Shown: one piece after another, positions 1-64,000 of the stretch
Position numbering within the stretch: the first letter of the stretch is position 1
How the letters are laid out: each line of letters starts with the position of its first letter
NCBI GenBank assembly: GCA_965603825.1
Contig: CBFDEM010000004.1
Span: forward strand, 558,001-622,000
Direction: 5' to 3'
DNA length: 64,000 nucleotides
Source: Blepharisma stoltei ATCC 30299
Taxonomy: Eukaryota > Protista > Ciliophora
Translations under genes and position numbers: made by a program
Notes under the pieces: generated by a model
The model's input: only the letters and a program-made list of their open reading frames with translations
What the model was told of the DNA's origin: nothing
Databases searched by the model: none

Positions 1-84
1 ATTTGATGGGAATTCTCTATAAGTTAAATATTTTGTTTAGCATATAAGCACCATTTTAACTGTATTATTAATGGAATTACATAT

Positions 85-1296
85 TTATCTTGTATCTCTA
101 TGACCTTTATTCACTTTATTCCCACTTTTATAAGCTGAATAAGCCCTGCTCTTTACTTCAACTTTTTCACTGCCTATAGCTGGTGCTGTATTAGGCCTAT
201 TTCTTTTTTTCAAGCCTTCCTTATTTCCTTTGTCTTCAGATTTGTCAGCTTTTACTCCCTCATTTGCTATAAGTCATGCATTTGGCCTTTTTCTATTTAC
301 ATTCACATTAACAGGACTTACTCTTCTTTTTGACGCCCCAGCAGGTGAGTTATCCCTATCCCCCTTCTTTTCAGGTACTTTTATATTTAGTGATTTCCAC
401 ATATCTTGATGCAGTGATTCAGTCAGCTTCTGCAGATCTTCGTGGCTGATCCCATTGATTTCTTTTTTATTAAAGCAGTTCCCAATAATTTCTCCTCCTG
501 CCCTTATCCTCTGCGGCTTTTCATTTTTCATGACTAATAAAGGAGCTCGATACTCGATTTGTTCAGCTCCTTTCATACAAGATCTCAATATAGCATGCCC
601 GTCTTCAACAGGATTTTTGCTCGAAGGATGTGGGATATCGACTAATTTTTCTTTTTCATCGGTATGGTTATCAGCCCAATTTAGCTTATTCAACTTTTCA
701 ATCTCTTCAAGTGCGTCATCATAATGTACAAAAGGACCCATCTGTGCATTCAAAAACGTGTTTCTCAGCACATGCTCTTCTGGATCAAGAAAAATTTCTT
801 CATCCCAGCTTGAGGAAACTGGTCCATTTCCTTGCTTTAATAAACGATTTTCTAATGCAGCTAATTGCTGTATAAACGGAGGCCTCAGATCCATATCTGG
901 ACGTCGAGAGTTCAAGAATTCCAAGGTTTTGAATAGAGTTCAGCGGTATTTTTGTACAAAGTAGCTTGCTAAAGCGCATATACATCGAGATCGGCCTCTG
1001 ACTGAATGAACCAAAACGCTTTCGCCTAGATTGTGAGCAATTTCAATAAAATCAAAGATTTGAGTGATGGTTTCGTTTCTGACATCAAATAAAATTTGAG
1101 AGTCATTGTCAAGCCAGTATAGACTCAGATATTGGACTCCAATTGGTTCCCAATGATTTGGAACTTGGCGAGCTGCACAGTTTATGATATGAGTGACTTT
1201 GTTGGCTACAACGAATTCAAGGTCTTGAGAGGAAAATTCATCCCCGATAAATAGACCATCTTTTACCTTGATTGGACCTATAAGCTCCATTTCCAT
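85..1296 (-). CDS. Dual-specificity phosphatase-like protein, catalytic Cys replaced by Ser
   Basis: ORFs 940-1296 and 274-924 join in frame through TGA=Trp at 940-942 (QKYR-W-TLFKTLEFLNSRRP). The frame continues through TGA 274-276 to TAA at 85-87. DSPc motifs: GLFIGD, THIINCA, VLVHSVRGRSR. Confidence 0.85.
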
Positions 1297-1624
1297 CTTC
1301 TTTATTTAAATCTTTACATTTTTGATGCAAAACAGCATATGAAATTAATTTGAGGAATATAAGCATATCAATCTTAAATTCAAATATTAACTTTTTTGAA
1401 ATGGCTCAATTCGGTGAAAGAATGCTTACCTGCTTTTAGAGGATCAATATTGGATATTGAAATATATTTCACGTTTGCTATTTTTTTAAATTCTTTTATA
1501 ATAATTACATAACTATTAGTGGATATACTTTTAATTTAAACTAAAAACTTCATTTTTCGATTTATACATTCTAACAACATTATTACTCGATAAAATTTGA
1601 TTATTCATAAAGCCAAACAGTTAT

Positions 1625-2302
1625 TTAAAAAATAAATCCAAGGCTAAAAGCAACCGATATATATATACTTGAGCTAGAATTTTCTGTAGTTGTATCGTTA
1701 TTTGTATTAGTGCTTTGACTTTCGCCATTAGTATTTTGGCTAACAGTAGCTTGAGTCAAAGGGCTTGCATCATAGGCTAAAACGATAGAATCACTGCTTG
1801 TTCCTGAGCTGCTATGCTGAGCAATATCCCCACCAGCAATATTCCCTTTTGCTGAAATTGTTAAATATTGTCCATTTATTTGTAAACTGAGATCATCATT
1901 ATCTTCAGTATTTAATTGCCTGGTCCAGGAATAAACTGTATATGTATCCATTATCAACTGCTGTGTCTCTTGAAGACTATTTTTCCCACCATTTGATGTG
2001 TCTAAAGAAGGATAACCATTATCACTAGCAAAACGATCATCAGTTTGCCCTGAAGAGGTTTCAATTGTAATAATATCAGCCCCTGTCATAGCATAGCTAG
2101 AGGATGAGGGAAGGAATCCGATCCCAATTCATTCCCAGTTTGAAGTCCCTACGTATTCTGTGGGCAGTAAATAGTAAAATGTTATAGTTGAGTTATCTGG
2201 GAAATATCACGCAAGTTGTGTTCCTATAGAAAGCGATTGAATAATTGCTGATAATCCTAAAGGAATAAAAGATTGAAGTGCGAGATACACCAGAAATAAC
2301 AT
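1625..2302 (-). CDS. Secreted or surface DOMON-domain protein
   Basis: ATG at 2302 and signal peptide MLFLVYLALQSFIPLGLSA. TGA=Trp at 2207-2209 and 2129-2131 gives DOMON motif W-IGIGF...MTGADII, then DRFA...YPSLD and WTRQLNTED. Ser/Thr-rich stalk and hydrophobic C-terminus suggest a possible GPI signal. Confidence 0.8.
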
Positions 2303-2712
2303 ATTTTTGTTATTTATTTAAATTTAAAATGGATACCGATAATATTTTAATTTTAAAAATTCAATTTTTCATTGAATCGTAACATAATAGCCTATTTGAT
2401 GTGAAAATAAACTATCCAATTTGAAGAATAAAAATATAGACATAAAACTATTAGTAAAAAGGATTTAAAAGGTCCAGGAAGATAGCAAAATTTTTAAGTC
2501 AGAAAATAAGAAAAAGGGGGAAGTGTAAGTAAGGACAATACCTCAATTTTGATATTATTCGCGTCTAAAAATTTATTATAAAGAAGATATATATTTTTAT
2601 ATTAGTAAAGTAAAATTAAAAAAATTTCATTAAAAATTAATAAAAAACAAAAAGATACTTATTTTTTGACCTAGGATAGATTTCATATTTACTGATTTAC
2701 TTTAGTTTTATA

Positions 2713-3444
2713 ATGATGCTTTTAAGACAAACTGCAAAAATACTTAGGAAAAATATTTTTATTTCTCGAGCATTCAGCATTGATCCAAAGCAAGATAATC
2801 AAAAAGAAAATAACGAACAAAATGATCAGCCTAAAAGTTATAAAGGCTTGATGTTTATGGGCGGATTATTAGGAATCGCATCATCTATTCTCTTACAAAA
2901 ATATATACCAGCTAGCAAAGAAGTTGATAAGCCAAAAACTCGAGTCGCATCAGAGAATAAGATTGGAGGTCCTTGAAAAATGATTGATTCTCAAGGGAAG
3001 CAGGTTACAGACCAAGATTTCAGGGGTTCTTATGTCATTTACTATTTTGGCTTTACAAGATGTCCTGATATTTGCCCAACCTCTCTGAAAAAGCTCAGCT
3101 CAGCAATGAATATATTAAAGGAAAAAGGAATAAATGATATAAAATACTTATTTGTATCTTTAGATGCTGAAAGAGACACTCCAGAAGAAGTAGGAAGATT
3201 TACAAATTTATTTCATAAAGAAATCAATGGACTATTGGTTCCAGTTGAAGACTTACCGGATTTTTTAAAGAAATACAAGCTTTATAGCAATAAGATTTAT
3301 AATGGGGAAGATTACATGCTGGATCATACATCTTATATGTATCTTTTTGATAAAAATGGTCAATTTATGAACGTATTAGCATCAAACTTGAGTGATAAAG
3401 GGATTGCAAGAAGCATTGAGATTGAAATTGAGAAAAATAAATAA
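2713..3444 (+). CDS. SCO1: Cytochrome c oxidase copper chaperone SCO1/SenC
   Basis: Mitochondrial-type presequence, TM segment, IGGP-W(TGA 2974-2976)-KMID, FGFTRCPDICP (CxxxC) and DYMLDHT. Confidence 0.92.
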
Positions 3445-3532
3445 TAGGTTTTTAATAGCACATCTGCAAGCTTATATATTAATTTTTACAATGGCATATT
3501 TGTAGTTATTGTTAACTTTATTTAAAATTCAG

Positions 3533-4888
3533 CTAAGATAACTCGATTGAATTTTTCCAAAAAATTGCTCCAAAGATAAATTTCCCTATAAAGTTCAAAA
3601 TCGAGATTATTGCAGCAAACCTTTTAATCCCATCGTCATTTATCTCTGATCCCTCCATCCATTTCTGAATAAAAATTACTGATAAATAGATCCAAATTCA
3701 TATCAAATCATAAATTTGAGAGATAATGATTGCAAAAGCTAAAAACTTATAGTGGAAAGCAACATTTGTATGTGTAATATAGTAATAAATTGCCAAAATC
3801 CCAATCAAAAGCTAAATAAAAGTTACATTAAAGAAATCAGGTCTCACGAACATAGACAATGTTGAGAAAAATAGCAATAAATATATAGACAGTTGGTTAG
3901 CGAAAGACCATTTAATGGTTCCAACCCCAAAAGCTCTTGCAGCAACATCATCCATTTTAGCTGAGAATTGCTGTTCAGTTCTTTGGAAAACAGGGTTTGA
4001 AAGTATTCATTCCCCAGTGCCACCAAAAATAGACTCAAGATCTTTGTAATATTTTTCCATTTCTTGCAATTCTGATTTATCTTCATCTATAATATCATGA
4101 AACTGGTTAATAAGCCCTTCTAAATACTTTGGCAGGTCATAAATTCATTGGAAAGCTAGATAAATTTTCCCAGAGATTTTATCAGTTGCATTTTTTCCTG
4201 CCAAGTCTAGGGCGTCTTCATGCAATTGTTGATCCGTAAGGGCGCTGAAAGGGACTGAAACTTCTCCTAAAAATGCTGAAGGCTTCCCTCTATCAGAATC
4301 AAAAACTTCAATTAATATTTTTCCTGTTCCATTGCTGACGAAAAATGAAAAAGTCTCATTCCATGTAGGGCTTTTTGGATTTGGAAAAGGTTGTGTGGTG
4401 ATTTCTTGACTTTCACAAGATACTTTGACTAGAGGAGCTTTATTCCCTGTTAAACCAGCAGCTTTTAGGCCTTCAGCTTTTTTGACAGTCACTGTTAATA
4501 CATTTTGGCGTTCAGACCTGCTAGCTTTTGCCTCAATAAACTGACGTCGAGTATCTGAGAGTTTTTGAGTGTTTTCAGCAATTGCTATTTTTAATTGATC
4601 GAGTCGAGATTTAACCAAGGTTTCTGCTTGATAATAGCCTGATACAAATTCATCTATAGATACCAAAGAATTTTGATCTTTATCGAGTGTTTTGAAGATT
4701 TCGTTCAAAAGAATTGGATTGAAGGGCTTGCGACATTTTTTCGATAAATAGGAATTTATTTCTTCAAATGATAATTGCTGGTCTTGATTTGTATCTATGT
4801 CAGAAAATTCTTTTTTGATCTGGTTCACTCGCTCATTGTTAGATTGACTTGTTGAGAGAAGACTTTTATCTAGCGAAGCATCAGTCAT
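3533..4888 (-). CDS. EF-hand + C2-domain membrane protein with C-terminal TM segments
   Basis: Two EF-hands (DTNQDQQLSFEE, DKDQNSLVSIDE) and a C2 domain (PTWNETFSF, IEVFDSD). The frame continues through TGA=Trp codons (first at 4145-4147) and two 15-nt introns to TAG at 3533-3535. Confidence 0.8.
3665..3679 (-). other. 15-nt intron (in-frame, stopless)
   Basis: GTAATTTTTATTCAG matches the same consensus exactly. Confidence 0.65.
3812..3826 (-). other. 15-nt spliceosomal intron
   Basis: GTAACTTTTATTTAG fits GTA-N5-TA-N3-AG and contains an in-frame TAG. Removal restores RPDFFN-LLIGIL. Confidence 0.85.
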
Positions 4889-5173
4889 ATTTAATATGAA
4901 AGCAAATCAAATTTTCTAATAAGAAAATGGAAGAGAGCTTATAATTGCTATCATAATAAGTGCATCAAAGTAATAATCCAAATAAATTAAATTGCCAATG
5001 ATAAATTTATTTTATGAATATATAATTTCTATTTTCTATGAAACTCCTTTTTCCTGCCCTTATAACTGTTTACCTTAATTTTCAATTAATCTTTTTCCTC
5101 TACAGTCTATTGAAATTCCATTGCAGAATTTCCAGTTAATTTTGCATTTTGCATCCATTCTTATAATATTAAA

Positions 5174-8100
5174 ATGAATCCATCCGATCCCAGCTCAAAG
5201 CCGCTGACGGATCTCAAATACCTTATTAACTTCGTCTTCAGCCAAATTGAGTCCAAACAAGAGGTGAAATCAATGCTTGAGAAATTTTCAGCCCAGGTCG
5301 AGACTACTTTACATCAAATTTGTGGCAAAGTGACTATTGAAATCCCAGAACTTCCCGCCGATGTCAGTGAAGAGGAAATTCTAGCCACGCGTGGCGAAGA
5401 ATTGCAAGCAGCCATGGAGGTCTGAACTAACAAAATCAAAGAAGTCATTGCAACTGAAAAAGCCAAAAAGCCTGAAAGCACTAATTCTGCTATGGCTGAA
5501 ATCGAGTTTTGGAAAAACCGAAGCGCAGTTTTGACGACTTTGCATCAGCAATTTAACCTTCCAGGAGTAAAAAGAATCGAAAACGTCATGCAGATTGCGA
5601 AAAATTCATATGACAACTTAACATATGAAAATTTCAGAAAAGAAATGGCAAATTTGAATAAAATCTTTTCAGTCGCCAAGGATAATGTAAAGTTTTTAAA
5701 TACCCTGGAAAGGCAGTTTAAGACAATACAGGGAGGAAATTTGGTGGCTATTGATGAAACGCTTACAAGCTTGATGAATGGGCTTAGACTAGTGTGGACG
5801 ATTTCAAGACACTATAAGGGAGATGAAATGCTTAATTTAATGACTTGCATTGCGAATGAAATAGCTGATAAAGTGGAGTCACAAATTAGAGTCAATGAAA
5901 TTTTCAAAAAAGATAATTTAAAAGAATCTCAAGATATCATTGAAAAAGGCATCAAAGTCCTTGAAAAATGGTCAGAAACATTTTCTGCAACTCGAAGAGA
6001 AGTTGAAAGTGGCGAGTCTCATTGGCCTTATGACCAGAAAAAACTCTTTGAAAGGACTAAGCATATGACCAAAGTCTTAAAAGACTTAAAAAAAGCTGTC
6101 ATCTGCATCCAAGAATTTAAAAGCTTTTTAGGTGAAGATCTCATCAAAGTCACTGAAGACACTGCTGGCATTAATGACATGATTGAGCAAGTCAGCATTT
6201 TATCAAAGCCTCTTGAAATGTTTTCTAAACCTTTTGCTGTTGATAGTCTAAAGCTCTGAATTACAACTTACGCTAAATTCGAAGAAGAAGTAAAAATAAT
6301 TGAAGATAAGACAATTATCATGATCCAAATGGTCTTCAAAGGTCTAAGATCTGCTGAAGGCGCTTTTGACCTAATCCAAAACCTCAAAAATGTCAGGACA
6401 AGAGACAGAATTAAGGACGAAATGCAGAAAAAATACACAGATATTTTAGAAAAATACGGTGATGAAGTCAGAGTCATGAGCGAGCTTTTTGGCAGCTTTA
6501 AAGAAATTCCTCCAATAAGTAAAGGAAAGCCACCTTGTGCAGGAAAAATTGCATGGAGTGAGGCCATTTTCCAAAGAGTGAAAAAACCAATCATGAAATT
6601 CAAATCAAGAGAAAATTTATTAGAAGAAAATGAAGGGAAAAAAGTGTGCAAGGCATATTTTCAGCTAGGCAAGCAGATTAGGCATGAGTATCAAGAAACC
6701 ATTATCAATGATTGAAGCAAGAAATCAAACGACATTGCTACAGACTCACTAAAACGATACATTTTAAAGAAAGAAGGAGAGTCCTTTGCAGTAGATTTTG
6801 ATCCAGCGCTTGAAATGATGATTAGAGAAGCAAAGTACATGAAACAAGATGCTTTGTCGAATACAGTGCTCAATGTAGCTCTGCAAGAAAAAGACTATAG
6901 AAAACATGTAGATCAGCTTAATGCGATGCTATCTGAGTATAACCTAACTGTGGGAACTCTTCAGCCTGAAGAAAAAAAACTGCTTAGAGATCATATAGCT
7001 GATTTAAACAGCTCTTTAGAGCCGGGTTTGGCTTCTTATAACTGGCACTCCTTAGGTATCAAAACTTTTATTGAAAACTGTAGAAAAGCTTTAAAAGAGT
7101 TCACAGTTATTAAATCCCAAGTTTATAAGCAAAGAGACATGATTGAAGAAAGAGTTAAAGCTATTGAAGAAGCCAAAATCGTCAAGGAATTTGACTGGAC
7201 TAGAAAAGACAGTGAAAACGTCATGGATTTAATGGAATTCTACGATTTCATTGAAAACCGAAGACAAGAAGTGGTCAATGAGCTCTTCAAAAAATACTCA
7301 GAAATCAGCGACAATTTGCTATCCATTGAAGAAATCACTCTCAGAACCAAAACTAAAGGTGCAGAATCCATGGTCAAATATTATGGCTACTGGGAAAAGA
7401 GGATTTTTAATGCCATCACCACAATGGTTATCAGAGGTCTCCTTACCATAAAAGCATTATTTACCAAGCAGGAAGACCGCCCTCCTCTCTTCAAAATCAT
7501 GTCATCCTTCACTCCACCTAAAATAACATTCCACCCCTCCCAGCAGGACATCTACAACGTCTTGCAAAAATTAGTTACAAACATCCTTGAATCTGCTAAG
7601 GCCTTCCCAAGATGGCAAAAAGGCCGCTGTGAGCTTTGCAAGCCTAGGGAGAAAATGGATACAATCGAGTATATACATAATTTCTACTCAGATGTTGGAA
7701 AAATTAAAAATATCGTCACAATCCATATGAGTGTTAATGAAATGATAGAAAGACTGTCCAAGAAGATGGGAAACATCACAAAAACACTGGAACATCAGTA
7801 TAAGACTCTTTCTGATGACAAGCTTAAGTCCAAATACGAAAAAAACGGAGAAAACATGAGTTTGTCGTTTATTGAGTTTAATATGAACAGAAATAGCTAC
7901 TCAATAATTGACTACAAAAATGTCAAGGCAGAACGCAGGGTCCTTTTTATGCTTATTGATGACACAAATACCCGCCGCTCTGTAAAACGTGAAGCTAAAA
8001 AATGACTTGACCTCTTCTCCAACATTCTTTACGACAAAGCTTCAAATAGCTTACGAGTTCTTTTAGAAGAAATGGAAACCATTAAAAAAGAGCTTCAAGA

Positions 8101-11100
8101 GACCCCAAGTGACATCACCAGTATGAAAAATCTTCTAAGCGTCATCTCAAAAATAAATTCTTCCCACATGGCTAAAGAATTCAAAATCCTTGAAGTCGAA
8201 GAAATGTACAGAACCATCGAAATGTACAACAAAGAAAGCCTAGATGACCCAGTCCGTCAAGAAACCTACGAAGAGTCCAAAATCCTTTCTAAAAGGTGGC
8301 GAGATCTCCGTCGTGACGCAAATCAAAAAAACTACTCCATGCTGAAATACAAAGAAAGATTCGCCGAAGAAACCAAAGTAGATGTACTGAAGTTTCAGAA
8401 GCAGCTGAAAGACTCTTATAAGCGCTACAAAGAAACAGGCCCTGGCGCCGCAGAAACTTCTTTAAAAGAAGGAGTGGTTTCATTAGCTCATTTCGAAGAA
8501 GAAGTATCCAGGCTCAACAAAATCAGAGTGGACTTAGTGCTTGCTGAGCAACTTCTGGGACTTCCTATAAGCTCATTTGAAGAGCTTGCAGCAATGGAAG
8601 AGTCAAATAAAAGACTTAAAGACTTATATGGAATCTACACTGAGCTCCAAACGAAAATAGAGAAATGGAGCTCGATGCCTTGGAACGATATTGATATTAA
8701 CGTCATAGAAAAAGATTCCGATGAGCTCTATAAGAAAACCATGAAGCTAGAAGCGGAATATGAAAATAACCCCACTTATGAAAAACTGAGAAATGAAGTG
8801 ACTGGATTTAAGCAGAGTGTGCCATTGATCAGAACCATGAAAAGCGAAAACGTCAAAACTCGGCATTGGGTGAAACTCTTGGCAGCGATTGGGTATGAGC
8901 AGAAATTAGACTTAAAGAACATTACATTGCAGCAAGTGTTTGACTTAGGACTGCAAAATCACCAGGAAAAAGTAGATGAAATTGCAACTGAAGCAAGAAA
9001 TGAAGCTGCGAATGACCAGATTTTGACAACCATTGAGAATTTGTGGAAAGTCAGAGTGTTTCCAATGGGAAAGTATAAGCGTGGAGTTGAAGATAAAGGG
9101 TGGGTCATCTTAAACTGTGATGAAATTAAGGAAATCATTGATGATCAGTTATCAGACCTATCCAAATTGACAAACACTAAATATGCAGGGCCATTCATGG
9201 AAAGAATTCGAACCTTGGAAAAGCAAATCAATATCATTTCTGACTGTATCGATTTATGGCTTGCTGTCCAAAGGAAATGGCAATACCTCGAAAGCATTTT
9301 TGTAGGTAGTGAAGATATCAGACTTATGCTTAAAGAAGAGGTCAAAAAATTTGACAGAATAGACAAATCGTTCAGAAAGCTCATGGAAAACACCAATAAA
9401 AATCCAAATGTCTTAGCTGCTTGTTATCAAGATGCTTTTCGCCCAGAAGAGCGTAAAGATGAGCTAAAAGGGATTTCCAAAGATCTAGATCAGTGCCAGA
9501 AAAGACTTTCAAACTATCTAGATACCAAAAAAGGCTCATTCCCAAGATTCTACTTCATTTCTGATGATGAGCTTCTTAGCATTTTAGGTTCCAGTAACCC
9601 TGAAGATATCCAACAGCATATGCTTAAGCTTTATGACAACTGCAAAGAGCTCAAATTCAGTAGAAATAAGATGGTCCTTGGTATGTTTTCAGAAGAAGGA
9701 GAAGAATACTCATTTGCAAACTCTGTAAAGCCAGAAGGCCCCGTAGAAACCTGAATGAACAAGCTTGATGACGAAATGATTGACACCCTTCACAAAATGA
9801 CGAAAGAAGGAACCTATTATTATGCAGAAAGCGAAAGAATCCCATGGATCCTTGACCATATTGGTATGGTCGCCATTGCAGGCACTCAAATTTGGTGGAC
9901 TTGGAGCGTGGAAGACGTATTTCGAAGAGTAAAAGAAGGAAACAAGCACGCAATGAAAGAAGAAAGCGCCAAGGAGACAGCGAATTTGGTAGCTTTGATT
10001 GACTTGGTAAGGACTGATTTGCCAAGGCTGCAGATGAAGAAAGTGAACACATTGATTATTTTAGACGTCCATGCTAGGGATATTGTTGATAGATTTGTGA
10101 GAGACTCGATATTAGACGCCAAAGAATTTGAGTGGGAGTCGCAGCTCAGGTTTTATTGGGACAGAGATGTGGATGATATTGTGGTTAGACAGTGCACTGG
10201 GGATTTCAAATATTGCTATGAATATGAAGGGCTTAATGGAAGACTGGTCATCACTCCACTAACAGACAGATGCGTCATGACTTTAACTACTGCTCTTACT
10301 TTCAAACTTGGAGGAGCTCCAGCAGGCCCAGCAGGAACTGGAAAAACAGAAACTGTCAAAGACTTAGCCAAATCCTTAGCCATCAGATGCGTTGTCACCA
10401 ACTGTGGAGAAGGTCTTGATTACCAAGCTATGGGCACTATCTTCAGTGGTCTTGTCCAAACTGGTTTTTGGGGCTGCTTCGATGAGTTTAACAGAATCAA
10501 CGTCGAAGTCCTTTCTGTCATCTCGATCCAAATCAAAACTATTCAAAACTCCTTAAATGCTAAAAAGAACACAGTCGACTTGCTAGGAAAAGAAATTCCC
10601 CTTGTTGACACAGTTGGAATTTTTGTCACCATGAACCCTGGCTATGCCGGCAGAAGTGAGTTACCTGACAACTTAAAAGCCCTATTCAGGCCTTGCACTA
10701 TGGTCGTCCCTGATATGATCTTGATTTGTGAAATTATGCTTATGTCTGAAGGGTTCACCCTAGCAAGAATTTTAGCTAAGAAAATGACTGTGCTGTACAA
10801 ATTAGCCCAAGAGCAGCTATCTAAGCAGTATCACTATGATTTTGGGCTGAGAGCTCTTAAGTCTGTGCTCGTCATGGCTGGATCTCTGAAAAGAGGCTCC
10901 CCTGATATGAGCGAAGATTTGGTCCTAATGAGAGCACTGAGAGATATGAATAAGCCAAAATTCGTATATGAAGATGTCCCATTGTTTATGGGCTTGATCA
11001 ATGATTTGTTCCCAAGCTTAGACTGTCCTAGAGTGGTCTATGATAATTTGAAAACAGAAGTTATCAACTATTTCAACGCTCATGGCTTTATGCATTCAGA

Positions 11101-14100
11101 TGAAGAGAAATTCCTAAAGCAAGTCGATAAAGTAATGCAACTTCATGAAACTATGCTTACCAGGCACACAACTATGGTTGTAGGACCGACAGGAGGTGGA
11201 AAAACAACAGTAATTTATGCATTGAAAAATGGGTATCAAGGTGTAGAGCAAGATATGAAGGTCCATATTGACGTGCTGAACTGTAAATCAATCACTTTGA
11301 AAGAACTTTATGGCGAACTTGACCCTGCTACCAGAGATTGGACTGATGGGTTGCTAAGTAAATTATTCAGAATAATGAACTTACCTATTCCAGAAGGCAA
11401 AAAAGAAAAAAGATGGATTTTGTATGATGGTGACGTTGATGCTCTTTGGGTCGAAAACATGAACAGCGTTATGGATGATAATAAACTGCTTACACTTAAT
11501 AATGGTGAGAGAATCAGGCTTGAAAAATACTGCGCCATGCTTTACGAGGTCTATGATTTGCAATACGCCTCTCCAGCCACCATTTCTAGATGCGGTATGG
11601 TCTACGTTGATGATAAAGATCTAGGGTACCAGCCTTACTATGAAAGATGGGCCAAGAGCAAGACTGACCAAGGAGAAAATAATATCAGCGACACTTTAAT
11701 TGTGCTTTTCAATAGATATATTGATAGATGCATAGGACGAATTTTAGAAGGAAAAATGGAAGAAGACAACTTTACTGAGCCACTTGCTATGGCTGTCCAA
11801 AGGAGTGGCTTAAACATGGTTATGCAGCTTTGCACTATGATGGACATTTTACTACCTACCGACAGCTCCCACACTGATGTTGAGTTTATTGAGCCACTCT
11901 TTGTATTTGCTATGCTTTGGTCCTTAGGAGCTTGCTTAGTCTCAGAAGATCGTCCTAAATTCGAAGCATTCTTAAAGAATATTGTAGACGGGAAACTGCC
12001 TCCAACAAACTACTACAATTACTATTGGGATAGGAGTTTAAGAGATTGGAGACCATGGGAAGAAAGAGTCAGAGCTAAAGGATTTGAGCTTCCATCAGAT
12101 AGAAAATTCTCCAAAATCCTAGTTCCTACTATTGACACAGAAAGACACATATGACTTCTATCAGAGCTGATTTCAAGAAAAATCCCTACGATTTTCACAG
12201 GAGAAAGCGGGACAAGTAAAACAGTCACCATTCAAAATTTCATTGAAGGTTTAGAGCCAACCTTGTATCAAGTCCTAAATATCAATTTTTCCTCAAGAAC
12301 TTCTTCTGCAAATGTCATGAGCAATTTAGCTGAAAAATTAGCTAAAAGAAGTGGGAAATTAGTTGGGCCTTCTATGGGGACAAAACTGATCGTGTTCGTG
12401 GATGACATGCACATGCCGAATTTCGATAAATATGGCACCCAACAACCTATTGCGTTTTTCAAGTTTTTGATCGACAAAGGGTACTATTTTGATATGGCAA
12501 CTCTCGAAGAGCAGCATGTAGTTGACACAACTTACTTGTGCTCAATGCAGCCACCTGGTGGTGGAAGATCTCCAACAGATCCAAGGTTTTTATCACTATT
12601 TAATGTCTTCAACATCACTTTTCCATCTGATGACTCACTGAAACACATTTTCAAGTCCATTTTGAGCAAGCATTTAGAAAGCTTTGGCAACGAAATCATC
12701 GACTCAGCTGAGCACTTAACTGACGCTACATTAAAACTCCACAAAGAAATCTTAGAAAAACTCCCAAGAACCCCAGTGAAATTCCATTACATCTTCAATC
12801 TTCGTGACTTATCAAGAGTTTTTGAAGGCCTATTCCAGGCCACATATGAAGTATTTTCCACTCTCCCTGAATTTATTAAGCTATGGAGAAATGAGTGCAC
12901 TCGTGTATATGCAGATAGGCTTATTGACTTCACTGATCGGAACCTGGTTACCGAGGAAATTCTGCCAAGACTTCTGCGCCAGCACTTTGCTGAACAGTCT
13001 GAGTATGCAATGCAAGAGCCTTTGCTTTATGGTGATTTCAGATTTGCTGACCCTGTTGAGCATAGTTCTGAGGAAGCTCGACTTTATGAAGACCTCAAAG
13101 AGTACCAAGTCGCAACAGATAAGTTTAATAAGCTTCTCAAAGAATACAACGAAGAGCGAGTTCCAATGAACTTGGTGCTTTTCAACTATGCAATTGACCA
13201 TCTCACTAGGATTCACCGCATCTTCAGAATGGCCCGTGGAAATGCACTGCTTGTAGGTGTCGGAGGTTCAGGCAAACAAAGTTTAACCAGGCTTGCTGCT
13301 TTTACAGCAGAGCATGAGTTGTTCCAAATCTCGTTGACTAAAAACTACTCTGAGGCCAACTTCAAAGAAGACTTGAAAATCCTCTTCGAGAAGCTTAAAG
13401 AAAAGTCTGTTGTATTTTTGATCACTGATAACCACATCAAAGAAGAAAGCTTTTTAGAGTTCATCAACAATATTCTCACTATGGGAATGGTCCCTGCTCT
13501 CTACACAGAGGATGAAAAATACTCACTTGTCAGACCTCTTGAAGACGAAATGAAGCGTGAAGGCTTAATCAACCCAAATAAGGATATCAAGTGGACTTAT
13601 TTCATCAATAAAGCCAGAGATAACTTGCACATAGTCCTCGCTATGTCTCCTGCTTCAGATACTCTCAGAATCAGATGTAGAAATTTCCCTGGGCTTGTAA
13701 ACTGTACTTCAATTGATTGGTTCTTCAGCTGGCCTGAAGACGCCCTATTAAGTGTCGCTAGTTACTTTATGAAAGGAAAAGACCTGCCAGATGAGCATCG
13801 CCCTAATATCGAGCAGCACATTGTGAAAACCCATTCCTCAATTTTTGTGTTTTCCAAAGAATTTGAGAACACAATGAAGCGTAAAAACCACGCAACTCCT
13901 AAAAATTTTTTGGACTATATTAATACCTATATTAGCATGCTTGCTGTCAAGCGAAAAGAAATCGATATCAACGTAGTCAGACTAGAAAACGGGCTTGTTA
14001 AGCTCAGGGACTCTTCAGAAAAAGTTGACGTCATGTCAAAAGAACTTGAAGTTAAGAAAAAAGAAGTGGACATCAAGAAAAGCGAAGTCGAAAGCATGAT

Positions 14101-17100
14101 CCAAGACCTCCAGGAGAAAACTGCCTTTGTAAAAACCCAGCAAGCGCAAGTCAAAGACAAAAAAGATGAGCTGGAAGTCAGAGAGAAAGAAATAACCGAG
14201 GATAAAATCAAAGCAACTGAAGCTTTAGAAGAAGCCCGCCCTATTTTAGAAAACGCTAAGCGAGCATTAGAAGTCTTAGATGCTAAGAAGCTGGGAGAAG
14301 TCAGAACTTATGCAAAACCTCCTCAGCCAGTCATGGATACTTGCATGTGTGTGCTTATATTGAAGCCAGTTCCAAACTGTCCACCTGATTCTGAAGGGTG
14401 GGCTGGCTGCAAAACTATGCTGACTTCACTTAGCAAGCCTGTGCTGCAGTCTTATCAAGTCTCTAGTGTCACCAAAGCAATGTACACAAAGGTCCAGAAC
14501 TACCTGAAGAAACCCGAATTTAACAAAGAAAACGTCGCAGCTGTCTCTGATGCAGCAGGAAACCTTTTCGAGTGGATGGACTCCATGATGAAATACTACA
14601 AAACCTATACTGAAGTGGAGCCACTAAGAATCAAAGTAGAAAAGCAAACCGAAAAGCTTGAGCAAGCCAAACGTGAATTAGCAGAAATCACAGCAAAGCT
14701 AGAACTTCTCCAGGCAGAAATTATGGACTTGAATGCAAAGCACAAAGCAGCCTCTGAAGAATTGAGCTATCTCACTGAGCAGGCTAATGATATGGAAAGG
14801 AAACTAAACATGGCCTCCAGACTCATTTCTGGACTTGGGACAGAGAAGAAGCGTTGGGCTGAAGACATTATCCAGCTGCGAGAAGACAAACATAACCTTC
14901 TAGGCGATTGCTTGTTGTCATCATCATTTTTGTGCTATACAGGCGCCTTCAATTATCAGTTCAGAATTAGAATGGTGTATGAAGCGTGGGAAGCTGATAT
15001 AAAAGAAAGAAAAATCCCATTGAGCGAGCATTACAGGATAGAAAAGCTTCTGACCAACGATGTAGAATGCGCTAGATGGGCTAGCGAGGGGCTTCCACAA
15101 GATGAGTTGAGTATCCAGAACGGTATTTTAACCACTTATTCTAATAGGTTCCCTCTGTGTATTGATCCACAAGAACAAGCTGTGAAGTGGATCAAGCAGA
15201 AGGAAAAGGAAAATAACTTGGAAACCACTACTTTCAACAACCCTAAGTTCAACAAACTTGTGGAAAACTGTATCAAATTCGGAAATTCTCTATTAATAGA
15301 AAATGTTGATGAAGAATTAGACCCTACTGTAGACCCTGTGCTTGAAAAAAGCTACACAGTCAGAGCTGGAGAAAAAATTTTACCTTTGATGGGTGCCAGT
15401 ATTGTTTGGAGTGACAAATTCAAACTCTTTATGACCACAAAACTGTCAAACCCACAATATACCCCTGAAATCATGAGCAAAACTAGCATCATTAATTATA
15501 CCGTCACGCTCAAAGGGCTAGAAGATCAGCTGCTTAATGAAGTTGTCAAGCTGGAAAAGCCTGAAAGAGAAGAAATGAGGAAGCAGCTCGTCATTGAAAT
15601 GAGCAAAAATCAAGCCACCAGAAAACAGTTAGAAGAAAGCTTGCTTAAGAACCTGACTGAAGCCAAAGGAGATATTTTGGAAAATACCACTCTGGTTGCC
15701 ACCCTTGAAGAAACTAAGCAAAAAACTGTTGAAATCACTCAAGCTATAGAAAATGCCAAGATTACTCGTGGAGAAATAGAAAAGGACAGACAGGCATATC
15801 AGCCAGTTGCACTGAGAGGCTCTATTCTTTTCTTCGCTATGTCAGGGCTCTCAGCGATTTCTCAGATGTATGAGTATTCTTTAGCGAATTATCTGCAGGT
15901 GTTTACGCAGTCTATTCGAGATGCCAGAAAGGACAACATGACTGTAACAAGAGTGAAGAACATTATTGAAAAGCTGACTATGAACGTGTATAACTATACT
16001 TGCTTAGGTATCTTTGAAAAGCATAAAATCATGTTTTCTTTCCATATGACAATCATGATCATGCAGCACGATGGGGAAATTGATAATAAAGAATACGACT
16101 TTTTCTTGAAAGGAAATACTTCCTTGGAGCAAGTCTCTATGAAAAAACCTTTCGCATGGATACCTGAACAAGGCTGGAAAGACCTTGAAAGAATTATAGA
16201 TCTGAACGCTAAATTTTCAAGACTTAGAGAAGATATCCTTAACAATGAAAAAGCTTGGAAAGAATGATATGACTTAGAAACCCCAGAAAGAGCGTCTATC
16301 CCATGCGGCTACGATAGCTTGACTCCTCTAGGAAAACTATGTTTACTTAAGCTATTTAGAGTCGACAGAGTTTATAACGGAATCAAAAATTTCATTGTAG
16401 AGAAGCATAAAAATGAGTTATATATTATGCCACCTCCGCCAATATATGAGAAGATCTACGAGCAGACCAATCCAAATTCTCCAGTCGTCTTCATTTTGTC
16501 CCCAGGAGCAGATCCTTTAAGTGATGTTACAAAGCTAGGCGAGCTGAAAGGCTTTACAGGAAATAAATTCAAGCCACTTGCACTGGGGCAAGGAATGGGA
16601 AATCTCGCTTTAGAGTATCTCAAGACAGGTGCCCAGAGAGGCCACTGGGTCATGCTTCAAAATTGCCATCTGCTGAAAAACTGGATGAAGGAGCTTGAGC
16701 GTGAACTTGAGCAGATTTCGAAGCCTCATCAAGATTTCAGGCTTTGGCTCACCACAGAGCCTACTGATGTATTTCCTTTGAGCATCTTGCAGCAATCTTT
16801 AAAGATAGTCACTGAGCCACCAGATGGTTTAAAGCAGAACATGAGATCACTATTTGGAAAAGTCAATGAAGATCAGCTGCAAGAGTGCCCACACCCTGCA
16901 TTTAAGCCACTGGTCTATGTCTTGACATTTTATCATGCAGTCGTGCAGGATAGGAAGAAGTATGGAAAAATTGGTTGGAATGTCAGCTATGACTTCAATG
17001 ACAGTGACTTCAAAATTTCGCTAAGACTGCTTTCTATGTATTTAGGAAAGGCTTTCAGAGAGAAAGATGATAGTATCCCTTGGAACTCATTGAAATATTT

Positions 17101-18265
17101 AATAGGAGAAGCTATGTATGGAGGAAGAGTTACTGATGATTACGATAGAAGAGTTTTGACTACTTATCTTAATGAGTATATGGGCAATTTCATTTTCGAT
17201 ACAAATCAGCCATTCTTCTTCTCTAAAAGCGGCTATAACTACACAATTCCTAGCGAAGGGACTTATGATTCTTATAGCAGCTCAATTTTGGCCTTACCCA
17301 CTCTAAATTCTCCAGAAGTGTTTGGCCTCCATACCAATGCTGAAATCGGATATTTCACCAATGCAACTAAAGGGCTATGGGTAAACCTCCTATCCATGGC
17401 TTCAGAAGCTACATCTGCCTCTGGTGGAAATAAAGACGAGTATCTACAGTCTATAATTGCTGATATCCAATCCAAAATACCTGAAACCTACGACCAGCTT
17501 GCCATGCGTAAACAACTGGGCGAAAATCTTAAGCCCAGCCAAGTTGTTCTTTTACAAGAAGTCGAAAGGTTTAACAACCTTTTAATCATCATGCAAAGCA
17601 CCCTCAGCAATTTGGCTAGAGCACTCAGAGGTGAAATCGGTATGAGTAGCGAGCTTGATGAGCTTGCTTTTTCCTTGACAAACGGATTTTTGCCTGAGCC
17701 ATGGGGAAGGCTATCTCCCCAAACAGAAAAACCTTTAAGTGCATGGATGACCTTCTTCATAAAGAGAGACCAACAGTACCGCAAGTGGAGAGATGAAGGT
17801 GAGCCTAGAGTCATGTGGTTAAGTGGCCTTCACATTCCTGAATCTTTCTTAACAGCAGTTGTGCAGCAAACCTGCAGAGATAACACATGGGCTTTAGACA
17901 GATCTACACTATATACCAAAGTGACGAAATTCAAATTCGCAGACGAAGTCAAGAAAAACCCGAAGCGTGGGAAATATATTTCTGGGCTTTATTTGGAAGG
18001 CGCTAAATGGGATTCTAAAAACAAATGCATAAAGAAGCAAGATCCGAAAGAATTGGTGTATGAAATGCCGGTCATGAAAATCATACCTGAAGAAGCCAAT
18101 AAGGTGAAACTTAGAGGAACTGTCAAAACTCCTGTGTATGTGACTCAAGCTAGAAGAAATGCAGCTGGCAGAGGGTTGGTGTTTGAGGCCGATTTGAAGA
18201 CAGACGAGCATCAATCTCACTGGGTTTTGCAAGGAGTTGCGTTAGTCTTGAATATTGATTATTAA
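5174..18265 (+). CDS. DNAH10: Axonemal inner-arm dynein heavy chain, DNAH10 / I1-alpha type, 4363 aa, no intron needed
   Basis: Eight same-frame ORF pieces joined by TGA=Trp at 5423, 6257, 6713, 8003, 9752, 12152 and 16265; I found no TAA/TAG in the gaps. P-loops [24 protein letters not shown] and GVGGSGKQ. C-terminus [13 protein letters not shown]. Confidence 0.93.
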
Positions 18266-19051
18266 TTTATTGACTATAACTTAAAATATCATGAGTAAAG
18301 ATATTAAATGAGTTTCTACATTTTATTGTCTCATGAAATACGTAAAAATCTGCAAAAATTTTAAAATTAGATATTTATGAAATTTTTCTATGCTTGTCTG
18401 TTGCTGACCTTAAGATAGGCAAATTATATTTAATTTTTCCATAGTCCTACAAAATGCATTAATGATTAGAGGGATTGAATCTTATTTTATCAAATGAGCT
18501 TTTTCTATATTGGAATTTTTAGTTTAAAGGCTTGATAGCGGTTATAAAATTGCAACAGTTACTTTATCAAAAAAAATAAGTTTTACAAGTAGGCTATACT
18601 ATCTTTTAACTTTGTTAATAAGATGTGTAGAAATAGATAAATATGACCTCAAAATTCCTGAGAAATTGATCATAAGATAAATAGAAAATTTTCTTTAAAA
18701 ATCCCAATTGAAAAATCGTAATGAGCAAAAAATGGATATTAATTAAATCTAAAAATTTGAATATATCAGCCATTTTGAGAATATTTAAAAATCTTTTATA
18801 ATAAAATTTTAGCAATTAAAGAATATCAAATGCTATTTAATCAAATTTTTGAGTTACTCTTAAGAAATGATGCTTAAATCCTATAGCTCTAAGACATATA
18901 ATTATTTGCAAAAAATCTGGATTTTCTATACTTTCATACCTAAATAATAATTATATGCCATTTAGAGTTTAATTTTGAAAATCTCCAATTTTTATAAAAA
19001 TTATTTAAAAATGCTTTAATCATTTAAAGATTACTATGAATTTTCAAATTA

Positions 19052-22000
19052 TTAATAATATCTCCTTGTTGGAGAAGACATCCTTGACGTCATTCGTGAT
19101 GAAGGTCTCGACAAATAGGAAGCTTCAACCTTTTCTCTTGAAAGCTCAATGATATCATTGATATAATCATGAATGTCCTTCGGAGGAGGTAAAATCACTC
19201 TTGGGCTGAAACAAGAGCTCTTCCTTGAGTGGATTGATGGTGTGCTTATTGAAGTAGGTAAGGTCTCCAGTAGTTTCTGATGTAAATTATTTGATGTTTT
19301 AATAAAGGAAAGTTCATCTTTCAATTTTTGATATTTCCATTGAGGCTGTGCTGTTCTAGATAAAATTTCTGATCCATTTCGAAGCCCAAGCTTATATTTT
19401 TGGTAATTTGACGAAAAAACACTTGATTCTTGAATATATTTAAACGCTGAGGATTTTAGTCTGAACTGCAAAATTTGTACTGTTTTCTGCATAAGGAATT
19501 CGAAAATCAAGGTATTTCTGCGATCAACAATTTGTGGCCTGCCTTGGCGTTTTCTATTTGGTGATGGAGTATTTTGTGAGGAGAAGTTTAAAATTTTTTG
19601 AAATGAAAAACTAAGGCTGTCCTTAATTTTGCCTTTTAAGTTACTAGTTAAAAGCTTTATCGGTACATTTTTACTGAGAGGGTTTGATTTGATATGGCTA
19701 GATGATCTAGATCTTGGATGGCGAGTTTTAGCTTTATTGGTAAAAATTGATTTTGGTGGTTTGAGAATAAGAGCAAAATAGGGCTTAAGAGAAATTTTGA
19801 TGAAAATTTGTGCAAAACGATTAATTTTTTTGGAAATTTTTACGTTTTCCTCATAATTCTTTATAGCTTCCAATGCATTCTTGAATTCCTGCTTTATTAT
19901 TGTTTTCTTCAAAATTTTTGATAATAAATTTGCTGCTCTTGAAATAAAAACATTCCTTATTTCTTTTTCTTTATTGGTTGTATTTGTTTTATCTGGCTCA
20001 ATTTTGACTGTGTCATTACTAGTTTGTATTAAATTTGAAGAAAGCTGACTAGCTTTTTGCTGTGGAGCAATTTGAAAAGGAGGCTGAGATACAGTTGAAA
20101 TTTCTTTGCTTTTTCGAAGACTTTGTCCTTTATCTTTTGGAGGCAGAGCAGTGCCTGGAAGATTCACTTCTTCAAGAATATCTTCAAAATTATTCCCTTT
20201 CCCAGCTGGCTGTATTGGGGAATCATCATCTGAAATTGGACTCACAAGCTTTGAATCAAAGCTATCAGCAATTTTAGCAAAAATGCTTTGCCTCCCATTT
20301 ATCTTGAAATGCTCAAAGCCTCCTCTCAGCACAAGTTTTATCCATAAAGGCATTATGACAAGTCTAACACAGTCTGTTTTTGTCATATTACTGATTTCGG
20401 ATTTATGCAATTTTTTCCAGGCGACTTGCTTATGTTTGTGATGAATTCGCTTTACTGCCGAATTCAATAAATCACCAAGAACACCTGCAATGGCTTTTTG
20501 CAAACTAGAATCAGAAAGGAATTCTTCAGGCTCTTGATTTTTGCTTGACCGAAGAGGTTGGGACTTTGAACGACCTAAAGGGTTGGAAGCTTTTTTAGAC
20601 AAATCAGTATCTTTGTCTTCAGGCATTTTTGGAGGTGGTGGCGGAGGCTTACTAGATCTGACTATGGGCTTCCTGATTTTTTTGGTGTCTCCTTCTAATC
20701 CTGCTCCTTTTGACTCATAAAGCACAACGAATTTTTCTGTTTCAGGAGGCTTGCTGGATCTTACTGGAGCTCTTGGTGGGTGCTTCAGTGGTGCCTTGGA
20801 TATGCGCTTTTCTGTCTCTATATTAATTTGGTTTTCAAGTGGATTAATGGCGAATGCTACAGATTTGGGCTTAGGGTACTCGCTTTCAATTGGTAAAGCT
20901 TTATGAAGCTCATCTGCTACTTCTGAGGGTTCTTGCATAGCCTTGGAAGCTTGAACTGAGAGATCTGATTTTTCAGTGTTAAAATTGAATTTTTTTCTTT
21001 GATCATGAGAGTCTGTGCTTAAATCTTTTGTTATAGTTTTCTTATCGAATTGCTTTAAGCTGTGCTGGGATGGGTTAATTTCTTGAGCCTGCCCAACTAT
21101 CTTATTCTCTTCTATCGCGTTTATGGTATCCTCAGATTTATTGCAATCCCCTTCTTCCTTATCATCATCTTTTGGCTTTGAGGATTCTTCTTTAATTTCT
21201 TCTTCTGTTTGATTGCCATCTGCTAGTTTTATAGTGTTTTCAGCCTCTCTAATTCCATCCGTTTGATTTCTTGTGTCTTCAGCTGCCTTACTTTTGCCTG
21301 CTGGCTTCTTGATTCCTTCAGTTGCTGTATTTGACTTTGCTCCCTCTTCAATCTTCTTCTCTTCTTCATGCAGCTTTACAAAATCATTTCTTGCTCTAGT
21401 TTCTTCCATTTGTTTTTCCATACCTTTATTTATCCTAAATTCTTCTTGTGGCTTTGTAATACCTTTTGGCTTATCAGTTTCTTCTACTGGGCTTTCTAGG
21501 CCTTTATTTATTCCACATTCTCCTGTTGATTTTTTTAAGTTTTCAGTTATTTTAGTTTCTTCTATTAGGTGCTCTATATCATTTTCCTGCTTGATTTCTT
21601 CTACTGGCCCCGAGATATCCTTTTTTATTCGAAGTAATTTAGTTGGTTTTGCTATAAATTTTGATTTATCAGTTTCTTCTTCAATTGCCTTCTCTATATT
21701 AGTTGATGTCTTAATTTCTTCTATTGGCTTTGCGGTGTATTTATTAATTTCAAATTCTTTAGAAATGTTTGCTTTATCTTTTGCTGTATCAATTTCTTCT
21801 ATTGGCTTTGGAATATAATTACTCTCTACTGGCTTGGCTATATCATCTGTCGGCTCATTTTCTTCTATTGGTTTTGCGCTGTATTTATTTGATCCAATTT
21901 CTTTAGCTGGATTCTTTGCTTTATCTTTTGTTGTATCAATTTCTTCTATTGGCTTTGGAATATAATTACTCTCTACTGGCTTGGCTATATTATCTGCCGA

Positions 22001-25000
22001 CTTAATTTCTTCTATTGGTTTTGCACTGTATTTATTTGATCCAATTTCTTTAGCTGGATTCTTTGCTTTATCTTTTGCCTTCTCAATCTGTTCTATTGGC
22101 TTTGCTATGTATTTATTTGTACCGAGTTCTTCTAATGGTATTGCTGTTTCTTTTGTTGCCTGATTTTCTTCTTTTGGATTTGCTGTGTCTTTTTTTGACT
22201 TTATTTCTCCTATCGGTTTTGCAATGTATTTATTTTTTCCAAATTCTTCTGGATTATCTATATCTTTTACAGCTTTATTTTCTCCAATATGTTTTGAAAT
22301 TCCTCCAGCTAATTCTGATGTTTCTGCACTATCTTTTGCTGTCTTATTCTCTTCTAATGGCTCAACAATATCTGGATTTATATCAAAATCTTCTGCTGGC
22401 TTCGAGGTTTCTTTTGCCATTTCCATTTCCTCTTCTGGATTAGTGATATCTTTTGTGATAGGACTAATTTCTCTGGCAGGCTTTACAGTGCCCTTTCTTA
22501 CATTTTTTTCATCTGATGGCTCAATAATACCATCTTTTGTCTTGGCTTTTTCTATTGGCTTTGCCATATCTTTATTTTTATCAGGCTCTTCTATTGGTTT
22601 TGCGGTGCCTTTAGTTACTCTAATTTCTTTTTGGGGCTTAGTAGAATTAGATGAATAAGAATCCTCTTGAAGATGGGTGCGTTTAGAATCAGGATATATT
22701 ATAGCATCCTTCGCTTTGTTTTCCTCTTTTGGCTTATCGCTATTTTCAACTACACTCATATCGTCTTTATGCTTCATTATAACACTAGATGGATTATCTT
22801 TGACTGTCCTAATGCTTCCATTTAAGTCTCCTATAAATTCAGCTGGCTTTTTTATTTCTTTTTGCTCTGCATTGTCTATGATTTCTCTAATATGCTCTCC
22901 TGATTCTATTTCAGATTCATCTGATTTACTTTCATCTTGTGTCTTTCCTATGTCTTTATCTGATTCAATATCTTCTGCTTGACTTGTTATTGCTTCATGC
23001 AATTTACTCTCATCTTTTGACTTTGGAGAATCTTTTGATCTCATAGCATTTTCCATAGGATTTATTCTTTTGGCGGGTGATCTATTTTTTTCCTTTGGCT
23101 TTTCTGCATCCTTGCCTATTTGAGTATTTTCATTTGGATTTATCATAGCTTCAGCTAATTTATTTTTTTCCAGTGGCTCTGTTTTATCTTTATCTATTTC
23201 AGCATTTTCACTTGGACTCATTATATTTTCAGTTTGATTACTCTCTTTATCATATCTTGGATGGATTGTTGCATCAATTGACTTTCTTTCTTCCATTGGA
23301 TTTGCAATATATTTGGCTCTCTTATCATCACTAGAAATTATTTTTCCTTCTGTTGCTTTACTTTCTTCCTTAGGCTTTACATTTTCTCTATCTGCTTCGT
23401 TAATGATATCTCCTGAGTCAGTTGGTATGCTTTCATCTGTTAATTTTTCTTTTTTATTACCCTTTACATCAGTTGATTTGCTTTCTTCTTTTGGCCTCGG
23501 GATTGATATGGTTGGGCTATTATCAAAATCTTTTGAATAAGCTTTTAAATCTGCTGATTTATTTTCTTTATTTGGCTTTTGTGTTTTCTTACCTAACTCA
23601 ATGTCTTCACTAGGAACAATTTGATTTTTACTTGATTTACTTTCTTCTTTTGGGCTTGCTGCTTCTACAACTGTCTTACTATCTTCTTGTAGACTTAATG
23701 TAGTTTTGGCTAATTTGCTTTTAATCTTTGGCTTTGCACTTTCTTTGGCAACCTTATTTATATCCTCTTTTGAATCCACTAAAGTTTTAGATGATTTGCG
23801 TTCTTCGCTTGGCTCTTCATTTTCATAGGCCGTTTTACTACTATCCTGTCTTGAACTTGTTACAGCTTGAGTTGATTTATTTTCTTGTCTTGAATTTGCA
23901 CTTGTCTTATTGATATCTTTTGGCGAGCTGATTATAGCATCCATTAGCTCGCTTCCTTCTTTTTGTTCTGCAACTTCTTTAGCCATGCTAGCTTCTTTTG
24001 ATGGTTTTATGACGTCTCCAGTTGCCACTTTATTATCTTCTTCCGGCATTGCCATAGCTTTAGCTTTATCAATTTCTTTTTTTGTCATTGTTGGATCTTC
24101 TTTTGGAGTTCTGATTGCATTTTCAGTTGCCTTTATTTCTTCTACTGGTTTTGCTACACTTTCAGTTAATTTATTATCTGTACTAGGCTTTCTATCACTT
24201 TCCATCACCTTAATGAGTTCTAAAGGCTTTGCAATATCCTCATTTACCTTTCTTGATGCCATTGGCCCTTTAGTTTTTAGGACTTCTTCTCTTGGATGCG
24301 TAGTGTTTTTTCTATCCTCAATTGGTTCTTCAGAATCTTCAAAAGTATAGCTTTTATCTTTTGAATCAATGTCCTCGGGAGTATCACTTTCTCCCCTTGG
24401 ATTTCCAATATCTCCAGATATATTTTTAAGGCCTTTTGGTCCTTTTTTGCCTTCAGGCACAGTGCTTCCTTTCTCTATCTTATTTTTATCTTGAATTTTT
24501 TCATCTTTTTGTTCGTTAGTACTTTTAAAGTTCCTTTCATCTTTATTTGGCTTTGAAAAATCTTCAGATATATTATTCTCCTCTGTTGACTTATGGGTTA
24601 AGTACTCTTCATGTGAACTCTTATCTCCTTTCTTTATAAGGTCTTGGTTAGAGGAAGCATCTATTGGGCTTTTATTCATCGGCATATATGAAGAATATCC
24701 AGGCGTTGTATTTTCTTCGTTTTGTGGAAAATAATTGGCTTCTGCTATTTTTTGTTCTTCTCTTGGTTTATAATTTATAGAATCTTTATCATTTTTCTTT
24801 TCTTCTAAGGGTTCTAGAAAAGGATCTGGTGATTTTTGTCCTTCTTCTCTTTCCTTATAAATAATAGCACCTGCTCTTGTTTTTCCTTCTTCTCTTTCCT
24901 TATTTATAAAAGGTTCTATTTTTTTATTTCCTTTCCCCTGCATTTGACTTGGCGTCTCTTCATCCTTTATTAGATCTATAGCAAAAGGATCACTAACAAA

Positions 25001-28000
25001 CTTATTTCCTGCTTTTGGCATAGATATTGAAGGATCTGCTGAAGCTTCTTTTTTTCCTTTTTGTTCTTGGATCAAAGGTCCTTCGTTTTTGGTGTCTTTT
25101 GCCGCATAGGATGAAGGATTCTCTGATTCCTTTGCTATTTCAGCTGGAATATAAGCTAAGGTATCTCTAGGTTCTCTTGCTTTTACTTTTTGAGGGAGTG
25201 TTAGAGGATCTTTTGCGGTATTACCTTCTTCGCTTGGTTCACAAGCTAAAAGTGCTGTAGGCATGCTGATTTCTTCTTTCAGAACAGAAATTTGTGAATC
25301 TGGCTGAACTATAATCTTTTCTTTTTGTGGACGAGCTAATGGATTTACTTGGACCTTATTTTCTTCTATTTGAAAAGAAACTCGAGGATTGCTCGGAACT
25401 TTTTGTTTATTAGATAAATTTGCTTTATTTTCGTGATGAGAAATTGGCTTATCGGCACTATCTTCTTTATAAGCTAAAGGCTCATTTGAAGATTTAGTTT
25501 CGTTTTTTTGAGAAGTTCTGGGAGAGTCTCTTGGCTTTCTCTTTTTTCCATAGCTTAAAGGATCTCTTTGTGCCTTTTTTTGTTCTGGGCTACCAATTGA
25601 AGACTCTGCAGACACAAAAGCCTCTTCCTCTGGTAAAGAAATTAAAGGATCTTCTTCAATTTGCTTTTTTGTTTCGAAAGGTTCTTCATCAATAATAGAA
25701 GAATCTTCTATTTGCTTTCCTTTTTGAAAAATGTCTTGCGATGTTTTCTTTTTATCTTCGGTCTTGCTTTTGCTTTTATCTTCAGTAATAGCGAAAGGAT
25801 CTTCCTGAACTTTATTTTCTTCTTTATTTGCTTCGTCTCCAGAAACTAAGGTTAAATGATCTCTTGCACCAGGCTTGCTAGATTCTGACAAAGGATATCT
25901 TTCAGATTTGATAGGGCTTGAGAAGCTATCTTTTTCTGGTATATTTGAGCTTGATAAGTTATCATTGCCAGGATTGATAACGCTAGGGAAAGTTCCATTT
26001 TCTGATTTATTTGAGTCCCATAAATTATCTCTACGAAGTTTAGTTGGCCTTGAGATGTTAGATCTATCAGGTGTATTAGCCTGATCCAAAAACTGTTTAG
26101 ACTTTATATCTGATGAAACATATACATCACTTTTACTTCTCCTACCTTTTCCAACTGTTTTTTTAGGAGAATCACTGACTTCAGGCAGCACAAACTCATT
26201 GACATTTATATCTCTTGCATCATCTTTTTTTCTTTCTTCTATAAATATGCTTGAGATTCTATCATTTTTTATAGGCGTTTCTGGATTATTTAATAAGTCT
26301 TTGTGAAAATTCCCTAAGCTCTTACTTTTAGAGTAGTGGGCTTTACTTAATCTAGCTTTAGTTTGTTTATCTTGGTAGTACTCTTTTTTATTCTCAAAAA
26401 TCTGAACATAACTTTTATTATCTTTAGGGCTGGCTATTTTTTCAGCTGATTTTTCTCGTGGAGAATCTAAGACATTTGAGCTTCGTTGGGCTACTGTTTG
26501 AGACCGCACTTGCTTTCTTGCAGGGATTTTGGATTTTGGGGTTAAAGGATCTCTGGGGCTTCGCTTTGTATTTTCTGCAGTGCTAGGCGAGGATCGTGAT
26601 GATCGAGGATTGTCAGACTGAGAACGCAATGGCACATTATAGTCAGGATCTTGTGAGGATGATTCAATTTCAGATTGGTTTGAGTCTTCTAGAATTTTAA
26701 AAGAAATTTTGGGAATTCTTGAAAGATTTCTCGCTTTCTTTGTACTTGGCTCATTTATAGAAGCTCCAAATGATGATTCTTTTAAGGAATCTTCACGTCG
26801 CAGTTCTTGAGCTTCAAATGGAGTTTGATATTCAGCTTTGGCTTGAACTAAAGGCAAATATTCATCCTCTTTTGGCAATTGTGTTGAAGGCAGATCTTCT
26901 GCTGGCCTTAGTCTATTATCTAGCAAATGTTTTTCATGCTCTTGGTCTGAAATTTCTGATTGATGCTCTCCCTCTTCAAATGATAACTTATAAGATGGCT
27001 TTTTAGGTTCTTCATAATAATTTGTGTGCTTTTCTATAGGACTTGCTTGCTTATTTGCTATTTCTTCATTATATTTTTCTCTATCTTTAGTTTGATTTTT
27101 ATTAGCTGATGATCTTACTCCCCTTTTTGGAGATTTGCTAGCTTTTTTCGAAAAATCTTGCTCAAGAATTGGTCTTTCACTTGGATCAAAGCTAGGCATC
27201 TTATTTTCAGGCTGAATTCCTATTCCCATTAGCCGATTTTTATCCTCTTTTACACTTTGATCAGGATTAGTTACTTTGCTTTCTTGAGTATCTGCGTAAT
27301 CCTCTTGCTCATGCAGTATTACGCTTTGATTAGGGTTATTTACTTTGCTTTCTTGAATATGTTGGTAATCTTCTTGTTCATGCTGCATTGGATTGATTTG
27401 CTTATCTTCTTGAGGCTTTTTTGATCTTACTTTTATCTTTTTCGCAGATTTTTTAGGGCTCTTTGAAGTAATATCTCTACCAATTATAGGAATTTCGTCA
27501 AAATTTAGCTTATTTTTCGGAGAACCACCTCTCTTTTCATTGATTTTAGGATTAGAGCTGTAATTATCTTCTTCATATTTTGCATATGGGCTACTTTTTT
27601 CTGGCTTATTTTCGGTTAATTCCTTTGCCGAAAGATATCCCTTTTCATTGATTTTTGGCTTAGGGCTGCATTCTTCTTCATACTCTATATCTGAGCAAAT
27701 CTTTTCTGAGTTTTCTTCTAAATTTGGTTTATTTTCTGGCGATTGATATAAGGAATCATGTCAATTTTCATTGCTTTGGGGATCGGAACTGCACTCGTCC
27801 TCTTTATATATTTCATCTGAGATTATTTTTTCCAAATCTATTTTTGGAATTTCAATAATGTTTTCTTCTTTAGTTGCAGGATTTTCGCTAAATAATCCTT
27901 TTGCCTTTTTATATGGGCTTATTATTGGTCTTCTCATTTTTGGAATTTGCCTTTCTAAATTTTCGATCTCCTCTTTTATATCAGGTTTATCAGTTTCCTC

Positions 28001-29818
28001 TTTTATATTAGACTTATCAGTTTCCTCCTTTATATCAGGTTTATCAGTTTCCTCTTTTATATCAGGTTTATCAGTTACTTGGTCAATTGCAGGGTTAGCA
28101 TCTCTTTTTGCATACTCTATTTGATCTATATCTTTATTTTCTGGGTCTTTTGGGCTATCTGATAAATTGCTTTCAGAATCGCTTTCCTCACGCATTTTCT
28201 GAGCAGCTTTTATACCCTGTTTCGCCCCTTTTTTGGGTTTATTTTCACTCCTGATTTCATTTGACTCTACCTTATCTGAAGAGCTATAAGAATCTGGCTC
28301 TATATCAGATAAATTTTCTTCTATATTAATCTCATCTTCCCCATATCTTTGATTTGTAGGCTGATTTTTATTTTTTGGAAATTTTAATGGGTTTTTAATA
28401 GGCTCGCTAGTTGGGGATCGCAGCTCAGGATTAATATCAGAGCTTTCTTCTGTAAAATTAAAGTCACCTTCTATAGATTGTCTTAAACTATCTATTTGAT
28501 CCAGCTGGTTGATTTTTGATAAAATGCTGTTTTCTGTAGCTCCAATAATATCTTCTGGATTTTTGGGATTTTGGCTTTTAAATTCTTCATTTTTTATATT
28601 AAATCGGGGCGTTGCTTCAACTGATAGCAAATTAGGATTCGAAACTTCTGATTTTGGTAGCTCATGGATTCTTGGCTTATCAGATAGTTGTAGACGCCTC
28701 GGAGAATCTTCAAGATTTTTGGATTCAACAGGCTCGTTTCGCTTTTCTTTTTCAGGGTCATATTCAAATGATACATTAATATTCTGCTTGCTGATATCTT
28801 TGCCAGACAGGCTTTCACTTTCTTCAGGCTTTGATTTACTTGGTTTAGAGGTTTTATATTTTTGGAATGGAATTTTATTCGTTTTAGGACTTTCTTGAAG
28901 TTTTGGAACTTCTTTTTGCTCTTCTTTATTAGGATCTTGTGGATAAATTCAATTTTTAGGCAAACTTTCAAGGGAATATATTGGGCTTATAAGAGGGGAA
29001 GCAAAATTGAAGCTTTCAAACGATCTTTTAGGAGAAAGTTTGTCATTATTTCTTTTTCAGAAATTGAACGGAGACTGGAATTTTCGTTTATTTGCTCGCT
29101 TGACCACCCTTGAAAGTGATGATAAAGATCTCGCTCTTCTAGTTCCTGACTGCAAAAAGTTATTGAAATGTTTTCCCATACATTTTTTAAAAATTTTATT
29201 ACAGTTGTTCAAAGAGGCAAAGTTTTTGAATTTTTTAGCCAACATTTTTTGGTGCCAAAACATCAAAAGTTTACCTTTCGTTGCTTTTTCCTTTTGGATT
29301 CTTCAAGCTTCTCCAATATCTTTATTTCTTTGTTTTAATTTTGGTATATGTATGGCAGACTGGCTTAAATCTTTTAATAAGCATTCCATACTTTTGCCTG
29401 GGTTAGCATCAGAAACATCAACAAATTTTGTTTTATTTTCAGGAGAATTATTGAATAAACTGATTGGCCGACTTATAGACAACGAATTCGCATAAATTGT
29501 GGATTCTCTTTTAAAATCTTTATAAAGGCATCTAATTAAATTGAAAGCGTATTTGACTTTCTTCACTTGGAGTTTCTTACGAATCAGAGTCACTTTTATG
29601 GCCAATACAAGGCACCTAGGCTGAAATCCGGGGTCTTCATTGGATGTTAACGAATTTAAAAGTTCTTTAGTTTGCTCTATTCCAAAAGTTTGGTCTATAA
29701 GTGAATTAAGATTTGCCATGAGTGATTGGATTTTTTGCTGCTCTGTGAATTGCCTCTGGATAGCAGTCGTGAGCTGTACTACAATATTTCGAATAATTGC
29801 TTCGTTGGATTTATCCAT
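19052..29818 (-). CDS. Giant (~3588 aa) K/E/S/P-rich repetitive protein of unknown function
   Basis: ORFs 29303-29818, 29057-29266, 27761-28630 and 19052-27388 share one frame and are separated only by TGA (29303, 29057, ~28949, 27761). The intervening codons are open. Confidence 0.8.
21770..22080 (-). repeat. 147-bp (49-aa) near-perfect tandem duplication within a degenerate ~13-aa repeat array
   Basis: GATCCAATTTCTTTAGCTGG occurs at 21891 and 22038. The unit KDKAKNPAKEIGSNKYSAKPIEE...KPVESNYIPKPIEEIDT is present twice plus a partial copy. Confidence 0.85.
27968..28077 (-). repeat. 27-bp coding minisatellite, 4 copies (TDKPDIKEE)
   Basis: CTCTTTTATATCAGGTTTATCAGTTTC-like unit repeated four times. 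Confidence 0.9.
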
Positions 29819-30137
29819 TTATAATAGAAAACTATTTTATTACTGTCAGTTATTTAAACAAGAAGGAAAAGTATATTATATTTTAGGTTTTAAGCCTAAA
29901 TTAAGGACTATTTTTGGCGAAATAACAAAATGGAAAATATTAGGGGAATTCGGTATCAAATAATAACTAAAAATGAATTTAAGGATAATTGATATTAAAC
30001 ATTTTTTTAATCATTTCTGGAATTTTAGAACCAGTAAGACATTTAAATTAATTTTAATAAAATCCTATATAAAACATGTGCCTTTATGAAATAAAATTAT
30101 TTCAATTTTCCTATTCGAAATTTATTGTAAATCGAAA

Positions 30138-32543
30138 ATGGACTTAAAGCTACACATTCTCAGCGAGTTGAGTGAAAGTCTTTTAGATCACATCCCACAA
30201 AGTATTTTTAAAGTTAATCGCCGTCTTCCTCACATCCATGCCCTCCTTAACAAATACATGAAACAAAAATCTCATTTATTGCCCCAATCCGAGCAAAAAA
30301 CCAAAGAATTCCTAGCGGGAACCAGCTATAACCCCAGCAATATTGACATTCTGTTGAATAAGCTAGCTGTAGAAGCTCAGCATTATGAAATGTACAAAGA
30401 GGAAGAGCCCACAACACAGAATCCTGAAGAGCTCGTGGAAAAATACAAAAAATTGATCGTTCAGAGTGTTGTAGATAGACTTAACCACGATCCTCTCCTT
30501 GACTTCAAAAATAGAGAAACTGACCAAAAGCTAACGGATTGAAACAAAATTAAGGAAAGAATTGTGGAAGCACGAGGAAAGGATTATTTTACTATCCCAT
30601 CTCCTAAGAAGAAAAAGCAGACTTTGTATACAGGAGACAAGACTCCACAAATTGTGGCAGCTTATAATGCAATTATTTCTAAAATTTTTCATGCAAAATT
30701 GACTAATACGAGATACCAGCCACTTCAAGATTTAATTTTGATGGAACAAAAGCGAGGAGATATCGATCGAGAAAGCTTCGAAACAATCTGAAGATTAATT
30801 TCTGCACAGCTAAAAGACATAAGCTCAGGCGATCCTTTTGAGCTCGCAATCAGTATAATGTCCAACACAACTGAGTTTTTTGAACAAATGTTCGCTGAGC
30901 AAGTCTTAGAAGCCACCCACAACATTTCAGACCCCTCAATGCTAGCCAAAATTACTGCATATTCCCAAGCCATCCTCGAGTCATTACCTGCAGGCACAAA
31001 TATATTCCTTGATAATAAGAATGAGCCAGCCTGGATGATTCTTTATTTCTTGCTGAGATCTGGACTAAAAGAAGAAGCCATAAAATATTGTGAAAACCAT
31101 CATGATATCAATTGGCTGGCTCAGCATTTAACAGATTATTTCAGGCTAAGGGAAATTTTGGATTCGAGGTCTATATCAGAGCTGGTGAATTCTATGAGAG
31201 ATCCTTCAACATTGGATGTATACCAGCGTGCTGTGCTGATTTTATTAGCAAAAATGAACACTGATGTTGATGAATTACAGCAGAATACACTTGAGGATTA
31301 TTTATGGTTTAAATTAAAAATAGCGCAACCAATAGAAGAAGCGCAAGCGCAAAATTTGGAGTATGAGTGTGAAAATTATAATGTGCTAGTTTTATCGGAA
31401 CTTCAAAGATATCTTATTGAATGCGGCCCTCAGCAATTTGAAAACCAAACTATTGTTTATACAATAGCGTTAATATCGACAATGTGTTATGGTGAAGCAA
31501 TTCAATACTTGTACTCCATTGATGACTATAACACAGAAGCAATCCATTTAGCCGTAATTCTAAATGAAAACAGCATGCTACCTATTTTTTCCAGCTTAGA
31601 TAATGCTTTTGAAGTCTATGAAAATGTCATCCATGTAAATTTGAATAAAATCATATCAGACTATATCAAAATTTTTGAGTCAGTTTTGCCAAACGAAGCC
31701 TTAATGTACATTTCATTAATGACAAGCACACAAGGAATTGTCTCTGAAGCTAGTAACTTGGTGATTTCTTTCGAAAACTACCAAATTGTCCTTAATGATG
31801 AAATGTACATTTTTTCTAATAAATTCAAAGATGTTATTTCTGAACAAAATTATAGGCTTTGTGTGGAGGCAATTGCTGATTATGCAGCAAGACAAAAAGC
31901 ACCAGAAGCTGTAGTTTTGTATGATTTGGTGGAAAACTATGAAAAGGTACTAGAGACATGGATTTTTGAAATAAAAAATGAAATGAAAAAACTAAGCGAA
32001 AACTGGAAAGAAGACTTTGAAAGAGGCTGGCAGCTGAAAGAAGAAAAAGGACAATGTGAAATGGAAAATTATGTTTTAAAGAACTATCAAGATTTGTATG
32101 AAAAATATCGCCAAGAAAGGATCTTTGAAAACTTCGTAGATCATGATAGAGCAATTCAAATTTTAGAGCAGTTTTTGACCTTCTATAATGCTGTCATCAA
32201 CAGACAGTTCCACCATGCCCTTGCAATATTGTCATCAACTTCTTTATTCCCAATCCGTCCCACCTCCCGACAAAGTGAAATCCAAGGTAGATTCAAAAGA
32301 CTCCATTTCTCAATCAAAGAAGAAATCCCTAACCTTATAGTAACTGCTTTACAAGTTCACCAAATCCTTTTAAATTTCGCTCAATCATATGAGTCAAATG
32401 AGCTGAAAAACGATATGAAAGAACTTGCTATGTATTATGGAGAAGCCAACGATTTAGTAAGAGGAATCCCCAGTGCTGAACAAAAATTCAAAGAACTAGG
32501 CAGCTACATAAGAGAAGTCAAAAGAAAGCTTGCATTGATTTAG
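30138..32543 (+). CDS. NUP93: Nucleoporin Nup93/Nic96 family
   Basis: Three in-frame ORFs joined by TGA at 30540 and 30789. Motifs WMILYFLLRSG, DVYQRAVL, TLEDYLWFKL and EAIHLAVIL. Confidence 0.8.
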
Positions 32544-32615
32544 GTTTTAAAGGTAAAATTTAATAAGAATTTCTTAGTAGAGATAAATATTTCATATAAA
32601 AGCAGTTTTCCATAA

Positions 32616-33290
32616 ATGTCAAAGGTTTCTTATCTTGTTTTAGTCCGCTCTGGGAATACCGTTTACTATGAAGAACAAAAATACGCAGGCTGGGCTGACG
32701 TCGCCTTGTCAGAAAACGGAGTAAACGCTGCTCGAGAAGCTGCTAATTTAATACGTGCAAGTGGGATAAGACTCGATACAGGCTTTACCTCGATGCTTAA
32801 GCGAGGAGTTCACACGATGAATATTATTATTGACGAGCTTGATATAAATAGTTTAAAAGTCCATAAACACTGGCGCTTGAATACTCGTCATTATGGAAAA
32901 CTGGAAGGACTTAATAAAGAATCAGGCAGCGAAATCGCGTTAAACGATGATGTAAGACCTCCTCTATTGGACTTAATGGACGACAAGCATCCTTCTCATG
33001 AGACAAAGTATCAGTTTGTCCCGTTAGAAGCCTTGCCTGGTGGGGAGAGCATGAATGACTGCAAAGCCAGGATTATTCCTTATTGGCAGGATAAGATTGC
33101 TCCAGCTTTACTGAAAGGAAAAAATGTCCTTGTGGTTAGCCACGGTCATTCAATCAAAGCATTGAGAAATCATTTAGGGGATGTTGAAGGAATTGAGGCT
33201 TTAGAAAGCACGATTTCTGCAGGGATCCCAAGAGTTCTGGAGTTTAATCAACGATTAGAAATAACTGCGCAGTATAACTTATCAAATTAA
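32616..33290 (+). CDS. Cofactor-dependent phosphoglycerate mutase-like protein with degenerate active site
   Basis: LVLVRSG (canonical RHG), GWADVALS, FTSMLKR, WRLNTRHYGKLEGLNK, PGGES and VLVVSHG. Confidence 0.85.
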   Translation: MSKVSYLVLVRSGNTVYYEEQKYAGWADVALSENGVNAAREAANLIRASGIRLDTGFTSMLKRGVHTMNIIIDELDINSLKVHKHWRLNTRHYGKLEGLNKESGSEIALNDDVRPPLLDLMDDKHPSHETKYQFVPLEALPGGESMNDCKARIIPYWQDKIAPALLKGKNVLVVSHGHSIKALRNHLGDVEGIEALESTISAGIPRVLEFNQRLEITAQYNLSN

Positions 33291-33319
33291 GCGCTATTAG
33301 GATTTTATTTATATTTTTT

Positions 33320-34552
33320 ATGCTCCATAAGCTTGCTAAAAGATTTTTTGCGTATTCTGGGAAGCTTTATACCTGGGGATCAGATCCGCATTATTCGAGA
33401 AGCACAAACTTACCTAAGACCTCTAAAGATATCCCAAGCGAATTTCAAGGTTTTTCAGCTGGCGAAATCTCAAAAGTCGCATTCGGAATCAATCATGGAG
33501 CCATCATCACTAACGATGGGCTGGTTTACACCTTTGGAAAAGGAAACTATGGAGCCTTAGGTCATGACTCTGAAGATGCACAAGACAAGCCTACATTAAT
33601 AGAATCCCTAAAAAACATTGAAATCAAAGTCAAAGATGTCGCAGTAGGGCAGCATCATACAGTTCTATTAACTACAGAAGGAGATATATGGACAATGGGC
33701 TATGGTGGACAACTAGCAGGCGGTATATGGCGAAAAATGTTTTCACAAGGTGGAGGCGCTTTGGGTCATGGGGATCTTAATGATAAATTTGTCCCTACTC
33801 CTATAGAAGCTTTAAAAGAACATGATGACATTACACAAATTGCTGCAGGCTCATATCATAGCTTAGCACTAGGAAGCAATGGAATTTTGACTATATGGGG
33901 TAAAGGAGAGCATGGTGTTCTAGGCTTAGGAACTAACAGGAACCATTTAAGTCCAGTTATCAACCGATTTTTCGACGAAATTAAGAATGAAGAAAAAGTA
34001 AAAATTAAGAAAATTGCAGCATGCCATTATTATACAGCTGTATTACTAGATGATGGAAGAGTTTTTACTTGGGGCAGGAATGATGAAGGGCAATTAGCTA
34101 TTGGTTCAAGCCTTGGACTTGACATGTACGAGTGCCAGAGGCATCCTACAGAGGTTGAGTCGACTTTAGAAGGGAAAAAAGTTATTGATGTAGAAACTGG
34201 GGAAAACATTATTGTGTTTAAGACAGAAGATCAAGAAGTCTACGTTGCTGGGAGAAAATTGTGGTGGGAGCCTATGAAGCTAAATACACCTCCAGATGCA
34301 AAAATCACTAGTATTTTTGCTGGGGACAATTTTGCTGGATACATCAATGATGAAAGAGATGTTTATTTTGTTGGAAAAATATTTTCAAGCAAGTATGTAG
34401 AAGAAATAAAAGATTTAAGGATCTGGAAAGTGAAAAATGAAGTATTTAAAGGAAAACTGATCGAAAAAATAGGAGGAAGCTACCAAACTGCACATTACTG
34501 CTTCTTAAAAGACGAAGACACTAAACCAAATGATAAGCCAGCTCAGCAATAA
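33320..34552 (+). CDS. RCC1-repeat beta-propeller protein, probably mitochondrial
   Basis: Repeats VYTFGKGNYGALG, IAAGSYHSLAL and VFTWGRNDEGQL. N-terminus MLHKLAKRFF resembles a presequence. Confidence 0.85.
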   Translation: MLHKLAKRFFAYSGKLYTWGSDPHYSRSTNLPKTSKDIPSEFQGFSAGEISKVAFGINHGAIITNDGLVYTFGKGNYGALGHDSEDAQDKPTLIESLKNIEIKVKDVAVGQHHTVLLTTEGDIWTMGYGGQLAGGIWRKMFSQGGGALGHGDLNDKFVPTPIEALKEHDDITQIAAGSYHSLALGSNGILTIWGKGEHGVLGLGTNRNHLSPVINRFFDEIKNEEKVKIKKIAACHYYTAVLLDDGRVFTWGRNDEGQLAIGSSLGLDMYECQRHPTEVESTLEGKKVIDVETGENIIVFKTEDQEVYVAGRKLWWEPMKLNTPPDAKITSIFAGDNFAGYINDERDVYFVGKIFSSKYVEEIKDLRIWKVKNEVFKGKLIEKIGGSYQTAHYCFLKDEDTKPNDKPAQQ

Positions 34553-34602
34553 AGGAAATTTACATAAGATTACTAGTTATTTTAAGTTTTCTATTAAATT
34601 TG

Positions 34603-35250
34603 TTATAGCGGCAATAATGAATCTCCAGAAAAGCAAGGACAAAGTTTGCATCCATATTTCAAAAGATTCAAAAATCCAGAATAACCCCCAGGAAACATAC
34701 TAAAAATGTACCAGCCAATTGCAAACATTTGTATAATCGCTGAAATACACACCATTATATAGCTTCCAAGTATTGCAGCAGCATAAATCGTCCAAAAAAT
34801 AGAAAAGAAATAGACAAATGACACTACGAGGTTTTCCTTGCTTGAGAATAAAGCTTTAATGTAATCCCACACTGTAGGCTTTAAATAGCTCAAAGCGATC
34901 TGCATAGTCAGAGAAGCCAAGCTAAAAAGCAATGCAAATTTCTGAGGGAAAAGTAAAACCATTGGAAGAAATGTAAAAGATCCAACGAAAAGTCCAATGG
35001 AAAGGGCGATAAAAATAAAAAAATATTTTAATCGAGCAGTTCTTTGTGTGGCGTTGTTGATAATACTCATGCTGTCTGTTCCCTTTTTCTTAATGCTGCT
35101 TGCAATGCTTCCTAAAAAACTCTTCTCTTCTTTGCTTGGCTGAGTTTCAGGCTTTCAGTATTCTTTTATCTTGCCAAGCCAAGATTTTTGCTCTTTGTTT
35201 TGATAAAAACTGAGATTTTCTAATACTTGGCCAAAGTTGCGAGCTGCCAT
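34603..35250 (-). CDS. SFT2: Got1/Sft2-family vesicle transport protein
   Basis: ATG at 35250 is in frame through one TGA. Four TM segments, PQKFALLFSLAS and WYIFSMFPGG. Confidence 0.8.
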
Positions 35251-35368
35251 ATTAATATCAGATACCTACTAACTGAATCTTATACAAAAAATTATCTAAA
35301 TATTCTATTTTCGTATCATTGCTAAATATTTAACATAAAAATAGCTTTGAAGATATAAATAAAATTGA

Positions 35369-36199
35369 TTATCTTTTATTCCTTATTTTTTCATATTTTT
35401 CAAATAATTTAGTAGCAACTGCAATTTTCAGTCTCAGCACTTCATAATCATGTGGAGTTGTTTCGTCTTTCAATTTCATTGTAGTTGCTATTATTTCTTT
35501 AACTCTATGATCTGATAAAGGATGTGTTGATAGGAGTTCTGTTCTTAATTCATATTTTTTCAGCTTCGACATCATAGAAGAAGCTCCTTCTAGTCGTAGT
35601 CCTAGCTTTGATTCCAAAATAAGCGCATATTTATCAGCTTCAAGCTCACATTTCCTGCTCATAGGTAAAATTATAAGTAAATTTTCTGCCATTGAGGTAT
35701 TGTAGATATCGCCAAAAAGTCAAAGTTGGAAAAGCATTACAATTACTGATAAAATTCCTCGGGTTGATAGCTGATTTGCCGAGTGTCTTAGATAAACATG
35801 AGAACACTCATGAGCTAAAATAAAGCCTAATTCGTCTATGGAATCGACTATATCTAGTAAACCTTTAAATACAAAAATTGAGCCATCGGGCGTGACAAAT
35901 GCGTTTACAGATGGATCGTCTATAACCGTTACATTTCAGTCGCGCTTTATTGGGATTTCTTGCACAATAGAGTGAGATAAGTATTTAACTAATTGATGCT
36001 CTATTGAGCTTTCATATAAAATTCGCTCCTTATATTGAGTATGAAGGTTTTCGCTTGTGATTTGTCCAATATAAATATCAACATTTTCTCCCCACAAAAT
36101 TAAGCGTCGCTTTCCTGTCAATGGGCTTTTATCTAAAAAATAGGAAGTAGTTCCTACGCCTGCTGCTCCTAGTCCTAAAAGTACTCTCCTGTATAGCAT
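35369..36199 (-). CDS. OMA1: M48 metalloprotease, OMA1-like
   Basis: Joined through two TGA=Trp codons. VNAFVTPDGSIFVF, ILAHECSH (HExxH), SRKCELEAD and LLSTHP. Confidence 0.85.
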
Positions 36200-36376
36200 T
36201 TCAGTAAATTATTTCATGAAATGCCGAGATTTTTATTCGAAGCATAAATGATTTAATCTAATATAATAGAAAAATTATAATATAAATAAATTATTCTGTC
36301 TTAAAGCAAAATTCTGCAAACTTCTGCATATTATTTAATCTGGGTAAATTTGAGCAATAGAGTCTAACTTCATTAT

Positions 36377-37061
36377 ATGGGCAGTAAAATAATTGAAATG
36401 TGGAATAATTTAGGCAAATTCTTGGAGAATGCCATACAAGAAGGAAAAGAAGCAGCTAATCAACTCAATAATATAGTGATAAAGGAGTGAAATCAATCTT
36501 TAATAGCTGGGCAAAATATGATACAAGAAGGAAAAGATGCGATTGAGAAAAACACTCAAATGCTTCAAAAAGCAGTTGAAAATGAATGAATGAAATCAGT
36601 CTGTTAAAGTCGGACAGCAAATTTTGGATAGCTTGTGCATTGAAGCAAAAAGGACTCTACAAAATAAATCTTCTGAAGAGGATGAAAAAGACACTGAAAA
36701 TGTTCCCAAAGAAGATCCTGCACAGAGCAACATTGATTTTGCTGCACCAATAAGGGCTGCAAATAATAACGAAGCTCTAATAAAAGAATTTGAAAATATC
36801 GAGTATGAAGAAGGGATGGAAGCTTTATTGTGCCCGATTTCAAATGAATTAATGACTGATCCAGCTATGACTCCATACGGGCATTGCTATCAAAGACAGC
36901 ATATAGAAATGTGGCTTGATAATCATAACACTTGCCCGTTGACAGGTCAAATTTTGCGAAAAGATCAGTTGATTCCTTGTTTTACTGTAAAAGCAGCTGT
37001 CGAGCAATACTTGAAAATGCAGGAAAATAAGAGAAAAAAGGAATCCAAGGCAAACGAATAA
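36377..37061 (+). CDS. U-box domain protein, 5' part apparently frameshifted at ~36590
   Basis: U-box LCPISNELMTDPAMTPYGHCYQRQHIEMWL...CPLTG. The upstream frame from ATG 36377 is offset by 1 at a (TGAA)3 run. Confidence 0.7.
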
Positions 37062-37099
37062 GATTATCTAATAGGGATAGTTTATGATGATAAATATGA

Positions 37100-37876
37100 A
37101 TGCAAATTAATGCTAATAATACTAAACTGGATAACTGCTATTTAAACAATTTAGCCTTAGATTTGATAACAGAGAATGATCATGAGGCTGGCTACTGCTT
37201 ATGCAGTAAATGTACATGTGGACAGCATATTTGTCCAAGAGTTATCAAAACAAAAGCATACCCGAAGTCATCATTAAGGTCATATTATCGGCAAGAATAT
37301 AGGAAGCACCCAATAGCAGCAAGGCCAACACATTCAGCTTCGCCTATAAAGCCAAGCCTTTTCAAGCTTGAATCAGAAACAACGGCAAGAAGAGAATTTA
37401 CCCCTTACAAAATTGACTACAAGCCGCATCAAAAGATAACGCCAGAAGTCCCTAAGTTAAAATTTTTAAGCAGGTCTCAATATAGCCAAGATTTTTTTGA
37501 TCCTGGACAGGTTCCTGTCGAAAAAACGAGAGGTGCCCAAGCAAGACTGCATACAGGATATCATAAGTTTAATGCAGCTAGCACCTATTCAGAAAATTTC
37601 TTGAGATATGAATTAAGTCCAGCAAAATCTTATAAGCCAAGTGAAACAAAAAATATTTTATTATCAGCTTCAGCTGATGAAAAAGTTATAACGACAAGCA
37701 GACTTAATTATATTAGACATACTTATATTCCGACTGGAGAATTTAAGCCTAAAGATAATACAGTGACCTTACTGCCATTTCCTACTCAATACAAAACCAC
37801 TAGCTCTTTGGCATTTACTGAGACTAATGATATACCTCGAATAATTCGTAGAGCTAGAAAAGCAGGTGATCTATAA
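37100..37876 (+). CDS. SAXO/FAM154-like (STOP-domain) ciliary microtubule-stabilising protein
   Basis: CLCSKCTCGQHICP N-terminal motif plus periodic S/T-x-Y-xx-E/D-F/Y repeats (SYYRQEY, TTARREF, SQYSQDF, STYSENF). Confidence 0.65.
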   Translation: MQINANNTKLDNCYLNNLALDLITENDHEAGYCLCSKCTCGQHICPRVIKTKAYPKSSLRSYYRQEYRKHPIAARPTHSASPIKPSLFKLESETTARREFTPYKIDYKPHQKITPEVPKLKFLSRSQYSQDFFDPGQVPVEKTRGAQARLHTGYHKFNAASTYSENFLRYELSPAKSYKPSETKNILLSASADEKVITTSRLNYIRHTYIPTGEFKPKDNTVTLLPFPTQYKTTSSLAFTETNDIPRIIRRARKAGDL

Positions 37877-37889
37877 TTAATTTTTAACT

Positions 37890-38537
37890 TTATTTACGAT
37901 GAAATTTTTCTAGTCCCAAAACCTTCAATTGGTTCTTATAAACGTTTTCGACTTGAACACACATAAGATAAGCATCTGAATCGGGCTGGTTATAAGTGCG
38001 GCAGTTCTCAAAAACCAGGTCAAAATCAGCTATTAAGTCTTCTCCGGATTCATATACATTGTTATTTAGTTTTTTCTTGATAGTCCCGAAATCCATAGGA
38101 TGCTCAATCACATCATAATAATCAGGAATTTTCAACTTCACACAATCAACTGGCTCATAAAATATCCATGCATGTTTATGCCTCCAAAGAGCATTTAAAA
38201 GCCTTTTTCCTGGTTTTTCCCAGGGTTTAAGGCCATCCAGCGCGCTTTGGTCATAAGTGTCTAATTCTGATGAGGCTTCCGGATCTCTTCAATATCTAGA
38301 TATATCAGGATATTCTTCCTCAAATGACTCCAACTCAGACACAGTTGCTGGCCTCTTATCTCCATTTTCGTCAACGATCATGAGCTGGCATTTCACTTTC
38401 TTTTCAGATTTTCTTTTCTTTTCTCTGTGCTTTATTTCTAATTCTTGCAGAGAGGTGGCATATGACTTATAGCTCTTAAAAGAGTTTGCGGGCTCTTTTT
38501 TGTGTGATTTTCTGGCTGGCTTAGGAAACGAGCTCAT
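37890..38537 (-). CDS. Bromodomain protein
   Basis: Joined through TGA at 38289. AWIFYEPVD, IPDYYDVIEHPMDFGTIKKKL and FENCRTYN. Confidence 0.9.
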
Positions 38538-38716
38538 AATTTAGGAGAAAGTTATAAAGAATGTGAAAAGTAACAATTTGAAAGATTTAATAAGAGATTT
38601 AAATAATTTTTTAATTGTATTTATTTATATATTAATTCATGTATAAAATTGCCTGATAAATTTATGTTAAATTTTTATTTTCAAAGCAAAGATAGTTTAA
38701 ATTGGCATTATTTTCA

Positions 38717-39787
38717 ATGAAAGGAAAGAAAAATGTCACCGAGAAAATTCTTGAAGAAGCCAAGCAAAGAGAGCAGAGATGAAACGAACTAAAATCTCTA
38801 ATGGAAAAATACGAAAAGCCAAAATATAAAGAATCCGATTTTAAATCAAAGCCATTTAATACCCAATTGATTGAAAAAACAAAGCCAATAGAAGAAGAAA
38901 AATCGGTTAAAAACACCAATAAAGCTTTGAAAATCACAAAGTCAGCTGCAGAGGAAAATAAAAAAATCAAAAATGATGTAAAAAGTCAAAATATTGTGGA
39001 AAATTCCAAAGTGAATGAGGTTGAACAATTTTTGGCATCTATAGGAATGGAAAAATATGCTAGTGCTTTTCAAGACAATGGAATTGATGACCTTGAGATC
39101 CTATGCGAGCTCAATGAAGCTCATTTAGAGCAATTAGGAGTTCCTCTTGGGCACCGTATAAAAATTTTAAAAAAAATAAGAGAAAATCTTCTTTCCAAAA
39201 GTTCTGTAAAACAGCCCCAAGCCAAGCTGGAAATCAGGCAGGAGCCACAAATACAAGCCTCAAAAATAATGGTCCAGGAAATTAAGCCAAAATCCATTGT
39301 AAAAAATTCTGATCAAAAATCCAGCCCACCGAAAAATATACAAGAAAGGTCAGGAAAATCCGATTTTTCAGCACAAAATGAAGCAATAGATGTCCAAACT
39401 GATTCTTATATCCCTCAAAGCCTCCATGTTATGCATCCACGAATGACTAAAGTGCCAATAATAAATCCTCCTTCTGGACAAAAAGCAACTGTGGGAAGAG
39501 CAATTTCTTTATATCAGCCTGAGATAGCTTCCCAAGAAGCCATCGAAGAAGAAAAATATGTGAAACTTTCAGAGTTAATGCAAAAACCTCCGGAAAATAA
39601 CGAAAAAAGTGAAATAAAGTGGGATGGGTTTCAAGCATATGTGCCTTATCAGCCATCTCAAGAGATCCAAGCTTTGCAGAACTCCTCGAATAACCAAAAA
39701 CAAAGGCCAGATTCAGCCAAAAAACGTAAATCAAACTCAGAAGTTGAGGTTGCTAAGCCAGATCAAGATATCCATGGATGGGATTAA
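38717..39787 (+). CDS. SAM-domain protein
   Basis: ATG at 38717 is in frame through one TGA. SAM domain VEQFLASIGMEKYASAFQDNGID...LGVPLGHRIKILK. Confidence 0.8.
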
Positions 39788-39935
39788 TTATTTAAATACG
39801 CATTCTATTACTTCTCATGATTTATAAATGAATCATGCAAATAAATAGCTTTTCAAAATATGGGCGAATTATTAAAAATTTAATCTCTATTGCTTTTCTT
39901 GAATTATTAAACTAACTTTTCTTTACATTCTATAT

Positions 39936-41780
39936 ATGGAAAAGATTTTAAATGAAATTGATTCTCAGATTAAGCTTGGAAACATCAATATAGCTCTAGA
40001 TAGTCTACAATCCTTAGTCACCAAATATAAAAAGAACCCTGAAATCTTAAAAGAAATATCTCTAAAATTCTACATAACTGGCCAAGAAATCATGAAAAAA
40101 GGTGATTATCGAAATGCAATTGGCCTATGAAAATTCTTATCTCTTTTATTTCCTCCAAGTGGTTTGCAAGACAAAATTTGTGACATAAAAAATGCATTAT
40201 CCTTTTGTTTTAGAGTTCTACGGAAAACCAACGAAGCTATCAAAGAAATTTTATCAGCCATAGAAGCTGCGACCATGCAAACTTCTACCAATTATAAATT
40301 AGCAGCTTTGCATTTAAATGCATGCGCTATTTACAGAGAAGACTTAAAAGACTCAAAATCTGCAATGATTCACGCTGAGCTTGCTTATTTTCATGCAAAA
40401 GAGTCAATTACGCTAGCTCACGTCGATATTTCAGCTGCCAGACATACTCTTGGAGTGACTTATTATAATTATGGGCTTTTAAAAGAAGAAAACAATGAAA
40501 TGTCAACGGCATTGCTGTGATATAGAGAAGGGTTTAAATTTTGCGAAGAATTTGTGAATGATTTGTTTTTGGAGCAAGCTTTTAGAGAAAAGATAAATTT
40601 TTTGGAAGGGAAGTCAAGGCTGTCACCAATCAAATTAATAAATAGAGGGTCTGCGTCTGTAGTCACATCGAGGGCAAAAAGGAAAAAGTCGCCTTATTTA
40701 TATGACGTTGCCAGTATCATAGATAGAAGCAAAATAAGTAGTAGGGCTTTGCAGTCGAGAAAATCGTCATCTTATGGGCCGAGATATAGGCATTTAGATC
40801 CCGGAATGTCAAGGTATGTGATTCCTCCTCATTTTGCTGTTAATAGGTCAGCAGCGCAATCAGAGTATAGCAATAACTCGTCAATCCATCAACATTCCCA
40901 GTACTCACAGCCTGATTCTATGTCTACAATTGAAAGATCAACTGAAGTCTCTGCGAGAACTAGCAAATATAAGATTTCAAAGCCGGCAACAAAAATAAAA
41001 ATCCCTAAAAAAATCAAAGTACAGAGAATTGTTTCGAAGCTTGAAAATAAAATAAGCCCGAAAAATAATTCTGAAGCTGTCAGAAGCAATATCGGGGAAT
41101 CAAAAATTTTTTCTGATGAATTTTATAGACACCAGAAAGCTATAGTAAAAATTCAATCATGGTTTAGAAGCTTAAAATGCCAAGAAATATATGGAAAGCA
41201 AAGAAAATTTTATGATTATATTGCCTTTGGAAAAGCTATTTTAAATGAAGGGTATTATTTTGTAACTGTTTATAGGAGCATTAAGCAGGCACAGTTGAAG
41301 CACCGCTTTATGAGGAAAAAAGTGGAAATTAACGTTGTAGTTGATGCTTTTCCATTAGAAAAAGGATTTCAAAAGCCCTCTGATTTAGATATAAGTTTGA
41401 GTGATATTTGTTTGAGGCTCAGCATTGAATCTGATGAGTTTGAACTAAGAAAAATTCAAGACAGCATAATCGACAAAGTTACGATCAGAGATGGGCATGT
41501 TGATATCAGCAATGAAGAGAAAACTACTGAAAAAATTATATCAAGAATAATTTATATAGGAAAGGCTGCCCTTTCCGATGATGCTGAATATGATTTAGAA
41601 ATGAAATATGTGTTTGGCAAAGAAAAGAAGATTGAAATAATAGCAGTAAACGGGGATTTGATTTATAACTATACAATGCAACTAGATTTGCTACAAGATT
41701 ATGAAACAATTAAAAAAAAAGTGCCATTTATTCTGAGCAGATTATTGATTGAAAATGGATCATTGCAGCTTAAAATATAG
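39936..41780 (+). CDS. TPR + IQ-motif protein
   Basis: Three in-frame ORFs joined by TGA at 40128 and 40518. TPR-like LHLNACAIY and LGVTYYNYG, plus IQ motif AIVKIQSWFRS. Confidence 0.7.
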
Positions 41781-41879
41781 AAAATCAATGTATTTTCATC
41801 AAATTAAATTTAATATATTTAAATATTATTTCTTATAGTTCAATTTTTATATAAAATAATTTAGTTAGCTCCTTTAGAT

Positions 41880-42329
41880 TTATTCATCCCATTTACAGAA
41901 TTCGCATGCGTTAACAACTACTCCTTTGCATCCTCTATCGCCTCTTGGTCCTGTGCATCCTTTAGGTCCTTGTTCTCCGACACATCCAGTAGGACCTTTT
42001 GGTCCTGGGCAGCCAGCAGGTCCACAAGGCCCTTTTGGTCCTTGGCATCCTTCATCGCCTTGGTCTCCTTGTGGTCCTGGGCATCCTTGATCACCTTGTG
42101 GGCCTGGAGGGCCTGGTGGACCTTGTGGGCCAGGAGGGCCTTGAGGGCCAGCAGGACCTTGGCAGCTTTGTGACCCGCCTTTTACTGGTGTAGTATTTTT
42201 AACGAGGGGAGTATTAAGAGCGTTTGCAATTACTGAAGCCTGATTTGTTACTTGCTTACTCTGTAGTAAATTAGGATTAGCAGCCAACGCCGCGACAGCG
42301 AGTACTATTAAAAATGCAGCTCTTACCAT
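41880..42329 (-). CDS. Secreted Cys-rich short collagen-like protein 1 (27 Gly-X-Y), 149 aa
   Basis: ATG at 42329, signal peptide [16 protein letters not shown], 27 uninterrupted triplets GPA...GVV, tail [11 protein letters not shown]. Confidence 0.9.
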
Positions 42330-42364
42330 TATATTATTATATGATATTTTTTTCATTAGTCTCA

Positions 42365-42388
42365 ATATGTTTGAAAATGGTAAAAAAA
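42365..42388 (-). promoter_or_regulatory. Conserved upstream motif, collagen-like gene 1
   Basis: Plus strand ATATGTTTGAAAATGGTAAAAAAA, starting 36 nt upstream of the ATG. Confidence 0.65.
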
Positions 42389-42771
42389 TAGTTTTAATGA
42401 CCCTAAACAGAAATTATATGTTGCATTAGAATCCTATGTAAAAAAAATGATCCGCTCTTAAAAAATTAAAATCAATATCGTTGGTTTTGCCACGTATAGG
42501 AAATTCTTTGAAAAGAATACTTAAAATTAGTCGAATTTAAAGGTAAAAAAAAAATTGAAACAAGCATAGAGTAACTCTCCCAAACGCATTCAATTCTATC
42601 ATAGCTAAAACCTTATTAAAAATATATCAGCAATTTATATTTATATATCCAATTAAGCCATTTTTTATATAAGTAAAGTTTTTTTATTTTATTTCTTGAT
42701 TTTATCCAACCATTAAAATTAAAAATGGCCTTTTTTAACTGATAGGAATATTTTTAATAATTAGTTTAAAC

Positions 42772-43236
42772 TTAGGCATGAATAGCTTCTTCACATGAGC
42801 AATCGTCATCGTCGTATTCTATAATTTTAATGCTGCATCCTTTTGGGCCTGTGCATCCTTTAGGGCCTGGACATCCTTGCGGGCCTGGGCATCCTTGCGG
42901 TCCTTTTGGCCCTTCGCATCCTTGTGGGCCTTGACATCCTTGCGGGCCTTCATCTCCTGGTTCTCCTTGTGGTCCTTTAGGTCCTTTTGGTCCTGGGCAT
43001 CCTTGAGGTCCTTTAGGACCTTGTGGGCCTGGACATCCTTGTGGTCCTTGGCAGCCTTGAGGTCCAGGGCACCCTTGTCTTGTTGTAACGCACTCGTCAA
43101 ATTTTACTGTTTCGGTTTCCACAGCTGGGCAGCCCGATCCTCCAGTTGTTAATAATTTATCTTCCTGTTGTAATAAGCTGGGTTTAACAGCTAAAACAGC
43201 AATAGAAAGTGCTATCAGAATTGCTACTTTTACCAT
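42772..43236 (-). CDS. Secreted Cys-rich short collagen-like protein 2 (27 Gly-X-Y), 154 aa
   Basis: Signal peptide [16 protein letters not shown], 27 triplets GCP...GCS, acidic Cys tail DDDDCSCEE. Confidence 0.9.
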
Positions 43237-43269
43237 TTGATATTATATGCCATTGTTTTTTTAAACTTT

Positions 43270-43292
43270 ATATGCATGCAAATGGTAAAAAA
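43270..43292 (-). promoter_or_regulatory. Conserved upstream motif, collagen-like gene 2
   Basis: Plus strand ATATGCATGCAAATGGTAAAAAA, 34 nt upstream of the ATG. Confidence 0.6.
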
Positions 43293-43570
43293 TAATTAAA
43301 AGTAATTCATATTTTAAAAAATATATATAATTAAACTGAAAAGTTAGAAAATTAGTAGGATTCAGTTGCAAATATTTTTATTAATATCAATTTGATATAT
43401 GATTTTAAAAAATTAATAAAATAAGTGTGACTTTTATATATAAATTTAAGTTATGTATTCTAAATAGGCATCTGTTTTATTTATTCATATTTCAAAAAAT
43501 ACTAGATTTTTTTCTTTTTTAAATAAATTATTAAAAAAATGGCAAATATATAGAAAAATCACTTATGTAA

Positions 43571-44071
43571 TTACCATTGTTTTTGTTCACATTTTATCTC
43601 ATCTCTGTCATCTCTGTCATCATGATCATTGCATGCGCAACTTCTTACAACTTCATCGATTTCCTGGCACCTAATAATAACTCCAGCTGGACCTCTGTCT
43701 CCACAATCTCCTTTTTCCCCTTTGCAGCCTTGCTCTCCACAAAGACCTGCTTCTCCACGTTCTCCTTTGATTCCTGCGCAACCTTGCAGACCTTGGTCTC
43801 CCTTATCTCCTTTTGGACCTTTGTCCCCTTTAGGTCCTTTGCAGCCTTGAGGTCCCTGAGGACCAGGTGGACCTTGTGGTCCTTGGCATCCTTGTTCACC
43901 TCTGTCACCTTTATCTCCTTTTTGATATAAAATTTTTACTTGGCATTCATCTTGTTCGTGTCCACATTGTTGCTGTTGACACTCGTCGCCTTCTAAAAAT
44001 GATCCCTTGAGATTCGGCTTAAATGCAAGGGCGGTTAGGGCGAGAATCATCAGAATTGCAAGTTTGACCAT
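43571..44071 (-). CDS. Secreted Cys-rich short collagen-like protein 3 (27 Gly-X-Y, charge-rich), 166 aa
   Basis: Signal peptide [16 protein letters not shown], 27 triplets GDK...GVI, tail with CAC and DDRDDR. Confidence 0.9.
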
Positions 44072-44103
44072 ATTAATTATCGCATTTCAAAATTTTAGTG
44101 CCC

Positions 44104-44121
44104 ATATGTTTGTAGCATTGG
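44104..44121 (-). promoter_or_regulatory. Partial copy of upstream motif, collagen-like gene 3
   Basis: Plus strand ATATGTTTGTAGCATTGG, 33 nt upstream of the ATG. Only the ATATGTTTG half matches well. Confidence 0.45.
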
Positions 44122-44414
44122 ACAAGATTTAAAGATGGTGGAGAAGACGTTTTCTGATAAATCAGCAATTAAGTATGGCAGTAAAATTCGAAATAAAATA
44201 AGATGGGAGAAGAAAGAGATTTAAATATAGAATATATATATATAAGTACGGATTTATAAGCGATAAGAAGTTAGTGCAATAATGGAAGCGTAGATAAAAA
44301 TATAAGAAAGGTAGGGATTAATCCATGCATATAATTTAATTGAATGAAGAAAATCTTAACTTTGTAGGTTAGGTTTAAACAAAAATCTAGTATTTAAGAA
44401 TTAATAATAATGTA

Positions 44415-46478
44415 TTATCTAATCATCCTATTTAAAATTGCTAAAGAAAGTGGGTTATCATTTTTCATACCTTGCAAACTGTTTTTTAAGTACACAAGAT
44501 TTCTTGAGTGTGACGAGTCTGTATCCTTATCAATTGTTAGTGCTTTTATTATGTTTAGCAAATATTCTATGTCTGCAGCTAGCTGTTTTCCGCCTTGCTG
44601 GCTTAGCTGTTTTATCTGCAAAATTTTTGAAGTGAAAATGCCTAAAAGTGAGTATCCAAGAACAGCAATCCAAAAATGAACATTAAGCCCATGCGGTAAA
44701 TCTTTAGGCGAAGAAACAGAAAACTCAACTATGTAAGCTTTTTCATAATTCATGTCAGGTGAACTGGGTGCCAATTGCTGCAAAAGCCCTAGCAAATGCT
44801 CACCAACAGCTATAATGCTAGGCGATGGGGAAGCTGAAAACTGGGCTACTGGCTCTACTCAAGTTGGAAGAGCATGATAACTATAAAGCTTACCAGCAAT
44901 TGGTAGGTATAAAACTCTAAGAGCTAAATCTTTACTTTCGTCAAGCATTGACTCTAATATTTTTAAAATCCCATTAAAAAACCTCCCCCCTTCTCTTAAA
45001 GTTCTCACAAAATGCTGGCATTTTTTGGCTAAATTCGGATTATTTATTTGTATTGCATCCTGAAGTTCTTTTTGCTCTGTAAATTCTGTTGTGAAATATG
45101 AAGTTGTCATACAGTTTAAAAATTCCTGCCTTATTTTCCCATCAATTCTTTCAACTTCTACATAAAAATCCAACACTTCTTCATAAAACTTTATTGTTGC
45201 TTGGACATCATTTCAGTTTAATTGAAATTGAGTCGAAGGACCTGAAGTAAAGTCAAGATTTGGGAGAGTTTTTATATTATTTTGCAAAACAAAGCTGCTA
45301 ATTTCATTTTTAAATTTTTCTATTTCACTGATCATTGCTTGTTCTATAATCGGACACCATTCTGAAGCCGATGTACCAAGTGTAATTTTCAAACACCTTT
45401 CCCATGAATTTTTGATTTCGTTTAATAAATACTGACTCGATTTTTTCCAATTATCAATGGGATTATCTCTGAAAACTCGAGGAATGTTGGAATTATCAAA
45501 AAGTTTCTTTTCTAGCTGAGTCAGCTTAGTAGAAATTGCAATGATATGCAAAGATATTGGATTTATTGAATTTGTTGCATTTTTCACATAAGAAATCAAT
45601 GATAATAAAGATGTAAAAGTTGGAATAAGTGAATCTATTGGTTGACCTAAAAATAGATCACTAATTCTTTCCTTGCTTAAAATTTGTTCAAATAGTGTTT
45701 CAAGATATGGTGATGGGTCTGGGAAAATAGTTTGAAATAAACTTCCTTCATTTCTGATTCTTTGTAAGACCTCGGAAATCATCTCGTCAAATGTATCAGA
45801 AGTGCTTTTTTGGTAAATTTTTAAGCGATTTCCTACCAAAATTTCTGCAAATTCCATACTATTTTCTAGCTCATTGTAAATTCTATGCAATTTCTTTAGC
45901 TCTTCTCGAGCTTCTTTTTTGCTCATTTCTTCTGTTTTTTTTCTTAGCTTTTCTTTAATTACTCTCATAAAACTTTCAATTTTTTCAACAAATTTTTCGA
46001 ATTGTGGCAATCCTGTCATAAATTTAAGAGATTTCCTCATAGATGCAAACTGTTCTGTAACATTTTCAATATCTTCATTAGAATCTAATAATGCATGCAT
46101 CCTCTCAACTTTGCTTTCAAAAGTTTCTATTTCTTGCAAAGCATTTTTGCAGTCAGAAATCCTTTCTGTAAGAAGATGATCGCGCTTGAGTTCTTCTAGC
46201 TCAGGAGTTTTTAATGATTTGAAAGCGTTTTCGATTCTTTCAGTTTCTTTTATGAGATCTATGGTATCGATAGAGAGAGCTGAGACTTGATCTTTATAAG
46301 ATCCTATATCTTTGAATAAAGATGATGATTTAAATTCAAGGGTAGCTTCGAGATCTTGCTCAAGCAGTTGAAGTTTGATACTTAGAGAGCTGAGTTTTTG
46401 TTCAGGCTGTGAATCGTTTTCTAAAATTGCGTTTAGCCATGATACAGGATCTCAGTTGTCTTGAAATATATCATCCAT
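44415..46478 (-). CDS. COG7: Conserved oligomeric Golgi complex subunit 7-like
   Basis: One frame through TGA at 46452, 45213 and 44859. N-terminus DPVSWLNA...LSSLSIKLQL; C-terminal FSASPSPSIIAVGEHLL and KQLAADIEYLLNIIKAL. Confidence 0.75.
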
Positions 46479-46617
46479 TTTATATGAAAATGATTATTAT
46501 TAGGTATAAATGATATTGCCAAGTAATATTATCTTTAGATGGATACCAAATGTAATTAATTTTTCCAATAGAAATGCCAAGATACGAAAACTTAATTAAT
46601 AATTCGCATCAGATTGC

Positions 46618-47431
46618 TTAATCATTAAATTCGGAAATTTTTTCAAAATTCTTCTTTTCCTTGTTAAATCTAAAACAAAAATAGGACAATCTATCCTTAT
46701 TGAGGATATTTAAACATAAATATGTTAATACTTGAAAATCAATTGAATATATTTTATATCCTTTTGCAAGATTTGCACTTCCAATTGTATTTCATATATA
46801 TGGATTATTAAAACCGCTTTCAAAAACTCTCCTTTCTGCCTCAAAAATGTAAATTCTTGAACTTTCATAAATTAAAATTTTGAACATAAATTTTGAAACT
46901 GTCAAAATTTTGCTATAGCTGTTCAGATCTTCATCATATTCATATACTTTCGAATGGCGAAATCCTGAAAATATAATCTTTTTATTATAAGAAATTGATG
47001 ATATTTCATGTGATGCTTCAGGGATTGGAGATATTGTGATTCATCGACTACTTTTCATTTCAAACTTAGCTGCAAAATTAGAATACTCAAAAATACATGC
47101 TCCTCCAAAAGCATAGATATTACCATTATGGAAAACAATTCCAGGTTTAGAGCAAGGATTACCATGGCAAAACTGGATATAAGCGCCGCTTGCTGGATTT
47201 ATGATGTATGTAGTGCCAAATTCTTGATATGAATTCCCAAAGCAAAATAAAGAGGAGTCAGGGAGTGATATTATAGATGTTCCAGAATCAAGAGGCTCTG
47301 GAGTTTCTATAAAAATTTTATCTTTCTTGTTTGAATTTATATCATAGCTTTTCAATGTTGTAATATCATAACTTCGCCCTATTGAATAGAGCTTAATTTC
47401 TTCGTAAAAAGTTACTATTTTCTTCTGTCAT
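46618..47431 (-). CDS. Kelch-like beta-propeller protein
   Basis: SLFCFGN, NIYAFGG, SSR-W(TGA 47041)-ITISPIP; open to TAA at 46618-46620. The start at 47431 requires a 16-nt intron. Confidence 0.65.
47400..47415 (-). other. Candidate 16-nt intron
   Basis: GTAACTTTTTACGAAG fits GTA-N6-TA-N3-AG. Removal puts ATG 47431 in frame. Confidence 0.5.
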
Positions 47432-47894
47432 CTTTATGAATGCTATTTAATAAATCTTGAAATGTCTTCAGAAATGTTATCTGCAGTTGTGCAAGTTATA
47501 ATATAACTTAATATAATTAAAATAAAATTTTTGTATTCAATTTTGCCAAAGTTTCACATAATTTCTTCTGATGCTAATCAAAGACGTATTATCTTGTTGA
47601 AATTTTATTCTATCACATATAACTTAAAAATTGACTACAAAAGGATGAAAAAGATGCTTAATTTAATGCTTTGATAGTAAATAATTTTTATCATCAATTT
47701 ATTTTCTGCATAGCATAAAAAATTAAAGACATCTCACTAATTATTATTTATAAGCTCTTCCGTCAATAATCTAAGCTCTACGCTAGCTATTCTACTCATA
47801 AAATTATAGATATCTTTTAAATCACCAGTGTATCTTCACTTGACGAAAAGTATCTAACCAGTCTGAAAGTATCCTAGAGTCTATAAAGAATATA

Positions 47895-48788
47895 ATGCAA
47901 CTTGAGCAAAGCATCGACTGCACGCTCCAGGAGTGGACAGATCTTAAGCTAAATAACCTTAGGATCGACCGCAAGCAAAGGATAACTGAAGACATTTTCT
48001 CATCTCTTAAGCTTGGAGAGGCTGAGTCAATAACAGGCACTTGTCTTGCCAAGCATAGCATTACAGCCGAGCTCCGTTCTCGTATGATTGACTGGATGAT
48101 TGAAGTGCTTGCTCAGTACCGTACTTCTGGGCAAACCTTTTTCCTTGCAGTAAAAATTATGGATAAATACTTCCAAAAATGCACTGAATCTTTACCAGCA
48201 ACTAAGTTACATCTAGTCGGTGTAACTTCAATGTTCATTGCATCAAAATTTGAAGATATTTACTCCTTAAGGCTTAAAATCGTATACGAGAAGATCGCTC
48301 ATAAAAGACTCTCTGAAAAGTCAATCAGAAAAATGGAACAAAAAATCCTGAGAACTCTCAAATTTGACTTAGCGATCCCCAATTGTGCAGATTTTTTAGG
48401 ATATTTATGTGAAATAGTGAATCCATCATTAGCAATCAGAAGAACAGCAGAGTTAATTTTGGTTCTTCTGCAGATTTATTATAATACTGGACTTTTGCCT
48501 TCCCAAGAAGCAACTGCAGCCTTAATAATTGCAGCGAATTCTTTGAGACAAGAAAGGCTGGTGCCAAAAATTTTAGACGCGTCAGAATGCTCAGAATTCG
48601 ATATGGCTTTTGTAGTTGATAGAATTTTAAGAGGGATTTATGATTTCCCTAGAAATTTAGGGAGTTTTAAATCCGCGATGAAATTTTTGGGGTTCAGTTT
48701 GATACTAAGAACTCCAGGGCCTCTATTCGTGTTTGAAGATTTAGACGTCCAGGCTGACCAAGAGCAGCTGCTAACAATATTTAATTAA
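47895..48788 (+). CDS. Cyclin with A/B-type cyclin box
   Basis: LRSRMIDWMIEV, TFFLAVKIMDKY, LVGVTSMFIASKFEDIY and MEQKILRTLKFDL. Confidence 0.9.
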   Translation: MQLEQSIDCTLQEWTDLKLNNLRIDRKQRITEDIFSSLKLGEAESITGTCLAKHSITAELRSRMIDWMIEVLAQYRTSGQTFFLAVKIMDKYFQKCTESLPATKLHLVGVTSMFIASKFEDIYSLRLKIVYEKIAHKRLSEKSIRKMEQKILRTLKFDLAIPNCADFLGYLCEIVNPSLAIRRTAELILVLLQIYYNTGLLPSQEATAALIIAANSLRQERLVPKILDASECSEFDMAFVVDRILRGIYDFPRNLGSFKSAMKFLGFSLILRTPGPLFVFEDLDVQADQEQLLTIFN

Positions 48789-48911
48789 TGTAAAAGTAAT
48801 TAATTTGCATAAATTTATTGGGATTTGACTAATTTGAGTAACTATATTAAATTAATATCTTTTACATACTACTCCATCCTATTACTTCCCACGTCCATTG
48901 CTAAATATTCT

Positions 48912-50345
48912 TTACCTTTTGTCGGCTAGCTCTGGATATTTTTTCATTAATTTTGAATAAATTTTCTTCCCAAATTGGCTTCTTTTCAAGTCATCCATAA
49001 GAGGCTTTATATCCCTCATCATTTTTGTAAAAAGCAGAGGCGCAGCTAGGCTTAAAGCTCGCTGTACGACTAAATAAATTTTACCATAATTAGCGAATTG
49101 ATCTGGAATCATTTTTGCCAAATTCTTTGGATTCCCAATTTCTTGTATCATAGCTTGTTGCACTTCACTTTGGTTTTGCTGCAAACATTTTTCTATTACA
49201 TTTGATGAAAATTTCTGAGTTGATAGTTTCTGCATATAAGGGATGAAGATAAATGCCAATCTTGCATTTATATTTGGTGAATTCAAGTCAAGCACATACT
49301 GTACCACGTAATTTCCAAAGGCATCTTGAACTAAAACGACTGCATTTTCGACGATTTTGTCAACAAGAAGATCTAGCTGTCTTGGAGATGCTGCGTCAAT
49401 GCATCTTTGTAAAACGCAGCAGCCATGCCTATGAGTGCCGATATCAATAATATTTAAACTGGTGGCTTCATATATGAAATTAGTATTGGCTTGCCCTAGG
49501 GTATGTAAGCACTTTTGTATGACATGATTTCCATTGATATCTTTAATAAGGGTAATCACGTTATTTTTCAGAGCTTCGACTATGGTTTGTATATGATTCG
49601 GATACTTAGCCACAATATCGAGCAGTTTTTGGACTGCTCTTGTCCCATGAGGACTTAAAGAAATTTGAGTAATTTCATTATAAATGACACTAATAATTGA
49701 CCTTAATATTCCTTCATCACATACCTCCATCAATTTTTGTACTAAATAATTTCCAAAAGGATCTACCATTAGTATTGGCAGCTGCAGCATTATTTGATCA
49801 TAAATTGTCTGAATTGTAAATGGGTTTTGCTCTTCTAGTTTCTTCTGTAGCATTCTGCATCCTATTTGATCTTTAGCCATATCTAAAGCATTTGTGTATA
49901 TATGCTGCGCATTAAACTGTGTAAACCCATAGAACTCTGAGCCACCATAGCTGCTTGGTTGGAAATCTTGGACATTTGGCTGCGAATATTCAGTAAATCC
50001 GCTTGGTGGGTCTTCTTCCTTTATGCATGTATCCACTACATGATTTACCAATACACTTGTAGATCTAGAACGATCATCAGAATCAGAAACTTGGGACATT
50101 TTCCTTGATTGTGTCGTATGCAGAGGCTCATTAAGAGGCGGCGGAATGTTCATTTTTGCCTTATACCTCTCATAAAATTCTTCGTACATCTGATCATTAC
50201 GAATATCTGAGAATGCGATGGTATAGTCTTGCCCCATAGGAAAGGCGAATATCATATTTGAGTCTAGCATAGGAGGAGCGGAAATGGAGCGAGAAGGGTT
50301 GGAATCTCCGGGCACAAGAAACTGATGATAATAAGGAGATGTCAT
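48912..50345 (-). CDS. Pumilio/PUF RNA-binding protein
   Basis: Eight PUF repeats: GCRMLQ, GNYLVQ, GTRAVQ, GNHVIQ, GCCVLQ, GNYVVQ, SSNVIE, and ANYVVQ after intron removal. Confidence 0.92.
   Translation of the reverse strand: MTSPYYHQFLVPGDSNPSRSISAPPMLDSNMIFAFPMGQDYTIAFSDIRNDQMYEEFYERYKAKMNIPPPLNEPLHTTQSRKMSQVSDSDDRSRSTSVLVNHVVDTCIKEEDPPSGFTEYSQPNVQDFQPSSYGGSEFYGFTQFNAQHIYTNALDMAKDQIGCRMLQKKLEEQNPFTIQTIYDQIMLQLPILMVDPFGNYLVQKLMEVCDEGILRSIISVIYNEITQISLSPHGTRAVQKLLDIVAKYPNHIQTIVEALKNNVITLIKDINGNHVIQKCLHTLGQANTNFIYEATSLNIIDIGTHRHGCCVLQRCIDAASPRQLDLLVDKIVENAVVLVQDAFGNYVVQYVLDLNSPNINARLAFIFIPYMQKLSTQKFSSNVIEKCLQQNQSEVQQAMIQEIGNPKNLAKMIPDQFANYGKIYLVVQRALSLAAPLLFTKMMRDIKPLMDDLKRSQFGKKIYSKLMKKYPELADKR
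49070..49084 (-). other. 15-nt in-frame intron
   Basis: GTAAAATTTATTTAG. Removal converts NY-GKIYL-VVQ to the canonical PUF NYVVQ. Confidence 0.9.
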
Positions 50346-50361
50346 ACTTATTAATCCAAAA

Positions 50362-51198
50362 ATGAAAAATCTAAGCTATGGAAGAAATGAAGTTTTGCAT
50401 TTGGAGCCAAAAAGACCTTATCGATATAATGATAGATTAAAGAGGAAAGAGTCTAGAGAAAGGACGGTCCCAAAGGAAGTAAAAATGTGTGTGGAGTCAT
50501 TTGAGGACACTAATACGGAGAGCACTCATACAAGGCAGCCAACTATGATTATCAATAATCTCAGCCAAAGCCAGAGGTTTATATCAGCACTCAGCAATGT
50601 TCCGAGTGATGGGCTGCTAAAATTGGAAACTTCGTTGGACTTCTGGGATTATGGAGTCGGGAGTTTAGATTTAAACTTTGAATACGATTCTGATGAATTT
50701 CTGAGTGATATTTCACGCTTTGAAGATGCTGAAAATACCCAAGAGCCTTTAAAGTCATTTACTCAAGACAGTACAAAAAATTCTATAAAACAGTCATTAG
50801 TAGTAGAAAGCAAAAGCTACATAACACATAAAACGGGCAAAAAGACAAAAATTCTCGGAAAATTAAAAGAATCTACCAATGCAAAACCTACCTTAAGCAC
50901 TCATGAAAATGAGCCCGATTCATATCGAGAAAAAAATTATTATTATGGAAAACAATCTGGATCCCCTCAGAGTGATTTTATAAACTATATAACTTCCAAA
51001 GCATATTGTCCTAAATGTCAATGTGAAGTCTCAACTACTGTAAAATTTAAATTTCCCTCAATGACATTGTAATTTTTATTTAGCTGGCAAAAATTGTGCT
51101 GCAGAACTTGCTATGGAAGTGGTGATTTCAAAGAAATTCTTTATCACTGTAAAAAATGTAAGACTCTCATAACAAAAATTAAAAGAAGCAAGAAATAG
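50362..51198 (+). CDS. LITAF-like zinc-ribbon protein (start codon uncertain)
   Basis: CPKCQCEVSTTV, then after a 15-nt intron FWQKLCC...EILYHCKKC, ending at TAG 51196-51198. Confidence 0.7.
51069..51083 (+). other. 15-nt intron
   Basis: GTAATTTTTATTTAG contains the apparent TAA stop. Removal supplies the second CxxC. Confidence 0.88.
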
Positions 51199-51712
51199 AT
51201 AATTATATTTGCATTGCGTTAGATTAATAAAGGGGTATTAATTGTTGAATAATTATTTCTGAGTGTACATCTTTAGTAAACTCATTTATGTTTAATCAAA
51301 TTTTTTGAGCTTTTCATGAAAAATACTATTTTCGCATAAGAAATTTCTGATGCTAAAACGTCTTAGTGCCTAATATCTAAGAAAATGAGCCGATAATTGC
51401 TGGATATACAAATAATGAGTTTTAAAATTTTGTTGAAAGGTAGCCCCATAAATAATATGCTAAAAATAAAACAACTCAATTATTAGTTGCATAAATTCCT
51501 AAGCTTGTGATAGCATAATCAGCATCCAAGCCCAGAGATCTAAAGCTTTAAAGTTGATAATTTTTCATTAAATAAGCACCCATAATTATAGATACAATTC
51601 AGAAAATTCCTTATAATTAAAAAATTGATATCTATTGCTATTTATAGCACCTAAATTAATAAATTAACCCATCAAAACTATTCATCTACGATTTTTCTAT
51701 TAATTATAATAT

Positions 51713-53805
51713 ATGTTTAAACGTGAATATCTGGAAGATTCAGATAGCTTTTCAGACCCATCAGATCTGGAAAATCCTCCATATGATTAGCAGCACCCTG
51801 GATCATTTCAGCCAGCTCACCTTGAAAGAGATTTTGAAGATGAAGAAAAGCCCAAATATCAAAACCTCCAGCCTGTTGAAGAAAACTACTTTAATACGAA
51901 TCCAGCACCTCCTACTTATTACCAACCACAACCAGGCGAGTATGCAACAGGCGGATACGTCAGAGAAGGCATGGGTGGGTTAAAAATAGGTATCCAACCT
52001 GGAAGAAAAGAAAATAGCGAAAAAGTTGGATTTATTAATTTAGAAGACCCTGAAAAACAAGAGCCACGTCCTGATACAAGCTCAGCAAGGCCAGGGAGCA
52101 GCAATGCTCAAATGCGTGCTCAGATGCTTAAAATGCAAAGAAGTAAATTAATGAGCAGAGGAAGTACTATAACTGCACAAATACAGTCTAGCGATATATT
52201 CATTCCGGGGGTCAGCCCAATGGTTATACAAGGGCGAGAGCAAAATTCTGGGATTCAGTCTTATTTATTCTCGAATCAAATTTTAAAAGAAACAGATTTA
52301 AGCGGTAATAGAGAACTAAGAGGGTTCACTGCACCCAAAAACTTTGTATATGAACCTGGTCCTATAAAGTCTAACCAACCTGATAACTTGCCAGGGCCTA
52401 TTAAGCCTGAAAGAACTGTATTTAGAGCTGAGGAAGAACTTGAAGAAGTAAAGCTTGATGAAGGATCAAGGCATACACCAAGCAAAACACTCCAAGGAAT
52501 CCATAAGCAGCTTGAAGACCAAAAAAATCATCCAGTTCCTTCACCACAATATGAAAGACCTGTCCAGCCTCAGTCTGAAAGCCGATCTTCAACTGCAGCT
52601 GAAAATTTCATTCCTCCTGAGCCGAAATATATCCCTCTTGAATCTAAACCCACAAGCCAGCCTGAACAGCATATCAAACCGCCAATAGCAGAGGCATATC
52701 AACCAAACATTTCTCCTCAAGAAAAAATACCTGCTAGGCCAAATGATCCTCAAAGACAGCAATTTTTTGATGAAAAGCAACATTATTCAAGAGAAGATAG
52801 GCCTACTCCTAATGGACAAGATGAAAGGCGACCGCCAGAAAATAGAATTCCTCCTCCAGATCCCCGAAAACAACAAAATGGCAAACCAGAGCCTCCAGCT
52901 CCAACACATCCTCTTAACAGACCAGATTCTGCAGATGCTAAAAGGGAGCAAAATATTCCTCGACAGCCGTCTGTAAATATTCGTGAAGTCCTAGCCCAAG
53001 AAATGACTGATATGAAGAAATTCCTGACAAGTCCAATCACTCGAGGCATAATGCTGCAATGCAATATCAGACGAGAAAAGCCAGGATTTGGCAGATTATA
53101 CGCAAAATATTATTTTCATATCACAGATGGCATGACATTTCTGCTGGCTGGTAAAAAGAGAGGAGGAAACCGAACCTCAAACTATATGATTACAAGTAAC
53201 CAAAGAGAATTTTCAGTAAAATCTCCTGCATACTCAGGCAAAGTCCGGTCAAATTTCCTTGGAACGGAATTCCATATCTATGACACTGGCATGAATCCAA
53301 AACATAGAGGTGCTAATGCTATGAATGCAAGAGAAGAATTAGCAATTATTTTATATGTAAGCATCATTTAGCAATCAAATATCCTGGGTTCAAAAGGACC
53401 AAGAAAAATGAGAGTTTTGATACCAGCTGTAAATAATGCAGGAGACCATTGTGTCTGAAAGCCAATGAACGTAATATTTACTTAGAAAGAAGACGGGATG
53501 CTTCAGCAATATAATGCGGGAAATACATCAGGGATGCTTTGCTTCTTTAATAAGCCTCCGAAGTGGAATGAGCGTAAATTATAAGCAGATGTACAAGCTT
53601 TTGTGCTAAATTTCAATGGCAGAGTTGATATAGCCAGTGTAAAAAATTTCCAATTGATTGATGATAGAGATGAAAATAAAATTTATATGCAGTTTGGGAG
53701 GTGGGAGATCAAAATTTTAATTTAGACTTCCAGTGGCCATTTTCACCTCTCCAAGCATTTGGAATTGCACTTTCAAGTTTTGATTATAAGTTTGCATGTG
53801 AGTAA
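51713..53805 (+). CDS. Tubby-domain protein with three introns, an in-frame TAG and an apparent 1-nt deletion
   Basis: [51 protein letters not shown] and [20 protein letters not shown]. Confidence 0.85.
53357..53371 (+). other. 15-nt intron
   Basis: GTAAGCATCATTTAG. Removal gives [14 protein letters not shown]. Confidence 0.9.
53471..53485 (+). other. 15-nt intron
   Basis: GTAATATTTACTTAG contains an in-frame TAG. Confidence 0.88.
53574..53588 (+). other. 15-nt intron
   Basis: GTAAATTATAAGCAG contains an in-frame TAA. Removal gives [12 protein letters not shown]. Confidence 0.88.
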
Positions 53806-54133
53806 TATTAATTTATTTGGAAATGGCAGCCTTGAGAAAAATCTTAATAATTATCATTTTATTTTATTTTTATCATTAGATATTTTGAAATGATGTAAAA
53901 TCTAGTAATTTAATTATAATGAAATTCATCAGAACGATTGGAGAATAGGTGAATATCTGCAGCATAAGAAAACTATACAATTAGCATTTTTTTAATACAA
54001 ATTTGTGCCTTTTAAAAGAAGGAAATTCTATTATTTCTAAGATCTTCTGCTTGAAAATAGTTATTTATTTCTTGTGCTACAAAAAATTGCAAAGCAATAT
54101 TATTAAATAATTTATAAGAAAACTCTTATAGCT

Positions 54134-54796
54134 TTACTCCCTTGCTTTAAGCTCTATTGTAGTTGAATCATTATTTTTACGGTCTTCATCCCATGCAATT
54201 TTAAGATTACTCCTATCAAAGGAGTAGTTTGCCCTTGTATCTACTAGACTAGGAAGAACATGCTTTTCTGTTATTCTATCATAAAGAAACAGTGTCATTC
54301 CACATGTATAAACTAATGAAAATACGCTTGTCCCCACTGATATTATTAGCACATAATTTCAGTCTCCTAAGCTACCTCCATTATATACTTGCAAAATTAT
54401 TTGAGGGATACTTTTAATAAAACCTTGGATTACACCTGTAATTTTTGTCATAAAATCAATTAATTCTCTTTCTTCTCTTTTAGATTTGTTGAGATAAATA
54501 TAAACTGCAAAAATAATCAGCGTTAAACCAGTTTGTTCGCCAAAGGCAAAAAATAAGCTCAAACCTGCTCTAAAGCACAAAAGTCTTCTTTTATTCCTTA
54601 TAAGATCATAAAATGTTGTTAAAATGCATAAAGAGACGATAAGGATTCCTGGGGCGACCAAAAATAATATAGACGCGTAATATAAAGTTCTACTTGCAAA
54701 GTGCTGAGTGAGAATGTAATATATGTCTGTTAATAGGTCTATGATATTTGCAACACCTCCTAATAAGAATAATAAGGTATCAGCTTTCAGGCCCAT
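54134..54796 (-). CDS. Multi-pass membrane protein, XK-related-like
   Basis: Joined through TGA at 54359. DLLTDIYY and KSIPQIILQVYN resemble XK-related motifs; several TM segments. Confidence 0.55.
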
Positions 54797-55723
54797 TATT
54801 ATAAGCTAATTATTTCTTTTCATTTGAATCTTTTTAAATTTATTAAGACAGTTCTATTTTGGCTTTATATCGAGAAAATGATTTTTCTTATTAAAAAAGG
54901 ACATTAGAGTTTGATTAGAATATTTTTTAAAATTATTAAGATTGTTAATTTTCTGAGTGAGTATATTTTGGCTATTTCTAGGCAAATAGACTAGCCATCT
55001 TGATTTATTTAATATTAGCACATCCAAACTTATTAAAAAACAATTCAATTAATTTAAAAAATTGATTAGATAGGTATTAAATAGATTTGAATTGCTTAAT
55101 TATTTAGTGAGAAATTATAGTATAGAATTAGCTGTTAAAATAAATTATAGATAAGCTAAAATTTTAAGTAATTTAGGGCTTAGCATATAAAGGAAAATCT
55201 TTGGCAATATAAATATGTTATATATGCGTCCTTGGCTGTTGCTTAAATTTAATAGTTCATATGCAGACATGGTAATATAAGATAGAATATGTCAATGATC
55301 AAATAATACTCGTAGAGATTGTGACAGGAGTATATCTTTCCTTTAGAAGAATAAACTCTGAAGTATCTATTTATATTGCCTTATTAAAAGTTTATTTAAG
55401 GATAGATAAAATTCCTTGTATGAATAGTAACTTTTTGGTAATCAAAATAGAATAATAAGAAATGGATAATATCAATCCCTAGACTATCAGCAGACTCTGC
55501 TAGATTCATAATGAGATAGGCCCTAAATTCTGAGCAAATAAGAAATAAGTCAGGAAGGAAGGAAGGATAGAATCTGATAAATACAAAATAAGATAGGTCT
55601 TAAACTTTGAGAGCAGGTAAAATATGGTATAAATGGCGATTTTCTATCCTTGTTATTTATTTAGAGAAAACTCATAATTTATGTTTTTGAAATTTTATAA
55701 TATATTCTTAAAGATTTGCGTTT

Positions 55724-56233
55724 CTATTTGCTATGAATCTTGGTTGAAACAAAGTTTACTTCACTTGCTCCACATTCATCATTGCAATCTGGTGTTGGAA
55801 CTGACACGCATTTCACGCTTACACCTCTAGGACCTTCGTCTCCTTGGTCACCCTGGCATCCTGCGCAACCTTGAGGGCCTTGACATCCGACTTCTCCATC
55901 TGGTCCTTTTGGTCCGTCTTCTCCTTTTGGTCCTCTTGGGCCTTTACAACCTTTAAGTCCACATGGTCCGCATGGTCCTGGACATCCTTGTGGTCCACAT
56001 GGTCCGCATGGACCTGGTGGACCTTGTGGTCCTGTTGGTCCTTGTGGTCCTACTGGTCCAGCACAAACATCATCGATTTTTTCGTCATATTCAAAGCATT
56101 CTTCTGCTTTACAACCTCCACATCCATCATCGACTCCTTGAATTAACCCAGTATTTTTTACTTGCTTAAATAAAGTTGGTTTGACTGCCGATACAGCAAT
56201 AAAGAGTGCGATAAGAATTGCAATCCTAGCCAT
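55724..56233 (-). CDS. Secreted Cys-rich short collagen-like protein 4 (27 Gly-X-Y), 169 aa
   Basis: Signal peptide [20 protein letters not shown]...ECF N-terminal region, 27 triplets GPV...GVS. Confidence 0.9.
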
Positions 56234-56266
56234 TATGTTATATTATACCAGTATTTCATCGTGCTA

Positions 56267-56290
56267 ATATGTTTATAAATGGTGAAAAAA
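56267..56290 (-). promoter_or_regulatory. Conserved upstream motif, collagen-like gene 4
   Basis: Plus strand ATATGTTTATAAATGGTGAAAAAA, 34 nt upstream of the ATG. Confidence 0.65.
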
Positions 56291-56725
56291 AATATAAATA
56301 GTCCTATCAGAATTATGTAGCATTAAAATGGATTATTTTAGCAATGAAAATTATTAAAATATTTCATTAGAGCTATTTTTTGATTTCAATTTATTAGAAC
56401 TTGTAGTGACTTTCTTCATTATAAAGTTTTTATACTTGTTTAATGCAATCTATATTAGTTTGCCAAGAGTCATAAATAGTTCAATAATTCGAAAAATAAC
56501 CTATAAACGATAAAAAATTTTAAATAAGCAATTTCGAATCAATATAAATAGGCCTAAATAATTAAATTTGCTTTTAGGTTAGAGCATAATCATAATTTCA
56601 AAGAAATTCATAATTTATAAATGCTAAGCAAATCATATGTTTTTCTTTAAAATTTATCTTTCGTGAGTTTATTTTAGTTTGATGGTTATAGTGCAATGTA
56701 GCCGAATAATTATAGTTAATTAAAT

Positions 56726-57214
56726 TTAATTTGCTCCGCATTCATTATTGCAATCTGGTGTTGGAACTGACACGCATTTCACGCTTACACCTCTAGGACC
56801 TTCGTCTCCTTGGTCACCCTGGCATCCTGCACAACCTTGAGGGCCTTGACATCCGACTTCTCCATCTGGTCCTTTTGGTCCGTCTTCTCCTTTTGGTCCT
56901 CTTGGGCCTTTACAACCTTTAAGTCCACATGGTCCGCATGGTCCTGGACATCCTTGTGGTCCACATGGTCCGCATGGGCCTGGTGGACCTTGTGGTCCTG
57001 TTGGTCCTTGTGGTCCTACTGGTCCAGCACAAACATCATCGATTTCTTCGTCAAATTCAAAGCATTCTTCTGCTTTACAATCGCCACATTGTCCTTCACC
57101 AACTCCTTGAATTAGCCCAGTATTTTTAACTTTGCCATCTTCTTGCTTAAATAAGCTTGGTTTGACTGCCGATACAGCAATGAAGAATATGACAAGAATT
57201 GCAATTTTGACCAT
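56726..57214 (-). CDS. Secreted Cys-rich short collagen-like protein 5, tandem paralog of protein 4, 162 aa
   Basis: Collagen domain is identical in amino-acid sequence to gene 4, at a DNA offset of 966 bp. Confidence 0.9.
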
Positions 57215-57246
57215 TATTTATATCATACCAGCATTTCACTGGGCTC

Positions 57247-57270
57247 ATATGTTTGCAAATGGTGAAAAAA
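57247..57270 (-). promoter_or_regulatory. Conserved upstream motif, collagen-like gene 5
   Basis: Plus strand ATATGTTTGCAAATGGTGAAAAAA, 33 nt upstream of the ATG. Confidence 0.65.
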
Positions 57271-58279
57271 ATGTCTTTAAATAATCCTATCAGAAAGATT
57301 TTTTTATATTTAAATAAATTTAATGGTAGTTAATTACCTTTGTCTTTCATCAATATAAATAATTTTATTTCGAACTGCCTCATATTTACAGCTAACAACT
57401 TTATTATTAAAAATGTGTATTTATTAGCATTTAGATCCGTGAAAACTCTAAAGCAGGGTCCATGAATTGTTTAAATGCGCTAAATAAATAAACAAAATAT
57501 AAGAGACACTTCATTGAATGAACCAAACTTAAGAGCTCATGAAATAATTGAAATTTATAAAATTAACATATTCTATATTAGACTAATTTGATACCTAAAA
57601 CTTAAACTCTGTAATTTGATGTTATGAATTTTATTGCATAAGCTTATGATTATTTCAGTACTTGCACACTGATGCGATCTGGTGATTTATATGCCAAAGG
57701 CTCTGCGAAGTATGCAGTATTATGCTAAAGAATATAAATGCGTTTGATTGTTGATTTTGTTATTTTGCAGCAGTTCAGAGAAGGGGGTATGAAAAAATAT
57801 GTTACCTTTAAAAACTTATTAACGATCAGAGATCTTAATTATTTTTTCATATCCAACTAATACGCTAACCTTAATGTAGTACATGCATAAGGCTAATAAC
57901 TCTAGAATAAGTAAGATGAGTGCATCAAATCACACAATTGAAAGCCATGCAGTGTGCCTCAATTCGTTAGGCTGATTGTCATGCATTTCATATTGCATCA
58001 GACATTACACATGATTAAAGCCATATGCATATAGCATCACAGGCTATAGTTATGACACTCAATATCTTTCATAATTAGGCCATGTAAATACTTACTGAAG
58101 TGTCTTAGAAGATGCACAATTCGTGGAGCCAATGACTTCAAAGAATGTCGAACTCTTTAATAAAAGTATTAAATGCAATATTATATATATCTTTTACTTC
58201 CAGCTCATCCGCAATTTACTTTTTGCTTACAAAAACTCTTTATAAAATGTTTTGAAATGATATTTTATTGATGAAATTA

Positions 58280-59218
58280 TTATTCAATTAAATTAGATTT
58301 AGGACCTTCTTGATTTTGAGTGGATTTCGGCTCATAATTATCCCCAGTCCGTCCCGGTCTTGCAGCAGGATCTGTGGATAATGTTTTTCTTTTGCTATCA
58401 TAGCTTCTTTCTTCATCAATTTCTCTTCTTGAATCCTTTTTATCCATTTTCTTATTCGCATAAAACTGGGTCTTTGATGAATTTTTCTGCCTTCTTTTAA
58501 TAGTTTTTTCTTTATGCTCTTCTACATCTTTTGTAGCATTATGAAGCACTCGTTGAACGCTATCAATCACAGGGTGTCCTACTGGCAAATTTTTCTTTGC
58601 AAAATCCACAGCTTTTTGATACATAGTTATAGCTTCGTTCGTTCTTTTTAAATATTCGAGTTCTACTGCCATATTATGATAAGCAATAGCTAAAACAGGT
58701 GCATGCTCTTCAAAGCCTTGATTTGCTTGAGTGGTCGTTATGAAAAGATCTTGCAAAAGTATGACAGCTTGCATAGCATGCTCTAAGGCTTTTTCATGCT
58801 TGTCAATCTGTGAAAGAGAGGCACACAAGTTTAAATGAGTATTCGGTGTGTCATTATCGAGCGCTAGAGCTTTTTTTAAATACGTTAAAGCTACCCTTGC
58901 TTTTCCAGTTTTCCTATAATAGCAAGCGAGGTTATTGTAAGTTATCGCTCTAGCATGATCATCAGTTTCACATAAAAGTTCAGCTCTTTTCAATAGATCA
59001 AAAGCTAAATCTGAATCGTCTCGCTGAAGATAATGGGTTGCTAGAATATTGCAAAGTTCGCATAATTTGTGATAACTTTTTTTTACTTCTTGGCTGTCTT
59101 CTCCAAACCTCACTTTTCGAATATTTAGGCCTCGTTCAACAATATCAAGGGCATCAACGTATTTTCCTTCAGCTTTGAATTTCTCAGAAAGCCTGTCTAA
59201 TTCATCTAAATCTTCCAT
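58280..59218 (-). CDS. TPR-repeat protein
   Basis: AITYNNLACYYRKTGK, THLNLCASLSQ and AIAYHNMAVELEYL. Confidence 0.85.
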   Translation of the reverse strand: MEDLDELDRLSEKFKAEGKYVDALDIVERGLNIRKVRFGEDSQEVKKSYHKLCELCNILATHYLQRDDSDLAFDLLKRAELLCETDDHARAITYNNLACYYRKTGKARVALTYLKKALALDNDTPNTHLNLCASLSQIDKHEKALEHAMQAVILLQDLFITTTQANQGFEEHAPVLAIAYHNMAVELEYLKRTNEAITMYQKAVDFAKKNLPVGHPVIDSVQRVLHNATKDVEEHKEKTIKRRQKNSSKTQFYANKKMDKKDSRREIDEERSYDSKRKTLSTDPAARPGRTGDNYEPKSTQNQEGPKSNLIE

Positions 59219-59517
59219 TATGAGTTAATAATAAATAGCTAAGTAGGTAAAAGTTAGAGCATTAGAAAAAGTTGAGGTAGTGGCATAGAAGAAATAAATG
59301 ATGCATTTCTTTAAAATAAAAGAAAAAATGCATTTGAATTTAAATGAAATCAGGAAATTTTCGGCTTAAAATTGTATTTTTTGAAAATATTTTAAAGCCA
59401 AGCTCTAACTTCAAAAAGAAATCATTTATTTTAAAATTGATGATTCTCTTCTTTATAAAACAAGCTAAAACTATTTAATTTACCTTATTTTTTGAATATG
59501 ATTACTTAAATCTCTTG

Positions 59518-60693
59518 TTATTCAGTTGGCTGGGCGTTCCAAAAAGATGAAAATAAAGATTGCTGATTGGTAAATTCAGGGAGTTCTTCATCATTGATTT
59601 CATTTTTTTCAATAGCTTGGTTTTTCCCAATGTTCTGGCTATTCCAAAAGGCTGAAAATAAAGATTGCTGGCTATGAAAAGTAGGTATTTCTTCATCATT
59701 AATTTCATGTTTTTCAGCTGCTTGATTTTTTCCATCAGAATCTGAGTTATCGAACCATGAAGTTTCTTGACCACTCTTGCTTCCATTTGACATATAACTC
59801 CATGAAGTGGCTAAAGTTGGTGTTTCCGGATAACAAAATATGGAATCTTTTTTTCCTAATACAATGCCAAAAGGTTCTTGGCTTGGCTCAATGATTTCTT
59901 CTTTTATTTTTTCATGATGGCTATGGTCTTTATGAACTTCTATTTGAGCTATTTGCTCATTAATAATAGGGATTTCTCTGATGGGTTCTGTAATGATAAA
60001 AGTTTCTTTGACTGGGATATTGTTGGCTTTATGAACAACTGGAGGTGCAATCTCTAAAATATCGTCAACATAATAATTGTAATCTATCAACTCTTCATCA
60101 TTTTGGGAATTCACTGGCTTATACAAAGCCTTGAACGCGTTATTCAGCTCTTGCGGAAAAATAGTTAACAAGTTTCCAGTTTTTTCAACTCAAAGATTAT
60201 AAACGCCATAAAAGTTGGAAAATTTGGCTGATAGATAAGCTTTGAACGGCTGAACTGATTGATTCATATAAGTTTTCACTGCTAAAGCAGTTATATAAAG
60301 CATTGCTTTAAATGGTATAAATGTTTCTATCCATACGAATCTTTTTAAGTATATATCTCAAACGACGATTTCTAGGTCATTAAGCATCATTTCTTCAGCG
60401 GTTTCGGTCAAGAGAACTAAAAGTGGCAAGCGTCTTAGCTCATTTGGAACATTTGGATTTGTGGCGCATCTGCGGAGCAGGATTGTTCCTTGGTGGCTCA
60501 GTTTAAATTCAGCTCTTAGTAGCTTGTAAGTGTTATAGTCTAGGATTTGTTGCATATTTAGCTCATCTTGTTTAGAAGAATAGTAAGTGCTTGGCTTTAT
60601 AGGGATTGGGACATGCAAAATGTCAGGTGAAGGCGATTTTTTGATATTTTTGATTTTTGAAGGTTTTTTGGAAGAATTTTGAGGGTTTTTCAT
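59518..60693 (-). CDS. Hypothetical protein, 391 aa, with a 35-aa C-terminal tandem duplication
   Basis: ORFs 60358-60693 and 59518-60171 join in one frame via TGA (LEIVV-W-DIYLKRFVW...YNL-W-VEK). GKNQA..EINDEE..QQSLFS.FWN occurs twice. Confidence 0.7.
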
Positions 60694-61253
60694 AGGACTT
60701 CTGATAGCAAATATTACAAATAGTAATAATTCTATCAGTTCATAATGGATGAAATTTCATATAAATCAAAATTTATCATACCTAATAGAAGATGTGTGCT
60801 AATTATAAAGATCATTAATATTTATAAGAATTCCACTAATACTTTTTTCTATTAAATTCCTAATTAAAATTCATTCCTATGTCAGATTCGGATTTTAATT
60901 TCTTGAAAGAAAAAAAATTGAAAGAGTTTTTGTATAATTCCTTTAAGAAACTTGAATATTTTGGTGGCTAATTTATCAGCTTTAAAATAATATGCTTTTT
61001 AAACGGCCAATGCTAAAATTTTTGGACTTCTCCTTTTAATGGCTATCAGGCATGATCAGAACTCCCAATAATATTTAGCTATATTCTGATTTGACTACAA
61101 ATGTGATCTTTAGGAATTTTCTTGCATAATTATAATATCAAAGGCTCATAATACATTTTTATTTTATAATTCCCATAACAAATTTCCATAATATTTTATT
61201 TCTATTCCATAATGATAAAATTTAATATCTCTTCCTATTATTTGTACACAACT

Positions 61254-62525
61254 TTAATTAAGCTCTTCTTCCTCTTCCTCTTCTTCAAATTCCTTCGGCA
61301 TTCTTCTTCCTACCTGCCTTGACTGATTATCATACTCTTCCTTCATTTTTTCGTATTCTTCTTTCTTATGAGGAAAATGATATAATAAAATTTCTTCGTA
61401 AATTAAATCTTTCAATTGCCTCATTGTTAAAGGCAGCTTTTCAAACTCAAAATCAAACATAGAGACTGGCGTCGTTGTAGGTTCATCCTCCTCACAATGA
61501 AATGTTGACAAATATGGATGTTCTAAAGCATCTTGTATGGTAATTCTTTTATCGGGGTTAAAAATAAGCATTTTTCTTAGTAAATCCAGGGCATCTGGAT
61601 TGGCATCTCTAAAAATTGTCTGAAAATTTTTCCCTTGCTTTTGATGTATGTGGGCAACTTTTTCTTTTGAGAGGGGATTTGGGATAGATTCAATATCTTC
61701 ACTGCTAGGTGTCCCAATCAAATTAAAAATTAAATCTAATTGGTGGTTAGAATCATTTCCAGGCAAAATGGGCTTCCTAAGTAGAAGTTCCCCAAATAAA
61801 CACCCAACCGATCACATATCCATTGCTGAAGAATATTTTTTGTAAGAAAGCAATACTTCTGGAGCTCTATACCATCTTGTAGCAACATAATCAGTCATTT
61901 GAGCTCCAGATACCTTTAAATCGCTAATAATCGGCCTTGCAAGCCCAAAATCGCAAATTTTCAAATCGCAATTTGAATTAACAAGCAAGTTTCTTGGCTT
62001 AAGGTCTCTATGTATTATTCCTGCACTATGCATGTATTTGAGACCCATAAGGATTTGATATAAGAAGAATTGACAATGCTCGTCTGAAAATACTTGCGGA
62101 GATTTTATTATAGCACTTAAATCAGTTTCCATAAGCTCACTTATGACATAAATTTCATCAAATTCTTCTCGAGAAGTTGGCAGCTGTATGGAAATTATTC
62201 TCATAATATTATCGTGCTCCAAGAGTCTTAAAATTTTAAGCTCTCTTAAAGTTCGCTTTGTAAACGTTGAATGCTCAAATGCTTTTTCGATTTTTTTTAT
62301 AGCTACACGTTCGCCTGTAAGAGTGTCTCTTGCAGAGACTACTACTCCATAGGCACCACTGCCTACAGTTCCAATAATTTCATATCTTGCATCAATTAGG
62401 AAAGTGGCTCCTATTACATTAACTTGTTTTTTGTTCACCATGGACGGGCCGCCAACATGAGAAAGTGCGTAGGGGTTTCTAGTAGGAGGTGATGAATTAG
62501 AATTAGTTCTACTTTCAGACTCCAT
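61254..62525 (-). CDS. MAP kinase with TDY activation motif
   Basis: GSGAYG, VAIKK, HRDLKP, DFGLAR, MTDYVATRWYRAPE and DM-W(TGA 61812)-SVGC. Confidence 0.93.
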
Positions 62526-62717
62526 TTTTGTCACTTTTATATTTGAAACATATGAGTGAAATTCTTTTATTTGCACCTGATAATTATTCAGAAAGTTTCA
62601 CATATAAATGAGATACTTTTGTGTTTGCAATAATAAATTTAGCATAAATGAAAGACAAAAAGAGAAAAATAATTCTTGTAAGAAGCTAAAAATTAAGAAA
62701 ACTGAAATTTAATTATA

Positions 62718-64000
62718 ATGAGATCACTTGTATTTAGCATCTCCTTTTTATTAGGAGTGGCTTACACTGCTTTATTTTTTTATCTGCTGAAGAAATCTTA
62801 CAATTTTATACAGTTCAATGCTCAATGGATGTTCGCAAAAATTTTTTATGTGGTTTTGATGTTTTTCTCACTTTTTAGGCTGATCTCGTTTTGAGCAATT
62901 TGCTTTTTTACATCTTACATTCTAGATCGAGCTCGGCTTTCATATGTGCTGCTTTCAATACCTGAATCTCTCTTCCTTTCAAGCTTTTTGGTGCTTTTTT
63001 GAATTTTGGCAAGCGTCTATTATTACACACATCTTATGTCTTATAATCCCATAGAAGGACAAATCCGATACCCTAAAAGACTGAAGAAACTTGGCGCAGT
63101 TGGGCTAATTATTAGTGCACTATGAGTTATCGGAGAAATTATCTTATATGCGTTATTCGCTGGACGCTTAATTAGCGTTTCTTCAATGGAATTTCAATTG
63201 ATGATTTCAAATGTTGCCGCTTTTGTGCTTATCGTGATTTTCTATTGCTATCTTATGTTTGAGTACCGAAACAGCTATTGCAAATCAAGCGATGCCAAAA
63301 AACTGTCAATACAGGTGCTAAGAGTTACTCTTATTTGAGGGTTAGGCCGTGTTCTTCACATCTTATTTTACTACACAGAAGCATTAGATTTCAGCTCAAA
63401 TGACGTTCATCCTCCATTTGATACCATGAGTGAGAACATTCCAGCTGCAATTTTGCTATTGGATTACTTGGTAAACGAAATATTTTGCATTTATTTAGTA
63501 TTGAGGAAACAATTTTTTTATATTTACTCGTGTGATATAAATTCGCTTCCTACCACAAATTCGTTTCTTCCTAATAAAACAAACGAGGATTTTATTGACC
63601 CTTCGATGATAGAAGATCCCAATGATTTTAGCTGGATAAATAGTTATGATGATCCGATAATAAAAGAAGAAAATATACAAATCCATATAAAAGTGCCTAG
63701 TAAAAAGCAGCTTTTGGGGATAATTTATCGAGGGGTTTATAATGGGCATCATGTATTAATCAAAAGAGTCAAATTCACTAAAATCAGCAAATATATGATA
63801 GACCAGCTTATACAAGAAGTGGTCATCACTAAAAGACTTGAAGGAACCCATCTATTACCTTTAATAGGCATCAGCACTGGCAGCTCTCACATTGATTTTG
63901 TCAGTCCCTATATGACAAATGGCTCTTTATTTTCAGCAATTCATCAAAGGAATTCTTTTTTCTCTTATAAAGATAAGCTAAGAATTGCAAGGGAGTTAGC
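62718..64000 (+). CDS. Seven-TM protein fused to a TKL-like kinase domain, truncated by the window end
   Basis: Open from ATG 62718 to the window end with TGA=Trp at 62892, 63000, 63123 and 63336. Seven hydrophobic segments, then LGIIYRGVYNGHHVLIKRV...EV...LLPLIG...PYMTNGSLFSAIH...KLRIAREL. Confidence 0.8.

Follow-up and report, generated by a model that had tools for sequence, protein, structure and literature searches.

The window analysed here is a stretch of 64,000 nucleotides from the macronuclear genome of Blepharisma stoltei, a source that bears out the ciliate-type genome of the original prediction. As that prediction stated, it carries five genes of 149–169 aa on the minus strand; all are intronless, running from an ATG start to a TAA or TAG stop with no intron needed (149, 154, 166, 169, and 162 aa), and each has a short CCAT(C/T)T element upstream. 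Paralogue positions are given on contig 53 (C53):

41880–42329, minus strand: collagen chain type 1, 149 aa, Pro/Cys-rich; helix 41916–42158, 27 triplets; paralogue C53:717592-718056, 28 triplets
42375–42380, minus strand: CCATTT upstream of type 1, −51 from the ATG
42772–43236, minus strand: collagen chain type 2, 154 aa, GC-x/GPQ alternating; helix 42832–43074; paralogue C53:716770-717234
43280–43285, minus strand: CCATTT upstream of type 2, −49 from the ATG
43571–44071, minus strand: collagen chain type 3, 166 aa, Lys/Asp/Glu-rich; helix 43676–43918; paralogue C53:715829-716374
44133–44138, minus strand: CCATCT upstream of type 3, −67 from the ATG
55724–56233, minus strand: collagen chain type 4a, 169 aa, GPC-rich; helix 55817–56059
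56277–56282, minus strand: CCATTT upstream of type 4a, −49 from the ATG
56726–57214, minus strand: collagen chain type 4b, 162 aa; recent tandem duplicate of 4a with an identical helix, dS 0.03; helix 56783–57025
57257–57262, minus strand: CCATTT upstream of type 4b, −48 from the ATG

The longest Gly-X-Y run in each of the five ORFs is 27 uninterrupted triplets, the same number on recomputation as in the initial hand count, and Pfam Collagen (PF01391) matches the window chains with E values of 1e-14 to 1e-16, above the Pfam cut-off. The conserved hydrophobic motif on the C-terminal side already starts with the 27th triplet (GVV, GCS, GVI, or GVS), which makes the canonical helix 26+1. Signal peptides were called by eye from a basic n-region, a hydrophobic core of 12–14 residues, and a small-residue cleavage site, and this inspection agreed with the signal peptide proposed for every chain. 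Because the fourth and fifth chains (4a and 4b) share an identical helix, the window holds four independent chain types, the number first given, and not five. The proteome scan suggested as a check, run on the B. stoltei genome, yielded 13 small secreted Cys-rich collagen genes on six contigs, with 27 triplets in 11 of them, 28 in one (C53:717592), and 20 in a divergent family member (C50:173458). The claim that every chain has exactly 27 triplets is thus right for the window and for 11/13 genes genome-wide, and wrong for two members. Ten of the 13 genes have no entry in the public protein collection, which implies that families of this kind are underestimated when collagens outside animals are surveyed.

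The best database matches of the family are bacterial and phage collagen-like proteins, which, together with the ten unannotated genes, could point to a contaminant, a recent bacterial or phage transfer, or a non-coding artefact. However, on the six contigs the family genes have eukaryotic neighbours and germline IESs lie between the genes, UGA is read as Trp in one family gene, and GC3 (0.19–0.32) is as in host genes; these features rule out contamination. The bacterial and phage matches share the generic repeat only, and not the terminal motifs. In addition, the family genes are real and under purifying selection (dN/dS ~0.1–0.25 for the family, 0.13–0.22 for the helices of duplicated pairs), and an origin as a contaminant, a recent transfer, or an artefact is extremely improbable. 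The trio at 41.9–44.1 kb (types 3, 2, and 1) is repeated on contig 53 with order and orientation kept, and this copy is an old segmental duplicate, with a trio dS of 0.55–1.0 and flanking genes 64–66% identical; no copy of type 4 was found on contig 53. Contigs from four probable RNA runs, guessed to be RNA and all from one study, match the coding parts only, at low depth.

Searches for homologues outside B. stoltei with single chains and alignments found none; their output was swamped with bacterial collagen-like proteins that have neither terminal motif. An N-terminal profile run against 1.84 billion representatives recovered nothing but B. stoltei proteins, apart from one repeat artefact, a search with the C-terminal region gave no candidates, a metagenome pattern scan gave 0 matches, and all 80 loci from a related-loci scan were unrelated. 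The ESM Atlas held generic collagens only and the PDB generic collagen repeats only. These blanks are weak because most of the family lacks annotation even in B. stoltei and the scores of leave-one-out tests lie near the detection limit.

The upstream element is present in 12/13 family genes vs. 3/50 other genes, and this pattern supports co-regulation of the family. At the collagen position (−45 to −70), it was found in 0/14 chitin synthase genes, whose starts were inferred from ORFs, and thus no tie to a chitin cyst-wall programme was found. Likewise, no non-collagen gene was found to share the extended promoter patterns, the single extra match lying inside a coding gene. Following the signal peptide, a relaxed hydrophobic-hydrophobic-Q/E motif occurs in 13/13 chains, while the strict S-F-h-E form occurs only in the two type 3 chains. 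The consensus of PMIX, PMX, and TgASP3 is SF*hQ/E/D (PMC13637054), and Tetrahymena granule aspartyl proteases cluster with the apicomplexan ones (PMC4142616). The leader motif resembles these apicomplexan aspartyl-protease sites and is a candidate cleavage site; motifs common to the family may partly stem from shared ancestry.

Proline makes up ~25% of X/Y positions in the family helices, is found at only 9.6% of Y positions, and forms a Pro-rich block spanning triplets 4–8. Cysteine occupies 17.8% of X vs. 5.7% of Y positions. Most members have 10–16 Cys per chain, about half of them inside the helix, and an in-register Cys at X of triplet 9 is found in 7/8 lineages (p 0.0002), with no excess over shuffles of in-helix Cys-Cys pairing within trimers. 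Axial salt bridges in the charged chains exceed the triplet-shuffled level (p 0.000–0.05), and this comparison supports a charge layout that fits a triple helix. Only one 2OG-Fe(II) oxygenase was found, and it has no signal peptide. An AlphaFold monomer was uninformative (pLDDT 54).

The original prediction took the fixed helix length as a sign of selection for co-assembly. Across the 13 genes, N-flanks range from 42 to 74 aa and C-flanks from 11 to 119 aa, and X/Y identity between types is 22–65% (median 35% over all pairs); with identity this low and flanks this variable, the helix length looks selected (rough p ~0.03). A rough indel null expects ~9 triplet indels over the tree where 0–1 are seen (predictive p 0.026), but it is built on three events and its lower bound gives p 0.43. 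That weakness leaves room for simple inheritance from one 27-triplet ancestor, whole-triplet indels being rare in codon-diversified repeats, with the chains serving as independent secreted homotrimeric spacers or coat proteins. The presence of only 0–2 near-identical adjacent 9-nt units in 9/13 helices fits such inheritance, as do the 20- and 28-triplet members, which indicate that other lengths are viable. Yet the four helices with 4–6 near-identical adjacent units show no slippage, 15 indels, a tandem expansion adjoining the helix among them, fell in the flanks of six pairs, and length and the triplet-9 Cys were held while X/Y identity went down to 22–35% for many type pairs. We regard inheritance alone as unlikely. 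The 27-triplet length is probably more than inheritance, and its constancy extends past the window; selection on length is the part of the earlier claim that probably stands, while strict fixity does not, as 2/13 members deviate.

The C1q A, B, and C chains come from three tandem genes encoding different chain types with a helix of ~81 residues. Types 3, 2, and 1 of the trio could likewise form an obligate ABC heterotrimer, with equal length needed for chain register. Consistent with this, the whole trio was kept in both copies of the old segmental duplication, whereas type 4 has no contig 53 copy, and self salt bridges are few (1–4) in types 1 and 2. The best register is type 2/type 1/type 3 in both cassettes (9 vs. 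4.7 expected, p 0.02; 10 vs. 4.6, p 0.002), although six orders were tried, the two cassettes are not independent, and an ancestral charge pattern common to all chains can give the same signal. Homotrimers of type 3 have 25–30 salt bridges, far over any mixed trimer, 27 triplets also occur in the single-gene loci C34 and C48, and the type 1 paralogue has 28. We hold the obligate heterotrimer only tentatively, as a possibility clearly short of an even chance.

The explanation we favour, with moderate confidence, is that a 13-chain family of the Blepharisma lineage is jointly induced by some condition and forms an extracellular material cross-linked through disulfides. The sequence pattern comprises the common upstream element, the signal peptide, and a short, conserved leader with hydrophobic-hydrophobic-Q/E at its end. 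The chains would then enter regulated secretory granules, and a CTH3/ASP3-type aspartyl protease may trim the leader. By established collagen rules they would trimerise, probably from the conserved hydrophobic/Cys motif directly after the helix, into rods of ~81 × 0.29 = 23 nm. Proline at X and salt bridges of the type Lys/Arg(Y)-Asp/Glu(X) would stabilise these rods, with hydroxyproline hardly required. The rods would be joined into a network by Cys residues, most of which occupy X, an exposed position, or lie in the two tails. Because the network geometry would need a single rod length, 27 triplets would be selected across types, for mixed and pure trimers alike. Rather than scaffolding a wall or capsule, the chains might be soluble or surface recognition or adhesion proteins (defence-collagen-like stalks, prey or mating glue), given that the helix is as long as that of C1q chains (about 81 residues), that some members have long Ser/Asn/Gln-rich tails, and that the C50 member is auto-named ‘Ficolin’ in UniRef. 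This role is improbable: a globular head is absent, tails are 11–37 aa in most members, Pfam finds the collagen repeat only, and the 10–16 Cys in most chains suit a polymer.

Cross-linked outer structures like the one that this family probably builds have until now been reported chiefly from animals. Walled cysts are formed by B. stoltei (PMC8891572), and a layer of the resting-cyst wall is the most likely product, at not far below an even chance; a discharged extrusome or capsule matrix is a weaker candidate. Less likely than not is the fullest version, a multi-chain collagen system that arose independently in a unicellular alveolate, in which a co-regulated cassette would supply a C1q-like ABC heterotrimer and other 27-triplet chains, granule-matured and disulfide-polymerised into a wall or extrusome capsule of fixed period, convergent with cnidarian nematocyst walls and with no hydroxyproline needed. 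It has been argued that collagen superstructures with cross-links are an innovation of animals (Linden and King 2021, bioRxiv 10.1101/2021.10.08.463732). If true, a diversified, co-regulated, length-locked ciliate family would be a clear case of convergence, and its members would be specific candidates for the proteins of heterotrich cyst walls or extrusomes, a component about which little is known. Short chains, the lack of introns, and little Pro at Y make chain selection, between homo- and heterotrimers, directly testable by synthesis or recombinant expression.

Collagen repeats have been recorded in Tetrahymena, Paramecium, Ichthyophthirius, Oxytricha, and Stylonychia, and SAR collagen domains have a median length of 85.5 aa and a median proline content of 0% (Linden and King 2021, bioRxiv 10.1101/2021.10.08.463732), compared with ~25% of X/Y positions in the Blepharisma chains. 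That catalogue gives domain counts only, with no family or function, and does not cover Blepharisma; no collagen domains were detected in the Stentor coeruleus proteome. The initial statement that no such ciliate system had been described therefore holds in that no prior description was found, and needs qualifying in that ciliate collagen domains were already catalogued as counts. Bacterial and phage collagen-like proteins (Scl1/2, BclA) share the X-Pro and Y-Gln/Lys/Arg composition and a charge-stabilised, hydroxyproline-independent helix; however, the matches recovered are nearly Cys-free in the helix, differ widely in length, and have anchors or globular domains. The C1q, ficolin, and collectin defence collagens have a C-terminal globular recognition domain, whereas Pfam detects no head of the gC1q, fibrinogen, or lectin type in the Blepharisma chains.

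Nematode cuticle collagens are also multigene, short, secreted, N-terminally processed, and disulfide-linked, but their helix is interrupted, forming 2–3 blocks flanked by Cys clusters, and they carry furin RxxR sites and depend on hydroxyproline (PMC11304992). The Blepharisma chains instead have one uninterrupted block with Cys inside it, a hydrophobic-Q/E leader motif, and low Y-position Pro. Hydra N-COL 1-4 minicollagens are likewise small secreted chains with a short uninterrupted helix of narrow length range, and are Cys-rich with a proposed disulfide network from a secretory organelle (PMC2289959). Cnidarian minicollagens, however, have 14–16 triplets vs. 27 (PMC2289959), polyproline stretches flanking the helix, which are absent from all 13 Blepharisma chains, and conserved terminal cysteine-repeat domains, which the Blepharisma chains lack (terminal Cys spacing differs among types, with no such Pfam match). 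About half of the Blepharisma Cys lie within the helix, and homology to minicollagens is confined to the repeat. With the defining domains or helix layout absent, membership of the minicollagen, cuticle-collagen, or C1q families is rejected, and the parallel originally drawn to nematocyst minicollagens and cuticle collagens survives as a likeness of function, not of membership.

Translation of the five window genes (chains 1–5, or types 1, 2, 3, 4a and 4b) gave ORFs of 149, 154, 166, 169 and 162 aa, each with an N-terminus judged by eye to be signal-like and a longest uninterrupted Gly-X-Y run (the helix) of exactly 27 triplets, as the original prediction had described. All five passed the Pfam Collagen cut-off, and the Pfam search found no further domain in them. 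Directly after the helix comes a hydrophobic motif (consensus G-V-S-V-K-C), of which the 27th triplet is already part. Because the helix of chain 4 is the same as that of chain 5 (dS 0.03), the window holds four independent chain types. The original prediction had also proposed a whole-proteome scan with triplet counts. Pfam and family-profile searches of the genome (41.46 Mb, 64 contigs) gave 13 family genes across six contigs: five in the window, three on C53, two on C3 (C3a and C3b), and one each on C34, C48 and C50. The 27-triplet length noted for every chain thus holds throughout the window and in 11 of 13 genes overall, the exceptions being the type 1 paralogue on C53 (28) and a divergent C50 gene with a Cys-free helix (C50:173458-173856; 20). 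Flank lengths across the family are 42–74 aa (N-terminal) and 11–119 aa (C-terminal). Exact sequences of ten members are missing from a collection of 15 billion proteins, in which only chains 4, 5 and the C50 member (CAG9329985.1) are present; UniRef automatically names the latter 'Ficolin', yet a fibrinogen domain is absent.

These are genuine host genes. Chain 5 is also encoded in GCA_914767885, the MAC+IES assembly of Blepharisma stoltei ATCC 30299, whose locus matches the window at 98–100%, IES insertions aside. One member uses UGA, read as Trp in B. stoltei, and GC3 matches that of adjacent host genes. Germline IES insertion sites lie at window 56625-56627 and at ~50702, 53183, 57383, 57810-58105, 60861 and 61577, and one IES of ~2.47 kb sits in the gap that separates chain 5 from chain 4. 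The coding sequences of chains 4 and 5, the two collagen genes that this comparison covered, are free of IESs. The tandem trio of types 3, 2 and 1 recurs on C53:

Window 41880-53400 and C53:708000-718100: old segmental duplication with the Tub gene, ORF 50362-51072, an ORF near 46600-47400 and the collagen trio.

Since order and orientation are the same and the adjoining genes are paralogous to the window's Tub gene and to two further neighbours (64–66% and 27% identity), the C53 trio goes back to an old segmental duplication in which no type was lost. The window's cyclin and PUF genes have no counterpart in the C53 stretch, and type 4 has no copy on C53. In the tree, each type pairs across contigs with full support, and stems between types are long.

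Selection for helix length is likely; the original prediction had read the fixed length across divergent paralogues as a sign of selection for co-assembly. X/Y identity between types is only 22–65%, and helix dN/dS in duplicated pairs is 0.13–0.22. Flanks carry 15 indels over six pairs (3 of 15 whole triplets); at that rate ~9 triplet indels would be expected in helices over the tree, whereas 0–1 are seen (predictive p 0.026), although the deficit is weak at the lower bound (p 0.43). For the type 1 pair, the best alignment opens a single triplet gap inside the helix and makes up for it through a Gly-to-Ser substitution where the helix begins, so that the change would have been compensated; the pair can also be read without a gap. 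Like the length, the internal register is conserved: triplets 4–8 form a Pro block, and X of triplet 9 is Cys in seven of eight lineages (p 0.0002).

Helix composition (X: Pro 42%, Glu 18%, Cys 18%, Asp 15%; Y: Gln 35%, Lys 27%, Pro 10%, Arg 9%, Cys 6%) is similar to that of hydroxyproline-free bacterial collagens. At least one PF13640 oxygenase was found, without a signal peptide. Judging from sequence, the chains may form triple helices and mixed trimers that build a structure. As homotrimers, the charged chains (type 3, C3a, C3b, C34, C48) have 19–30 axial Lys/Arg-Asp/Glu pairs, exceeding triplet shuffles (p 0.000–0.05), and the Pro/Cys-rich types 1, 2 and 4 only 1–4. One ABC order of a possible trio heterotrimer shows enrichment in each of the two cassettes (p 0.02 and p 0.002, uncorrected for six orders), but type 3 homotrimers have far higher salt-bridge scores. 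Cys-Cys pairing inside the trimer is not enriched over shuffles, which would fit disulfide links between rods.

All 13 genes encode a hydrophobic-hydrophobic-Q/E motif soon after the signal (shuffle chance 5–20% per lineage), ending a short leader similar to the SF*hQ/E/D consensus of plasmepsin IX/X and TgASP3 sites (PMC13637054). Tetrahymena granule-maturing aspartyl proteases cluster with apicomplexan enzymes (PMC4142616); the collagen chains may be routed to granules and their leader cleaved. Five non-collagen secreted proteins, mostly acidic, have the leader in common:

C56:185873, + strand: ~345 aa, Asp-rich Cys-punctuated long repeat.
C12:355162, C63:526182, C21:185242 and C22:25990: leader of K-P-x-x-F-K...F-L-Q type.

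The C56 protein, a candidate partner in the same structure, has a C-terminal motif like that following the collagen helix; the tail of chain 3 in turn contains a similar Asp/Arg/His stretch. The C63 protein is a long Ala/Glu/Tyr repeat; it and the C21 protein have no Pfam match.

Upstream of the ATG, CCAT(C/T)T stands at -46 to -69 (-88 in the C50 gene) in 12 of 13 collagen genes; at -50 the remaining gene carries a version that differs by one base. Among 50 other gene starts, three have the element (Fisher p 2e-9; mean over shuffles 0.4). Ancestry contributes to this, since the upstream sequences of types 1, 2 and 4 can still be aligned with one another. The C56 gene is without the element, which is absent at the collagen position from three leader-sharing non-collagen genes checked and from chitin synthases (at least 14 genes in the genome, three clustered on C20).

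In four runs of one study, presumed to be RNA, types 1–3 and their C53 paralogues gave short contigs at depth 2–7 on coding parts but not on the spacers, a pattern compatible with low transcription under the sampled conditions. B. stoltei forms walled cysts (PMC8891572), and a condition-specific programme such as encystment could explain both the weak signal and the lack of annotation.

The original prediction knew of no described ciliate system of this kind, and our literature search retrieved none for Blepharisma or any other ciliate, though collagen domains are recorded for five further ciliates, with none listed for the proteome of Stentor coeruleus (Linden and King 2021, bioRxiv 10.1101/2021.10.08.463732); a homologue search beyond B. 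stoltei, of weak power, found none. The Blepharisma collagens form a genuine and coherent family that seems not to have been described before. While the features defining minicollagens, cuticle collagens and defence collagens are each absent from these chains, the likeness to minicollagens and cuticle collagens lies in their short, secreted, Cys-linked mode.

Follow-up and report, generated by a model that had tools for sequence, protein, structure and literature searches.

What do cysteines do inside a collagen helix? A locus of the ciliate Blepharisma stoltei raises this question. It encodes small collagen-like proteins with many cysteines within their Gly-X-Y repeats. The original prediction was that a cysteine at triplet 9 forms an in-register disulfide anchor, and that cysteine positions shared by some chains set chain partners or cross-link neighboring helices. 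Our own reading, to which we give slightly better than even chances, is that three of the chains form an ABC heterotrimer registered by bridges between Y-position and X-position cysteines (Y-X bridges) and polymerized through cysteines that face outward.

Five collagen-like genes in the window belong to a family of 13

A six-frame scan and codon map of the window (the whole 64,000-nucleotide stretch of DNA analyzed here) revealed five uninterrupted Gly-X-Y runs of 27 triplets, every one on the minus strand. Each chain is encoded by a single-exon open reading frame of about 150 to 170 amino acids with a hydrophobic, signal-peptide-like start. Sequence and a single-chain model place a hydrophobic N-terminal helix at residues 2 to 17 of a window chain. 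The genes are as follows, with X-Cys and Y-Cys denoting cysteines at the X and Y positions of a triplet.

41880..42329, minus strand: chain 1 gene; signal-peptide-like N-terminus; helix 41916-42158; six X-Cys and one Y-Cys; C-terminal CxxC
42772..43236, minus strand: chain 2 gene; helix 42832-43074; ten X-Cys and no Y-Cys; acidic C-terminal tail with CxC
43571..44071, minus strand: chain 3 gene; helix 43676-43918; four X-Cys and two Y-Cys; K/D/E-rich helix
55724..56233, minus strand: chain 4 gene; helix 55817-56059; X-Cys at triplets 9, 13, 20, 22, and 23; Y-Cys at triplets 6, 7, 10, and 11
56726..57214, minus strand: chain 5 gene; recent tandem duplicate of chain 4; helix 56783-57025

Chains 4 and 5 (55724-57214) lie outside the region 41900-44000 to which the original prediction was assigned. 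Their helices are identical in protein sequence, and dS between them is 0.03. All five chains match PF01391 (53.7 to 60.2 bits; cutoff, 27.2), which is their sole Pfam match. The C-terminal flanks of the window chains are 11 to 35 amino acids long and contain no trimerization domain such as COLFI, NC1, or C1q detectable with Pfam. The flanks have one to four irregular cysteines each, which do not align between chains, together with CxxC, CxC, and acidic stretches, and no proline runs.

We extended the analysis to the genome (41.46 Mb, 64 contigs) by protein, Pfam, and pattern searches. The published B. stoltei macronuclear genome is 41 Mbp in 64 sequences, with UGA encoding Trp (PMC9942806). 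There were 13 family members: five in the window, three on contig C53, two on C3, and one each on C34, C48, and C50. Full-length chains have 27 triplets per helix, with 28 in the C53 copy of chain 1, and the C50 helix has 20. Two other candidates were rejected, a pattern match on C24 that lies outside any collagen open reading frame and a Pfam match on C12 that is an off-frame charged repeat. Three family members have long Ser/Gln-rich C-terminal tails (loci include L051:3981-4772 on C48 and L049:4840-6531 on C3), and the C48 chain has no helix cysteine and nine tail cysteines.

The C53 genes are a second trio that keeps the window order 3-2-1. In a tree, chains 1, 2, and 3 each pair with their C53 counterpart, and chain 4 pairs with chain 5, all with full support. 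The C53 segment also carries a copy of a gene neighboring the window trio (window 50362-51072; L047:1936-2634), and C3 and C34 likewise have a flanking gene in common. These shared flanking genes, with dS of about 0.55 to 1.0, point to an old segmental or whole-genome duplication. In chain 1, the triplet directly before the helix (42159-42164, minus strand) has Ser for Gly, and after the helix there is apparently one triplet more than in the C53 paralogue. Total length is thereby kept near 27 to 28 triplets, which suggests selection on rod length.

The genes are conserved and share an upstream motif

Helix dN/dS was 0.12 to 0.27, and 0.12 to 0.22 for the duplicated trio. Residue retention between duplicate copies was 0.89 for Cys, 0.83 for Pro, and 0.68 for other residues. 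As far as sequence can tell, these values support the view that the window chains come from real genes for secreted proteins, kept by purifying selection. In four putative RNA runs, contigs span coding sequence of chains 1, 2, and 3 and leave the spacers between them uncovered. Chain 1 was covered in four runs, chain 2 by one contig piece in one run, and chain 3 in two. Such coding-only coverage is consistent with transcription. Two of the four runs show many single-letter differences from the assembly across window 40400-46200 and apparently represent a second strain.

A 22-nt motif precedes six family genes by a few tens of bases, at these sites.

42365..42386, minus strand: upstream motif of chain 1, candidate shared promoter element
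43270..43291, minus strand: upstream motif of chain 2, candidate shared promoter element
56267..56288, minus strand: upstream motif of chain 4, candidate shared promoter element
57247..57268, minus strand: upstream motif of chain 5, candidate shared promoter element
C53 716716-716735 and 717540-717561: upstream motif of two C53 paralogues

A pattern built from these six sites has no match in the remainder of the genome. The rest of the 41 Mb holds only two further, looser matches, each with three mismatches and unrelated. They were rejected as family promoters because they lie inside opposite-strand coding regions. In chain 3-type genes, the upstream motif has diverged. The motif is a candidate co-regulation element.

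Helix cysteines are dense, and triplet 9 is conserved

The helices of chains 1 to 5 contain 7, 10, 6, 9, and 9 cysteines. The counts stated for the four chain types (7, 10, 6, and 9) were exact, as were their triplet 9 assignments (GCP, GCP, GCK, and GCP); chain 5 also has GCP. The cysteine positions described as common to chain subsets (triplets 13, 16, 20, 22, and 23) were all found, and the Y position is dominated by Q, K, or R as claimed (64/108 triplets), with Pro in 14/108, a share of 13% in the window chain types. A Q/K/R-rich Y position is ordinary among non-animal collagen-like proteins. In chains 1 to 3, the triplet 9 cysteines are located as follows.

42081..42083, minus strand: triplet 9 X-Cys of chain 1, outward-facing and predicted to be intermolecular
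42997..42999, minus strand: triplet 9 X-Cys of chain 2
43841..43843, minus strand: triplet 9 X-Cys of chain 3

When the four window types were considered alone, an X-Cys column common to all four arose in 6% of shuffles, which is not significant, so the window types alone are weak evidence. We also aligned the homologs by triplet number and compared them with shuffled controls. Triplet 9 was conserved (P = 0.0016 to 0.0002 when each lineage contributed a single chain), and the cysteine recurred in all three of the independent new chains (P = 0.003), in shuffles that leave common descent in place among chain types 22 to 48% identical at X and Y. The cysteine had been called invariant. This is slightly too strong, because it is present in 11 of the 12 full-length chains and the C48 paralogue has GPQ. 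No other cysteine column is shared by more than 6 of the 12 chains. Pro at X6 and X7 is conserved in all 12, on a par with or above Cys at X9. Therefore, triplet 9 closes a conserved Pro-rich block.

Family-wide, there are 81 helix cysteines in 324 triplets, or 25 per 100, with 61 at X and 20 at Y. Other collagen-like matches had 24 in 8,742 triplets, 36 in 7,001, and 13 in 30,695 (0.04 to 0.5 per 100). Five loci labeled as human gut metagenome were kept out of the calculations for caution's sake. Dense helix cysteine is a rare trait, although it is not unique (see Discussion). A periodicity of 3.5 or 7 triplets in the X-Cys (9, 13, 16, 20, and 23, on two faces) was considered and rejected (P = 0.08 uncorrected and 0.37 without triplet 9). 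In chains 4 and 5, Y-Cys at triplets 6, 7, 10, and 11 flank the triplet 9 X-Cys almost symmetrically (window 55961-56008 and 56927-56974, minus strand). This cluster matches no pairing within a helix and may be a patch devoted to cross-linking or to metal binding.

Helix geometry argues against an in-register anchor

We modeled ideal triple helices of 7/2 and 10/3 symmetry from starting dihedrals that were tuned to twist, rise, and a 2.95-Å hydrogen bond. The model reproduces the published homotrimer rule for Y-G-X pairs, with two axial contacts and one lateral. For X-Cys at the same triplet of adjacent chains, the modeled CB-CB distance was 8.8 Å and the closest S-S distance was 7.4 Å, with the third pair about 11 Å apart. 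The lateral Y-to-X pair was the sole one at bonding distance (CB-CB, 5.2 Å; S-S, 2.1 Å), and its disulfide was strained in the rigid model (C-S-S of about 145 degrees; chi3 of -20 to -55). Axial pairs had S-S spacings of 4 to 5 Å, and X-Cys sulfurs lay 5 to 6.6 Å off the axis, facing outward. In agreement, a review describes X-X and Y-Y cysteines as too distant to bond and Y-X as a special case with two human instances, and it reports that most helix cysteines bond other molecules or oxidize to unreactive forms (PMC13138384). Engineered Cys or homocysteine bridges are reported to have been destabilizing or of negligible effect (10.1101/2024.09.30.615841).

With X-X sulfurs at least 7.4 Å apart, neither a triplet 9 anchor nor same-triplet pairs can form in an intact helix, and three triplet 9 cysteines, being an odd number, cannot all pair among themselves. 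An in-register interchain disulfide anchor at triplet 9, with same-triplet cysteines choosing partners, is therefore very unlikely, even though 11 of 12 chains have the cysteine. There is a precedent in the cystine knots of collagens III and IV, where interchain disulfides likewise hold register and nucleate folding and refolding (PMC12107170). However, those knots use two cysteines per chain, inside an interruption in collagen IV and C-terminally in collagen III, whereas triplet 9 offers a single cysteine in an uninterrupted helix. An anchor there would also require local unwinding in the most Pro-rich segment. Partner-setting cysteines probably do exist, as Y(n)-to-X pairs between different triplets.

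The proposed cross-linking of neighboring helices holds up as a likely role, since X-Cys face outward and are unable to bond each other within the helix. Clostridial BclA-like proteins of the homotrimeric type also have cysteine at X only, as expected for links between molecules. We consider intermolecular bonding of the X-Cys likely.

The strain of the Y-X disulfide and the availability of axial spacings of 4 to 5 Å might instead mean that the cysteines are not disulfide bonded. They could bind Zn, Cu, or Cd between thiolates, or the rigid rod could present thiols for redox chemistry or for trapping pigment, and the CxxC, CxC, and acidic stretches of the flanks would fit such a role. However, the signal peptides lead to an oxidizing endoplasmic reticulum (ER), where exposed helix cysteines oxidize (PMC13138384), and most X-Cys have no intrahelix neighbor. 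This makes a metal or thiol function improbable.

It is also highly improbable that the chains form no stable triple helix and instead stay extended as single chains or collapse into polypeptides held by disulfides. They have only 27 triplets, little Y-position Pro, and no trimerization domain, and a single-chain AlphaFold2 prediction of a window chain (monomer pTM, 0.15) was uninformative. No collagen-type prolyl hydroxylase was found in the genome. PF13640 (2OG-Fe(II) dioxygenase) had one match, on C62 (L133:1102-1938), with an in-frame TGA and no evident signal peptide, so it is unlikely to be a collagen prolyl hydroxylase. PF03171 and PF08336 had no match in an exon-by-exon search, which can miss intron-split genes and in which the PF08336 control matched nothing anywhere. 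Hydroxyproline is probably minor in these chains, judging by their sequences, but hydroxyproline-free bacterial collagens do fold (PMC8968730). Furthermore, Gly is invariant at every third position, yet Gly codons differ at 12 to 15 of 27 triplets between duplicates. Helix length is fixed, and intrachain neighboring cysteines are beyond bonding distance in the modeled extended chain too.

One register of chains 1, 3, and 2 sets every Y-Cys of two trios beside an X-Cys

We enumerated every chain order and register for Y-Cys that laterally meet X-Cys. In the cyclic order 1-3-2 with offsets of +1, +1, and -1, each of the three Y-Cys in the window trio meets an X-Cys, and these pairs are predicted.

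42024..42026, minus strand: chain 1 Y15 Cys, predicted lateral partner chain 3 X16 (43778-43780)
43739..43741, minus strand: chain 3 Y20 Cys, predicted lateral partner chain 2 X21 (42889-42891)
43703..43705, minus strand: chain 3 Y24 Cys, predicted lateral partner chain 2 X25 (42853-42855)

In the same register, all five Y-Cys of the C53 trio are matched. The extra pairs are chain 1 Y3 with chain 3 X4 and chain 2 Y14 with chain 1 X13, and the X partners of both also exist in the window chains. Together, the two trios have 8/8 Y-Cys matched in one register by five distinct pairs. For the window trio alone, the match is not significant (P = 0.14 to 0.48). For both trios, when the null was given the same choice of registers, P was 0.006 to 0.019 when triplets were shuffled and 0.004 to 0.03 when only Y-Cys were moved and axial geometry was also allowed, for a pattern that was recognized post hoc and rests on those five pairs. 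Among 2190 compositions and registers over 11 chains, 8 satisfy all Y-Cys, and all are the 1-3-2 arrangement with paralogues swapped. The sole complete solution thus coincides with the clustered, co-retained trio.

The 1-3-2 register moves chain 1 one triplet off the homology alignment. Counting chain 1 from the additional N-terminal triplet that its C53 copy keeps intact makes this register equal to the normal one-residue stagger in the order 2-1-3. The triplet 9 cysteines are then two residues apart in height and out of register. Axial salt bridges give the 1-3-2 register no support (4 and 8, versus means of 5.7 and 7.0), and salt bridge complementarity was rejected as a selector because no register was singled out. 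The Y-Cys of chains 4 and 5, C34, and C3b fit no Y-X scheme.

There might be no partner code at all. The chains would then form homotrimers or indiscriminately mixed trimers, every cysteine would serve random intermolecular cross-links, triplet 9 would be kept by descent as the end of a Pro-rich nucleation block, and the Y-X match would be coincidental. The window trio is indeed not significant by itself, Pro at X6 and X7 matches Cys at X9 in conservation, C48 and C50 do without helix cysteines, and the Y-Cys of chains 4 and 5 are unmatched. Against this are the joint P of 0.004 to 0.03, the co-clustered trio as the sole complete solution, and the retention of that trio as a unit after duplication. 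We consider the absence of a code unlikely, and a heterotrimer code in the clustered trio an even bet.

DISCUSSION

In heterotrimeric collagens, non-collagenous domains normally determine which chains associate and how they are staggered. Metazoan fibrillar, network, and FACIT collagens have a non-collagenous trimerization domain, whereas the B. stoltei chains have no recognizable one. Cnidarian minicollagens (Hydra N-COL 1-4; PMC2289959) resemble the ciliate chains in their small size and in combining a short central Gly-X-Y helix with cysteines. They are secreted and proposed to form a disulfide-polymerized capsule network, as may be the case for the ciliate chains. However, their helix is 14 to 16 triplets long (PMC2289959) versus 27 to 28 in the full-length ciliate chains. 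They have polyproline arms, which are missing from the ciliate flanks. Their cysteines are in conserved terminal Cys-repeat domains, whereas the ciliate chains have short irregular cysteine flanks and most of their cysteines inside the helix. No sequence homology to minicollagens was found beyond the Gly-X-Y repeat.

Y-to-X geometry between staggered chains is also found in collagen IV alpha345 and otolin-1 (PMC13138384). The human cases are one pair near the helix border in collagen IV and two cysteines in one triplet in otolin-1 (PMC13138384). In contrast, three to five Y-X pairs per 27 triplets are predicted for the ciliate trimer, over two to three interfaces and with no NC domain.

Dense G-C-x triplets in an uninterrupted helix, with GPQ and GPK triplets and independence from hydroxyproline, also occur in clostridial BclA-type proteins (L148:1261-2019, L151, and L147). 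A pattern scan of prokaryotic genomes found their cysteines at X only, in 10/28 and 16/45 triplets. Unlike the ciliate window chains, L148 ends in a BclA_C domain. The clostridial look-alikes are simple tandem repeats with no signal peptide seen, no conserved cysteine position, and no Y-X code, and collagen-like proteins from prokaryotes form homotrimers (PMC8968730). The likeness is probably convergent. These clostridial proteins are possibly a disulfide-cross-linked spore surface class. An AT-rich metagenome contig, possibly from a giant virus, has a 75-triplet collagen-like run with 17 cysteines at X and Y (L062:1487-2743).

Searches for relatives beyond the B. stoltei genome (word, a profile search of 1.84 billion representatives, the chain 3 C-terminus region, metagenome, viral pattern, and Atlas) yielded nothing beyond generic collagen repeats. 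Low-complexity matches overwhelmed these searches, and the protein collection used lacks most members of the family, so relatives elsewhere may have been missed. Literature searches found no description of collagen-like proteins for Blepharisma, Stentor, or ciliates.

We infer the following assembly, including triple-helix formation, the heterotrimer, every disulfide, and the location. The chains would enter the ER and form triple-helical rods of about 23 nm, with no need for hydroxyproline or a recognizable trimerization domain. They are very probably secreted triple-helical structural proteins. Chains 1, 3, and 2 would form one ABC heterotrimer in one register, its composition fixed by Y-X bridges. 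This reading draws on the uninterrupted helices of equal length, the trio order kept after duplication, and the retention of Cys above all other residues. Rather than raise the melting point, these strained bridges would choose partners and fix the chains in one register. The X-Cys (61/81, triplet 9 included) would face out and form disulfides to neighboring rods or other matrix proteins, in the oxidizing secretory pathway or after secretion, and triplet 9 would be the one site for such links that almost every chain type has. About 17 of the 20 X-Cys per window trimer would be left outward and, with the flank cysteines, might build a disulfide network. The secretion, chemistry, and upstream motif that the genes have in common suggest that this network is most likely cyst wall or extrusome material. 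B. stoltei forms a layered cyst wall (PMC8891572).

The full proposal is that a single-celled non-animal makes an ABC heterotrimer in which Y-X bridges inside the helix encode composition and register, without a trimerization domain, and then links it into a hydroxyproline-free X-Cys network. We advance it tentatively, at somewhat less than even chances. If it is true, a natural 27-triplet trimer would make the encoding of composition and register by helix cysteines directly testable. It would also offer a compact hydroxyproline-free design for defined heterotrimers and for collagen materials set by disulfides. Helix cysteines that lock three different chains in a defined order would be a new way of assembling collagen, and a ciliate would gain a collagen-based extracellular structure.

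Follow-up and report, generated by a model that had tools for sequence, protein, structure and literature searches.

A candidate promoter element shared by collagen-like genes of Blepharisma stoltei predicted to encode the chains of one heterotrimer

The window analyzed here is a 64,000-nucleotide stretch of the Blepharisma stoltei ATCC 30299 genome (contig CBFDEM010000004.1, positions 558,001 to 622,000), whose genetic code uses TGA for tryptophan. It contains five collagen-like genes, which are tandem paralogues (coordinates are those of the window):

41880..42329, minus strand: gene 1, 149 aa, 27 Gly-X-Y triplets (aa 58-138), 10 Cys; PF01391
42772..43236, minus strand: gene 2, 154 aa, 27 Gly-X-Y triplets (aa 55-135), 14 Cys; PF01391
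43571..44071, minus strand: gene 3, 166 aa, 27 Gly-X-Y triplets (aa 52-132), rich in charge; PF01391
55724..56233, minus strand: gene 4, 169 aa, 27 Gly-X-Y triplets (aa 59-139), 16 Cys; PF01391
56726..57214, minus strand: gene 5, 162 aa, a young copy of gene 4

The only Pfam domain found in the collagen-like proteins was PF01391, with no C1q, NC1 or C-propeptide domain, and the hydrophobic N-terminus of gene 1 is a predicted signal peptide. Genes 4 and 5 are 95% identical at the nucleotide level, their helices have no differences, and their upstream likeness ends about 80 nt from the start codon. Further paralogues of these genes seem to exist.

All five proteins have exactly 27 Gly-X-Y triplets, none of them interrupted. 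Despite this equal helix length, the identity between chains at X and Y positions was just 15-23 of 54. Each helix contains six to ten cysteines, and polyproline is absent. Genes 1, 2 and 4 allow 27 combinations of chains. When these were scored for axial charge pairs, a count that leaves out proline content, cysteine links and terminal domains, the top three were the cyclic registers of the order 4>2>1, with net 8, 7 and 6 pairs and zero clashes, and all other combinations, homotrimers and AAB trimers included, reached at most 4. With the chains arranged as 4>2>1, a partner was present for 10 of the 11 acidic residues (p=0.0013). The charge test on this trio, which was picked after the scores had been seen and is one of four trios, gave p=0.001 at the real offsets of 0 and +1 and p>0.4 at five of six decoy offsets, with p=0.038 at offset -1. 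Under a rotation null, 8 pairs were reached in 3 of 729 cases. The trio 1/2/3 gave p=0.04 at one offset. For the gene 3 chain the homotrimer had the best score, with a second measure being weaker (p=0.036). Complex prediction for chains 5, 2 and 1 scored 0.32 (mark, 0.34) and carries no weight here for or against a heterotrimer. The charge complementarity of chains 4/5, 2 and 1 in a single cyclic order (shuffle p of about 0.001) predicts an ABC heterotrimer, in which chain 4/5 would be leading, chain 2 in the middle and chain 1 trailing. The product of gene 3 is predicted to be a homotrimer.

Upstream of these genes we identified the following features:

42365..42387, minus strand: complete element of gene 1, with a T-tract, ACCATTT and CATAT; two CAT cores 10 bp apart
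43270..43292, minus strand: complete element of gene 2, a 23-mer match; together with the start region of the same gene it makes up a perfect 12-bp inverted repeat
56267..56289, minus strand: complete element of gene 4, supported by 23-mer match and weight matrix
57247..57269, minus strand: complete element of gene 5, supported by 23-mer match and weight matrix
44104..44139, minus strand: split element of gene 3, with the CATAT half at -37..-33 and the ACCAT half moved 19 nt to -68..-64
42402..42432, minus strand: second block of gene 1, weaker, common to genes 3 and 4
44161..44187, minus strand: second block of gene 3 (p=0.003 against gene 4, p=0.006 against gene 1)
56303..56329, minus strand: second block of gene 4, ending in CTGATAGG on the sense strand
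57286..57293, minus strand: second-block remnant CTGATAGG of gene 5
57231..57238, 44082..44089 and 56251..56258, minus strand: TGAAAT(G/A)C box in the interval from element to ATG

A sequence-only reading of this DNA had reported a position-fixed motif upstream of genes 1, 2, 4 and 5 and a half-match upstream of gene 3. The degenerate 23-mer matched exactly at all four places (plus-strand 42365, 43270, 56267 and 57247). Counted from the A of the respective minus-strand ATGs (42329, 43236, 56233 and 57214), the distances are 36, 34, 34 and 33 nt, and the element spans 33-58 bp upstream of the four genes. The half-match at 44104, which is 33 nt from the gene 3 ATG at 44071, was also recovered as the CATAT half; the ACCAT half had been overlooked and sits 19 nt further upstream, as plus-strand ATGGT at 44135-44139.

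Allowing up to three mismatches still returned just the same four matches in the 64-kb window (expected 0.10; at least four in 0 of 100 shuffles), although this count is circular. With leave-out weight matrices, every held-out site came directly after the training sites (rank 2-4 of 127,952 positions), and the gene 3 site ranked 25-2009. The matrix scores of the elements were 27-32 bits, and that of the runner-up in the window was 13 bits. As controls we used the 28 other long open reading frames listed, of which 25 were testable in having a Met within the first 45 codons, with the first Met called as the start codon for this analysis. In agreement with the earlier impression that other genes lack the motif, both halves at this spacing were found upstream of none of these 25 (CCAT alone, two; CATAT alone, none). 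The element presumably bears a partial likeness to YY1 (CCAT), forkhead (RYAAAYA) and GATA sites. Divergent open reading frames starting from the plus-strand ATG inside the element were only 4-23 codons long and not conserved.

The element was found to be far better conserved than its surroundings. Among genes 1, 2 and 4, 18 of its 23 columns are identical, whereas the flanking sequence has identical columns at just 8 of 47 and 4 of 33 positions. At four-fold sites of the in-register helix, 194 of 333 comparisons differ (58%, with 57% expected at saturation), counted over nine pairs among genes 1, 2, 3 and 4/5 with both genes 4 and 5 included. Third positions in the signal peptides match at 6-10 of 17 between genes, and in all ten pairs the alignments of -131..-300 and of the first 60 nt downstream were no better than those of shuffled sequences. 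A faint residual likeness is present at -1..-30 and in the second block. These comparisons bear out the view that the motif was kept while the coding sequences diverged: with silent sites saturated and flanks that cannot be aligned, yet 18 of 23 columns identical, the 23-bp element is, on sequence comparison, a footprint of selection. Genes 4 and 5 being a recent duplicate, the four complete copies represent three independent lineages, and these are paralogues with one origin, so the finding differs from motif discovery in unrelated genes.

A further block had been proposed for genes 1 and 4; its letters were as written, but the likeness between these two genes is weak (p=0.049). It is stronger between genes 3 and 4 and between genes 1 and 3, showing that gene 3 carries the block too, and it is absent upstream of gene 2. 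The TGAAAT(G/A)C box, whose gene 1 counterpart is ATGAAA at -27, we infer to be a candidate start-site region. All five collagen-like genes, versus 6 of 25 controls, have an extra ATG no more than 30 nt ahead of the start codon (Fisher p=0.009 with four lineages counted), which fits a very short leader that does not include the element. Two reports give a median 5' UTR of 19 nt in Paramecium (PMC5485702) and describe Blepharisma UTRs as tiny (bioRxiv 2021.12.14.471607). Contigs of four sequencing runs from one study, presumed to be RNA, were compared with 40500-47000 and 56075-59300, and none overlapped an element or a start region, a result with no bearing on start sites or expression.

The genes with a complete element are exactly those encoding the chains of the predicted heterotrimer (4/5, 2 and 1), while the element of gene 3 is split. 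This match provides an independent reason for a promoter and co-expression role. Since its four genes encode three chain types predicted to form one mixed rod, the element is likely a shared on-switch, that is, a proximal promoter site through which chain types 4/5, 2 and 1 are turned on together. Transcription would start approximately 10-30 nt before the ATG, in which case the element would be untranscribed DNA. A sequence-specific factor, perhaps a dimer, may read the two CAT cores one helical turn (10 bp) apart. Under common control, the three chains would be made in matching quantities. They would then assemble as 4/5 > 2 > 1, become cross-linked through cysteines and be exported to an outer structure, such as a cyst wall, capsule or extrusome. 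Gene 3, as a predicted homotrimer, would have no need of matching, and its element is split. The dosage of the chains is not simply 1:1:1, since the window holds two genes for chain 4/5 but a single gene for each of the other chains, with further paralogues seeming to exist.

The element and the start codon are complementary to one another, a feature overlooked in the sequence-only reading. Depending on the measure, 97-99.8% of background 32-mers pair less well with the start-codon region than half of the element does; this pairing, which a DNA site leaves unexplained, speaks against a promoter role, as does the lack of the second block in gene 2. An unlikely alternative is that the element is transcribed and its U-tract and ACCAUU pair with the AAUGG(U)-purine stretch around the start codon of the same gene, holding the message untranslated with the assistance of the upstream AUGs until release by a signal or by a shorter transcript. 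In folds of -62..+20, the pairing probability of the AUG was 0.94-1.00 in genes 1, 2, 4 and 5 and exceeded 0.9 in 3 of 25 controls. The 11-bp helix had 41 of 44 cells paired, and gene 2 has its perfect 12-bp inverted repeat. Among 2,345 background 32-mers, 38 paired cells with 8 G-C pairs occurred in 0.2%, 38 cells at any G-C content in 3.1% and a -8 kcal/mol duplex in 2.3%. However, the four sequences contained no compensatory changes and three broken cells, 94 of 500 shuffles paired equally well, and the single changed element position (T to C, genes 4/5) occurred without restored pairing. Folding z-scores were -1.2, -2.4, -0.9, +0.9 and -0.1 (one of five below -2), and the gene 4 duplex was not better than those with 11 of 25 unrelated starts. 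In addition, the hairpin is not formed by gene 3, leaves the CATAT half unexplained, requires a leader of at least 60 nt, and was conceived post hoc on four copies of one origin. A search of 41000-59000 with Rfam covariance models (E up to 1) returned no matches.

It is improbable that the likeness is a neutral leftover without function, whether from duplication or from short tracts of gene conversion, even though the genes are paralogues in tandem, the upstream region of genes 4 and 5 is common to about -80, and weak likeness persists at -1..-30 and in the second block. The saturation of silent sites among genes 1, 2, 3 and 4/5, the poor match of signal-peptide third positions and the steep fall in identity on either side of the element all argue against a relic, and gene conversion would be unlikely to act on a 23-bp island that lacks homology at its sides. 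We give similarly little credence to a general promoter element, either a core or a nucleosome-excluding signal, of strongly inducible or secreted-protein genes with no link to a heterotrimer. In its favour, core elements typically keep a constant distance and orientation, gene 3 retains the second block as well as the two separated halves, and the survey covered about 30 genes. Against such an element, none of the 25 other open reading frames in the window has it, and its complete form follows the three charge-matched chains.

Based on these comparisons, a shared proximal promoter site is the reading we prefer. A more complete model would combine, in a free-living ciliate, a register-specific ABC heterotrimer from three genes, a helix charge code that chooses the chains, a dedicated promoter element matching those chains and maybe doubling as an AUG-blocking leader hairpin, and use of the element as a genome-wide tag for other parts of an undescribed secreted collagen structure. 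We offer this combination tentatively, as something that may well not hold in full.

Searches for orthologues returned nothing usable, and no orthologous locus was found. Word-index protein searches found generic collagen repeats among the best 120 of 1,840 and the best 120 of 1,087 matches, the N-terminal 64 aa matched only themselves, and a profile of the N-terminus against 1.84 billion proteins matched the window's own protein and one unrelated repeat protein. The ESM Atlas gave just generic collagen or leads below 0.9. A metagenome scan in which 80 of 225 loci were kept revealed no ciliate-like orthologue among the 14 most Cys-rich loci and L002, and the element was found in 0 of 152 loci. 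A viral origin was rejected, as there were no relatives among 11 pattern matches, and 72 viral matches to element plus ATG comprised 14 distinct strings, none close to a collagen repeat. The Blepharisma transposon end repeats quoted in PMC9942856 have no likeness to the element. Collagen is unmentioned in the main text of a Stentor regeneration paper (PMC9371601) and of a cyst review (PMC8891572). The literature searched, which included few subscription journals, yielded no description of collagen-like proteins in Blepharisma or other ciliates and nothing on this element in work on Blepharisma promoters.

Taken by itself, the element adds one more case to an already known kind. Even so, few promoter elements of heterotrich ciliates would be as well defined, and a genome scan with it as a tag should list other parts of the structure made from these proteins. 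Its connection with the proteins weighs more: in a unicellular eukaryote, three short chains appear to carry a charge code for a single register, and their genes are the ones that have the element in common. What is new here is the 27 unbroken triplets in all five proteins together with a charge complementarity that, judged from sequence, predicts an ABC heterotrimer. If true, this would provide a compact natural test of collagen partner choice and of the coordination of subunit dosage in ciliates. To our knowledge, heterotrimeric collagens are an animal feature dependent on terminal chain-selection domains. Animal C1q and type IX collagen are ABC heterotrimers with length-matched chains.

Designed charge-pair ABC peptides (PMC7824840) likewise have three chains of equal length, with register set by directional Lys to Asp/Glu pairs, as is predicted here; unlike those peptides, the present chains are from a unicellular eukaryote and their assembly is predicted from sequence. 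Similar to the cnidarian minicollagens, which are proposed to form disulfide-linked networks (PMC2289959), the proteins are small and Cys-bearing with a short central Gly-X-Y run. Minicollagens have 14-16 triplets, polyproline flanks and conserved terminal Cys patterns (PMC2289959); genes 1-5, with 27 triplets, no polyproline and cysteines within the helix, do not fit that family.

The premise that ciliate promoter elements are poorly known is fair (PMC8899921), though close precedents exist (PMC10711438, PMC1808422). Consensus strings compared by eye indicated that the element is neither of these precedents, co-PGM or MTCM1, as neither resembles the ACCATTT / CATAT core. The co-PGM motif of Paramecium tetraurelia is 18 bp long, has been reporter-tested and was found in either orientation at 98 of 180 genes, most of them unrelated to each other; its copies concentrate 50-60 bp before the start site of genes that are regulated together (PMC10711438). 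Like the present element, it is from a ciliate, AT-rich, non-palindromic and of similar size; the present element differs in sequence and is a candidate from one paralogue family, in one orientation, in a heterotrich-type genome. MTCM1 of the Tetrahymena metallothionein genes resembles AP-1 sites, occurs in multiple copies and both orientations within 500 bp, and is conserved in two species (PMC1808422), whereas the element here is single-copy, position-fixed and known from one species. The two are alike in being family-specific, kept among paralogues without the surrounding sequence and nearly absent elsewhere, which for the present element means elsewhere in the window.

The five collagen-like genes of the window lie in gene-dense DNA with a GC content of 30–40%. 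Reading TGA as Trp, as reported for the Blepharisma code (bioRxiv 2021.12.14.471607), with TAA and TAG still as stops, gave frames of 4,391 and 3,588 codons in the window. This code, the GC content and the gene density are consistent with the heterotrich Blepharisma. The 3,588-codon frame, at 19052–29818 on the minus strand, has long low-complexity repeats and a strong AT skew. The start codons of the collagen-like genes are as follows.

Start codons of the collagen-like genes
ATG at 42329, minus strand, gene 1
ATG at 43236, minus strand, gene 2
ATG at 44071, minus strand, gene 3
ATG at 56233, minus strand, gene 4
ATG at 57214, minus strand, gene 5

The encoded proteins, of 149–169 residues, are hydrophobic at the N-terminus, contain 10–16 Cys and match a Pfam collagen domain. 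Genes 1–3 form a tandem group, and genes 4 and 5 form a second one 12 kb away. The latter two share 95% nucleotide identity, with 4 of 78 four-fold sites different, and because their sequences mark them as a recent pair they were entered as a single lineage. A 15-billion-protein collection contains exact copies of the gene 4 and gene 5 proteins but not of those from genes 1–3; the gene 2 protein is present in the ESM Atlas. Public annotation may lack genes 1–3 or call them differently.

In contigs of four putative RNA runs, which cover coding-region parts and carry no start or level information, gene 1 was seen in all four; gene 3, a gene 2-like sequence, and either genes 4/5 or a variant close to them were each seen in two. 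Contigs of one run (X2) at 42953–43158, 42018–42125 and 56979–57017 had many differences from the window (13 in 146 letters), and their loose ends ran on as collagen-like coding sequence, which suggests at least one further family member outside the window. Over 199 letters, a gene 5-like contig in this run and another (X1) showed eight differences plus a gap of 3 bases.

The sequence-only reading had placed a shared motif at a fixed position upstream of these genes, and this was borne out at genes 1, 2, 4 and 5 (plus-strand starts 42365, 43270, 56267 and 57247). On the sense strand the 23-bp element comprises a T-tract, ACCATTT, four variable bases and CATAT, with the CAT cores spaced 10 bp apart. 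No further match with up to three mismatches was found in the window, and in a weight-matrix check each held-out copy ranked just after the training copies among 127,952 window positions. The sequence-only reading had not noticed the motif at this spacing before other genes, and within the window it was absent from all 25 testable controls (28 other long ORFs, 25 with an early Met). At gene 3, credited earlier with a half-match, the CATAT half is indeed present, but so is the second half, 29 bp from it. Similarly, a second block attributed to genes 1 and 4 occurs in both but also in gene 3; gene 5 keeps a remnant of it and gene 2 lacks it. This block is weaker than the element and, in genes 1, 3 and 4, is located roughly between −70 and −115. 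Genes 3, 4 and 5 also carry a TGAAAT box, placed between −18 and −28.

Several other features were observed nearby. A motif-like CCATTT...CATAT at 55622–55636 (minus strand), some 90 nt beyond the downstream end of gene 4, has 9-bp rather than 10-bp spacing and no ATG at the usual distance. The sequence CTGATAGG has only three copies in the window, all adjoining collagen-like genes (an estimated ~1.3 expected by chance), the third at 42739–42746, just downstream of gene 2 in opposite orientation. Upstream of gene 5, about 1 kb (57300–58280) has no clear gene and no Rfam match, and TGCA density is raised (9 in 57500–58000, where 500 bp of the window contain 2.5 on average).

Neutral retention of the element from common ancestry is quite improbable. 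Four-fold sites differed at 51–76% among the four lineages in free alignment; for the in-register helix the count was 194 of 333, with 57% expected at saturation. Far upstream and immediate downstream flanks aligned no better than shuffles. Among genes 1, 2 and 4, identical columns numbered 18 of 23 in the element vs. 8 of 47 and 4 of 33 in adjoining sequence. This sharp island of identity among saturated sites marks the element as a footprint of selection. The element might act as RNA, by pairing with the start region of its own gene. In its first half it is reverse-complementary to each gene's own start region, the AUG was paired with a probability of 0.94–1.00 in the four complete-element genes (>0.9 in 3 of 25 controls), 41 of 44 cells of the 11-bp helix were paired, and pairing this good occurred in 0.2–3% of background 32-mers. 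However, the helix shows no compensatory changes and three breaks, folding z-scores fell below −2 in only one of five genes, the gene 4 element duplexes equally well or better with 11 of 25 unrelated starts, and the CATAT half is assigned no role. We therefore consider such a hairpin unlikely.

An upstream ATG within 30 nt of the start was found in all five genes vs. 6 of 25 controls, for which a transcription start near the ATG is the simplest account, as in Paramecium, whose median 5' UTR is given as 19 nt (PMC5485702). Genes 4 and 5 each have a short reading frame ahead of the main ATG (56233 and 57214), with its TAA overlapping that ATG (TAATG).

All five proteins (window 41880–57214) have exactly 27 unbroken Gly-X-Y triplets, with X/Y identity between lineages of 15–23 of 54; the longest run among 235 database collagen-repeat proteins ranged from 13 to 49. 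Charge pairing was scored as the number of basic Y residues with an acidic X residue opposite them on the next chain, at a trailing-to-leading chain offset that we assumed. The Lys-Gly-Asp/Glu pairing rule and its direction followed PMC7824840, and the axial and lateral terms PMC12086834, as described there. When chains 1, 2 and 4 (the chain 5 helix is the same as that of chain 4) were combined in all 27 ways, the top three were the cyclic registers of 4>2>1, which had no clash and scored net axial pairs of 8, 7 and 6; the remainder had four or fewer (best-ABC p = 0.001; best-of-27 p = 0.019). In 4>2>1, 10 of 11 acidic residues were partnered (p = 0.0013), and 3 of 729 rotations matched its score. 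Offsets 0 and +1 gave the signal, −1 gave a weak one (p = 0.038) and five others gave none. The trio was chosen after the scores were seen, and the result holds after correction for four trios. None of the three trios with chain 3 reached significance at the axial offset (p = 0.12–0.50); one gave 0.04 at offset 0. Chains 4/5, 2 and 1 are thus predicted, from one natural sequence set, to form an ABC heterotrimer, charge-complementary in one cyclic order. Chain 3 scores as a predicted homotrimer with self-complementary charges (25 axial pairs vs. 15 when shuffled, equalled by none of 1,000 shuffles; p = 0.036 by a second measure). Since chains 1, 2 and 4/5 are charge-matched and chain 3 self-matched, the complete element marks exactly the predicted heterotrimer chains, and the split element the predicted homotrimer.

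Most likely, a transcription factor would bind the element immediately before a short leader, inducing genes 1, 2 and 4/5 jointly; their chains would be secreted, assembled in register and joined by disulfide bonds in an outer structure. The sequences establish where the element lies, that it is conserved and specific within the window, and that the chains match in length and complement one another in charge; the start site, the factor, co-expression, assembly, secretion and the destination are inferences. Walled cysts are known in Blepharisma (PMC8891572), and the cyst wall is one of several candidate destinations.

Searches of protein and DNA databases gave no orthologue among the matches listed, and we found no description of a ciliate collagen of this kind in the literature searched on Blepharisma and other ciliates. 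A 35%-GC metagenome contig (L037:1198–2457) and a Clostridia protein (P0122) likewise contain Cys-rich Gly-X-Y repeats; both lack the N-terminus of the proteins studied here, and the repeats are probably convergent. Hydra minicollagens are similar in size and Cys content, but their defining features, as set out in PMC2289959, are lacking in our proteins. Upstream motifs that are position-biased or family-specific have been described in ciliates, such as co-PGM (PMC10711438) and MTCM1 (PMC1808422), from both of which the element differs in sequence; AT-rich upstream elements are reported in spirotrichs (PMC8899921) and core motifs in Tetrahymena (PMC11754650). The element is a further example of a kind already known in ciliates, of which its combination with a predicted ABC collagen is a new variation.
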